Source: Ginglymostoma cirratum (Eukaryota). From it: a DNA stretch of 64,000 nt. Below are positions 1 through 64,000 of the stretch, piece after piece. The notes under the pieces were generated by a model. That model was given only the letters and a program-made list of their open reading frames with translations, had not been told where the DNA came from and did no database searches. Each line of letters begins with the position of its first letter. Position 1 is the first letter of the stretch. The stretch covers positions 38,300,717-38,364,716 of the forward strand of contig JAHRHZ010000139.1 in the NCBI GenBank assembly GCA_024137785.1, written 5' to 3'. The translations under genes and the position numbers were made by a program.

Positions 1-449
1 ATGTGTTATTTTGCTGAAAGAATAACATTAAAAGAAAAATATTCTGATGTTAATTAAACTATTGTAAGTGCATAATTATGTGCATAAATATTCTGCAGTA
101 GTAAAGTCAAGGTACATCTCATCACCGCAGCACATTTTTATATTTGGAGTTTTGTTTATAAAATTACTGAAAATTAGCCATAATTTAGGCATGATTTTTC
201 TGATAGCAACTTTGGAACTTTTTACTAGTCAAAGTTCAGAGGACACCGTTCACAGGTTTATAGTTCTATTTAGGAGGTTGACATGACAACAGCAGATAGT
301 GATGTAGAATCGAGCACAGTTTGTCCATTAGCTTCATCCTCTAGCTAACACTGCAAGGACAGATGAATGAATGTGAGCAATTTCTCAGTGTGTAGAAAGT
401 CCCTTTTGTAATAAGGTTATGCGTGTGCTTATTTGGATTAAGAATAAAA

Positions 450-2180
450 TAATTGTAGAATGGCTACACCACAGAAGGAGGTCCATTATGTTCGTCCTGG
501 CTCTCTGCACGAACATATTTGGTAGTCTGATTCGTCTGCCTTTTCTTGTAACCCTGCATTTTTTTTCCTATTTAGATAATTATCTAATTATCTTGTGAAA
601 GTAAGAATTGAATCTGCCTCCATCAAACTCTCAGGGAATGGATTTGAGATCCTAAGCACCCACAATATGAAAGTAGTTTTCCTCAAGGGCCTTCTGGTCA
701 ATTTGGCTTTGACCTTAAGGTAGTGTCCGCTGGTTCTTGACCCTTCTACCCAAGGGAAAGATTTCTGGCTGTCTACTCTGTCCGGTTGCCTCAAGAATTT
801 GATCACCTCTATTAAATCTCCAATCAAACTCTCAGGAGAACATCGCAGCTTCTTTGATCTGTCTGTGTAGCTGAAGTCCCTCATCACTGCAGGCAGTCTT
901 GGCAATCTTTTCTTCATCTTCTTTAAAGTCTCCCAAATTGCGGTCCACAAAATTGGGTACTGTTCTCCAGTTTAGGCTAAATCCATGTTGTATAAAGGTT
1001 CGCCATGACTCCCTCCCTTTTGTTACTCTACTTCTAAAGCCCAGCATGCTCGACATCTTAGCAACAGTGTTCTCAACCTTCCCTATCAACATCAATGATT
1101 TGTTCATAGTCTGTGTTTCTGCCCTCTATTTTATATTGTGCCTTTTCCCATTCTTCACACTAAAATGTATCACTTTACATTTCTAAGTATTAGATTTCAT
1201 CTGCCACATCCCTGCCCATTCCACTAGTCATGGCATGTCCTCTTGACATGTGTCACTATCCGTTTCACAGCTCGCAATACTTAAAATATTTTGTGCTTGT
1301 CCTACACACGCAAACCATGGTCTTCAGTAGAAATCACAAAAAAAGTTGTTCTAATACTGACCCCAGGGGAACCTCACTATGTATCTTTCTGCAGTTATGA
1401 AGTAAGTGTTTGCCATTGCTTTCTGTTCCCTGTCACTCAACCAGCTTTGTATCCATGCTGCCGTTGTCCCTCTTCTTCCATAAGTGAGAGCTTTCCTATT
1501 GGAGAATGGCCACCATGGAGCTCTGAAAGAATTGTAACAACTGTGTCCAGTCCTAACAGAGAGGCTGAAACTTGTACAGAACCACCCCCACTCCCCCATC
1601 CCTTTCATGATTCTCACTTGGGATTTGTGACAATTTTCAAGCCTTCAGATGGGATCAAATTGGGAAAATGCCTGGGAAGCAATGCCATGAGCTTCAACTG
1701 TGTTGGCAAGATGATGTGGCAGTATATTGTATGCTTTAGTACAATGCACCACTGTGTGTCCCTCAGTGACTGCCTCTGTTACCTCATCCCAAAACGCAAT
1801 CAAGTTAAATCAATGCAAGTTTCTATTTACAAACCGAACTTGCTTTCAGACACGGATCCACCTTTGTGTAAGTGACTTTTAATTTTGTCCTGGGTTATCA
1901 TTTTTAAAAGTTTTCCCTGTACTGAGGTCAAATAGACTGGTTTCTGGTTATTGGTCGAGTCCTTACACCTGTCTGAACACTGCTGTAACGTTTGCACCCA
2001 TCAGTCCTCTGCTGCCAGTCCTGTATCTCAGGAGGATTGGAAGATTATGACGGGTGCCTACCCTGCATCCTTCCTTCCTTCGCTCCATATCCATAGATGC
2101 ATCTGTTCTGGATCAATTATTGTGATTCCCAATTTTAAGCATCTGTATTAAATCTTCTCTTCTGTGCTCAAGGACATTTA
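450..2180 (-). mobile_element. Old, fragmented CR1-type LINE (3' part of ORF2)
   Basis: Decayed similarity to the younger CR1 copies at 10567-11010 and 32921-33710; minus-strand peptide fragments GDLIEVIKFLR..DRVD..K.FP.VEGSRTSGH. Boundaries approximate. Confidence 0.65.
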
Positions 2181-2659
2181 TCAGTCTCTGCACGTAACTG
2201 AAGTTTGCCATCCAGACTACCAAGTTGGTTATTCTCCTCTGTACTAGCTGTAATGACTTGATACCATTTGAAAATGAATAATGCAAACGGTGAAGCAAGG
2301 CAGTAGTGAGGTGACCACTCAGCCCAAATCAGATGCTGAAGGGTCCCAGCTAAATTCTCATGCTTGTCTCCTCATCAAACCCTAGCAGCAAGTCCTCAGT
2401 TGGAAACCTGGTCACTACAGGAAGGATGAATGTCAAGTATTCCAGTTCCATTTCAGCCGACAGATGGAGAATTTATTCCCTGCTGATTGTCAATGCAGTC
2501 CTGATTTACAGCCAGTTTATCAACGGCTGCTTAAAAAAAGCAGGAAATATGTAGAAAGTCCTTCAACAATAACACAAGTAAGTGCCACACTGTCAATCCA
2601 AGAGATATCACAGGACAACCACAAGATGAAGGGGGTAAATGGATGTTAGGAATCAAAGC

Positions 2660-3000
2660 AGCTATGCTGATGCTACAGGAGTGAGGAGAGCAGATTGACA
2701 GCTTAGCTGTAATTTTGAGAAGGTTTTATTGAAAAAGAAAGTGTGAACGACATGTAAGAAATCAGGGAGACAATTCAAGGGAGTTGGACCAAGGCAATTG
2801 AAGGCTGCGGTGTCAATGGTGAAATGAAGGGGATGCAGGAAAGGCCAACATGAGCCAGCTGCAAGTTGTGGGAGGGGTGTAAAGAGGAGCTTGCAGCGAC
2901 AGAGGGATTTGGTTTTAAAGACGATGGTTTTAAACTGTAAGTGTTGTTTGCCAGGCTGGCAGTGCACATTGGGAGACAGCATTTCACAAGCTAGAGAAAT
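2660..3000 (-). mobile_element. Probable L2-type LINE 3' fragment
   Basis: Minus translation AAFNCLGPTPLNCLP resembles the L2 C-terminal AF...GP.LWN.LP motif. Confidence 0.45.
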
Positions 3001-3339
3001 CTGATTGAAGAGGATCAGATTTAAGAGATCAGATGAAAGACAGTGAATTCTGTGATATTCTGGCTGCGAATCTGAAATCTGATTTGAAAGAGAAGCCCAG
3101 AGGTTAGTACAAGAAAGGATACAATTTTCTCAAAGTCAATTAGAAGGATAGGCTGCTTTAAATGTTTGAACGAGGCGTTGCAATATAGTTCTGCAACTCT
3201 GGCACTCCCTTTGCTTACAAATGGCTGCTGTTAACATTATTTTAGGAAATTAGAGGCCAATGTTTCCAATGCAGACATTTTAGGACATTGAGGCACAAAA
3301 AAGAGGGAGATTGTAATGGATACAGCATAGCTGCAGACC

Positions 3340-4929
3340 ATAGATGGAATCTTAGAGGGGTCTGAGTGACATGGGCTGTGGTGAGATTTGTGACAAAATT
3401 TGTTGGAGCAATTTTATCTCTATGTTGGGAGCAACTCGTGCATTTACCAAGTGTTGAGGAAAGTTCCTCATTAGGCAGCAACAAACACGAGGGATTGTTG
3501 CTTGTTAAACACTTCGTTAACACCGCAGCACACCACATTAATATTCTGCTTCCTGTCTTACCAAATGCCCCGAGCAAGCTAGGCATGGAGAATTGTTGAA
3601 ATGCAGGTCAAAGCAGGTGGCTGGTGATTTCAGCTCACTGTTTGCTCTGTATCAGCCATTGGGTGCCAACATGTACTAGCCTGTAAGAGCCCCACATGGC
3701 TAATCTCCGAGCCATTTAACTTCACACTTCACACTTCGGGCTGCACCAGCAACCGTCACAGTAACATTGCAGCAAGGACACTGTGTCCTCGGCAACATGC
3801 ACCTAGCTTATGGAGTGGGCCAGGCTGCATCTCTGCGCTCATTACTTGATTTCTCTGAGCCAGAGTTCATAGCAATCCTGCCTTGCCTTGCCTTTGTGCA
3901 TATTAGCTCTCAGCCAGAGATACCAGCCTTGCTGGTTAGCAGAAGCACAAAACCAGAAAGTTTGTCAACAGCCCTCAGTCGAGTTTGGTACCCTTTTCTC
4001 AGGTATTCCTGGCACAGTAGGTTGAGGGCAGGCTTGGGTATCAGTGTAGGGGCTTGGCACGGTCAGGGCAGTCAGAATCCGGATCCTCTCCTGAATGTGG
4101 AGCAGAACACCACCTGTCTTGAATCTTCCTTCCCCATTGTGGGTCGTTTTGCTCCCAGGATGAGCAAGGGGCAGGTATCACGGGAGATGATGGAAGTGGG
4201 TGGCACAGCTGTTACTTTTGGGGCAGGTAGTTGGGTGGGGGGAGGGTGCGAGGCACAAGTTTGGGTGTCCTGCATGAGGAGTTGATAGAGCAGAGGGCAT
4301 GCAGGGTTACTGGTGTCAGGGATGGGAGGTTGGGTGAGAGTGAGTGGGGAAGACATTGCAGACAGTAATGAGAGCGGTACAGTAAGGAGAGAGAGACTGA
4401 GTGTGAGGTATCAGCAAGAAGAAGATGGTTCTTAGCCTGGAGGAGTGGAGAAGGACAGTGACCTCCTTCCTACAACTCTGAGACTGCACTGACCCGAGAG
4501 GAGCAAGCACGGACCAGGCTGGCATGGTCTGGTGCAGTGGCTTCCACTGACATCCTGCCTGTGAACTGTTCTATCCACTAGCTCGCTGGTGGCAAAGCAG
4601 GGTGCCACATTCCCATTGTGTACCACATCTGGGGCATTCGTCAGTACTGTGTACAGAAGCTCCAGAATGACAATGCCTGTCTGGGTGTGGACAACAGCCT
4701 TTTAAAAATGCCAAGTTAATTCTCAGACACCCTGGCTGTGGTGAGTTATTGAAGGAATGGTGTGTGGTAAAATGGGGCTGGAATCACACGTAAGGGATAC
4801 CATAGTAGGTGGGTAGTGAAGCTTGGAAGTTAATGAAGTGAGTTTCGTAAAATACAGTGACGAGTCTTGCTAGGACTCATGGCGAACAAGACCCACCCTC
4901 ACCAAAAAAAACCCAGAAGATTCAGCCCC
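3340..4929 (-). mobile_element. Decayed PIF/Harbinger-type DNA transposon with Myb/SANT-like ORF remnant
   Basis: Frameshifted minus-strand pieces APCFATSELVDRTVHRQDV and PAWSVLA...QSCRKEVTVLLHSSR (about 4430-4630) fit the Harbinger Myb-like pattern APRF...V..R....W..VA...QCRKK.NDL. The right end aagattcagccc (reverse gggctgaatctt) looks TIR-like. Left end uncertain. Confidence 0.55.
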
Positions 4930-4961
4930 ATGTTTCTTTCCTATTCAAATTCTGTGCCTTT

Positions 4962-5280
4962 TTTTTAAACTTGTTCATGGGATGTAGGTGTCACTGGCTG
5001 AGCCAGAATTTATTGCTAATCTCTTGATCACCCAGAAGAAGGTGGTGGAATGTTACCTTGAACTACTGCAGTCCTTGGGGTGTAGCTACACTGGCAGTGC
5101 TGTTAGAAAGGGAGATTTTGACCCAGTGAAGGCACAGTGATACAGTTCCAAGTCAGGATGATGTGTGGTTTGGATGGGAACGTGCAGGCAGTGGTGTTCC
5201 CATGTGCGTGCTGCCCTTGCCCAAATAGGTGGTAGTGGTCATTTGGTTTGGAAGGCTCTGGTAGAGGAACATTGGTGCGT
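4962..5280 (-). mobile_element. LINE 3' fragment, same family as 22795-23900
   Basis: Shares ttcatgggatgt.ggt.tcactgg...gaaggtggtgg...ttgaact.ctgcagtcc with copies at about 21270-21400, 22795 and 30945-31180. Confidence 0.65.
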
Positions 5281-6309
5281 TGCTGCTTATTGATCTGGAC
5301 AGAAACTAAGCTCTGTGTGTGTAGAGTGTCTATGTCTCCTCTATTTCCTGTAAAAGGTCCTGGTTCACTCACAAAGATGTGCCATCAAATATTAGTCAAA
5401 GAGTTAACATTAATTCTGTGGAAAAGAATGACACAGAATTCAGTAGCACTAAATAACAGTCAAAGAGATGTTTGAGGTCATTGAGGTAAATTTACTGCAC
5501 TTGATAGATACAGTAATTTGAATAAAATTCAGCGCAACATCCTATGTTATAATGTAATAAACAATCAAGTTAATGCTCCTAGTTCTCAGACTGACTGACC
5601 TTGTCTTATTAATTCCCCCTCAAACCTACTGTTGTCCTTTGAGCAGCGCAGTTATGTCAGAGCCTGTGTGAATAAAAAATAGTATTAGGACTTTTTTTTT
5701 TGTTTGAGGATGTGGAGGGTAAAGTTTGTGACTTTGTCGGTAATTATTAACTTTGGTCCGAAGATTACGGCTTTATGCCTGTCCACAGCCACCACCATCG
5801 GCAGGACATCCTCATGACTGAGCTCCATTTCAATTTAACGTCTGAGCTGAAAGCACTGAAGTAGTGTTAGCATCTGCAGTTCACGATTTTAAAGAGCTGG
5901 CTTTAATTTTGTGGGGTTCGGAGCAAGACACTTTCACCTTTTGAGCCCCACGGATAATTTCCAGCCACCATCATAAATTCCAAATTGATGGACCACTGGC
6001 GTGACTACTCACTGTCCTGATGCAAACAGCTTACTATACATGACCCCGCTCATTGAAAATTGCAAACCAGGTCCTAGCTATTGCAGGACACTAATTTGTA
6101 TTTTAATTGACTCCTGCCTGTTTCAGGCAGAGGTTCTGGTTGTCCATTTAAAAGCCTGACTGAAAATCCTGCAATGGCATCAAATGTTATCCAAAGTTCT
6201 CATCAACTTTGGCTCTGCTGATCAGCTGGCAAGAGGGCAGGCCGCATTTCAGTAATGATCCCCTCATCCTGTCACTTCTAGTTCTTTGCCTTTTCACGCT
6301 TGTTGAATA

Positions 6310-6695
6310 GATGTGGTCGCTCACTGGGCTCTGAGCCAAAAAGTTTGTAGGTTCAAGCGTCACTTGAAAAACTTGAACACCTAACCTATGCTACTGAGGG
6401 ATTCCTGCGCTGTCAGAGTGCTATCTTTCAGATGGGCTATCCTTTCAGATGGAAGTAAAAGATCCCAGGCCACAATTTCAATGAAGCGCAGAGTAGTTCT
6501 CCCATTTTACCCTTCATCTAGCATCACTGAGAGGTATCTGATCATTCCATCATTGTGGTTTGTGGAATTTTGCTGGGTATAAATTGGCTACCACCTTTCC
6601 GAAATTATTACATTTCAGAAGTACTTGATTGGCTTTCAGCCATTTTGGGAGGTTCTGAACTGGTGAAAGGTGCCATGCAAATACAAGTCTTTGCT
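6310..6695 (+). mobile_element. Deu-domain SINE (SacSINE1/AmnSINE-like)
   Basis: tRNA-like head (gtaggttcaag), central gtaaaagatccc.ggc.c.atttc, and tail agtactt.attggct...gtgaaaggtgc.atg/ata.aaat.caagtc; related copies at 48075-48505 and 62140-62905. Confidence 0.7.
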
Positions 6696-9389
6696 TCTTC
6701 CTTCCAGCTTTCAGGATTTTCCCCAAAACAGTTTTCGCAGAGTCAACGTTGCACATGAAAGCTGCCTAAATTTTGGCAGATAATTGGCATTAAACTAATA
6801 ACCTCCCACGGAGAGCCAACACACTCAAATCCAATGTATTTTCCAGCTCTGGAAGGGTATCTTTTACAGCTGAAGTTGGGGCTTAAATTTGAATCAGCAG
6901 AGAGGGACTGTCCCTTTCCTTTCTCTCTGGTTATGCTACACCTGACCTCCCAGCGTCTAGTGTTAATACGAGCTGCCCAAAATAGGGCAGGAAAGCAGTT
7001 GGTGTGTCATATTACCATGATTGCTTGAGGAAATGTACTCAATGCAATGGACAAATGACAGCCATTCTCCAGAACATCTGTGTCTACAGAATTGTTTCTT
7101 TACAAATGTGGATTTGACAGCCCTCAACTTTAATCTAACCTTCCCACATCAGGATTTTCCAAAACACACATGCCATAATCAATAATAATGCACCTCACTT
7201 TGAAACGAGACTTTATAGTGTATGGTCTTAATGAAGCAAGGAAAGTTGATTTGTGAGGCATTGAAATTTTTAACTAGCATGGAACAAAATTCACAGTCAG
7301 GCTGATTGTGTGGGAATGGCATAGTTAATGGTTTTAGGATTAATGCAGGGAGCGGCTCTGGAAATGGTGTTGGTGCTGGGAGTGGCTTTGGCATTCGGAA
7401 TAATACTGGGATGGGAGGGGGAGGGATTCACTCGTCGCAGCTGTCATCACAATTCAACTCTTTGATGTTGCCCCGAAAGGTGAACACCATTGCTACTGAG
7501 ACCTGTAATTGATGTGGAATGGCCTAAGATGTGGTCAGAGATAGATCGCGAGTTTCAGGAAAGATTTAGAAGTGCAGGATCACAACGACTGCAACATCTA
7601 CAGCCACAGGACAAGAGAAACACATTGTAAAGCGGAACTGGAAGAGCAACAGGTACAAAGGGCACATGTGGCCAGAAGAGTTTGCAAAGGTAATGTGGAA
7701 TATAAGCAAAAGGTGGAGAGGATTTTTAATTCATTGTTTGGTGGGGAATGGGAATCAAAGTGGAGGAAACTAGTGAATGGGATTTAAGACCGTGAAAGAT
7801 GTATATAGCACGAGTGTTTTCTGCTTTCCTATATATGCCTGTTTTTAACCTGTAATGCCTTTGTAGGTGTGAGTGAAAAATTGTCATCTTATTGGAGTAA
7901 TTATTTTGGTGCAGACTTACTGCTGAGGGAAATATTCCGTCATAACTGAGCTAATCCAAATATAAACCACCTAAGTTAGGTGAGAGCGCCAGAAAATTAT
8001 AGCACGAGTCTGCCCCTTTCTAACCCCATCCCAGGATTCTTTGAAGTAATAATGGCTGAGCAAGAAGGAACAAGTCCTTTTATTTGGAGAATTTTTCACT
8101 TTCAGAAACTTAGCTGGGGGAAATTGACTTACAACTGTGCAAGGGTAGGCGTTAGAAGCGTTAAGGAGAACAGCATGTTGAAAGTAAAGAGACAATTCTT
8201 ATTATGAATTAGCCGTTCTGCAAATTAGTTGTAAACTGTGACACACACATCGCCTAAAGTATAATGTCATGCATTAGAGAGCTTGCAATGCTGAGTGCTG
8301 GCTTAAGTAGGAGATGAGTCAGTGTTGCGATGGGTGATATCCCCTTTTGGAGTCACCCAATCTGTTCTTCTATCTGTACGTGGTGGTAAGCTGATCTACT
8401 TTAGAGGATCTGAATGCCTGGCTCCTTCATAGCTTTCATGAAGCATGTTAGATATGTGTTGTTGTCACAGTGTGATGCACTGATCTCAGCAGCTGCAGCC
8501 TGACAGCTTATGTAGACAAGTGCAGTGTGTTGTCATTCTGTGTCTTGGAAATACCTGCTTCTGGTGCTTATACGGTGACTTGGGGAGATTTGCTATGTGA
8601 GCAGGATGGACGATTCCTTCATTAGTGAGTTGATCGCATTTTTTCTTGAAACTCTCCATTTGTGTTTCATAATATGCTGTGGAAGGGCTATTTTTAATAT
8701 TGATAAATTCTTGGCACTGCTCATTTTACCAGGAAATGTTTTCATGAATGAATTATGGTCTGGTTCCGAGTTCTGTTGAAGGGATGAGGTCTGTTTAAAG
8801 GAGAATGAGGGTTGTGACAATTGTGGCCTCGATGCTAAAATTCTGCTTTGACTTGAAGGTTCTCCATCATATTAACATGTTTACTCTAAGCAGGAATGTA
8901 ATCTTTTCAGTAAGAAAATTCACAATGTTTTAGACCAAACTTTAAATACGCAGTCTCTGGGTTACAAGTAGCATAACAGTTACTATTCCCAACCAGTGCA
9001 GCTCACTGTCTTTGTATTTGCTGCATTTTTGTGATTCCCTTCCAATATTAAAGAGAAATATCGTGCCATTACAGTGAAGTGCTATTTGTCAAACTCTTCA
9101 TATTGATTTGGTTCTAACCCCTAAGGAATGGTTTTGCTAGTGCATAGCTCTTCTGACTATCAAAGATAATTTCATGCCTTTTACGACAGACTAAGCTTCC
9201 CCCATAACCTTCACATACATGTGTCTATGGTAAACTTTAATTGACTAGTTAATATTACAGGTTCAACTTTCAGAATCTAGGACAAGAGAATCTGTTCACA
9301 ATGTTATGGGCATAAACCGTTTAGAAAATAGGAAGCATCCCCTGAATATGAATAACATTGTGCGAAGGTCCAAGCCCAAGATTAATATT

Positions 9390-9885
9390 AGTGAGTAAAT
9401 ATAATATGGGCTCATGGGACAACATTGTAGGGCTAGTCATTGAGGCAATCAAATAGTTGTAATGCTGCACTCCATTTTGTTTTGTCTCCCTGCTATGAAT
9501 TGAAACATACAAGAGACAGAGGAGAGTTGACAGGGTAGATATAGAGAGGTTGTTTCCCCTTGTGGGAGAGTCTGAGACCAGAGGACATCCTCCCACAGTA
9601 AGGGGTTGCCCATTTAAATTTGAGATGAGGTGAAATTACTTCTCTCAGAGGGAAGTGAATTTGTGGAATTATTTATCTCAGCCTTGAATGTACTTAATGA
9701 TCTGACCTCAGCAGCCCTCCACGGTAGACAGATTTTAATCAGTAAGGGAATTGAGGATTATGGGGAAAAAGCACGAAAGTGGAATTGACGATTAACAGAT
9801 TATCCATGATCTCATTTGAATGGCAAAGCAGACCCAATGGACTGAATGGCCTGCTTTTGCTCCTACATCCTATGGCCTTACAGCA
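9390..9885 (+). mobile_element. CR1 LINE 3' fragment
   Basis: IETYK...RVDIERLFPLVGESETRGH coding remnant plus the CR1 3' UTR ccatgatctc..tgaatggc...gaatggcct.ctt.tgctcct. Confidence 0.8.
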
Positions 9886-10050
9886 TAATATTGAATGTAT
9901 AACATAGGAATAGGCCGTTTAGTCTGTGTTGTTATGTCTGCTCATCACTACCTCATCGAACTCTCCATGCGTATGCTTGCTTTAATTTTTTGTCGGTGGA
10001 CATGAGAGAGATTCTGATTAAGATAATTGTTGTTACCTTAAGCGATAATG

Positions 10051-10272
10051 AAAGCAAAATACTGCAGGTGCTGGAAATTTGAAATAAAAACAGAGAATGC
10101 TGGAGAAACTCAGCAAGTCTGGCAGCATCTGTGGAACATAGAAGACAGTAATATTTCATGTCCAATATGATGATACTTAAAGGCTCTTACCTGACTTGAA
10201 ACATTAACTCCTTCTCTGACTCCATAGATGCTGCCAGAGTAACTTCAGCGATTTCTGTTTTTAATTTTAGAG
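10051..10272. mobile_element. Two Penelope-like terminal fragments in inverted arrangement
   Basis: 10051-10170 is the reverse complement of the PLE tail seen at 44260-44368; about 10190-10272 is the same tail in forward sense (gaaacattaactc...agatgctgccaga). Confidence 0.7.
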
Positions 10273-10566
10273 TCTATGGGTTCATTTTCCCAATAGGTTA
10301 AATTTTCAGTGAAGCAATAATGGCCCTAAATAAGTAATTTAAAAAAGGCTTTTGTTTTACTGTCTGATGTACAGTGCAGTACCATCTGCTATATATATCG
10401 TGGAGGTGACTGACGTTGTGGATGGGAATATCAGTGACTCTCCACTTCAAATCATAAAAACACTGGTGTTAGGATGTCAAAATGTCATACAATTTCATCA
10501 TCACAATGTGTGGACATAGTAGTACTTCTGTTCCCATAAAGGGAACCTTAAGATGGGCAGTGACAG

Positions 10567-11010
10567 ATAAGACCATAAGACCATAAGACATAGGAGTGGA
10601 AGTAAGGCCATTCGGCCCATCGAGTCCACCCCGTCTTTTAATCATGGCTGATGGGCATTTCAACTCCACTTACCCGCACTCCCCCCATAGCCCTTGATTC
10701 CTTGCGAGATCAAGAACTTATCAATCTCTGCCTTGAAGACATTTAACGTCCCGGCCTCCACTGCGCTCCGTGGCAATGAATTCCACAGGCCCACCACTCT
10801 CTGGCTGAAGAAATGTCTCCTCATTTCCGTTCTAAATTGACCCCCTCTAATTCTAAGGCTGTGCCCATGGGTCCTAGTGTCCCCACCTAACGGAAACAAC
10901 TTCCCAGCGTCCACCCTTTCTAAGCCATGCATTATCTTGTAAGTTTCTATTAGATCTCCCCTCAACCTTCTAAACTCTAATGAATACAATCCCAGGATCC
11001 TCAGCCGTTC
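10567..11010 (-). mobile_element. Young 5'-truncated CR1 LINE
   Basis: Open ORF2 C-terminus LGLYSLEFRRLRGDLIETYKI...FFSQRVVGLWNSLP; 3' tail of short repeats (ccataaga)n on the + strand. Confidence 0.93.
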
Positions 11011-14000
11011 AGATAGGGGAGAGTAGCAATTGTGTGGGCTGCTGGCTAAGAATTGATGCAATCCAACAGAGGATACTTCAATCTAAATAAATATGATAAA
11101 CTATTTACAATTTAACACCTCACTTTTGTCTGAATGTAGGCATTTCAGCACACAATTCCAATTTGGAAACATTATCATCAGGTACATGTTGTTTTGAAAC
11201 GTTTCCCCAGTCAACGCTCGCATCAGTTTTGGTGCTCAGATTGTTTCTTGCTTGTTAAACAAGAATGTGCTTATAATCCAAAGTTATAAACCTAGCAAGA
11301 AAAGCAAGTTTGACAATGGATATAAATTGTATCCTTGCTCTATTTTGGAGAGGGGATCCTATAATTAGAGGAGCATAATTCATGCAGCCCTCAGAGCTCA
11401 ATTATTACGGTGTTGCTATCTGTATATATTTGAGTGTGTTCACTGTTCCTCATCTAATGTGGGGATCGCTTTCATTCAGTCTATCTGTTGATGTGGGACC
11501 ACAGATAGAATCAGTAATAGTCTACTGGGAAAAGGACAAGTATTACAGTCTCTCTGTCAATCAGTAAGTCAGTGTGAATAAGGAAATGTACACAGACCCT
11601 GGTAGGCTGATAGCGGGGTATCTATTCAGTCACCGATTGTCAACATCACTTTGACTGATAAATTAAAAGAACATGAGAGAGGTTTGACTACAATTAAACA
11701 AAAGAACATAACGAAATGTTAATTCGCAGATGCAAAGGATTTCTTTTGTACCTATGTCTTTCTTTGTTTTCAAGTAAATCTGAACCTGCAGAAGTCTGAA
11801 TTTACCAAATTTGGATCTTTTCACATACAATCAAAATAATGGTCTATTTTGTATGACTTAATGTCTGGAATTCATACTGGTGCTCAGCCCTGTAACAGAG
11901 CATAAGACTTGTCATTATCGGACTACTTTGGGTTTTGGGTTTCATGGTGACTGTTGTTTTGAGTAACAAATGAGAAACTTAAACTCTCCACTTATAAGAT
12001 AAGTGATAGGAGTTGCTACAATATTGTGATTACTGATCTCCCACAACGTATATTTTTAACTAGCATTACAGAGCCTATTCCATCCTGATTACCTATTATG
12101 TGCCTACACTGTCGATATGTCACAATGTGTTTCTCTCAAGCCCTCTTCCATAACATGTGAAGCAATAAGAACAGTATATAACACTGCAACATATCGATCG
12201 ACAATGACAGTGTGACCATATCGCTCCTCTTAGTTCTGTGACTAGTAATTGGCAGCTATTTAACCTAATGGGATTTTTTGGGATAACTATATTTTCCATT
12301 TCCTTCAAATCTTCTCTTTGAATTGTAAACAACATCTCTTACGAGTTTGCTACAGTTGGTTTTAATGCATATTCTGGCTACATTTAGAAAAAGTTAAGAT
12401 CATACTGAAAAATATTCTGTAACACTTAAAAACAACAATCAAGCCCTGATATCTTGCATCCAGTAGAAACAACTGGCATCAGTCTCCAGATCTGCTAAAA
12501 CCTTTAGATGACTGCAGTTCTGTGATATTAATTCCAACGTTAAGTGAATCCATGTTAAATTTGATCCTGATGAATTAAAAGGCATCTAGAACTCAGAGTA
12601 TCTTTTGTTTGATATATTTTGCCTTGCACTAATTCTTTGAGCGCTGCAGTAACATATGTAAGTAGTTTTGACTAAAACATTGCTTGTTCTTAAGCCAAGT
12701 ACATGACAAATTAGATAATAAACGAAAAGTCAAAGTCAGATTCCAAACTGTCCTGCATTCCAGTATTTTTCAGTAACCTGCTCTGGTACACACTGCAGAA
12801 TTTGCTTTTCAAATGCATCCTCTAGCTGAATATGTGATTCACCAGATATGGAACACAATGTATAACTGTATCGCTGTCCATGTTTTTCCTTTTAATTACC
12901 CTGTTAAATAAAAACTGAGGTCACTTCATTTATGTGAATCTTGGGGAAAAAAACTCTAGTATAACAGTAACATTTACTGAAGGAGCTATCATCAGTCTTC
13001 AAGTGTAATTTGAGCGTCTCGCTTATTTCTTTAGGCTAATTTTAAAAGTCTGCGGGGGAGAGAAAGAATCATTAAGTATAATCAATAAATGTACAACATA
13101 TTAAATTAGCCTCCTTTCAGGGGATATAACGAGAGTCTGTCTCCTGCTTATTAAGGAGCTCAATGATCCTAATTTCTGTAAGTCACATTTTCATGACAGT
13201 CAAATTATACAGCTTTTATAGTTTGTTTTCTTTGTCTTTAGTCAATGCAGGTCTTAAGAAGAACAATTTTATTGAACAAGTAAACTCAGTGGACACTGAC
13301 AAAAACTTGTATGTTGTTGTCCATACAGCAATAATTTAACTAGAAATAGAAGTGCAACTCTTAACTGGAGAGCTCAGTGGCTCAATGCAATCTTAATTTT
13401 GAGCTTTTTATAAAGTCAGAAGCTGAATGTTTGTTCATTGACAGATACGCATCTCTACTATCTTAAAAAAATAGGAAGAACAGGGGGAACCAAATTAGCA
13501 ACAGCTGGGATAGCAGAATTTTGAAAGATGTTGGAAGACCAAGCCGAAAGGAACACTGTCGTCAGATTTCTATCAGAAAAGGCTATGAACCATTTCAGAA
13601 CTGGATAGACCTGGATTTTACAGAGAGACTATATTCTTCCATATATGTCCTGAACAAATGAACAAACAGTAAATGAGTGGTACTGTTCTGAACTGCTCTT
13701 GTCTACCTTAAAATGATATTCAATTCTGGATTATTTCCTGTCATTCCAAAATCTTACTCTCTTTACTTGTTGAAAACTCTCTAACTGTCCTTCTTTGAAC
13801 CAGTTTAGTAAAACATCTTTTTGTTAATTCTTATTATCAATAATATGCTGGCATGCTTAATACATTTAAAGTCATGTTTTTTGTCCACAGTTTATATTAC
13901 ATTAATATAATTCCAGTGGTAGGTGATAGTTGGGTTCCTTCTTAGCAACAAAACGTTTTCTATTCTGAAATTGAATGCAGGATTATTCAAAGTAAGTAGT

Positions 14001-14414
14001 CAAGCTACAGTTTAAGTTAAATCCAATGTCCATGCTAATGGATGACTACTGTAAATGTTAAGATGTAGTGAAGCAGTGCTGCAAACTAGTAAAAATTTCC
14101 TTGCGCAATGGTCATTTTATTTCTGTATATCTATCTCCCATGCACTAACACAATTGCATTTAATTGTGGTTGGCTGCAGCAAAAAATACACACGATGAGA
14201 GAATTGTAGTTTATGTTTGCTGCCATCCAGTTGGAGTACTCGGTCCGAGTGTTCAAAGAACTAATTCAAGGGTAACCAGAACAATGATGCTAAGTGCATT
14301 CTTCTCACGCTGCCTGTGTGAATAAAACAGTCCTTATGAATGTGTATGTAGGCATGCCGATTTCTGTGTGTAGGTCCTGATAAACTATCAACTGAGATTC
14401 ATTATAAGCTCACT

Positions 14415-15540
14415 GATTCCCACATCCACCTTGTCTATGCCTCATTGCACCTGGCTTCGTGCAGAACTCCATTCAGTGTCTCTGCCTCTGGTGCATCTGG
14501 TCTGGAAGTGAATCCTTCCACCGTGATATCTCTGACATGTCTTCCCTTTTTCCTCCACTGAACACTCGCTTTTGCACGTGGTGGACAGCGCCCTCAAGCA
14601 TGTTCATCCTATTTCCCCCACATCTGCCTCACCCCCTTCATTTGCCTCGCAAAGGCGTAACAGGGATTCTCTTGTCCTTGTCTTCCACCCAACAGCCTCT
14701 GCAATCTCTGCTGTACCTGCCATCTCCAGCATCATCATCCCCTTTGTTATCAAGGAGACAGTACCCACTAGAGCACTCTGGTCTAATCCTGTTGGGGAGG
14801 CGATGACATTGTGGTATTATTACTGGATTAATCCGGAGACTCAGAAAATATTCTGGGGACCAGGGTTCAAATCCCAGAATGGCAGATGGTGTCATTTGAT
14901 TTCAAGAAAAATCTGAAATTAAGTGTCTAATAATAATCATGGTACCATTGCTGATTGTCATTAAAAAACCCATCTGGTTCACTAATGTCCATTAGGGAAG
15001 GAAACTGCCACCCTTACCTGGTCTGGCCTATATGTGACTCCAGACCCACAGCAATGTGGCTGACTCTTTAACTGCCCTCTGGGCAATTAAGGTTGGGTAA
15101 TAAATGCTGCCTAGCCCAGTGATGTCCTCATTCCATGAATAATTTTTTTAATAAAGTAATAATTACTCCAACCCTTTCCAAGCACCTTGCTAAGCAAAGG
15201 GAGGTAATGTAATACCTACCCTTTTACCATCTCTCTCCTCACTGTTCATGGCCTCAAACACTCCTTTCAGCTGAAACAGTGATTCATTTGTACATCTTTC
15301 CACTTGGTATGCTGTATTCACTGCTCACAATGCACTATCTTCTCACAAACCACAGACTAAATGATTGCATTGAGGAACACATGCGCTCAGTCTGCGAGCG
15401 TGACCCTAAGCTTCTTGAGGGTGTATCACTGTAATTCTCCACCTTGCACTGACACTGACACTGACATCTCTGTCTCTGGCCTATAGCAACATTCCAGTGC
15501 AGCTCAAGGCTGACTCCTGCTGAATCATTGTCTGAAGCTT
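14415..15540 (+). mobile_element. Decayed Penelope-like element (RT C-terminus to GIY-YIG), interrupted by a SINE
   Basis: Colinear with 43464-43984 and 26400-26740 (cttgtcctt..cttccaccc; caaacactcctttcag.tgaaacag; gtatgctgtattcactgctcacaatg). Confidence 0.7.
14793..15150 (+). mobile_element. tRNA-derived SINE whose tail matches the LINE family at 22795
   Basis: B-box gggttcaaatccc; body tggttcactaatgtcc.ttagggaagg...gtgactccagacccacagcaatgtgg; tail gggcaatta.gg.tggg.aataaatgctg...cattccatgaataa is the reverse complement of the LINE ends at 22795 and 30950. Related copies at about 51790-52030 and 62265-62510. Confidence 0.8.
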
Positions 15541-15733
15541 CGTACCAATCTGTACATGTACAACACAAAAGCAAAATGCTGCAGTTGCTGGAAAATTGAA
15601 ATGAAAATAGAAATGACTGGAAACTACTTAGCAGACCTGGCAGCCTCTCTGAGTTAACACTGCATCTGAACAGGAAGAAGTTAGAAATGCAGCCAGCGAA
15701 ATTGGTGAGGTGGAAAAGAAAGCCCAAGGGAAG

Positions 15734-15849
15734 AGATAAAACGTTGTGGAGCTGGATGAACACAGTAGGCCGAGCAGCATCAGAGGAGCAGGAAAGCTGA
15801 CGTTTCGGGTCGAGACCCTTCTTCAGAAAAATCTTCTGAAAAACCTTCT
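15734..15849 (-). mobile_element. 116-bp Penelope-derived mini-insertion with 12-bp TSD
   Basis: Flanked by perfect direct repeats gcccaagggaag (15722-15733 and 15850-15861); sequence matches the tails at 49290-49380 and 60840-60909. Confidence 0.85.
15795..15830 (-). ncRNA. Minimal type-I hammerhead ribozyme motif
   Basis: Minus strand reads CUGAAGA-A-GGGU-CUCG-ACCC-GAAACGUC: intact core, 4-bp stem II, palindromic ACGU minimal stem III, GUC site. Activity untested. Confidence 0.75.
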
Positions 15850-16529
15850 GCCCAAGGGAAGGTTTGGATTTGGGAAGATGATGAGGGATTAAGGACAGAA
15901 TTTTATTGATGGCACTCTGTTTCCAACAACAGCAGACTTCTGCACTCTTGTTTTCCTGTTTCCCAGATGATACAGTTAATATTTGAATGCAGCATGCACA
16001 GGAGACAAATGCAGTTCCAAAGCAGGAAGTTCCTCAGAGGTGAAACTGAGAATGCAGTGTGTGCGGGCAGATATAAAGCAGCCTTTGGTCCAAACAGGGA
16101 GGCTTATCATGGTCTGAACCTTCTGCCCAACTTCATTATCATTAACATAAGACAATGAGAGCACAAAGGTGGCGCAGTATGTAATAAGATTAAAACTTCA
16201 ATTGTAAATATTTCACATTGCATTGTTTACATTTTTATTCATTTGTGCATCATTGCTATTTGTTGAAACCAGCTTAGCTGGTGATTAAATGTAGTGGCAG
16301 AACACATTGTTGGCATGCATTAAACGTTACAGGGAAGTTAAGGACATTTCCTTTGTTGTGAAATAATGTTGTGTTTCTTCTTATTCATGTTCATGTTACT
16401 GGCCGATATAATATTCCCCACCGCGTGGGTCCTGTCTGAACAGTCAAGTTAGTGAGCCCTCCCTCTATGTATTGTAAAAAAAGTGATCTCAGTGGGGATA
16501 ACTGAAAAGTTGTAGAGAAACCCAAAACT

Positions 16530-17835
16530 CTTTAAGGTTCACTGCCCATTACACTGCCTATTTTGCTGTCATCTGCAAATTTGCTAACCATATCTCCTAT
16601 AATCACATCTAAATCATTTATATAAATGATGAAAAGTAGTGAACCCAGCTCTGATCTTTGTGGCACATTGCTGGTGACAAGCAAACTTCTACCCACACCC
16701 TCTGTCTCCTGCCTTCAAACTAATTTTGTGTCCAAATGGCTAGCGTCCCTGGATCCCATGTGATCTAACATTTCTAATCAGCTTATCCTGTGGAATCTTG
16801 TCAAATGCTATGCTGAAATGTTATGGACCAGACCAGACAAAACCCCTCAAAACATTTTAAGAAGTTAGCCAAGACCCCAACATTTTCTTATTTAAAAGCA
16901 GATGTGAAGTGCTGTGTTCCAGATGCAATGTAACTGGTCAAACTACTCGATGTTAAGGAAAACACAATTTATTCAAACTCTATAGTAAAAATACAAACAA
17001 AAGAAGAGGAATTTAGAATTACTTGACCATTGGAAAACTTAACCAAATAATAGATACAGTAACCTATCACTAATTAGCTGTTCCAATATAGTAACATGCC
17101 ATAAACATGCCCCTTGGCGAAAAGACAAGTTCAGATATTGATTCTCACATGCAGTTGTCCAATCCAGGATGAAAAGACATGAAGAGAAATTTGGAGAAAG
17201 TAGCAGCTGAGGGACATTCACTGAAGCTTCCAACTCTTTTCAGACCCCAGAGGCTTCTGCTTAAAACTAAACCTAAAACCTATAAAAAAAACCAGAGAGC
17301 CTGGTCTGTGAGAGCTGGCCACACCCAGGCTGCTCCCGTTGTTCCAGCTTCAAAAAGAAACTCCAAGGCCTCACAAATTGTATACTTTCTTAGAGACAGC
17401 TTGGGGCCTCTGCCTTACAACCTCTGTTTGAAAAAAAAGGAGAAAATAACCTTTTAAAGTGACAGCATCGTAACGGAAGTCCATATAGACAACGCCTACT
17501 TCTCTGCCTTCATCAATTTTCTTTGTCACTTCTTTGAAAAACTCAATCAAATTAATGAGACACGATTGCCCATGCACAAAGCCATGTTAGCTATCTGTCC
17601 CTGAGGGGTAACTTTTTCAAGCAGAGGGTGATGCGTGTATGGAACAAGCTGCCAGAGGAAGTGACGGAGGGGAGTACAATTACAACATTTAAAAGGTATC
17701 TGGATGGGTATATGAATAAGAAGGGTTGAGAGGGATATAGGCCAAAGGGTGGCAAATGGGACTAGATCAAATTGGGATATCTGGTCAGTGCGGACGAGTT
17801 GGACCGGAGGGTCCATTTCTGTGACTCTATGACTA
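16530..17835. mobile_element. CR1 LINE fragment with inversion, split by a solo LTR
   Basis: Minus-strand RT motif HGQSCLINLIEFFKEVTKKIDEGREVGVVYMDF (17475-17600), continuing leftward of 16819; plus-strand CR1 3' end at 17605-17835 ending tgactctatgact. Confidence 0.8.
16819..17475. mobile_element. Probable solo LTR (657 bp)
   Basis: Termini TGTTA...TAACG (one mismatch from TG...CA), flanked by gaaa/gaag 4-bp near-TSD; removing it restores the CR1 sequence ctgaagtccatatagac. Confidence 0.7.
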
Positions 17836-18429
17836 ACACATCTCTGGCTAACACCTTGTGATAGAACCACATTTATACTGATTTCTTCATTTTCCAAATG
17901 TGACTGATTGACTGACTGTTCCCCACCTCTCATCTCATCACACCCAAGACACCAGGTCTCTCGTACTTCAGTCTTCCATGTGAACATCCTTACCTTCTGT
18001 CCTCTGCTTTTCCACTTCTCTGTGCACCTGAACGCCAACATTACCAACCCCAGCCCCATCTCCCTTTCACCCCTAACTTGGCCTTTCCAGTCCCGAACTC
18101 TGTTCAAACTGCCGTCGTCCCACACACTACATTTAACAAAATTGCCAGCTTCAGACACTGGCACAAATCTGACAGGTGCATGTCACCCTTTAAGCAAATG
18201 TCAAGCAGGCACAATGCGATTAACTTGCATTGTTGACTTTATTCTGAAGGTGGAACTGAACCTAAAATGTTGTACAGGAATAAGTATTCTAAGCATGCAT
18301 ATTAATTACAAATCCAAACCCATATAGGATGGCGTTAGAGCCAACATATCATAAACAAGCTGCTGCCTAAATCTCTGTATCTAACTGGCCATTGGGAAAT
18401 TGAAATTTTGCATATTGTCAAAGTCACTA

Positions 18430-18565
18430 ACTTGTTCTGAGGAAGAGTCATACCTGAAATGCTAACTCTGTTTCCCTTCCTGCAGATGCTGCCAGACTTG
18501 TTGAGTTCCTCTCGCACTTCCTGCTTTATTGCGGATTTCCAGCGTCTGCAGTATTTTACTTCAAT
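18430..18565 (+). mobile_element. Penelope-like terminal fragment with decayed hammerhead
   Basis: gttctgaggaagagtcatacctgaaatgctaactctg...agatgctgccagact.g.tgagtt is similar to 44231-44350. Confidence 0.7.
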
Positions 18566-20149
18566 TGCTCACATGCTAACTTTCCCGGCCTTGTGATCTC
18601 TATAACACTCTCTCAAATGACAGGAGATTTGGTGTTACATGGCCAAATGGAAATGCAACAGGACAGGTACAAAAAGGAGGAGGTCTAGAGGAGGTGTGAA
18701 TGGCAGACTGAGAGACATATGATATCCAGAAGCAAAAAAAGAGAAAAAGTAAGACAGTAGAAGGAAAGTGCCTAATTGAATGATGAATTGTTGTTCCTCA
18801 AGCTTGCATTAAGGCTTAGTAAGAAACTGCAGGAGGCTAAGGCAGAGAGGTCAACATGAAAGCGAGGTGCAGAAATAAAGTGATAAATGACAAGAAGCTT
18901 GGGGCCATGCTTGCAGATTGAATAAAGAAGCACAGGTTGGTCTGTAGCCAAGCTAAAGATATGTAGCCAGCCAATGTGGGCATCACTTCTGTTGAATACC
19001 AATGGAAATTAGGATCAATGCCAGGATCCAATATTGCAAATAAATAATCATCTCAACTTTCTGCTCATCCAGCCGAAATGGGCACACCAAGAATCCTCTT
19101 TAAACATGGCTCAACTGAATTTTCCTTTTTGCGATTTGTGATCTGTGTACATGTATGTTGCTTCATTAAGTTTCCTTGTGCTGAGAAAAATGTGCATCTT
19201 GCCTTTATTGTTTTGTTCGCTGCAAAGGCTTTTGTTTTTCACTTTTTTTTTATCAGCAGCATTTCGAATATGGATTCTGGAGCTGTTCAAATCTCCGATT
19301 TCAGGGAAATCAGGGAAAAGCAGGATTAGCAGTGTGACAGCAGCGTAACTGGATTACAGTGCCAAAAAATCAGGCAGTGTTTATAGAGTTTCCAACTGTC
19401 TCCTCTTGTTCTGTGATAGCATTTCCCACATAATACAGATCAGGCTTCTAAATGAATCATCTTTCTTGATGGAACAGCTGCAACAGTATTGCCAGATCTA
19501 CTGAATTCTGAAGTGTGTACTTTTCCATTCCCATGCATTGTTCTTGAGTGTGGAGAAAAAGTAACAGAATTTGTGCGTTAAAGGCAAGAAATAATGTGTA
19601 GAGAATGTAACGCCCAGTGTTTCTGACCTTGCAGTTTTGTGGGGGGATTTAGGCTGTAGGATGGGGGCAGTAAGCGTGCAAATGCTTTGAAAATGATGGA
19701 GGTCCCTGTTTCCACCCTCGTGCAATATTTTTCATTGGTTTGTTCATGATTGCCACTTCCTCTCTTCCCACAAGCGTGAGTAACGATGTCCTTCTTTAAC
19801 TCTGTTGACTAGATCTTAATATACGCACTACACCTGATTTAAAGACACAAGGCACACAGTGTTACAGTGGGGTGACCCATGACCATTCAGCTCAGATGCT
19901 ATTGTTGTAAATTTGTGACGTGCATTTTTAATCCCAACGACCAATAAACCTATTGAATGTATAAATTAGGTGTGTAATGCCTGGTAAAAGAATGCTTTGA
20001 CGCATTGGTCAAAAGTCAATATGCATCAATGACTGTATCATCTCATGAAAGTAGACACGATCAGAAATGCTCAGTGACTCAGACAACATCTGTGGAGATG
20101 TTAATGTAACAAAGACAAAGTTAATATTTCAAGCCATTGGTCACTGGTC

Positions 20150-20915
20150 CAACCTTCATTTCTAAACTGCTGAAGTCATCCCTCTCTCTGGCAACTTTGA
20201 GTTTAAGCCAGCCTGTTTGTAAACTTCGTGCCACATTTGATCCAAGGATGAGCTGCCAACCTCATACATGGCATCACTAAAGTAACCCATAGCCCCCTCT
20301 ATAACATCACTCGACTTCATCCTACCTCAGCTCATCTGCTGCTGCTGCTGAAGTCCTCATCCTTTATTCTCTAGTCTAGACTATTCCATTGTGCTCCTGG
20401 CTGGTTTCTGCAGTCCATGCTTCATAGACCCGAAGTCTTCCAAGACTCTTCTGAGTGTCCTGACACACAACCTCCCTTTCCCCTCTTACCTATCCTCATT
20501 GACCTGCATCAGTTGATGGTCAAGCTACTTCTTTGTTTCAAAATTGACACCTCTGTTTTCAGATCCCTGTATGGCCTCATCCCTCCTCAGCTCTCTGATC
20601 AAAAAAAGTCCAAAGTCATGTCTCCTTGAGATATCTGCAGTCCTTAGCTTCTGCCTCCCCAGGTTTTATTGCACTGCCTTGATGGCTATGCTTTCAGTTG
20701 CCAAGGCTCTAAATTCTGGAATTCGCTCCCTTCACCTCTCCGCATCTCCACCTTACTTTGCTACACGAACACAATTCTTAATCATCAGACTAAGCCTCCA
20801 GACATCTGATTTAACATCTCCCGTTGGCCTGGTGACGTATTTTGTTTTGTAATGCGACAATAAAGCACTTCGTGATGCTTTATTACATTTCAAGGTGTGG
20901 TATAAACATACATTA
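20150..20915 (+). mobile_element. L2 LINE 3' fragment
   Basis: Decayed L2 C-terminal motifs (NITRL..YLSSSAA.VLI, SLDYS.VLLAG, L.DLH.L.V...FKI, KFWNSLP) and tail aaagcactt.g.gatg...aaggtg..tataaa. Confidence 0.75.
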
Positions 20916-21749
20916 ATTTTGTTTTATTGATGTTGGATATCCAGCCTCTGAAATATTTTACTTTGATTTACGTTTTTGAAATTTATTTTCCAGAAAATAA
21001 ACATTTCTGTGAAACCAGCAAGATCAGGCCTGTGGTTATCTAGGCAAAGCAGGGCTATTGTTCTTTTAATTTCCAGCCATTGCCACTGCCAGTTCCTCTG
21101 ACCACCCACACACCGTGGACTGTACAGAAGGGAATTATTTCACCGAGATTTAAATAGATCCTCCAATGCTCTTGGACCAAACACTGCAGAATGTCCTGTT
21201 GCATTTTGCTTGCATTCTACCACGGTTTCTTGCTATTTGCATCATTTGAAACAGGGAAACTGTCATTTCCAGTTACCCTCGTTGCTGAGGCGCCATCTTG
21301 AACCACTGCAGTCCATGTGCTGTAGGTTGACCCATAATGCTCTTCAGCAGGCAATTCCAGGATTTTGACCTAAAGAATGGCAATATGTTTCCCAGTCATT
21401 TCAAGTTGAAAATGGATACAAATTGTTTGTATTGGGTGAAGAACAGTTTAACCTTTTTAAGGGGTTTCTGGCCAAAGTCACGAGGTCCATCTGAAAAGGG
21501 GAGGTCAGAATCCTCAATCCTGCACCCACCAGCGACTGTTCTCCATCCACTGATTGGCTGGTTCACACTTGCTGTGAAAACCACAACCCCCACCCAATCC
21601 CATCAAGGAATTTAAATTCACTCAGACTTGGTGAACTAACATTATTTCATTCAGTTAAGGATATGGATGACCAAGTGGAAATGTTAACCAGGCCACTATT
21701 TGATTATTCAGAAGTGTCACATTTCACAACCTGACTGCAAGCCACTAGT

Positions 21750-22130
21750 TATGAACATATGAACATACAAAGGAGTAGGAATAGGCCACTCAGTCCCTCA
21801 AGTCTGCTCTGACATTTGATATAATCCTAGCTGATCTGATGAGTCCACATTCACGCCTACCGCCATAACCTTACATTGCATTCATTACTTACCAAAAATC
21901 TATCCGCGTCTGCCTGAAAAAGATTCAACATTCTGTTTCCGTTGCCTTTCAAGGAAGAGAGAGCTAAAGACTAATGACCTTCTGTGAGGGGTGAAAAAAG
22001 ACTTCCTATCTGTTTTAAATGGCTGACCTCATATTTTTAAGCTGAGACCTCTTTACTTCTAGATTCTCCTGTCAGAGGAGATATCCGCTCCGTATCTACT
22101 TTGTCAAGACACCTCAGGATCTTATACCTG
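21750..22130 (-). mobile_element. CR1 LINE 3' fragment
   Basis: Tail repeat atgaacatatgaacata followed by ggagtaggaataggccac; colinear with 10590-11000. Confidence 0.75.
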
Positions 22131-22794
22131 GGGCCCCCCTCATTATTTGGGTCCCTGGATTACTAATCCAGTGACAATATCACCCAATAATGAAAATGGA
22201 AAAGGGACAGAAAAGGAACCGTGTTCATGTAGGCTGATTAAAGTGTCAGACAACTCTACACCTCAAGTGTATCTAGGTGGAAAGCAGATCAAAGAGGATT
22301 TTTCTGCATGCAATTAAATTACAAATGTAATGTTCATTGCTTTTCCAGTTCCGCAAATTGAATCTGACATGCATTACAAAGCAATTATATTGTGATATCA
22401 ATAGCTCAAGAAACATCATTCCCTTTGCATTATAATAGGATGTGTCTACTGTTTCAGCAACAATTTATCGGTTTGGAACTGCCTTTGTATTTGAGCCCCT
22501 ATTTGCAATTCAATCTCTCTACTTCTTTTGACAAAATGAATATGTTATTTTGTTGTTGCATAATGTTGCCTGCTTCTTTCCACAGTAATCTCAAACATAC
22601 ATTAGACCTCTACATCTCAAACTGGCATTTGTGTGGTTACATTGATTTTGGTTTATAATGGAAGCAATATTTGCATGAAAGAGCATGTGAAAGTACTTTG
22701 CCATTATTTTCTGTTACACCTAATAGGTTTCCTGTTGCCTGTGTCCTCAATACAAATGTTTTAAGTTCTTAAAAACTTCAAACATCTTCATTTT

Positions 22795-23900
22795 TTTCAG
22801 TCATTCATGGGATGTGGGCATCACTGTCTTTTGCAGTTATCCAGTTGGTAAGGCACCATCTTTACTTACTGCAGCCCATGTGCTGTAGATTGATCCATAA
22901 TGCTCTTAAGGCAGGGAATTCCATGATTTTTGACCTAAAGAGTGACGATATATTTCTCTGTCAGGATGGTGAGTGGCTTGGAGGGGAACTTGCAGTTTGT
23001 GGTGCTACCCTTATCCTTCTAGGTGGATATGGTTGTAATTTTGGAAAGTGATGTCTAAGGAGCCTTGGTGAATTTCTGCAGTGTATCTTGTAGATAGACA
23101 CTCAGTAGCGGCAGTGTGTACTGTGGTGGAGGGACGCATGTTTGTCAATATGGTGTTAATCAAATGGGCTGTTTAGTTCTGGATTGTGTCGAGCTGCATC
23201 CATCCAGGTGAGTAGGGAGTATTCCATCTGTATTCCTGACTTGTGCCTTGTAGAAGGTAGGCTGGCTTTGGGGAGAAAGGAGGTGAGTTATTCACTGCAG
23301 AATTCCTAGTCTCTGATCTGCTGTTGTAGCCACAGGATTAATATGGTGAGTCCAGATGAGTTTCTGGTCAATGGTAAGACTCAGGGAGATTCAGTGACGG
23401 TAATGCTGTTGAATGTCAAGAGGCGATGATTAAATGGTTTCCTGATGGAAACGGTTATTGCTTGGTGCTTATGTGAATGTTACTTGCCATTTGTCAGCCC
23501 AAGCCTGGATAAATGTCCAGAACTTGTTGCATTTGGATATGGACTGCTTCGGTATCTGAGGAGTTGTGAATGATACTGAAATTTGTGCCATCATTGGTGA
23601 ACATCCCCACTTCTGAACTTATGGTGGAGAGATAGTCATTGATGAAGCAGCTGAAGATGGTTGGGTCTAGGACACTACCCTGAGGAACTCCTGCGGAGAT
23701 GTCCTGGAGTTGAGATGATTGACCTCCAACAACCACGATCATCTTCCTATGTGCCAGCTATGACTCCAACCAGCATTGGTCTTTCCCCCTGACTTCCATT
23801 AACACTAAATTTTGCCTGGGCTCCTCGATCCCACAGTCAGTCAAATGTGGAAATGACATCAGCCTTGATGTCAAGGGCAGTCACGATCACCTCCCCTCAA
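22795..23900 (-). mobile_element. Non-LTR retrotransposon (CR1/L2 group) RT-to-3'-end fragment
   Basis: Minus ORF VVVGGQSSQLQDISAGVPQGSVLDPTIFSCFIND...SEVGMFTND matches the RT motifs GVPQGSVLGP and FADD (mutated). Confidence 0.85.
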
Positions 23901-25685
23901 ATGCAATACGAGAGCCATTATTTAGTGTTTGTGCCAAACCAAGTTAGCAACAGGTTTGCATCGTCTATTTTTGCTGTTGTAAATGTTAACCTGTTTATAT
24001 TTCATCCAGAGAAGAGCATTTAGCATCTCATTGTTCAGGCATCAATGTTAGTACAATTGAGCCATTTCCCTGTCACTGCATATCAGAATTTCACAGATCA
24101 ATATGTCTTATACTCATAAATAAATATATATGTATATATATATGTGAGTTTCATGCCATGGTGTTCTCTATTTGTGTCAGTGTTTGGGAATTGGTGAGAA
24201 TTCGTTGTTGCACTTTAAAAACATACACACGAGTGCCACTGTATGCCACATCTCTTGTAATACGTTGTATAATATTTCTCTCATCATTTGCACTATGGTG
24301 AATAAAAGCTAATTCAAGTTCATATTTTTAGCTGATAGTCAGGAGATGTGCAATTATTGTCGCTGCAGAACATTTTTCATGACCACACAGCTACCTTACT
24401 GTCAAAGTGGGGTAGGCTGGTGTTCAGACTGTGTTCGAGAGGTATTACAGTGAGGTGTGCTGGCTCTGTATGTTTTCAAACCAAGTCATTCCACTATCAT
24501 AATCTACTTTGTAAAACTGTAATACTGTTGAAAACAGCTCCAGACTCTCATGCTAAGGAAGCTGCATAGCTCATTCTAAATTATCTGATCAAAAGGAAAT
24601 ACCTTGAGCTTACTTATCACACTGTGCAACTGGCTTTTCAAGGTTTTTTTTTGTTTCCGCTGCTCTTGTTGGAAATATGTTCTATTTATTCTTCTGGAAA
24701 TAGATTCCTTTGAGCTTCAGTCCTGATTTAACATTAACTATTCTGAATCACTGAAGTTTAGAATATAAGAAATAAGATCAAGAAGACAAGATGGCCCTTT
24801 GAGCCTGTCCTGCCATTTAACAAGACTGATCTTCTACATTAACTCTAGTTTCCCAAATTGTTTCCTCTCCCTCAGTTCCCTCTGAGAAGTATCATTTTCA
24901 TTCAAGTTGAAAGATCTCCAATTTTCTAGTCTACCCTCAGTCCTCAAATGGCAGAGATCTCTTTCATGGCTCTTGTCTGCCCAAATGTTCAACTTTATTG
25001 TTTATTCTGTGTTTTTATGACCAAAATAGGAAACAGTGTCTTAGATACAGCTCCCAGTTTTCATTCCAGAGTTTGGGTATGCAGAGGTGGGAGAAATCCC
25101 GGCTCCAAGAACTCCACTATTACGAATGGCCATCTGCATGTCTGAAGTTCAGGGCAGGATGGATTGGGAATTGGGCTGGGAGAGCCAAAGGAGCTGCTGC
25201 TTCCCAAAGTGGGCCCGGCAGAATAAAGCATAAAGCTTCCCTCCTGCTCATGTCCCCTCATCCCCAAATACTTCCCATCTCCCATCCATGCCAATTTCCC
25301 AATGTCTCTCAATATCCTTATACTATTCCCCCACAACCCTTTAAACCCCCAGGCCACTTGGTGCCTATGTACCCATTCGCCACGACCGTTTATAGCCCCT
25401 GTGCCATCCTGTTGTCTGTCCAGCCATCCCCACAATGTCCCTCATTCTCCCTGTGCTGCTTGTATCTCTAAACATCCTCTTGACTCAATTTAGCCTGATG
25501 CCAACTCATGCCCCTACTCACCACCCTTTGCCCTTCATTCACTTTCCCAACTCACCTCGTGTACACTATGAGCAAACCTCAGGAAGTATGCTGATCGTGT
25601 CCATTGATGATGTTACTATTGTCGTGGAAGGGAGGGAGAAAGCTCTCTTTGATTACAAGAGTCCATGCATTGAAAGTCCTTCAAC

Positions 25686-26745
25686 AAATAAAAACCAAAA
25701 GAACTGTGGATGCTGTAAATCAGAAAAACAGAAGTTACTGGAAAAACTCAGCAAGTCTGGCAGTATCTGGGAAGAGAAGTCAGAGTTAACTTTTTGGGTC
25801 CGATGACCCTTCCTCAGAACTGATGGTAGCTAGGGAATTGTCGGTTTATATGCAGAAGATAAGGTGAGGGGAGGGGGTAAGGAGTAATTGATAGGTGGCG
25901 ATAGAGCCCAAAGAGAGAGAAGAACAATTGGACAGACAAAAGAGTGGATAATGATCTGGCTAGGAGGGTGAATAGCTGATAATGGGGACTGTTAGTGAGT
26001 AATAGTAGGTAGTGTGTAGTGGCAGGCTACGTGATAACAAGGCCTAGTGTATAGGGTGGGCGCCTGGGACGTGGGAGAGTTCAGGCCCTAAAATTATTGA
26101 ACTCTAAATTGAGTCCAGAGTGCTGCAGGGTCCCCAAGCAGAAAATGAGATGCTGTTCTTCCACCTTGGGTTGAACTTTGCTGGAACACTACAGCAAGCC
26201 TAAGACAAAGATGTTGGCCAGGGAACACGTTGGTGTGTTAAAGTGGCAGGCAACAAGTAGCTCAGGGTCTTCTTTTTTTTGCAGGCAGAGAGTAGGCATT
26301 CTGTGAAGTGGTCCCCCAGACTCCCCAATGTTGAGGAGACCTCATTGTGAACAGCAAATCCAGTAGACTAGATTGTGTGAAGTGCAGGTGATGTTGCTTC
26401 ACCTGGAAGGTGTTTTTGGGCCCTTAGATTCCGGGGAGGGAGGAGGTAAATGGGCAGGTGTTACAACTTCAGTGGTTGCAGGGTAAGGTGCCGTGGAACT
26501 GTGGGAGTGGTGTTGGGAATGAAGGAAGAGTGAAGGGACAGCCTCTTTGAAAGGCAGACAAGGAAGGGGAGGGGAATATGTGTCTGGTGGCAGAGTCTTG
26601 CTGGAGGTGATGAAAATGGCGGCTGATGATCTTCTGCATGTGGATGCTAATGGGATGGTAGGTAAGGACAAGGTGAGCTCTATCACTGTTACAGGAGAGA
26701 AGTGAAGGTGGAAATCCAGGAGATGGGTCAGACCCGGATGAGAGA
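25686..26745 (-). mobile_element. Penelope-like element, GIY-YIG region plus terminal repeat, moderately decayed
   Basis: Reverse complement is colinear with 43464-44368; extra coding piece RAHLVLTYHPISIHMQKIISRHFHHLQQDSATRHIFPSP; mutated hammerhead at about 25785-25822. Confidence 0.9.
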
Positions 26746-29700
26746 ATTTCACTTAAGTGCTTCACTCGTAGGTGCCTGATCTGTTATGTCAACAAACATT
26801 TCCATCCAATAAGTGGTGGAGATGTCTACCAAAATGCATATTTGATAGGCACCCTATTGCAACGGTTGTTTAGGAAATTAGTCATGCAGTACAAATCCTA
26901 TTGCAGTTTTATGTGAACAGGCACTCAACTAGCTAGCACTTTTTTTTTTGAAAACATCACACATGTTTTCTTAGGACAGTTCCTTGATAATTTGGCAGTC
27001 TCAATGTTTTATGCATCTTCTAAGCACAGCATGCCCTTTCAAAATCAGAAAGGGTTACCTTACCTCCTGCAAAAGGATAGGGGAGAAACATTAAAACATT
27101 GCTCCAGCCATCACCCCCTCACCCTCTCATCCTCTCGCACCTCTTTAACCCTCATGACTCCCTATGACACATTCGTGTGAAGCCAAGCATCCTAATACCC
27201 TCTGCCTATTCCCCATAAACCCTCTTGACAATTTAGTGCCAACTTTTACCCTTTCCCCTTTCGCCGACAGTGCCAATTCAGCAAGTATTCACAAGTACCC
27301 ATGTAGACAGCAAAAAGTATAATTCTATGGCTTAACGTTCTGTATTAGCATATACTACGCTAGGAAAAAAAATACACGTTCATAAAAACATGTTTTGACC
27401 GGTTGATACTTGTTAACAGAGTGACACTTCTTGATTGTTTTTGAAAGGTCCTGAGAGGTTGGACAGTTTCAAATGGGTTCAATGAACCTTTTGCTCGGTC
27501 TTCTCCACAGTTCATAGTTGCAAAGGACATCTGACCCCCACAAAGGATTCCTGACCCCACCCCCCAGACTATCTGATACCTGCCCTCTCCAACCCAAGGG
27601 ATCCTTGACTACTAGCTCCAAGCTGGCCCAGCACAATACCTACAGGGTGCCTCACCTCTTCAAAGAGAGACCCTCGCTATCCAGAAGAAATGTACTGAGA
27701 ACAACCCTAGCCTCATCTCCACACTAGGGACTTCAAGACCAATGAGTGGAGTGAAGGCAGCTGGCTCCGGGTATTATTTATGTATGATGTACGGCCCAGC
27801 CCCAATTTCTAGCCCCTGAAAATATCGAGCTGTTGGATTTGTGAGCTGAACTTCGGTTTGCAACAGTTTCTGGCATTCTGTGCTTCAGTGGAGATGCTGT
27901 CATACCAAAAATCGTTCCCATGGTCTATACAGCTTCAGTCAGATCCCATGACAAATCATCTATTGAGTTGATTATTTATTTAGTTTTCTTATTTACTTTA
28001 TTGATAGCTCCATCACGCGAGATGTACGATCATTACCACTGGCCAACTCTCCTCCCAGCTTACACTGTTGCATTGTTTTCAGGGCTGCTGACCCAACCAG
28101 GTCAAACACAGGCAACAGCATTCACCTCTTGGTGACATTTCTTCAATTGAGGGTCTCAGTCGTATCTTCCAGGTGGATCTTCATCCTACTTCATCCACAC
28201 CAAGTCTCTTGCTATTTTTGGAGGTGACCAAGGTCACTTGACTGCTGCCAGGCACTCTATCTTGACCAATTGTAGCTAGAGCCAACTGCTCTTGTTACTG
28301 TGGCAGGGTTTAATAGCTGACCTGACTATAGCTGTTGCAGCTTTATGCTTGTCAACCTGAATTTTACACTCATTCAATTTAATGTGCAGAAAGTCAAAAA
28401 AACCTAGAGCTGTTAAGTTCTGAATCCATTAACGCTCCTGGATTCCAATTTCCTTGTTAGCCATTTGTGTGAGGGGATTCCTTGTTTGTATTCACTTTAT
28501 GTACCATTAGCCCCCACCATTTGCAGACATTAACTGACGGCTGAGAAAAGATTATTGGCTGCTTCCTGATTAAAGCTGTATTTATGCCTAAGCGTTCCCC
28601 TCACTCGCTGCCACTAATTCCCCTACCCCAGCTCTCAACCAAACCATTTCATTTCATTCCATGTTTTCATCATCTATGAAGTTGATCACTTTGCATTGAA
28701 TTGAGTTCTATCCAATTGATATAAATTGGAAACCGAGTGAGGTATTCAAGTACTGTTTGTCTGATATTCCACTTAGTACTTCATACACATGTATTACCCT
28801 GATAGCATTTAGAGTGCTTAAATTCCTAAAGTAATTGTTTTTCTCATAAAAATTGGCTTTTATCTCTGACAACATTTTACTGCCTAATTATTTTCATGTT
28901 TATGTCTAGTCTACTCTTTCTGTCCTACCCATGTTATCCTTGCTCATGACTTCAGCTTTGCATTTCAATTTTCAATGTAACAGTAAACTCCACCATTACC
29001 AGAACAGGTTTGCTCCCTCACACAGTGGACCCTCTGAGGGCTGTCACAAATAAGCTGTCTGCTATTGACCTGACCTTTCTAATAGTTGGTATGGATGGCA
29101 GGCCAGATGACTGAGAGTGTCGTCTCACTGCTTTTGAACAGTAATTAGCACTGCAGACTGTAAAGAACAATGATGCTTACCTTCCAGAATAGAGCTTTCC
29201 AATTATAGTGAACCCAGTAGGAGTTAATGATGAGAGACCATCAGTTTAAATTTGCCACTATGAGAGCAAGGAGAAATTTATTTTCAGAGTTGTTAGAGCA
29301 AGCCATGCAGAGATTAGTTAATATGGACTTTTAGAAGCAGATGATTTAGACGTGAAACTGAAGAAGAGTGGAATTCATTATGTATTGCATTAACAAAGAG
29401 CCAGTACAAGGACAACTTGGGCTCAATGGACTCCTCCAGTGCTCAACCTTGATAATTCTATGGAGATTTCTATACTGTAGTGTCTCCTTGAATTGATTTA
29501 CTGAACTCACAGTTTTACCATTTTACAGTAATGAAGCTATAATTGACATTAATCTCTGTTAGATGCCAAACCACATGAACAATTTGAGTTAATGAAGAAA
29601 TCTGAGAAACAGAAACATATTGGATCCAGTCAAATACACCTACAATCATGCTGCCATTTGATAATCTCAAAAATGATTGCAAATTATGCAAAAAAGAATC

Positions 29701-30559
29701 TGGCATCTCAGATTATTTCAGTGACTGACTTTGACTTTAAAATTATATGGAGTTTCTTCTTCCTGTTGTGGTCAGTGGGATCACAAAAGGATTAAATCAC
29801 ACAAATCTGTTGACAATTGTTTTTCACATGATTCATAAGATGTAGGAATAAGGCCAGCGTTCATTGCCTGTCCCTAACTGTACTTGAAGGTAAAGATGCA
29901 CAACTTTGTTCAATACAATGGAAGAGGGTTTGCAGGCCATTCCAGAGGAAAGTGTAGAGTCAATAACATCTGGGTCTGGAGTTGCACATCGGCCCGACCT
30001 GGGTAAGAATGCTAAATACAATACCCTAAAGGATATTAAAGAACCTAATGGGCCTTCAAGGCAATCACCTTGACTGAGACATTACTGATCTTAACATTGT
30101 AGGTCAGACCTTATTTAAAAAACTGAAATCAAATTCTTTAGCTGCTTTGGTGAGATTTAAATCTTTCCCGGATTATTAATCCATGTCTCTGGTAATATAA
30201 CTACACTGCTATTCTACCCCTGCAAGAATATTTTTATTTGAAATTATTTACGTTAAATTCAGAAGAAGGTGCTTTGCAAATATATGGATTGTTTTGAAGT
30301 AACTTGAAGGTTTGATGGATCTTTGCACATGGAGTGAGAGTAGTTAAATTGTATCAAGTCTACGTTCTGTGTGGAAGTTTTCATAATACACTGTTTGAAA
30401 TAATGATATGAAAGGTTGTCAACTGTTCTTGTTTGAGTTTTGATAATATTTAGCATTTACATTTGAGATTGAAAGGTGTATCACTAAACTGCAGGCGTCT
30501 AGTATTCTGAATATTTTAGTGAGATGATAAGCTCATGGTAAACTCTCTTTGTTTTCTAG

Positions 30560-30876
30560 AGCGCCAACTCTGTATAACGATGGCTGGCTCGAGCACCCTG
30601 CCATCCAATGTGACTGGCATCAGCAAGGAACTGGCAGACCTTCGACACCTAATTCAATTCCCTGAAGAGATTGCCAGTATTCTGACCGAGCAAGAGCAGG
30701 AACTCTATCGTAAGGTCTTACCACTTGACTACCTCTGCTTCCTGACCAGGGATTTAGCGAATCCAAGTTGTTCCAATAGGTCATCACCACTCAAGACCTC
30801 CACATCAGCACCCACTTTCAGCGACGCGAATGGGGAACACAATGCAATTGAAGATCTTGTGTCAAGATTCAATGAG
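30560..30876 (+). CDS. PLCE1: PLCE1 internal coding exon (start of CDC25/RasGEF region)
   Basis: Acceptor ctctttgttttctag|AG, donor GAG|gtaagc; 317 nt, phase 1 to 0. Translation [65 protein letters not shown]...[13 protein letters not shown] matches my recollection of vertebrate PLCE1 (GISKEL..L..LIQFPEE.ASIL...[10 protein letters not shown]). Confidence 0.95.
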
Positions 30877-31267
30877 GTAAGCTGATGCTTCGCTTCTACC
30901 TCAACATAGATACAATTTTATTTCACTGGCTGAAGCTGGTGGCTTTTTAAATTCATTTGTGTGATGTGGGCATCACTGGCTGGCCAGCATTTATTTCCCA
31001 TCCCTAGTTGCTCTTAAGAAGGTGGTGGTGAGCTGCCATCTTGAACTGCTGCAGTCCACATGCTATACAGGAGAACTTGCAGGTGGCGGTGTTCCTGTGA
31101 ATCTGCTGAACTTGTCCTTCTAGACAATGCAGGTAATGAGTTTGGAAGGTGCAGTCTAAGGATCTTTGGTGAAAGATTTGATTAAACTTGACTTGCTGCT
31201 GTTGAAAGTTTGAGCAGTTGAAGTCACAAACCTGATCCCATTCTACCTCCATTTTCACGAGTGTGTT

Positions 31268-31608
31268 CATAGAGTCATAGAATGGAATTCGTACAGTGTG
31301 GAAGCAGGCCATTCAGTCCATCGAGTCCACATCACCCCTCTGAAAAGCATCCCACTCAGACCCACCCCCTGTATTTCCCATGGCTAATCCACCTAGCCTG
31401 CATGTCCCCAGAAACTCCGGACAGTTTAGCATGGCCATTCCATCTAACCTGCACTTTGTGGGAAGAAACCAGAGCACCTGGCAGAAACCAATGCAGACAT
31501 GGAGAGAATGTGCAAACTGCACACAGCAGTCACCGAAAACTGGAATGCAGCCTGTGTCCCTGGCACTGTGAGGCAGCAGTGCTAAACACTGAGCCACCAT
31601 ATCACCCT
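31268..31608 (-). mobile_element. HE1-like V-SINE
   Basis: Minus strand ggtggctcagtg.ttagcactgctgcctcacagtgccaggga...tgtgtgcagtttgcacattctc...gggtttc; CR1-like tail. Confidence 0.85.
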
Positions 31609-32920
31609 GTGTTGGAGCTTACATTGACACTGGTAAATAGGATTTGTACTGTCCCCACAGCAAAACAATGGTAATTAAGGTTTAAGGAAATAAATCTTGG
31701 CATATTTTATGGTAATTATTTTCTCTCAAAAGCATTTAAAAATGAGGAACTAAAGAAATTAACATTGTTCGCATATTTCAAACATATGCAAACTATAAAC
31801 CCTAGACGTATAAGGATGGCTGGGAGTTATCAGTTATTTCAATGATTTGTTTGGAAATTCTCTCAGCCTTTCACCTAATCATTTCAACAGTCCCCTCAAT
31901 AGTTACCAACTGCCATACCTCTTCAAAGTGGCTGTCATGTGCAGGCATCATATGGTCTTTGGCCATAAAGAGGAGGCTGACCTCATTCTCTGTAAAATCT
32001 GCAGATGTGGGCTATCAGAGAGTTACTGACCAGCAAAAAGTACCAGCACAGGTTTAAAAACGTTTCAGGGTGTTAAATTGGCCTTTATTGGAAAAGAACA
32101 ATGTGTAAAATGTGCTTGCGATTTGCTATTGTGCATTTTGCACAACTCCTGAGGACTTGTGTCTTTTCATTGTACTCATGTTACTGCATTTGGTTCCTGA
32201 TGATGTCTGTTGGAAATGATGTGCCCCAAGGATTGAGAGAATGGCATGATAATACTGTTTTATTGAGGTATGCATTGGCATCTTCCAACTGTACTCTGCT
32301 GTGTGAAACACTATGTACTTTCATACTTCATTTACTGCTTTCGTCAGTCAACAGTGCTGAATAATATATGTCCACAACTCCGATTACAATTGCTTTCCAA
32401 CTGAGGTCTCAAAATAAAAGTAGGTAACAATTTATTTTTATAAGCAAATAGAATGGAGGGCGAAGAATATAAAAAGATGGTTTAATTTGAAGAAAGACAT
32501 TAAAAAAAAAGTAATGGGAAAGTCCAGGCAAAGAAAAGGTGCTCTGATTGTTTCAATTTTTCTTTTAATTTTCCTAAAGTTTTCCTTGATAATGCCATTT
32601 ATTTTTCCGGTTGTGTGTGGCTGTTATTTCTGCACTTTGGGTTCATGGCATTTTTTAAAAAATATATTTTAGCTATATTCGTTTCTAGAATTGGGTATCA
32701 AAAAAACTCTTCCTTAGTGCTGCCTTTTTTCCTGCACTCAGTCACTGATGTTTTAGGGCACTAACTGATAGGGAAGTCTAAGGTACAACTTGTCCATTGA
32801 CAGTCATAATATTGGCCATGTGGCTTGCTTTAATATCTCATGAAAGTACCGCTAGTGATTGAGCTCTTGTCAATATTTTGTGTTTAATTGGAGGTGTTGG
32901 GGTTGAAATAACAACAGAAA

Positions 32921-33710
32921 ATAGACAATAGACAATAGGTGCAGGAGTAGGCCATTCGGCCCTTCGAGCGAGCACCACCATTCATTATGATCGTGGCTGA
33001 TCATCCACAATCAGTATCCTGTTCCTGCCTTATCCCCATAACCCTTGATTCCATTATCTATAAGAGGTCTATCCATCTCTTTCTTGAAAGTATCCAGAGA
33101 CTTGGCCTCCACTGCCTTCTGGGGCAGAGCATTCCATATATCCACCACTCTCTGGGTGAAGAAGTTTTTCCTCAACTCTGTTCTAAATGGCCTACCCGTT
33201 ATTTTTAAACTGTGTCCTCTGGTTCTGGACTCACCCATCAGCGGAAACATGCTCCCTGCCTCCAGAATGTCCAATCCCTTAATAATCTTATACGTCTCAA
33301 TCAGATCCCCCCTCATCCTTCTAAACTCAAGTGTATACAAGCCCAGTCGCTCCAACCTTTCAACATATGACAGTCCCGCCATTCTAGGAATTAACTTCGT
33401 GAACCTACGCTGCACTCCCTCAAAAGCAAGAATGTCCTTCCTCAAATTTGGAGACCAAAACTGCACACAATACTCCAGGTGCGGTCTCACCAGGGCCCTG
33501 TACAGCTGCAGAAGGACCTCTTTGCTCCTATACTCAATTCCCCTCGTTATGAAGGCCAGCATGCCATTAGCTTTCTTCACTGCCTGTTGTACCTGCATGC
33601 TTGCTTTCATAGACTGATGTACAAGAACACCTAGATCTCGTTGTACTTCCCCTTTACCTAACTTGACTCCATTTAGATAGTAATCTGCCTTCCTGTTCTT
33701 GCCACCAAAG
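32921..33710 (-). mobile_element. Young 5'-truncated CR1 LINE with open ORF2 C-terminus
   Basis: ORF 33011..33721: RDLGVLVHQS...LYRALVRPHLEYCVQFWSP...GDLIETYKII...FFTQRVVDIWNALP; tail (aatagac)n. Confidence 0.95.
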
Positions 33711-36169
33711 GGACTTCTCACAAGGGAACTGGTAAATATACTGCTTTTGGTTTACTACACTGTGCAATGTCAAATATGTTTCTAATTACTAGTAATGATG
33801 TTCCATAGTTGTTGCAAGGAAAATGGAGTATTTTCTCCTGGAACTTTGTTTTGTCCTGTACCATAATAGTAACAATTGTGCTCATGTTTGGTTTTGTTTA
33901 GGATCCATAGCACAATTTTAGCATTTGGAAAATGTTAACAATGAGAAATTACATATTTTTGAGTCAAAATGCATTTATATTTCTTTTGGTTTTATTTGAA
34001 ATAGTGAGGTATGTATAAGTGGCTGACAATATCCTGAGGAACTGATATGGATGGGTCACATCATTTGTTTTAAGTTATGGTGAAACCTCAGAAAAACCCT
34101 TTGCCTCCGATTAGTTTTGTATGTTTTGCAATATCGTTGCTATGACAGCAAAAGATGAATATTACCAGAGTAAAAAGCTACTCAAATGTCAGGCATAGCT
34201 TTATTGCTGTAACATGACACCTAAACACAATTTTATGAATACTTCCATGTCAAATTCTGCTTCAACTTTTATATTCTCTCCTAACTCTGTCAGTGTTAGT
34301 TTTATTTTTACCACTTTGAATTATTAGTATACACCATTCCTTCTGTACTCCTTGTAATAAAAACTGAAGCCCTGATTTTAACTTAAGTCTGCTCTCCTGC
34401 CAGGAATGGATGAGAGTGAGTTCTGGTCTGATGCCTGTTTGAGACTTCGTCGAAAATTCTCTTTATCGAACACAGCAACGTGGAAAATTGGATGGTGTGT
34501 GAAAGGGACCTGTGACCTGGACCTGTTATTCTTTGTTTTCATCCAGCACCATCATTCTGGGAGGTGGTAGAACTATATTTTTATAAGTCAAGCATTTTTT
34601 TTTATTGGTTGAAGTCCAGCCTAAATGTAGGACTGTGATCAGGTCATTCTTTAATGCCCGTAACTTAATGTACAAGAATGTTTGGCCCTTTGACAAAGTT
34701 TGAAAAGTAAAATCCTCTGTTCTTCTGGAAGAATTAAAATTTCCTGTTATGTGACATTAGGTCACTCTTGTTATAAACCCTGAATGACCGCACTCAGTTG
34801 GGGGTCACTGTGACCCAAACTCTGTGATTTCATCAGTAAGTAATGTCCAAAAATAATTAAGGTTAATTTATCTGAATGGCAGGACTAGTCACATTGTCAT
34901 GTGCCCAGGGTTTCTTCTACTCTTCTAAGTTTTGTAAGATTTAACCTTTCTTACGGAGTGACAAAATTGGAAATACATATTGATATGAGGTCATGATTGT
35001 ATAGGCAGATTTACCCCAACTTCTCGCTACCTCAGGGGTCAATGCAAGGTGACTGTACCATAAACTCTTTGCCCAGGCTCCCCACGCTGTCACCATTGCA
35101 AAGGCACCATAGTTTGATCACACCTGTCTCCCCTATCTCCAACCCCTACCCGTCAACTAGTAAATAAAGTCAGTCTTTAATAGCTATCCTTTTTAATAGA
35201 TATCCTGAATTTGATTACATCATATGGGCAGTTTAAAACTCAAAATACAACACAATGTTCACCTCTATCGTTCTCCCGTTGTTAAAATGGAGTCAAAACC
35301 CTTTAAGTAAACAAAGTTTACCGTCACCCCCAAGAAGCTGTCAAAGGGTACTTTCTGTTCCCTGAAGAAGTGCACAGTTAACATCTGTTTAGTCTCCACT
35401 GTTATCCTGGATAATTACAGGTTGGAAGTAAATGTATATACTCTACTCTCTGCATACCAGCTTTTCTTCATGGCCGGTTTTCAGGTCTTGTCAGCTTTTT
35501 ATAAATCTCAACCATTAAATAGCACTCAAGGGGAGAGGTGGAACAGGTTGACTGACTCTCTCAGGGTTGAGCAGAGCTTTTTCAGTCAAGGCACTGTTCT
35601 GACTCTCCAAACCAAACTCCTGCTGAGCTGAATGCAAGACTCCTTTCATATGAACAAATTGCAAGTGGGCAGAAATGTGTCTGAAGCTGCATGTGACATC
35701 TTTAATGCCTCAATTTCACTGCAAAATCAGGCAGAAAAGGTTTCTAACGTTGGCTTCAGACCTGTCACGGCAATGTAGTTTTGCTGATGTTAAGATTGAA
35801 CCTAGGTTAAGGTCCCCAATAGGGATCACGTTGGCTGCAGTTAACACGTCATTGGCTTACATGCTGCCTCGTATGGAAGGGAGGTGCATAGAAAGAGGGC
35901 CCCAGCCTGGACCAATTCAGGTAACCCTCAAGCATCAGCTGGGGCTTTGGTCATCTGTAGCTGAAGGTTTTCAGATGATGTCTTGCTGTAGGGGAGGCTG
36001 GGGTATCGAGTCAGAGGAGATAGTAATGTGGCTGACCACAGAAGAAAATTTTTTTATAAAAACCCTCCCGTTCAGGTCCGAATTAAAACATTGGTTGGAG
36101 CCTGATGATGTATTAGTTTCTAATTTGAACATTGTAAGGAAAGGCCCCACTGCCTTCACATAGTTAGTT

Positions 36170-36421
36170 GCCTTCAGCTGTCTGCTCTGAAGAGGAGGAG
36201 ACATTAGGAAGCGTTTCTGCATACACAGGATGGTCGAGCAGTGGATGCAGGAACTGTTGTTAATGTTAAATCTAAGATAGATAAACATTTGTTAAGCAAA
36301 GAAATTAAGGGATGTGAGCAATGGGAGGTATATGGAGTGAGGCCACAGATAAGCCATGATCTGATTAAATGGTGGTATAGGCTTGAGGGGTTGACTGGCC
36401 TATCCCGATTTGTATGTTCCT
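36170..36421 (+). mobile_element. CR1 LINE 3' fragment
   Basis: CR1 3' UTR agccatgatct.attaaatggtgg...ggcttgagggg.tga.tggccta. Confidence 0.7.
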
Positions 36422-38599
36422 AAGGATGGATTCTGACAGGAAATTGACAGCCCCCTAACTGATTTCAACTGGCACTCGCTCTGTTTTAGCTCCAGCTCCC
36501 CACCTCCCATTTCTCTTTGCGTACTTTTTAATATTTCCACGCACTGTTGTAATTGCGTTTCAGAAATGATGTCTCCAAAATTAATGATGACGGGTGCAGG
36601 TCTGTGGGGTAGGAAGGCCTGGAAATAGCGGGAATATAGAGGTCCTGTCAATTAACTTTAACAACAGGATCACTATCACTTTATTGACTTGGCAGCTGGT
36701 GATGGTGATGGTGATGTTTTCCAACAGCCAAGTTGGAAAGCCAGCAGTAGATACTGCAGCTGGGCTCCCTCGTGAATAGTCACCCATGAGCAATCAAGAT
36801 AGATTGTGGATTTGTGGGTCTTAGACTGGCAGTTGATCTGGTCTTGGGGGATGGAGTCTGGGATTGGTCACACAGCAGAAGAGTGTAGTGTTGGAGAGTA
36901 GCTGTGATGGTCTGGCAATCCAGCGGAAGGAGGGATTTGAAGAGATCACAAGGAATAAAAGGGAGTGTTCAGAGTGGAAATTAGGAAGGGAAGGAGACCA
37001 GGAATTATTGTTGATAGGGGCATCAGGTAGGCAAGCAAGAGGGTCAGGGTGCGTGTCAGATTTTCATCCACGGTTTGGAAGTAACAGGGTTGTCAGCTGA
37101 TTATGACAGAAAATCGGCCCACAAGCAGTGCCAGAAAGAGAAGCCTCTCTGCTTGATTGAGACATGCCCAGTCCCATTTTGCTGCTGGTTTTCCCGAGCC
37201 CAGTGAACTGCGGTGGCTTGATTTGCGTATCGTAATAAGCTACCGTACGCCTCAGCAGTGGAAATGCCAGACAAGCCACTGCAATAAAAAATGACGGCAA
37301 GCATGTTACGTGACAGGGTGAGGATGGGGCTGCATCACTTCTCTTTCTCAGCTCCCCTTCAGTTTGTAAACCACAAAGACCTAGATTAATGGTGCAACTA
37401 CACAATGGTGATTAGCAGTGTTTTGTAAATGTTTTGAGATATTTAACTGTTTTATCAAGGGGAAGTTTCGATCAGTTTTCAGATTAGTGTGAAAACTGAA
37501 GCAGAGATTCTAATGTTGTTTGTCTCTTCCTAATCCAGGGCAGGCTGTGCACCTCTTAGGATCACTATTTAGTAATATTATTTGATCGATTATAACCTGC
37601 CCCCGACTACTCTCACATTCTTGTTAGAAATCCCATTAAAACATGATATACTGTTCACTCAGGTGTGCTCCTTAGGCAGCCTCTCACTAACGGTGACTTG
37701 TTTCCACTCCTCTGGTTGGATGAGTTGATTCTGAGGTGGTTGATAAGTCCCATGTGTTATCTGTAGACTCCGCCACGTGCAGATTGGGTTGTGCTCAGAA
37801 GGTGGGATGGAGGAGGTCAGGTCGCTTGTCGGTCCAGTCTCTCAACTGATCAGTTATTGTCATTTGCTTTGAAGCCTATTCCATGTTTGCGACAACATGA
37901 CACAAATTCACCTCTTTCGTTTGAACCTATGACTGATATCAAAACACAATTCTTTTCTTGAAGAGTCAAAGATGTGGGATGGATATCGAACAGATTAATG
38001 GAGACAAGATGTAATCTAAGAAGCAGTTAGGTGTTAAAGTTTTTCTAAATGAATGAATTAAATTGGGATGAATGATCCTTCTTGTATTGTGAATTAAGAG
38101 CACCAATTTCTGTTCTAAGTCTTACAAAATAAAAGTCCTGAGTAGATGTAGATGCACTGCAATACCAGTTTAATTATTGGCACAAGGTTATAGGATGTTT
38201 CATTCCAGCACAGCTGGCTACAATTCAACGGATCCTTTGATGGTTTGTATACTACATCGTCTTTGTAGAAGTGCAACAGAACAAAAGAGATATCAAAGGA
38301 TTCTGAGAAGTCCCACAGCTATCATATTTTGTGTAGCATTGTCTGTATCTGTCTGGAATATACATTCACAGGGTTCTGTACATTACATTTGTTTAACTTG
38401 TGTGCAACAGCAACACATTTGACCTCAAAGTGCCACTGATTGAATTGATGTCCATGTTTAGTGAACTGTATTCATAGATGCTGCATTGTTTCTTAGCTTC
38501 AGCCTCTGTGGCTGAGGTACTATCTACTGCTTGTAGCCTTTAATGCAAATTTCAATAACTGCTTCCTAGAAACCATAAAAGTGTAGAAAAACTAGATAA

Positions 38600-39630
38600 T
38601 AGAACAAAGTTAAAGGCTTTATATCTTAAAGTACAAAGCTTTCAGAATTAGGTAGACGAACTGATTGCATAAATCAAGGTCTCAGGACTTTAAACAAACT
38701 AAAGTGGGGGAAGACTGAGGAGAAGTTATTAAAGTTCCCAGAACAAGTAACAGGACAGACAGTACAGAAAGGGTCAGGACACTAACTTCACTAACAGCAG
38801 ATAAAGAGGACAAATATGAGAAGTGGGGAGCAGTCAATACAGGACTGAGGGTGCTGTACTTAAATGTGCGCAGTATATGGGACAAGGTCAATGAGCTTGT
38901 AGCGCAGATTGAAATTGGCGGATACGATGTTGTGGGTATCGCAGAAAAGTTGCTGCAAGGGATCAAGGCTGGGAACGAAATATCCAAATGTACACATCGT
39001 ATGGAAAGGACAGGTAGATGAGCAGCAGAGGTGGGGTTGCCTTGTTAATAAGAGATGAAATTAAACCGATAGCAAGAAGTAATATACAGTTGGAAAGCAT
39101 AGTATCTGTGTGGTTAGAGGTGAGGAACTGCAAAGGATAAGAGACCCTGATGGGAGTTGTGTACAGGCTTCCTAACAGTAGTCAGGATGTGGGGCAGAAA
39201 ATAAACCAGGATTCAGAAAAGGCATGTAAGAAAAGCACGATTGTGATAATCATCAGGTACTTCAATATGCAGGTGGACCAGCAAAATCAGGTTGGGTAAT
39301 GGATCCCACGAAAAGAATTTGTAAAATGTCCACGAGATGGGTTTTTTTTTGTTTTGGAGCAGCCTATGGCACAGCTCGGTAGGGAACAGGCAGGTGTTCT
39401 GAATTTGGTAAATCTGTAATGTTGAAAGAGGATCTCATTGAAACTTAGGAATCCTGAGAGGCCTGGATAGCGTGGACGTGGAGAAGATGTTTCCACTCGT
39501 AGGACAGACCAGGAGCCCCGGGGCACGGCTTCAGTGAGGGGTTGGTTCTTTCAAAACTGAGATGAAGAGGAATTTCTTCAGCCAGAAGGTGGTGCCTCTG
39601 TGGGACACTCTGCCATTGAAGACTGTGACA
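38600..39630 (+). mobile_element. CR1 LINE remnant: APE endonuclease region joined to a 3' fragment
   Basis: VLYLNVRSIWDKVNELVAQIEIGGYDVVGIAE at about 38850 is the ORF2 N-terminus; from about 39428 the sequence jumps to DLIET...LDSVDVEKMFPLVG of the C-terminus. Confidence 0.85.
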
Positions 39631-39895
39631 GTGTGATGGTGGGGGGAGTGACGATAGGGGGTGGGGGGGTTGTTGTTGGGGTGTGAGTGGGAAGAGTTGT
39701 TGTGATGGTACGGGGTGGGGGAGGTGCAGATGTTGGGGTGGGGGGGGCGGCAGTGATGGTGGGGGCTGGGATTGTGGGGGGTAGTGTGTGGGTAGTTGTG
39801 ACAGCAGAGGGGTTGGGGAAGGTGGTGCGATGTGATATTGGGCAGTGGGAGTTGTGATAGTGGGCGTGTAGGGGTTATGGTAGGCGTGGGGGAAA
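39630..39895 (+). repeat. G/T-rich low-complexity tract
   Basis: Repeated gtgatggtgggg-like units and many G runs. Confidence 0.85.
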
Positions 39896-40555
39896 TACTG
39901 CTCATGCTCTTCGAGTCCTTGGTCCTCTTTAGACATTGCCTCTCCGCTCGAGGGAATACGTTGTTGCTTCTGATTTCCTCAGCCAATTTCTTCCATGGTC
40001 GGAAAGGCTGTCCTAGATTTTAGATATTTTAAGAGCTCTGCTTGCTGTAACCTCTCCAATCTCATATCCAGACTTCGGAGTAAGAGTGGGAGACCAGACA
40101 GCAAACTCCCCAGATCTTCTCTCCATTCCCGTGGCTTTGAAAGTGCTGGCGAGATGCTGTATTCAAAAGGTCCCTCCAGTCAGAAATGCGTTCTCCACCA
40201 TAATGGATGCATTGTCCCAACTACCCAGCCTGATTTGGTTAGTGAGCTTGGAGGTAAGGGGGATATTCGCTTTGCCCTGCGAAAGATTAAAGGCCCAGTG
40301 CACAAATCAGAGTCAGGTTTCCGACTGGATAACAACTCTCTCATTCCTACAGGATTAATGGGAGAAGATTCCATCCAAAGTGATATACCGTTTGAAAGTG
40401 GGCACGAGCTCCAGTCATAGGCTATATTATAACAGGCTATAATTTCCATCAATGAAGAAATGCATGAGTCATTCGTTTGTAATCTCAGTTCATTAACGCT
40501 TCTCACACATTCAATTGCAAATAACATCTGTTGAGCCCAAGTAGAAATAATCTTA

Positions 40556-40688
40556 GTGTTCTGGGGGAGAGCCACTCGGCCCAAAACGTTAACTCTGATT
40601 TCTCTCCACAGCTGCTGCCAGACCTGCTGAGCTTTTCCAGCAATTTATGTTTTTGTTTTTGATTTCCAGCATCCACAGTTCTTTCGGA
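40556..40688 (+). mobile_element. Penelope-like terminal fragment with decayed hammerhead
   Basis: gttctgggggagagccactcggcccaaaacgttaactctg...gctgctgccagacctgctgagcttttccagcaa matches 44231-44360. Confidence 0.8.
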
Positions 40689-43463
40689 TCTTAAAGTGTC
40701 AGCGTGATCCAGTTGCTGCATGCTTGCCTCTGAGCTAGAAAGGTTTAAATCCAGTTTGTAGACCTGAGCAGATGATGTTAGGCTGACATTGTTAATGCCC
40801 TCCCAGCCACCCCTGAAGGAATGGCCAGATGTGCCTCTTTTTGGGTGGAACATTATACCCAGTTGCTCAAGTGGATGTAAAAAAAAAAATCTCCATGGCA
40901 TTATTCAAAGTGGAGGCTAGGAATTCCACCAGGGGTCTGGTTAACTACTGTCCTTCAGCCCAGAGCACCAGATTAAAGTTGACCAGGTCATTGATCCCAT
41001 AACCGGGTAAATGTCTTCGGAATCAGTTCCAGGAGAGAAGATGAATCCTGCATTATGGAGGCAATTTGATCCACTTCGCCCTGGCCCCTTTAAGAAATAG
41101 AAGTAAGCAGATTTGTCTTACAGCCGAAGTCGTTTAGATCTTGTTTACATTTTGATCACTGGGAAATTTTATAGCAAGCATCCAAACACAGATACAAAGT
41201 AACAGTAATGGAAAACTGTAAAATACAATGATATAAGTCATCCCTTGTCTAAATGTTGCCACTGCCGGGGAAGCAATGTTAGTTGAAAAAATAAATAAAA
41301 GAAATTACAATTAAATTGTAAAACATGACCCTTTGTTTCTGGGGGTGCTGAGAAAGGTAGTTTTTAAATAACCCACAATCTTGCGAGCAGAAGCTAGCTT
41401 GAAGCCTGAAAACTTGTGGCTGCAGCTAATGGGTTGGCATTCCTGAGAACTGCAGAAAACAGCAATATAGGCTGAATGATCCTCCCAATAGTTCGGTGGG
41501 TAAATATTCAGCTTTTAGTGTGGCAGTGCTGAGTCGTTGACATTGTTAATTACAACCCCCCCCCCCCCCCCCAACCTCTAAAGGAATGGCTAGATGTGCC
41601 TGTTTTTGGGTGGAACATTATACCCAGTTGTTCAAGTGGATGTAAAAAAATTGTCATGGCATTACTCAAAGCGGTGGCTAGGAATTCCACCAGGGGTCTG
41701 GTTAACTACTGTCCTTAGGTAGGATAGAACCCAAAGGTTCCCTTCTATCTGTGCTGAATGAGACTCAACAGGTGAGCTCCTGGGATCATCTTTAGTTCCG
41801 TTCACCAGGTTAGGCAGAGATCACTGATACAGCAATTTATTAACCGCTACCTGCCTAGGTTATCAGATGAACACAAGATCAGACTTGAGTGGGAAATTAT
41901 TGTTGTACCGTAAACAAGGAGTTGAGGCCTTGGGAGAGGGAAGCAGTCGTTATACAAGAGTTACTGCCTTCAGCAAAAGATCAATGGGAAATGAAAACCA
42001 GAAACTACTTGTAGATATATGGTAGTTGGATAACAATTTGAAGAAGGAATGATAGATTGCTAGAAAAATAGCTATAACTACTGGCTAGGCTCATGCTGTG
42101 TTCACAATTAAGGTATGTGTAGTTTGTGGAGGATAAAAATGGAGCACCCTGGTCAAATAGTAACCATTTGTCACCTTAATAACATTTGTTGACATGATGC
42201 ATATTTACACCTCTATGGGGCGCTATATAATATGGAAAATACTGGCAAATGGGACTAGATTTATTTAGAATACCTGGTTCGCATGAACAAGTTGGACCAA
42301 AGAGTCTGTTTCTGTGCTGTACATCTCTGTTTCTATGATTATTTGATCGTCTTCTAGATAAAAAGGGGAATTATGTGCAGCATCAACAGCAGCGCATCTA
42401 CACTGCACTGAGTGACCTGTTTCTATGCAGTTAGTACCGTGTCATCTAAACACTATCAGCCTGGGCCTGCACTATGAGTGTGAATAAAGTTGCTCCAACC
42501 ATCCTTTCTCCATCCCTCCAACCACAACCCCAGCCTTACCACACTCAACCTGGACTCTAGATAGCCACTCTAGCCTCTCAGCCCCCATTCTTTGCCCCAT
42601 TATTACCAATTATACCTTCAGCTACTTCGATTCAGCACTCTGAATCACTTCCCTTCACCCCCTTGCCCCTTGGCTCCAGCAGCCTCCTCTCTGTTAAGAC
42701 TGTCAGTGAAACCTATCGTTAGTAAACTTGAGGTCACCCACCCTGATATCTCCTCTGCTGACATGATACATATTTACACCCCTGTGTGGCACTATATAAA
42801 TGCAACAAATAGCTGAGATGAATGCACCTAGGTTTCTGTGGTCTTTCAGATTTTGGACCAAAGTGTCAGCTTCCTGACTTATTTCAACTAAGGATATGGA
42901 ATGTGGAAGGAAAAACAGGGACAAAAGAGTGAAACCTGTAGGTTGGTGTAGTGTACAAGCTGCGTGTGATGGCAGGATGGAAAATGTGCCTGTAGTTATC
43001 AAAGGATATGTACCGAGGCTAAACTCTATTGCAGGGTGAACTGCCAAGCTGATTATCGAAGCAGCTGACTTATATATCAGAGATGAAATAATTTCTGCAT
43101 TTTTAGTACTTAAATCCTTAACTGCAGAAGCGATAAATGCCAATGTTGCAAGGAGCAGCAATTTATTTCATGAATAATTGTAAATTGCCTCATCATGACC
43201 AGCTGTAGCTTTATGTCTGCGGGACTGCTTTCATCCAGTGGATGAGTTTATCTGAACATCAGGTTGAACAAAGGGCAGCGAACTGTAATGAACTTCACTG
43301 TGCCAAAAAACTCACTGTAGCCTGTTGTGCATTGTCTTGCAGTTTTGGACCTTATGTGTTTACCTATGAATGGTATATCCTGCTTGATTTTGATTGACTG
43401 TGGTTCCTCTATCGTTCACCCATATTAACAAGACACTTACCATCAGCAGCTAAGGTTATAACT

Positions 43464-44368
43464 TATTCCCCTCCCCTCCCTTGTCTGCCTTCCGCAGCTA
43501 CCGTTCCCTCCAGGACACCCTGGTCCACACTTCCTTCACCCCCAACACCTCCCCACAGCTCTATGGCACCTTCCCCTGTAACCGGCGAAGGTGCAACACC
43601 TGCCCATTTACCTCCTCCCTCCCCGGTATCCAAGGGCCCAAACATACCTTCCAGGTGAAGCAACACTTCACCTGCACTTCCCAGAAGCTAGTCTACTGCA
43701 TTCGCTGCTCTCAATGTGGTCTCCTCTACATAGGAGAAACAAAGTGTAGACTTGGCGACCGCTTTGCAGGACATCTACGTTCTACTCGCAATAGAGACCC
43801 TGAACTGCCTGTTGCCTGCCATTTCAATGCACCACCCTGCTCCCTGGCCAACAGCTCTGTCTCTGGCTTGCTGCAGTGTTCCAGTGAAGCCCAACGCAAG
43901 CTGGCGGAACACCACCTCATTTTCCGCTTGGGGACCCTACAGCCCTCCGGACTCAGTATTGAGTTCAACAATTTTAGGGCCTAAAATCTCCCATGTCCCA
44001 GCCCCCCACCCCACACACCAGGCCCTGTTACCACAGAGCCTGCCACTACACACCCCTTGTTGTTAGTCACTAACAGCCCCCATTAACAAGTATTCACCCT
44101 CCCAGCCTAATTGTTAGCAACTCCCCAACTGTCTTTCTCTCTCTTTTGGGCTCTATCCTATCGTTTACTCCCTACCCCACCCACCTCCCTATTTTCTGCA
44201 TATAAACTGACATTTTCCCAGCCACCATCAGTTCTGAGGAAGGGTCACTGGACCCGAAACGTTAACTCTGTTTTCTCCTCCACAGATGCTGGCAGACCTG
44301 TTGAGCTTTTCCAGCAACTTTGTTTTTGTTCCCGATTTACAGCATCCGCAGTTCTTTTGGTTTTTATT
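43464..44368 (+). mobile_element. Young 5'-truncated Penelope-like element (Neptune-like) with open GIY-YIG endonuclease frame and 13-bp TSD
   Basis: ORF 43481..43984: C.RRRCNTC, LVYCIRCSQCGLLYIGETKCRLGDRFAGH...VACHF...E.HLIFRLGTLQPSGL; perfect TSD taaggttataact at 43451-43463 and 44369-44381. Confidence 0.93.
44230..44267 (+). ncRNA. Minimal type-I hammerhead ribozyme motif
   Basis: AGUU-CUGAGGA-A-GGGUC-ACUG-GACCC-GAAACGUU-AACU: stem I AGUU/AACU, 5-bp stem II, palindromic ACGU, GUU site with predicted cut after 44263. Confidence 0.8.
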
Positions 44369-46604
44369 TAAGGTTATAACTATTTTGGCTTGAAAAGTGG
44401 GCCGGATTGGCTATGTCCTCTGATACTGTCACTCATTCGTGGCCCTGTTCAGCTGCTGTACAGACGGCTCGATGATGTCTGCTTGCAAGAATGCGAGTTG
44501 TGGCACCAGTGGTCACTCCGAGTAAGTGTTCTGGCTCAATGTACAGCAAAGGCGGATCGCTGCCAGAAATACAGAAAATATTGCTGGAAGGTCAGTACAC
44601 ATTTGAACTCTGACAAAAGTTTTCTGCAGAACGAGGAGCTATGAGAAAATAGTGTACTGGCCATCAATAGTGATTATATGAGGGTAAAGGAGAGCAAGCC
44701 ACTTAGCTGATGAAACAATTCCTTTTGACAGTCAGTTTAACTTTACCTAAAGTGGTGCAGTCCACTCAGTCCTTTTGATCTGCTTATTGTGGTCCCATCT
44801 ATTCAATTACCTTATTAGAGACTAATTTACTCAATCCACTCGGTTTTCCTTTCATGGTCTAATCTGCTCACTCAATTCTATCTCTCTGGGACCACAGCCT
44901 GGACGGCTTTGGGCCTTATTATTCAGGCTCAGGCCACACAAGCTACTTGCAATGGCTTACCAAGAATGTGCCATAAGTGGTTACAGACCATTTTCTATGG
45001 AATTAAATCCGTAACATTACTTTCCAAGCAGTTTTAATCCATCATTACCTTCCTGAGTGTATGGTACACAATGATTTTTGTGGAGGTATACACGTACACA
45101 GTACATTACCTGTGTGCGTGTACAAGTACACAGTGAATTCTCGATCATGTATGGGAGACACAGCGAGTGTCCCATGGTGTACAGGGGTCCCAGTAATACG
45201 TTTGGGATGAGTGGACAGGCAGTTTCCTGAGGTAAATGGGGACACTGAACTCAGTCTCTGCTTTCATGTTTATGAGCTATATTGAAATCCTGCTGAGACC
45301 ATCTGTCTCCCCTGTTCTCCTGTGAAATATGCTCAGGCCTTCTGAAAGTAGCTTGTTGCAAGTTTCCTCCTGCAGTTGACCTCTCAGTTCCTGCTGACCC
45401 TAAGTCAAAATTCGATAAGAAATAAAGGAAAAATCATAACATGAAAGATCTGTTCTCTTGAAAACTGACCAGCCAGCCATGATTTTCGATGTGTTTTAAA
45501 AGTTTTAGGGAAGTGTGTTGATCTGTTTGTTCAGTTACCCATTCCTGACCTGATAGTGGTGGATACATACTTTGAAGATGTTGAATAATGAAGTTGCGTT
45601 TTTGATTATGGGATCAGTAAGACCAGCCTGTCTACATAAACTGAGCGACTGCCAGCTTGTTCCATTTAATTGTCATGAAATTTGGTGCCTACTGCTTTTC
45701 TATAAACATCCTGCTTTTGAACAGCTGCTTCTTAACTGTGGTCTTAGCCCCATGACAGCGTCTCTCCCAGTTTGTGATGTTTTGCTGTCCTGTGTAAGTG
45801 AGGGCAGGGTTAGGGTGCACGTGTTAGGATGGGGTAAGGATATGCGTTGTCTGTACCTCAACTTGGGGCCTGAAACTGACCTTGGACACGGTTGTCTGTA
45901 TGAAGTGATCGCCTCTCTGATATCATATCACAAGATCAGGTCGCGAGGGCTTGTGATAAGTAGTATTTCCTGATGTCCTGTTCACCACCTCATCCACGTG
46001 GCACTGAAGGAGATCGGTAAGAGTCTTACCCACTGAAGACTGGGGAAGGAACGAGCCAGCAGCTGTAGGAACCAGCAGCAAGTGGGAAACAGGGGCCACT
46101 TTGATCTTTAAAATAATATTGTCGCCCAGCACAGCGGTCCCTGAACAGTTTTCATTTCACGGCTGGATGGAAGGCTACTTGAGATTTGAGTCCATCAAGT
46201 ACTGTGTTGTCTTTGTTCAATATTGTCTCATGTACATACGAGGTTACCTCAAAACCTAATGGTTCTCTTTTATTACCATAGCAGCCTGTTCCGTAATGTT
46301 TACTATAATGTGGGTAATTGCCTTTTAACCTTGTGTTGTACAGTGTTCATTGCCTTCTGGGTCATCTCTCTAAATCTTAATTTAAAAAAAGAAAGCACCT
46401 TTCCAAATCTGTCAGTTCATTTTTGTTGTTCAAGTTCATTTGAATTGCAGACAAGTTGACATTGGGGCTCTAGTTTTCTGTGATGGTCCTCCCAAAGTGA
46501 GTCAGGTAGTGTGTTTTCTGTGAGTACACTGTCATGGCCTGGGGGACGTCCTGAATGTGACCACCACTATAATGGCAATGCAATTGTGTTTTTCTGTTGG
46601 TCTG

Positions 46605-46990
46605 TGCAGGGAAAAAGATTAATGAAGACAGATGTGGATCACAGTCAGAAACAAGAAGTTATAATGAGGAACAAAGAGATGGCAAGCCAGTTAAATCTCT
46701 ATTTTGGCTCCATTCACAAAGGAGGGTATAAATATCATCCCAAAAATGTTGGGAAACAAATGGTCCAGTGAGTGTGAGGAACTGAAGACAATCAGTAGGA
46801 GTATGGAAAAAAGCTGTTCGGGAAATGGTTAGGAATGAAGGCTGATAAATCCCCAGGTTAAGCTACATCCCAGAATACTTAATCAAGTGGTCCTAGAAAT
46901 TGCAGATGCAATTTCCAACCAGAAACGTCAACTTTCCTGCTCCTCTGATGCAGTCTGACCTGCTGTGTTCCTCCAGAATTATAGACTGGT
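46605..46990 (+). mobile_element. CR1 internal fragment carrying a short PLE tail piece (about 46920-46978)
   Basis: IMRNKEMASQLNLYF and gaaggctgataaatccccagg (KADKSPG) CR1 motifs; gaaacgtcaactttcctgctcctctgatgc matches the PLE tail. Confidence 0.7.
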
Positions 46991-48074
46991 TAAAGACAAA
47001 GAACACCTTGCTGAAGCTTAAATTTACATCAGCGTTGAAACAGTCTAACTAACGCGAAGAGACTTAAAACGATAACTATTATCCGTCACACAGCATGACC
47101 AAGCATCGGAGGGTGAAAAGGGAAAAGTTGCAGAAGGCTTGGAAAAATTCTGTGCAGAGACAGTCAATATTCTCATGCAATTGAGCCAACAAGTGAGATA
47201 TTGATGGAGGAAAAAGACTCCCCTTCACTGAAATATTCAAAGTCCCAAGATTAGCTGAGGAAAAAAAAATTACTACAATCAGTGAGTGATGATATTGGGT
47301 TTGAAGGTGAAACTCTGGAGAGGACGAGAAGGAAAGTCTTTGTTTAAGCTGAGAACACTGTTGGAGACTCATGGTTCAAGTGAAAAGAGACCTGTGGTGG
47401 CGGGAGGTCACGTAGAAAAAAGCAGTTAAATGTTCATGGCGAAATGCAAATGGTTTAATAATAGAACTGAAGGGTGGGGTTGGGGAGGAGGAGATGTGCA
47501 GTAAGGGGGTAATTATACCTTTTAAGAATAGTGACTGAGGTATGTGGAAGGGCCTATGTCAGATTTAATGGAGCTGGAGCTTGAATCTGCTGGCTTCCAG
47601 AAGATACAGCTACAGTTCCTTGTATAGTCTTACGTATAATAAAGTCTTACAATATTCAGTCCATAAAGTGCAAACCTGATGTTACTACAATAACCTTTGT
47701 TGCTTGATTTAATTGGTGAGTTTTTGGATTAGTGTCCACTTAGGAAAATTCCTCAGTATGAGAGACCTGAATCACAACAAAGGAATGTAAGTTCTCCTGT
47801 CTGATTTAGGTGGGGACCTCGCTTCCACAACTGAATAGCCTCATGAAAGAGTTTATCAATTGGAGATTTGTGGTGAGGGAAAGCTTTACAGTTTTGCATT
47901 CCTTTTTTCTCCCCACTTAATGCATTGGGAACTGGGAAGGACAGAGTTTTAGACAGTGGAAAATGAGCCTGAGTGCTTCCTACGTTGTACCTGGCTGTCA
48001 GACTAGATATAAACTTTAACAAAGTGCTTATTTTACCTTTTTCTTGTGAATGTACTTCACAGGTTCAAGCGTCT

Positions 48075-48505
48075 ACTTGTTGGCAGCACTCTCGCCTCTA
48101 AACCACAAAGTCGTAGGTTCAAGTCCCTCTACAGTCTTAAACACATCATCGAGGCTGATATTTCAGTTCAGTACAGTACAGAATCTGCAGCATTGTGGAT
48201 GTAACATCTTTCCGATGAGACATTACAGCATTTCCTTCTGTCTGAGTGTAAAAGATTCTATAATGCCTTTTATTTGAGTATAAGTAACAAATTCTCCAAA
48301 TGTCCTGACCAACATATTCTTCCTTGACGAACACTGTAAATAGTAGACTCAGTGGTCATTATTTTATTAGTTGTTTGTTGGATCTTGCTGTGTGCAGATT
48401 GGTTGTTCGAGTTGCTTCATAATGTCTGCAATTCAAAAGCGATGAATTGACTGTGAAGTGTCTGAGGTTATGAAAGGTACCTTCTAAATGTGAGATCTTT
48501 CTTAG
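48075..48505 (+). mobile_element. Deu-domain SINE
   Basis: gcactctcgcctct...gtaggttcaagtccc head and a Deu-like body as at 6310-6695. Confidence 0.7.
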
Positions 48506-49196
48506 CTCTTCTTTAAAAAGCCACTCATGTTCTAGGACCTATTTAGGAATCAAGACAAATGCAGATCCTTGCCTATCCACAGAACATTGCTGATTCTTCT
48601 AGTCAAATGGATTGTTGGGAAGAGAACTGATGCAGAAAGATCTGCACTCAGAACCCACAACAAAATGGAATATGTTGGGATTTAGGGGTAAAATTCACTA
48701 GAAAGGTAAACCATGTAAGGTGTCTAAGAGCTGCATGATCTGCTACCGTCCATATTGCAGAATTTCACTCTGAACGATGCTTGTGTGGAATTTATTTGTT
48801 TTCACGGACGCTGGCCTCCATTCCAGTTGGCCTGTTGTTCTCTGGGCCATAAGTGAAGTCTTCAGGTCGAGGAAGTAAACCAATTCATTAAAGCTTAGGT
48901 TGTGTGTATTTGACACTGTCGAAGGTCCCTAGGTTAGGGTCAGTTTTGAACTTGTCTTCTGGGGTGATACCCTGACACAGCAACACATCTGTCCACTGTA
49001 GAACCTGACACATTTTTAACTCATCGAAACCAAGAGAACAAAAAAATTGGTAGATTCTACAATAGGCTGGTGGACTACTTTTTCAGGTTATAAAATTAAA
49101 AATAACTACCTTGGCATCCAAACGTAGAGGGCTGTTTCAGCTTAGTTTTTGTAACCTTGTTTAGTTCTCCCATTATGAAAACTACACCAAACATGT

Positions 49197-49383
49197 CTGC
49201 CTCCTCTCCAGCTATCCTCTCCTCCATCCATCCTCTATCCGCCTCCCCCTCTCTCCCTATTTATATCAGAACCCTCTTCCCCTCCCCCATTTCTGATGAA
49301 GGGTCTAGGTCCGAAACGTCAAGCTTTCCTGCTCCTATGATGCTGCTTGGCCTGCTGTGTTCATCCAGCCCCATGCTTGTTAT
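49197..49383 (+). mobile_element. Penelope-derived short insertion containing a hammerhead motif (49293-49320)
   Basis: CUGAUGA-A-GGGU-CUAG-GUCC-GAAACGUC followed by the tail ctttcctgctcct.tgatgctgcttggcctgctgtgttcatccagc, shared with 15734-15849. Confidence 0.8.
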
Positions 49384-50214
49384 AGGAAATACTTCTGACT
49401 TGACTAATTTTTAGCAAAAAATGCATTTGCAAATAGAATTGCAGGTTATATAATTAGAACGATTAATGGGTATGTCCACACTTAGCATCACCCTAATGAT
49501 TGCTACCCTTCCAAAAGTGGACTATTGGGAGAACCAGGGGAAAATGTCAATTTAAATTCTTAAAAGTCATTTGTGGAAGGTGATGTGCCACAGTTAGGAT
49601 TGAAGAGAAATGAGCATCTTCCTCCAGTTCACAGTTGTACTTTGTGAGGTGAACTGAAGGGAAAATTTCAAGTATAACTTCACCCAGTGTCACAGATCAG
49701 AAGCGAATATATTTTGTTTATTTCCTATCTGGTGGTGTTAGCAAAAACCATTATGTTTTTGAGCATCTATAATTGACCTCTTGAACTCGTATTTCTGTGA
49801 CTATGTTCTCACATTGCCCTTCGACAGGGAATCACAGGATCTCAACCCAGCCAAATTGTAGGATCAGCAATCCATATTGAAAAGACCAGGCTTATTAAGT
49901 TTCAGATCACTGGTGACCCCAGGTCATCATTAATGGTGGAGGACTCCACGATGGTGGTGCCATGAGGGGGAGGATCGACAGAACTTGAAATTAAAAAGCA
50001 GCGTTCACGTTTTCAGGGCATTGGCAAGTACTTCAATACAATTAAACTATTTGAAGTCTAATGATTGTTGTAAAAGCAAAAGGTCAGGCAATTTATAAAC
50101 ATCAAAGTCCATGAATAACAGTGAAACAAAACATTCAGAATCTATTTTTTATAGTTTTAGGTGGGGCGGGTGAAATATTGACCACAAAACATGCACCAAT
50201 CTAGAAAAGTGTCA

Positions 50215-50425
50215 TTGTTTCAGAAGGCTGAGTGTCTTTGGAATTCCTTGCTACAGAGAGCTGTCAGGACAATGTATATTTAAGGCTGAGACAGATTCTT
50301 GATTGGTAGGGGCATCAAGGGTTACAGTGGAAGGACAGGAAAGTGGACGTGATGAGTTCAGATCAGCCATGATCCCATCAAGGGGCCAAAGGCCTATTTC
50401 TTCTGGTCTACGTGATCCTAATGTT
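50215..50425 (+). mobile_element. CR1 LINE 3' fragment
   Basis: ctttggaattccttgctacagagagctgt...tttaaggctgagacagattc...agatcagccatgatc. Confidence 0.7.
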
Positions 50426-50769
50426 TCACGGTTGAGGCTCTCCATGTATTATCTCACCCAAAACATGGCAACTTTAGTATCTTACTGTCTTTTTACACTT
50501 CTCTCTCTGGAGTAGGGCTTCAACTTGTGATTGTTAATGAAACAGAAGATTTGTCAGCACCGTTAACCAGATAGTTGTACAGTATATCCTGCAATGAAGG
50601 AAATTGTATTGTACCATATAACTGGCCCCTCACATTAGCAATGATGGCAGGGAATGTGAGTCATTGTCTAAATTAGGTATATCACTTTGTGTGGAAATGC
50701 TGTGCAAGCCAAGCTGGTAAATAATTTACTTTAATGTATAAAAGTAGTAATTTGGGAGGACAGAAATTG

Positions 50770-51648
50770 AGCATTGCTGATGAAAGACACACCTTGAAGA
50801 TTTTGTCATGCACTCATCAGGACAATTCGTAAGAACACCAGTTCAGGTGGAAAACCACTATATATACTGCATGAGAGGAGAGGGCTAGCAAGTTGTCTCT
50901 GACTAGTTGAGGCATGACCATGGAGAATGCAGCCATTAATGCCGATTGACAGTTAATTGTCAGACTTTGTCCCAAATTTAACCCGAGTAATTTTGCTCTG
51001 ATTTAGCCAGGGATTTGCCCAGAGAAATGAATTACAGGGCCGGTGTGCTCAGGTATGTGGGCTGTATATCTCAAAGATTGTTGGATTTTAACAAACAGTA
51101 TATCCCTTCAACTATTCATAACAAGAAAATATACAGACCATGCCCGACTAAGCTTTGCTTTCAAAACTTGCGACATTGTGTCCGACTGTGGTTAGATGTG
51201 ACTGTGCAATTGGACAACACTTGCTGAATAATTCTGAGTGTGTGAGGAATTACACTGATGACAATTTAGGATTGTCAGTTGAGCTTGTAGTGCAGTGCAC
51301 CTATTTGGACTGGAAGCTACGTATTAATATGAGAGATCCTGTTCTTGGCATGTGTTTCAACCCAACAAATTAGGAGACAGCTATTTGTTGGTTTATTTTG
51401 CAGGGTACTGTCCTATCCAAATAGAGTCAACCTGCCTGATTTAAAATTTAAAGAATGCCAAATAGTTAATTGTCTATTGGCATTAATAGGCGCATTCTCC
51501 ATGGCAACACCTATGTCAACCAATGAGCACTCTGTATTGTTGAGCAATATAAATGTTGTTTTTCTCTTGAATTGGCATTTCTTGTGAATTGCCCTGATGA
51601 CCGCAAGACGAAAAGCTTTGACAAAATGTGCCTTTTTTCAGCAATACT
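50770..51648 (+). mobile_element. Second Penelope-like family: GIY-YIG remnant between ~250-bp inverted terminal repeats
   Basis: Frameshifted RYVGCISQRLLD..KQYIP and CDCAIGQHLLNNSEC..NY; 50773-51010 is an imperfect reverse complement of about 51410-51645 (attgctga/tcagcaat; ccatggagaatgc/gcattctccatgg). Confidence 0.85.
51589..51624 (+). ncRNA. Minimal hammerhead motif (second family), partly mutated; antisense twin at 50794-50825
   Basis: UUGCC-CUGAUGA-CCGCAAGAC-GAAAAGCUUU-GACAA; the twin reads UUGUC-CUGAUGA-GUGCAUGAC-AAAAUCUUC. Their consensus gives stem I UUGUC/GACAA, stem II GU/AC and palindromic AAGCUU. Confidence 0.65.
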
Positions 51649-52506
51649 TGAATGTACTAATCTGAAGAATCATTCTTCCTGAGACAGCCACGTATGATGC
51701 AGCTGTTTGAGGAAGGTATAATAGAAAAGGAGCAGTTGGACATGGTGTAATGATAGTTGAAAGCTCGGCACAATAGCCATACAGGTATGTTACTGGACCA
51801 CTATTCTAGAAGCTTGGACTAACAATCCAGAGAGGATGAATTCAAATCCTTGAATGTCAGTTTGCGAATTTGAGTTCCATTTAATTTAATAAAGTCTGGA
51901 AAAGTAAAGCTGGTATCAGTAAAAATGATCATTAAGACTATTGCACTGTCATAAAAACTCAATGTGTTCAGAATATTTTTTAAGGATTGAAATTGTAAAT
52001 GCCACATACAGCTAGATATGATGTCACTAATTTACAGTAATCATTATTCTTCTTTGTACAGCAAGCTTCCCACTCAAATTTCAGGCAGGTGGGTAATTGG
52101 CAGTATACTGATTAGACTGGTGGAATATGGGTTATAACTTGACCTTAACTACTGAAAGAAAACTTCTCTCTTGCTACATGTAATTGACCAATGGGAAGGG
52201 TCTGCATAGTACTACCACAGTTTCCACTCAGCAGGGACTCTCAATGATACAGCATTGAACTGGCAATCTCAAATGGGAACTGATGGGATTGAGCGGAGTG
52301 AGAGCTGTTCTTTCAGAGTCGTTGAGGACAGGGTTTATTCGGGATTGTTACTGTCAAACCTGGTGTTCTAATTGCAAAGCGTCTATTCCTCTCTCTGACG
52401 AAATCAATTTCTAAATAATGCATAGGGTAGACATTGCCAGTTGAATTGTTCCTAACCAGAACAATATACAGATTAAGAATGTATGTTCCTGCAGACAATA
52501 CTGTAG

Positions 52507-52731
<225 letters not shown>

Positions 52732-54896
52732 TGATTCATTCCTCCACTGAAGTAGCTTCAAAGTTAAGATCAGAATGCATTTTTCCATATTATATAGAGG
52801 CCACTTTGATCCAGAGTTGGCTTTGGCACTTGCTCAAACGTTGCTTTTAGATAAGTTAGGTGAAATCAGCTCCAGTTGTTTGACAGGAGTTGAAAGGAGA
52901 AGTTAAGAGAATTAATAGATTACTCCAAATGTTTGCATTAAAAGGAGCAGTTTTGTGTGACGGTGGATTTAGAGGCCAATACTTTTATCATCAATCCAAA
53001 TGTTATGTATTGTGCAGGAAGGAATTTTCTCTATTTCCTCTGCACGGTGCTTGCATTCTGAATCCAGTAACTTTCCCCTTGCTTTAGTGTTCATATTGCC
53101 AATGTCATGGCTATTGTGTGGTTACACCCTCTTTAGAGGAACCATCGTGATGGTACAGTAGGATGCCACAAGACTGAAAACTGAAGAGCTAATAGGGGCA
53201 GGACATTGTATTTGCACTTCAGGCAGAAAGGATACTGTTTATTATGTGCAGGGGGCTTTTTGATAGAGGTCTCAAAGGTTAAACAGCTAGGATGTGTAAA
53301 ATGAAAAGTCCATTGTCTGCTAATCAACTTACATTTGATGAGAGCAGAAGTCTGGACCAATTTTGAACCTTGGGCCTCCTGGTCCAGCCACATACTGGTC
53401 TCAAGGTTCCAAAGCTGGGCCTCAGAACTGGCTTGACATGAAACATTCTCATCGTGACAGTCAAGTTGGTCATTGGCACTAGAGGAAAGCAGATCATCAA
53501 AGAACGTATAGAAGTGGGTAAGGTGAGGTACTGAGTGGCAATAGAGCCAAGTTTGCAATAACAAAAGGCCCATTTCACTCCACTGAGGCAATCAACCATG
53601 AATATCTGGGGTATCACAATTAGCTTAGCGACAGCGATTAAATACTTTTACACAAATATCTATTTTTATCCACCCAGGCCCCACATGTCCCTAGTCAAAG
53701 ATTTTGGCCATCTCAACCCCAAGCTTGTACAATCTTGTATCTAATACCATTGATTTTTTTTGAGTAATGGTCTATCAGAGGACTTCTGTAGTTTTCTCAT
53801 TCCTTAAGTTGAAACAAACCTGACAATGTGTATGCTTATGTGAAATTTAACTCTCAGACATACTGCTACGATCTTGGTACAAGCCAGTAACTTTTAAAAG
53901 GAAATTCAAAGTCCCATTTGTTAACTGACAGAATTTTGCTGCAAGATTTCACATTTCAAATAGCCCTTTCTTTCTACAAGTGTTAGACAAAGTAAAATAT
54001 CATTAACATAAACTTTGTAAACACACACTTTAAGTTCAAAAATCTCAACAGCACTTGCATTTTACTCTTATTTCCACCAAAGGTTGTCTCTATTTTATTG
54101 TATTTGAGGGTCCCTTCATTTCTACTTGGACCAAACCAAGGCATGTCACAGCTCTAAAGAGTTGTCTTTGATTCTCCTCACTTTTCCTGCTGTTTTTCGA
54201 GCTATGGGATCTCTCTGAATCCTTACGCTAGGCAAACAAATCCATCTCTCTCAAAGCACTTCACAATAGTGCGCAGCTCAAGCATGAACCTCACTGTATT
54301 CTTTCTTAGTGACTCTAAATCCGAATCACCCCGAGAAAGAAAATCACTTAGATAAAACTCAAAGCCAAAAACAGCATCCTTGCAATTTAAGCTCGTGGTA
54401 ATGTGGTACTCCTGAAATGTTTCACAAAGTAGTTCAAATTAATTATTCTTAGTTACAAATCCAACCTTTCTTTTGAGAAACTATGAACAATTTAAGTGTT
54501 TTATTTAGACAGCTACAGGTCTCCCACCTCCAGCAAAAGGCACAGGGAGGTTAATTACCTTCCATTACGTCCTGCTATGACCTTATTAAACAAACAAAGA
54601 CCATCCTTTTATTTCCAATTACTTCAGGTTTGTATGCCAGGTACTCAAACCAGGTGTTTTCATTTAAGCGACATTTAAAAATTTCATTCTTTAACCTAAT
54701 TGTTATACTTCGAAGTCATGTGAATCATAAAATTAGCTATTCTTGGCAATAGTGTTAATTCTTACTTTCTACTTCCAGTGTTAATTCCGAGCTGTAGCAA
54801 AAATGTTCCAAAGGAATGAATGTTTTGATCTCTATTGTTGCCTGCATTTAAGGGCATGAGATCATTGGATACAGTTTGGTAGTCTTTCTTTTCCAG

Positions 54897-55155
54897 GTCT
54901 AGAAAGGTTCTGAAGATGTGGCAATTTATGGACCAATCTGACATTGAAACTATGAGAAGCCTGAAAGATGCTATGGCACAGCATGAATTGTCATCTGAAT
55001 ACCGAAAAGTAGTCAGCCGTGCTCTGAACATCCCAGGCTGTAAAGTGGTCCCCTTTTGTGGAGTGTTTCTGAAGGAGCTTTGTGACGTTCTGGATGGTGC
55101 AGCCACCTTGATGAAGTTTCACTCGCGTTGTGATTCTCAGGAAGACGCCATCGAG
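54897..55155 (+). CDS. PLCE1: PLCE1 internal coding exon (RasGEF domain)
   Basis: Acceptor tctttcttttccag|G, donor GAG|gtaagc; 259 nt, phase 2 to 0. [67 protein letters not shown]...EDAIE, with the RasGEF VPF.G.FLKEL motif. Confidence 0.96.
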
Positions 55156-55574
55156 GTAAGCATTGTGTGCCCTGACGATGAAACCAAACATTGTGTGTTG
55201 GACAGCTTCCTTGTCTAATTGCAAGATTTTCCCTGGCAGATAATTTAACTCTGTAAGAGTAAAGAATTGCTCACAAATCTTCTGTTGCTTATTTCATTTT
55301 CCTTCCAAAAGCAGCCAGCAGTGCCTATAAATTCAAATTGAAAATGATGAGATTCAGTTTGGTAGTGAATAAAATGCGAAAAGGAATGGATGCTCTGTTC
55401 TAGTTTTCGACTGTGCCACTTTTGCATGTGAAATTCCATTTAAAAAAAAAGTCATTTCTTGGTTTGTTTAATGGGTGAGGAGTTTTAATGCACCTTCACT
55501 TGCTGGAAAAAAATTGAATATCAGAGCCACAAAATGTGTTAAGCATGCACTTTTGGGTGTGAGCAGATATTGAA

Positions 55575-58500
55575 GGCTAAATTTTCCTGATCTCAGCACT
55601 GCTGCAGTGTGAGGACCTCGCCTTTTTGAGGTTGGCATGTGGCAAATATCAATGTTTTGCAGGACATGATCGATCAGTGGGTCACCTCTCTACAATAGCA
55701 GCACAATGATGTGCAGTGGGCACAAGCTGGAGGCAGGAGATGGAAGTCGTGGGCCCCGTTTAAAGGGTGTGCATCTGGTTTCAAAGTTCAGGCAGCCGGG
55801 GAGAGTCATCCTTCATGGAACCATCGATCGAAGCAGTGCAGGCCCAAGGTTCACTGCTGCCCCATGGAGGTGATGGTAGAGGTGGTCTCAGCCTCACAAA
55901 CCACATTGTTTCCAGAGGTCAGCACACAAAGGAGGCTTGGCTGGAACTCACCAGAGATCCAAGAGCACAGTATGATAAGAAATATTGGACCCAGTGCAGG
56001 AAGTGCAGCAACAATCTTCTCCTTTCTGTAGAGGCGAGGATGAAGCTGTCAGCCATGAATATGTTATAGAGACAGCACAGCTCTGAGCAGTACATCCTAA
56101 AGTAGGCAGTGAATAGAAATTCTTACAACTGAGCAAGGAGGAGTGCACTGTCACCTTAGTCCCATTACCTCATTGGTTACAACATCAAATAAAAATAGTT
56201 TCCAGTTATCAAAATGCCTTATCTGTGCCATGTGTTTTAAAAAAAATCTATCAATCAACTTTCCTAACCACAAATGATTTATTATCAAAACAAAACTTTG
56301 TTCCGTGCATTTACAATAATTAGTGAACACACACAGTTGGTAATTAGAATCGTCACAGAGAATCCCTACCGTGTGGAAGCAAGCTATTTAGCCCATCAAG
56401 CCCACACTGACCCTCCGATGAGCATCTCATCCAGACCCATCCCCAATCCTATCCCTGCATTTCCCATGGCTAACCCACCTAGCCTGCACATATTTGGACA
56501 CTGGGCGATTTTAGCATGGCCAGCCCACCTAACCCGCACATCTGTGGGAGGAAACCGGAGGAAATCCATGCAGACACTGGAAGAACGTGCAAACTCCACA
56601 CAGACAGTTGCTTGAGGGTGGGATCAAACCTTGGTCCCTGATTCTGTGGGGCAGCAATGCTAACTACTGAGCCACTGTGCCGCCAGTAATCTAGAAACAT
56701 AAATGCTTTTTCTTCTAAACAATATCAAAAGAGAGAGAGAGAGAGACCCATTCTCTCTCTCTCTGTCTCTCATTCTCACACACTTACACTCTGTCACACT
56801 CTCTGACCATGTCGTACACTTACACATGCACACAGTCACAGTCCTCTTGTGTCCCAGCTGAAGACCACACAACAACAGAAGCCAATCACTGTTCAACGGT
56901 GCTGGTAGAGATCTACAGCAAAGCAAGCCTTCATCACCAGTCATGTGATTTTCAGGGCATCTTGTTGAAACCTTTCCAATGTCCATCGTGACCTTTCAAT
57001 GATCTCTTTTAAGGAAATACCCCATCCAGGTATTTGCCCAAAACTTGAAATAAATCCATTTTTCCACACTATTCTCCAAAAATTATATTCTCTAAGAAAT
57101 GTTATGTGTTAAGTGTTTTCATAACAACATGCTAAGGTGATTATTGTCTGTTACCTGAGAGAAGGGAATGAAACTATGTCAGCTTGTGACATGAGCATCA
57201 GTTGTGAAAGTGTATCAAGATGGGAAAATGGGACGGCTACGTGGAGTTGACATATCCATCTTCATATTGCAGGAGAAACATGCATCCAGTGTCTAAGGGA
57301 GTAATTTCTGAGGGGTTGAAGGAACAGACCTGGCCATCTTGATGCTCCTGATGAGAACAGGAGGCCCTTTACATTGGGAAGATGGTAGCAGGGGTTGGTG
57401 ATAGAGAGATTGGTGTGTGATCGAGAGAGCGTGAATGTTTATTGGATTCTTCATGAAAGTGTTTTCAGGAGGGGTTCACCTTTCTGAAGTCGTTTCCAGT
57501 GGATGCCACAGCTGCTGAGATGGAGCAGGTCATGTAACTGATGTTTTCTGCCTTCCTTGTTGATGATGCCAAAGGATTAGTAGCAGCTAATTCTTGAGGC
57601 CATTGCTGCCTCTGAGGTTGACTTGTAGCTGAGGAACTGTTGTCCTGGGATTGAATCGCATTCTTCACTGGTGCAGGTACGTGGCTCCTCGTTTGATCTT
57701 AGAAGGAGTGGCACAATATGAGCAAGCAGGGCAACATGTGAGCGGGAGAAGGTGGCAAAACCAGTGTGCAGTCTCCATTGGACAGTTCCAGTTATGTTTA
57801 CCCAGTTGGAGGACCCAGAGCCCTGGGGACCACGTGTACAGCAGGTGCCAGTGGAGGAACAACAAGACGTGGCCATCAGCAGAGATTCCCGAGACAGTGC
57901 ATTCCCTTACGATGAAAGTGGAGGAGCCCGTTCCAGACATGAGCGTTGCAATGTGTCAAACTCATGTGCTGTCTCTCTCTCTCTCTAAATAAGAACATGC
58001 GGATTGGACTGAGGCAGAATGGGGTGGTGTAGATTATGCATTGCCCAATGGAGCCCCATCTTCTGAAACCGCTCCTTTTGACCCTCTGTAATGGAACCTC
58101 CAACAGCAGGTGGCGATGATGAGAGATGGCCCTGAGGAGGGGAGCTTCAGCTGCAGAGTTTTCAACAGCAGGTGGCGCCAGTCAGGGAGCGCAGCTGGAG
58201 GAGTCAAATGGACCTTCTCTGGAATAAAAAAGTCTTTGGGGAAAGCAGTCCTTATGGGAATAAGGAGCAAACAGGCAAAAGATTCTGATATTAACCACAA
58301 GCTTCATTTGATGTTACTACAGTAAATAATTATTTGTTTAACTGTAATTTTCCTTTATGTTTATAATGACCTGGTGTCAGTTGGGAACAGAATCCCCACT
58401 TCATGATCCTTGTATGGTCAAATCCCACGTTGCTTAAGTAAGACTGATGATAATCCTCAAGGCTTTCTGACTGAGGCTGTCCTGGCACAAATGCACTGGT

Positions 58501-59453
58501 TCAGCTGGCTCTGGTGCTGTTACGTGTCCCAAGATCCAAAGGAAAGGTTGTCTTGCCTGCGAGGATGGCCTCTTGAACACTTAGCCTCCACATCCTAGTC
58601 ACAGGGGAACATCATGTAAGAGCTCTTGCAGGAGGGCATAGAGTTGTTGTTAGAATTACAAAGACATTCACCTGGCTGCACGTTGAGAAGTTTTCCTTAA
58701 GTTGATGCGTTTGAGTAAGATGGCTGTGTTTGAAAAATTTGCATTTGTCATGTCACTTAGTGTGAGAGATGGGATTTAGTCACTGCCTGTGTATGGGGTC
58801 TGAAAGTGTGCCTAGACTCCTCAGTGATTTATGAGTGCTAAACCCTGCGCAAACTGGGCCTGTCCTTAAATTCTGGAGAGGGACTGCTATGTATAAACCG
58901 GCAATCTGATTGAGTCTGTCATTGAAGGCTCTGCCGAACTCAGGAGAGGTGTTCCTGGATCGGAATGTCCTGGACCACAGGTTCTCTCCATCGTTCTAAG
59001 CCAGCTCAGTGTCAACACCCCATGATCAGAGAGTTTCTTAGCCACTTGAGACCTCAGCTGCCAAACTGCTTGTCTACCTTGCTGAGGTCTTCAATAAGAC
59101 TTTCTTCCTCTGTCTCAGGTCACAATCATGCATCAAGAACAGCACAATGATTCCTGCGTTTAGGGGTATCTTTCAGCGCCTGTCCCTCTCGGTGGCGGCA
59201 GCAGCAGCATCGTCATCTGCATGGACTAGGAGCTGTTGCAGGGTGTGTCTTGTCCACTTCTGGTAAACTCTCAATTCTCAATTTACGGCTGTCTCCAGTG
59301 CCTGTCTGCTGCTACTGGGCATGTAGCCACCTTCGCTACAAACCACTTCTGGAAAATGTGCAAGGGGGCAACTATGGATCAGGTAGCTGGCATGTTTACA
59401 CTTCAGCACAGATTGGAAATCATCATTTAACTCACCTTCTCAAAATCTAAGCC
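55575..59453. mobile_element. Decayed PIF/Harbinger-like transposon (~3.9 kb including a nested SINE)
   Basis: Plus-strand Myb/SANT-like remnant TKEAWLEL...KYWTQCRKCSNNLL (55925-56020); imperfect TIR-like ends ggctaaattttc / caaaatctaagcc. A transposase remnant near 58950-59300 is only weakly visible. Extent uncertain. Confidence 0.5.
56345..56684 (-). mobile_element. HE1-like V-SINE
   Basis: Minus strand ggcggcacagtggctcagtagttagcattgctgcc.cacag...ctgtctgtgtggagtttgcacgttct; same family as 31268-31608. Confidence 0.88.
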
Positions 59454-59775
59454 AGGTTTTCAGGAGAACTATAGGGGAAATATTATTGCAATGGTGGACT
59501 AAATTATGTTTCCAGTGTCTTTTAACTACTAACGTGGGGTTTAGAAACACCTCAGACCAGTTCAACCTGTATACGATTTGTAACCTGTAACCTTCTTAAG
59601 GTTTGTGTAGATTCCCACTGTACACAATAGTGAAATTTATTACATAGGGTATGTGTGAAGTATGGAAAGTAAAGTGGCTAACCGTTTTCAGCCCTAACTA
59701 TGTGAAACTGTTTCATAAGTCTCCAATTTAATCTGTGCTATGGGGAGATTGCTAACACTGAGAGAATATTCCCAG

Positions 59776-59984
59776 TTTGTTGCAGATTACAATGGCCAGG
59801 ACCATTTCTTTCAACGGATTGGGAAAGATGGCCTAAACAATACTGAGAAAGAATCCACAGTAAACAACATCCTGCAGACCATTCGAAGCTGTAACAGAAG
59901 CCTCGAGTGTGAGGAAGGCGAAGAAGGTGCCGGTGAAAGTTGCACTTCACGGAAGAACTCGTTCAAAGACAGAAGTAAATATCA
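59776..59984 (+). CDS. PLCE1: PLCE1 internal coding exon (end of RasGEF region)
   Basis: Acceptor cccag|TTT, donor CA|gtaagt; 209 nt, phase 0 to 2. FVADYNGQDHFFQRIGKDGLNNTEKESTVNNILQTIRSCNRSLE...RKNSFKDRSKYQ resembles PLCE1 as recalled (FVADY.GQD.F.QR...KESTVN.I...IRSCNRSLE). Confidence 0.93.
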
Positions 59985-60838
59985 GTAAGTAATAGAACAG
60001 TTTCCTAATGACATTCATTACAATAAAATACGCATGTGGAGACAGCTCAATAAGGTAACTGGAACAAGCAAGTCTGTCTGTTAACAACAGACGGAGATTT
60101 GACAGCTCATCATGTCACTTCTAACAGTGGTGTCTCATCAGCTAAGTAGATTTCCATTGGCTGTTAGACCTCACAAAGTGAACTGAAGGATTTTCCCAAC
60201 CCCTCCCACTTTGCCAGCGCTCCTGGTATTACTCCCACTCCGTTGAACATTCCTGCTGCTTCAGGGAGCCGTACACATCCAGGTAGAACTTTCAGGAGTT
60301 AGGCCTAGGGAATTGATCTTTGGGTTTGGGCTTAGGGACATGTTATTGTTAGGGTTAATGTTATGTGTAAAGTTTCAGAAAATTGTTTTCAGGGACTGTA
60401 TTATTTCACTGGAAGAGGCATTTACTTTGAGGGTGGGTTGGAATTCGGTGTATTTTTGCTATTAAGGGAGTTGAATCCACCTTTATTTTGTGCCATCCTG
60501 ATTATTTGGACAGCTAGAAGTAGTTTAAACTTTTTAGTCTTGCTACTTCTCAGCGGCTTTCACAAGACTGTAGTAAACTGGGAAACATTTCTACTGAGTG
60601 ACCTCCAAGGGGGCCAGGCTACAGACCATGAGTAGGCTTTGTTTCTGCATACTTGACTGATAAGTCTCTGGAGGTTTTTCATATGGGCCGTGATGGGGTC
60701 TGCAGAGTTTGCTTGATTCAATTGGAAAAGATGCCTATTTCTCTGCTATTGCAGAGTGGTGGAAAGTAAGCAATTCATGGGTATCTCTAAGCTCTTGATT
60801 AGTCTGTTCAATGCATAAACCAACATATTGTATCACAG

Positions 60839-61361
60839 ATAACAAGGTGTAGAACTGGATGAGCACAGCAGGCCAAGCAGCATCAGAGGAGCAGGAAAGC
60901 TGACGTTTCNNNNNNNNNNNNNNNNNNNNNNNNNNNNNNNNNNNNNNNNNNNNNNNNNNNNNNNNNNNNNNNNNNNNNNNNNNNNNNNNNNNNNNNNNNN
61001 NNNNNNNNNNNNNNNNNNNNNNNNNNNNNNNNNNNNNNNNNNNNNNNNNNNNNNNNNNNNNNNNNNNNNNNNNNNNNNNNNNNNNNNNNNNNNNNNNNNN
61101 NNNNNNNNNNNNNNNNNNNNNNNNNNNNNNNNNNNNNNNNNNNNNNNNNNNNNNNNNNNNNNNNNNNNNNNNNNNNNNNNNNNNNNNNNNNNNNNNNNNN
61201 NNNNNNNNNNNNNNNNNNNNNNNNNNNNNNNNNNNNNNNNNNNNNNNNNNNNNNNNNNNNNNNNNNNNNNNNNNNNNNNNNNNNNNNNNNNNNNNNNNNN
61301 NNNNNNNNNTCTACACCTTGTTATCTCAGATTCTCCAGCATCGGCAGTTCCCACTGTCTCT
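60839..61361. mobile_element. Penelope-derived insertion with inverted ends spanning the assembly gap
   Basis: agataacaaggtgtaga (60837-60853) and its reverse complement (61310-61326) flank the Ns; near-TSD atatt[g/t]tatcacag at 60825-60838 and 61362-61375. Confidence 0.8.
60910..61309. other. Assembly gap (400 N)
   Basis: Run of N characters. Confidence 1.
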
Positions 61362-62139
61362 ATATTTTATCACAGTTTGTTGCAAGGATAAATTGGCAAA
61401 GGTATTTAAATCATTCACTCTTTGGGGCTTTTGTCAGTTCGAATGAATGGTGTCTCTGTCAGTCCAGTATGTTCTCAGCACCACTGAAGTGACAGCTTTG
61501 ATTTTGGACACAAGACTCTAACGTTGGACTTGAACCAACAACCTTTTAGAGGTAGGAGCATTTTAATGTGGCATTGAGACAACTACATGTACAAACACCT
61601 GAACTTGAGCTAACAACATTCTGGTCCCAAATCATTAATGTATAACTCAATATTTTAACATGTGCATTTATGCAGCACTGGGGTGTTCCCAATTGCCATT
61701 AGTGATAAGCTGGCGACAACCTATTTAAAATAATGTTATTACTCGGTTTACAAAAATATGGTTACCATTGGTGTTAAAGGGAGAGAGTCACCAGGGACAT
61801 TAGGAGAAGCAGGTTACTGTAATATTAAACAGTGCAAATTTAGGCTTTCCCGCATCCATCCTTTTTTTAAAACTTAAGTTTTCTTCAACGGTCTTTGGGA
61901 AAAAGAGGAGTTGATGGGTGAATAAAATTTAGCTTTTGAACTGTTGAACCCAAGACGCTTCAAGCTCATTCATAAAGGTCATCCATTCCAGCATAATCTT
62001 GCGTCCTTGATGGTTGAGTCAAATTTGTACATAACAGGGACATTTTTAACTTATTAAATCACAAGCCAATATCATTGCTTTGTGAGATGTTTGTTTCGGG
62101 TTTCTGGTGAGAAATAACAGCATGTCCCCCTGTAACTGC

Positions 62140-62905
62140 AGAGCAAGTGCTTTAGCTCAGCAGGAAGATATCTGGCCTCTGAATCAGTAAGTTGTTTAAA
62201 CTGCTCTCCTAAGGCCTGCACAGATAACTTACATTGACCCTCCAGTGAGAGTTAATACTCTGGCAGGAGTGATGTCATAATGGTAACTAACATCACTGGA
62301 CTAATAATCCAGAGGCCCAGGCTGATACATAGAGACACGGGGTTCGACTACCCCTCCACTGACATCTAGTGAAATTTAAAAGCAAACGTTGATCGTTGTA
62401 AAAACCTATCTGGTTTCCTAATGTCCTTCCAGGAAGAACATTTGCCATCATCACTTGGTCTGTCCTACAGGTGACTCCAGAGTCACAGCAACGTGATTGA
62501 TATTTAATAAAAAGTGCTGTGACAAAGTCATTTCGTACAAAGATTCATGCCAGGAATAAATGAAGAAAAAAGAACCTTGAGCACTAGAGCAATGCAATGG
62601 GTGGAACTTTAGACTGAAGCTCTGAGCACCTTTTCAGGGGAACATAAAAGATTCCGTGTCACTATTTTGAAGAAGAGTGGACAGGTTCTCCTTAGTGTCC
62701 TGGTCAATGTTTATCCCTCACCCACCATTAAAAGCAGGTGATCTGATCATTACCTTGTTGTGGTGGGAAGTTGCCACGTGCTAGCTGGCAGCTATTTCTG
62801 ACACAATTACAGTAACTGTGCTTCAAAAGTATTTTGGCGATACCTCATTTTGAGATGTCCTGAGGTCATGAAAGGTTCTATATAAATTTTCAATCTGTGC
62901 TTCTT
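62140..62905 (+). mobile_element. Deu-domain SINE split by a second SINE (about 62265-62510)
   Basis: Head near 62170, Deu body and tail at 62610-62905 (cactattttgaagaagag...gtgtcctggtcaat.tttatccctca...cttcaaaagta...gaaaggt.ctatataaat); the inner SINE matches 14793-15150. Confidence 0.7.
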
Positions 62906-63904
62906 TACGGAGGAAAGGAGAAGTTTTTAAAAATATCAGACTCAGATGATGCAATAAAGCAGGCGTTTATTTGGTCCAACAATAAGATCACAAATAAATG
63001 CTTTGAAAATGAAGGCATTGGCCTGCAATGCTATTAGTATTAAACTATTCTAAACAAGCATTATTTAATGTCTCGCATTACATCTGGCCAAATGATTGTG
63101 AATCATGTGCAGCTGGACACAAATTGAATCCAGGCATCCAATAATGAGGCCAGAGTGAAACATACCATAAGTTTCAGAGGTTTTCTTTTAATTCTGAAAG
63201 TTTTTCATTTACTTGGCGCTTGAGAGCTCAACGTCCAGTACTTATTTGCCTCCACTGACTGTCTATCTGACTGTTCTTTCATTGAGATCCGAGTGGTCTT
63301 CTCTTTCTGTACCTTACCTTCTTCCATACTTTTATTCCTGAAGCACGCCAACTCGAGTGAAGAAAACTTCAGAATCGAATCGAGTGTTGTAAGTTGAACT
63401 TCTGCCTTGCTGCGCTGTCCACAAACAAACAATTAAAACTAACACATTTGTGTGAAGTGGTGTTGTTCAGACTTCTTTGATCTCTTGCCATGGTTTTCAA
63501 TTTTGTGATGCTTCCATATCTGAGGGCTGGTAGGACTCGGATGCTGTAACCTTGATTTTTAACTACCTGTATCTGATGAAAATGAGGAAGGAGAGGTAGT
63601 AAAATAGTGGTGGAATATTTAACTCCTCATTTACATCACACTCCTGCCCCACCAGCGTTTCAATTCCCAGCTTTCAGGTGGGGTCATTGCTGAGTTTCCA
63701 TAGAAACTGTCCCTGACACCGGCAATTAGTGTTGGGATTTCCTGGGGAGAAAAGAAGAAAATTCAGAACAGGGAAGGCCCACTACTTTGTTCTCCCCCTC
63801 TGCAGTCTGTCTACAAGTCAGTGCAGGGAACCATCCACTGGGACTTGATTGGGAGCCTCCTTCCCGAAATCCAACTCTCACTGCCTTTCAAGTGAGGAAC
63901 TGAT

Positions 63905-64000
63905 AGGGAAAATGGTGTTTTCTGCATGATCAGATCAGCTATGATCTTACTGCACACTGAAGCAGGCTCAAGGGGCTAAATAGCCTATTGCTGCTCCTAT
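63905..64000 (+). mobile_element. CR1 3' UTR fragment
   Basis: gatcagatcagctatgatctta...gcaggctcaaggggctaaatagccta..gctgctcctat. Confidence 0.65.

Follow-up and report, generated by a model that had tools for sequence, protein, structure and literature searches.

Hammerhead motifs from three repeat families in one PLCE1 intron of the shark Ginglymostoma cirratum: likely passengers of Penelope-like insertions

Minimal hammerhead ribozymes (min-HHR) are known from the pLTRs of metazoan Penelope-like elements (PLEs), where, in the account of Cervera and De la Pena (2014, PMC4209133), monomers are inactive and dimers weak. In an Anolis PLE, hammerhead cleavage requires the protein of the element, and RNA-seq shows no ends at its site (PMC11167929); among non-LTR retrozymes, eight of nine dimers tested did not cleave (bioRxiv 10.64898/2026.07.22.740005). 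Slow intronic ribozymes without effect on splicing are cited in PMC10919898 and PMC2995048.

Here we analyse a stretch of 64,000 nt (the window) that carries three such motifs inside one PLCE1 intron. A sequence-only reading had proposed that the motifs at 44230 and 49293 pair in cis over 5 kb, cut the intron co-transcriptionally and tune PLCE1 output. If true, this would be a novel case of unrelated insertions jointly forming a ribozyme in a host RNA; for 44230 and 49293 the evidence presented here speaks against it, and we consider it very unlikely. In all probability, the three motifs are end-repeat hammerheads from three separate insertions, likely all Penelope-like, and are likely inert passengers in PLCE1 pre-mRNA.

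Motifs and repeat families in the window

PLCE1 is encoded on the + strand, and the intron, which separates two consecutive coding exons, lies where it had been placed, as confirmed by exon matches on either side and by its GT/AG borders. The gene features and the three motifs are as follows.

30559..30876, + strand: PLCE1 coding exon preceding the intron (tblastn with ray PLCE1 protein P0001, residues 102-209, 81% identity; 5' edge approximate)
30877..52578, + strand: PLCE1 intron, 21,702 nt (GT at 30877, AG at 52578)
52579..52725, + strand: PLCE1 coding exon following the intron (P0001 residues 207-256, 98% identity; 3' edge approximate)
44230..44267, + strand: minimal type I hammerhead, family A, the best kept of the three, fitting the family pattern (5,507 exact matches in the genome)
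49290..49323, + strand: minimal type I hammerhead, family B, with a stem II that departs from the family pattern (79,500 exact copies)
51589..51624, + strand: hammerhead-like core, family C, with an AAGCUU palindrome, a UUU triplet, a broken stem II and a mismatch in stem I

Run X1, guessed to be RNA, has six short contigs that match the intron with 0-1 differences; since contigs reveal neither transcript ends nor strand, they carry no weight here.

On the sense strand of the intron, CUGAnGA...GAAA cores begin at 44234, 49293 and 51594. All three copies have U16.1 and H17 (U at 44263 and 51619, C at 49320), and in all three a palindrome (ACGU, ACGU and AAGCUU, respectively) replaces stem III. 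The 44234 core combines a stem I of 4 bp (AGUU/AACU), a stem II of 5 bp and a GUU triplet, with a predicted cut at 44263/44264, while the 49293 core has a stem I of 3 bp (one U.G), a stem II of 4 bp (two wobble pairs) and a GUC triplet, with a predicted cut at 49320/49321; the min-HHR norm for stem I is ~4-5 bp. In both, stem II is closed by G10.1-C11.1 after one unpaired base, and its predicted probability in a 150-nt context is 0.93 for 44234 and 0.00 for 49293. The 44234 copy is structurally complete, a point against a passenger reading of that copy. At 51594, stem II has been lost (closing pairs C.C, C.A and G.G) and stem I is reduced to 1 bp followed by a C.A mismatch at the second pair; 12 of 12 other family C copies have two stem II pairs, in a set whose search pattern itself prescribes those letters. 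The earlier description of three cores, each with stem II and an NUH triplet, thus holds for the cores and triplets of all three and for stem II at 44234 and 49293, and fails for stem II at 51594. An Rfam scan of the 64-kb window at E up to 10 returned no hammerhead family and eight weak matches, all to other families; the minimal forms found here presumably fall outside the Rfam models.

The three motifs represent the end repeats of three different repeat families (A, B and C). The insertions that carry them, and the further copies in the window, are listed below.

43454..44372, + strand: family A Penelope-like element, 5'-truncated; the end of its ORF, which retains a GIY-YIG remnant (43454-43981), is followed by the end repeat; approximate edges
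49196..49388, + strand: short family B insertion, end repeat only, missing from the same site in organism B
51465..51648, + strand: older repeat, family C, with a 69% identical inverted copy at about 50770-50956; edges approximate; shared with organism B at this site
40558..40693, + strand: decayed family A end repeat, core broken
46922..46976, + strand: family B fragment without the CUGAnGA half
18434..18552, + strand: decayed sense copy
50770..50870, - strand: antisense family C copy, inside the same PLCE1 intron
15747..15829, - strand: antisense family B copy with an intact core, in the previous intron
25686..25821, - strand: antisense family A end repeat, core mutated
10051..10164, - strand: antisense copy
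60855..60909, - strand: antisense copy

The decayed or partial sense copies reported near 40560 and 46920 were recovered at 40558-40693 and 46922-46976. The statement that all motifs lie on the transcribed strand was correct for the three cores and selective for the window, as five antisense copies had been missed, one of them within the same intron.

Families A and B are tied to Penelope-type GIY-YIG ORFs. The window's own family A ORF (43454-43981) matches Pfam GIY-YIG at E 0.0024, which fails the curated cut-off, and an inverted paralogue of the 43454-44372 element lies at about 25686-26581. In four of eight ORFs upstream of such motifs (L006, L020, L071 and L153) the GIY-YIG match passes the Pfam cut-off, and the L006 ORF stands ahead of both a family B and a family A motif. 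For the reverse transcriptase, the ORFs analysed gave only a weak RVT_1 match, beside a fourth family (L152). Inverted end-repeat structures recur: in 7 of 25 family B loci the 5' junction carries a piece of the element in inverted orientation, and the window holds the inverted family C pair. No upstream ORF of at least 150 aa was found for family C motifs in the sampled loci. The layout of core and palindrome, together with the GIY-YIG ORFs of families A and B, supports the original assignment of the motifs to minimal, palindrome-type hammerheads of Penelope-like elements; for family C such an origin is likely.

Copy number and orientation in gene loci

In the 4.36-Gb genome, the exact patterns of families A and B have 5,507 and 79,500 copies, split equally between strands, with no match for the reversed controls. 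This amounts to at least 85,007 exact hammerhead motifs, or one per 51 kb. For family C, a pattern keeping the letters of the 51594 copy matches the window only, and a second pattern gives 91 matches. A chance resemblance of the motifs to short hammerhead words could be argued from the missing Rfam hammerhead match and from the 37 CUGAnGA words on the window's + strand alone. We find this barely conceivable: in 1.72 Mb the core scan gave 125 matches where one shuffle gave 6, and requiring both stems left 77 and 0, respectively. Compensatory changes in stems I and II between families reach a covariation score that one of 500 shuffles attained and that slid controls fell far short of, in a set of just nine related sequences. 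For families A and B, chance origin is refuted by these shuffle counts and the covariation.

A check for sense/antisense bias in introns, suggested along with the pairing model, was run on 1,715,516 called bases (1.72 Mb) around the exons of 63 gene loci, the sampled stretches being taken as intragenic on one or two exon matches each. Three loci were left out before counting: C172, a compact iGluR locus; C261, a RhoGEF locus close to the end of its contig; and a second RhoGEF locus, C91:12.28 Mb. No bias emerged: 62 cores were sense and 63 antisense (61 distinct sense cores, as iGluR17 27554/27566 was counted twice), and those with a stem II of at least 3 bp numbered 41 in either orientation. 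Counts were also close for family A copies (89 sense vs 90 antisense), family B copies (109 vs 102) and intact 11-nt cores (58 vs 56). The best-formed class showed a slight lean towards sense (19 vs 14, p 0.49), as did compatible pairs within 6 kb (7 sense vs 4 antisense); neither difference is significant, and neither amounts to a depletion of sense copies. Core mismatch rates were similar in both orientations, with the fastest decay at CpG sites. These counts are compatible with a mild bias, under ~15% for all copies and 30% for intact cores. Of stretches of 21.7 kb like this one, ~10% are expected to contain two good sense motifs. Sense copies are thus neither enriched nor purged in the sampled genes, and pairs like 44230 and 49293 are common. 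Equal numbers in both orientations argue that lone minimal hammerheads cut pre-mRNA too little to matter. By title and abstract, we found no paper on how PLE hammerheads are oriented within introns, nor any on copies whose truncation point is the cut.

Proposed pairing in cis, possible cleavage in trans and probably inert copies

The proposal of a ribozyme split between 44230 and 49293 has in its favour that both motifs are sense, have intact cores and share ACGU, and that there are precedents in the split Clec2 hammerheads and the CPEB3 intronic ribozyme (PMC6765202, PMC10919898). The sharing of ACGU stands; the pairing does not. A shared palindrome supplies stem III only, and stem I of a double hammerhead forms between the partners, which leaves the cis heterodimer unsupported: the cross stem I of 44234 and 49293 has only 2+2 bp, with G.G and U.C at the third pairs, whereas the 44234 homodimer forms a full 4+4+4 helix. 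The designed heterodimer has a dG of -0.2 kcal/mol vs -17.3 for that homodimer and lies 16 kcal/mol above the two monomer folds, in energy models that are poor on hammerhead junctions and for which even the family A homodimer is not the cofold minimum. Closing a 5-kb loop would cost ~13 kcal/mol vs the 4.1 already counted, and the palindrome plus stem I arm is predicted to be unpaired with a probability of 0.016 and 0.009 in the two motifs (200-nt context). Only 3,258 nt lie between the second motif and the 3' splice site, a distance that would be transcribed in less than one minute if the mammalian rate given in PMC10919898 applied. The third motif, at 51594, has lost stem II, and neither of the two ACGU palindromes fits family C. 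Six other such sense pairs occur in the 1.72 Mb sampled. Finally, the 49196-49388 insertion is missing in organism B, a relative ~96% identical, where single contigs in runs X2 and X3 (two samples, one study) join 49195 to 49389. Such an absence is compatible with a species-specific role. The insertion's absence from the orthologous site and the insufficient complementarity of the parts (2+2 bp) both count against a functional split or intronic host ribozyme of the CPEB3 or Clec2 type.

Intact intronic copies such as 44234 might still undergo slight cleavage in trans, through pairing with RNA from the same family and with help from the element's protein in cells where the element is active; the effect would be too small or too rare for selection. 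The full homodimer helix of 44234 and the protein-assisted cutting of the Anolis element (PMC11167929) are in line with this. So is a property of a young family B subfamily, in which 303 copies begin at the predicted cut vs 56 and 105 at the two positions 3 nt away (~3-5 times), a weak hint at cleavage of family B element RNA, possibly in the germ line. A local sample of 21 family A copies, too small to weigh either way, had none that begin at the cut. Against it, sense copies are not under-represented in the genes sampled, the start excess makes up <2% of 54,133 copies and could be explained by A-rich microhomology or by stalling of reverse transcriptase at stem II, and it concerns family B element RNA rather than host RNA; continued expression of family A is without support. 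We therefore hold cutting of this kind to be improbable. The same low likelihood attaches to a broader version, in which shark Penelope hammerheads would cut RNA in germ cells with the element protein as chaperone, the start excess being its fossil, and the same protein and family RNA may nick host pre-mRNAs at intact intronic copies (at 44263/44264 in PLCE1) while the element is active, over tens of thousands of intronic sites.

The favoured reading, that of inert passengers, would work as follows. Truncated reverse transcription may copy the 3' end repeat most often, so that most insertions would carry a hammerhead. Such a motif, having no stem III of its own, would depend on a partner copy whose stem I arms match, and probably also on the protein of the element. 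Copies that stand alone in an intron would have neither, and would accordingly be transcribed, removed by splicing and degraded, decaying neutrally.

Comparison with described hammerheads and intronic ribozymes

The case is an ordinary example of a described motif; its by-product is a measured null, namely a vertebrate genome with at least 85,000 exact hammerhead motifs in equal orientations in the genes sampled. Like the min-HHR of metazoan PLE pLTRs (PMC4209133), the motifs are of type I, with no stem III of their own, a palindromic 15.2-16.2 region and a short stem I; they share the extra unpaired base before stem II and the G10.1-C11.1 pair, and occur mostly as single motifs of truncated elements, with close pairs on opposite strands. 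They differ in stem II (4-5 bp here vs 7-8) and in number, the exact copies counted here comparing with ~9,000 given for Xenopus tropicalis and ~4,000 for coelacanth, obtained by different search methods. The main text of that paper does not name sharks among its taxa; its supplements may list shark motifs.

Poseidon PAc of Anolis (Frangieh et al. 2024, PMC11167929) is likewise a vertebrate GIY-YIG PLE with a pLTR hammerhead that inserts at AT-rich DNA; its protein-assisted cleavage was shown by assay and is dispensable for insertion, whereas the families described here are known from sequence alone. The non-LTR retrozymes (bioRxiv 10.64898/2026.07.22.740005), reported in one chondrichthyan, also bear PLE-related type I hammerheads, in tandem units of 51-972 bp, unlike the dispersed single end repeats found here. 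With the CPEB3 intronic HDV-like ribozyme, the amniote intronic hammerheads and the split Clec2 hammerhead (PMC10919898, PMC6765202), the PLCE1 copies share a ribozyme motif lying sense in a host transcript. As described in PMC10919898, however, mammals in general have kept the CPEB3 ribozyme, whose self-cleavage has a half-life of 2-3 min, while the motifs here are multi-copy and decaying, one is lineage-specific and none can fold alone. In Clec2 the halves build one ribozyme (PMC6765202), whereas in PLCE1 two whole, mismatched motifs would have to swap strands.

Hammerhead cores in the PLCE1 intron

The exon at 30559-30876 finds its best match in a ray PLCE1 protein (81% identity, protein search), which points to a cartilaginous fish, probably a shark, as host. 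PLCE1 coding exons were found on the + strand of C139, the contig that holds the window (at 38300717-38364716), from 38297070 to 38439590. The gene and intron named in an earlier sequence-only reading are therefore correct, with exons placed by tblastn on both sides of an intron that begins with GT and ends with AG. A pattern scan (CUGAnGA, GAA, palindrome, H17) returned three zero-mismatch sense cores, all in this intron, and one antisense core at 15826.

Features of the intron (tblastn and core scan)
30559-30876 and 52579-52725, + strand: consecutive PLCE1 exons
30877-52578, + strand: PLCE1 intron between them, GT at 30877 and AG at 52578
44234, + strand: family A core, stem I 4 bp, stem II 5 bp, GUU
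49293, + strand: family B core, stem I 3 bp, stem II 4 bp including two wobble pairs, GUC
51594, + strand: family C core, AAGCUU palindrome, stem II absent, stem I mismatched

The cuts previously predicted for the first two cores (44263/44264 and 49320/49321) agree with the scan. All three cores match the pattern, as had been claimed, but the stem II also ascribed to them is missing at 51594; it measures 2 bp in 12 other family C copies, which were chosen by a pattern fixing the stem II letters. Rfam gave no hammerhead match in the window, and nine aligned copies show weak covariation in stems I and II. We conclude that the three motifs are real and of a known kind, and that one is broken. Elsewhere in the window, a run of 400 N (60910-61309) interrupts the hammerhead of an antisense family B copy, and a local duplication of ~160 nt (40798-40955 and 41563-41716) has copies 765 nt apart and 90% identical.

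Repeat families and their orientation in genes

The 44234 motif is the end of a truncated element whose ORF retains a GIY-YIG remnant. Among eight ORFs upstream of such motifs elsewhere, four passed the Pfam GIY-YIG cut-off, one gave a weak RT match and three nothing relevant; such an arrangement is that of endonuclease-bearing Penelope-like elements (PLEs; PMC8557442). No ORF link was seen among the family C loci examined. Exact-pattern matches in the 4.36-Gb genome (5,507 for family A, 79,500 for B and 91 for C; reversed controls 0) are even between strands, and the window holds six sense and five antisense copies. A fourth family (L044, L119, L152 and other loci; stem I 5 bp, stem II 6-7 bp, ACGU, GUC) has a weak RT match upstream in L152 and one sense copy farther downstream in PLCE1.

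In a relative (two sequencing runs of one study, ~96% identity in unique intron sequence), one contig per run joins 49195 directly to 49389, and the 193-nt family B insertion carrying the 49293 motif is missing from the orthologous site. Family C is found at its orthologous site; family A is likely in place too, since a contig from its tail (44343) reaches unique flank. Hundreds of contigs from both runs have loose ends immediately before 44230-44231 and, as at L004-L015, these indicate that many family A copies begin at the stem I 5' arm.

Orientation was counted in 175 stretches adjoining exons of PLCE1, 19 glutamate-receptor and 43 RhoGEF loci, plus the window (1,715,516 called bases; gene strand from exon matches). 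Sense and antisense cores numbered 62 and 63, 41 and 41 with stem II of at least 3 bp, and 19 and 14 with both stems of at least 4 bp (p 0.49), counts with which a mild bias would remain compatible, the stretches being assumed intragenic and adjacent copies non-independent. Shuffled sequence gave six cores, and none when both stems were required. PLCE1 alone has five sense and six antisense. BLAST copies were likewise balanced (89/90, 109/102 and 8/6 for families A, B and C; intact cores 58/56), with sense and antisense core mismatch of 0.093 and 0.081 in family A and 0.032 and 0.039 in family B, reaching 0.13-0.40 at CpG positions. Every 21.7 kb holds on average 0.52 sense motifs with a stem II, a density at which at least two are expected in ~10% of introns of this length; three at the loose level are expected in 4.5%.

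Just past the hammerhead (44259-44289), the family A end repeat resembles a 3' splice site (UUAAC, which we take to be a branch point, a pyrimidine run, CAG and AUG). Judged by sequence, sense family A copies could be putative cryptic acceptors, and in the 63-locus sample they show no orientation bias despite this. A LINE 3' fragment (33011-33751), presumably CR1-like, lies 66 times sense and 38 times antisense to host genes there (p 0.008, hits non-independent).

Pairing between 44234 and 49293

Hammerhead numbering implies that, when two copies form a double hammerhead, A15.1 of each is paired to U16.1 of the other. The partner thus supplies the cleaved strand and its stem I arm, and stem I is built across partners; a figure of PMC4209133 shows the dimer. 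Across the PLCE1 pair, AGUU of 44234 against AAGC gives 2 bp and then G.G, and AUUU of 49293 against AACU gives 2 bp and then U.C. Every designed dimer scores above the predicted minimum fold, so only the energy ranking is informative: the 44234 homodimer comes first (-17.3 kcal/mol), followed by the heterodimer (-0.2) and the 49293 homodimer (+7.7). The heterodimer lies 16 kcal/mol above two monomer folds, a 5-kb tether would cost a further ~9 kcal/mol (standard loop formula), and the strands needed are predicted to be free in local context only 1-2% of the time.

Palindrome-compatible pairs at most 6 kb apart number seven sense and four antisense in the 63-locus sample, the PLCE1 pair being among the weakest. 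A far better candidate cis dimer lies in a glutamate-receptor locus on contig C218, where two family B hammerheads, both sense and intact, are separated by 364 nt (L112:9307 and L112:9671; cross stem I 4+4 bp).

Cleavage and known hammerheads

The proposal that 44230 and 49293 form a split ribozyme in cis is unsupported by the 2+2 bp of cross stem I and the dimer energies, and we regard it as very improbable. Low-level cutting, putatively in trans or protein-assisted, is somewhat less improbable, though still unlikely. Frangieh et al. (PMC11167929) report that an element's hammerhead cleaved only with the element's own protein, and that RNA-seq ends were absent at the hammerhead site. Copies of the young family B subfamily that read through the cut number 54,133 (exact matches); copies of this subfamily whose four upstream letters all differ from the element start 303 times at the predicted cut, 56 times 3 nt upstream and 105 times 3 nt downstream. 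Sixteen of the first 25 loci starting at the cut (L216-L240) adjoin unrelated DNA, seven an inverted element piece and one a gap, and one is a one-base insertion. Corrected for microhomology (A or T) and for pass rates, the excess amounts to ~2.5-3.5 fold and involves <2% of copies; at the resolution of three positions, it is compatible both with element RNA being cleaved now and then and with reverse transcriptase stalling at stem II.

There is no support for a role of the motifs in PLCE1, and we consider it highly probable that they are passengers. The papers cited here report that slow intronic ribozymes leave splicing unaffected (citing Fong 2009 and Dye 2006) and that a half-life of 2-3 min is needed for the CPEB3 ribozyme (PMC10919898, PMC2995048), against which the PLCE1 intron has only 3,258 nt left past its second motif, that eight of nine retrozyme dimers were without cleavage (Li et al., bioRxiv 10.64898/2026.07.22.740005), and that the minimal hammerhead is inactive as a monomer and weak as a dimer, mostly at non-physiological Mg2+ (PMC4209133). 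That last study (Cervera and De la Pena) describes minimal hammerheads from many animals, located in the end repeats of PLEs and mainly present as single motifs.
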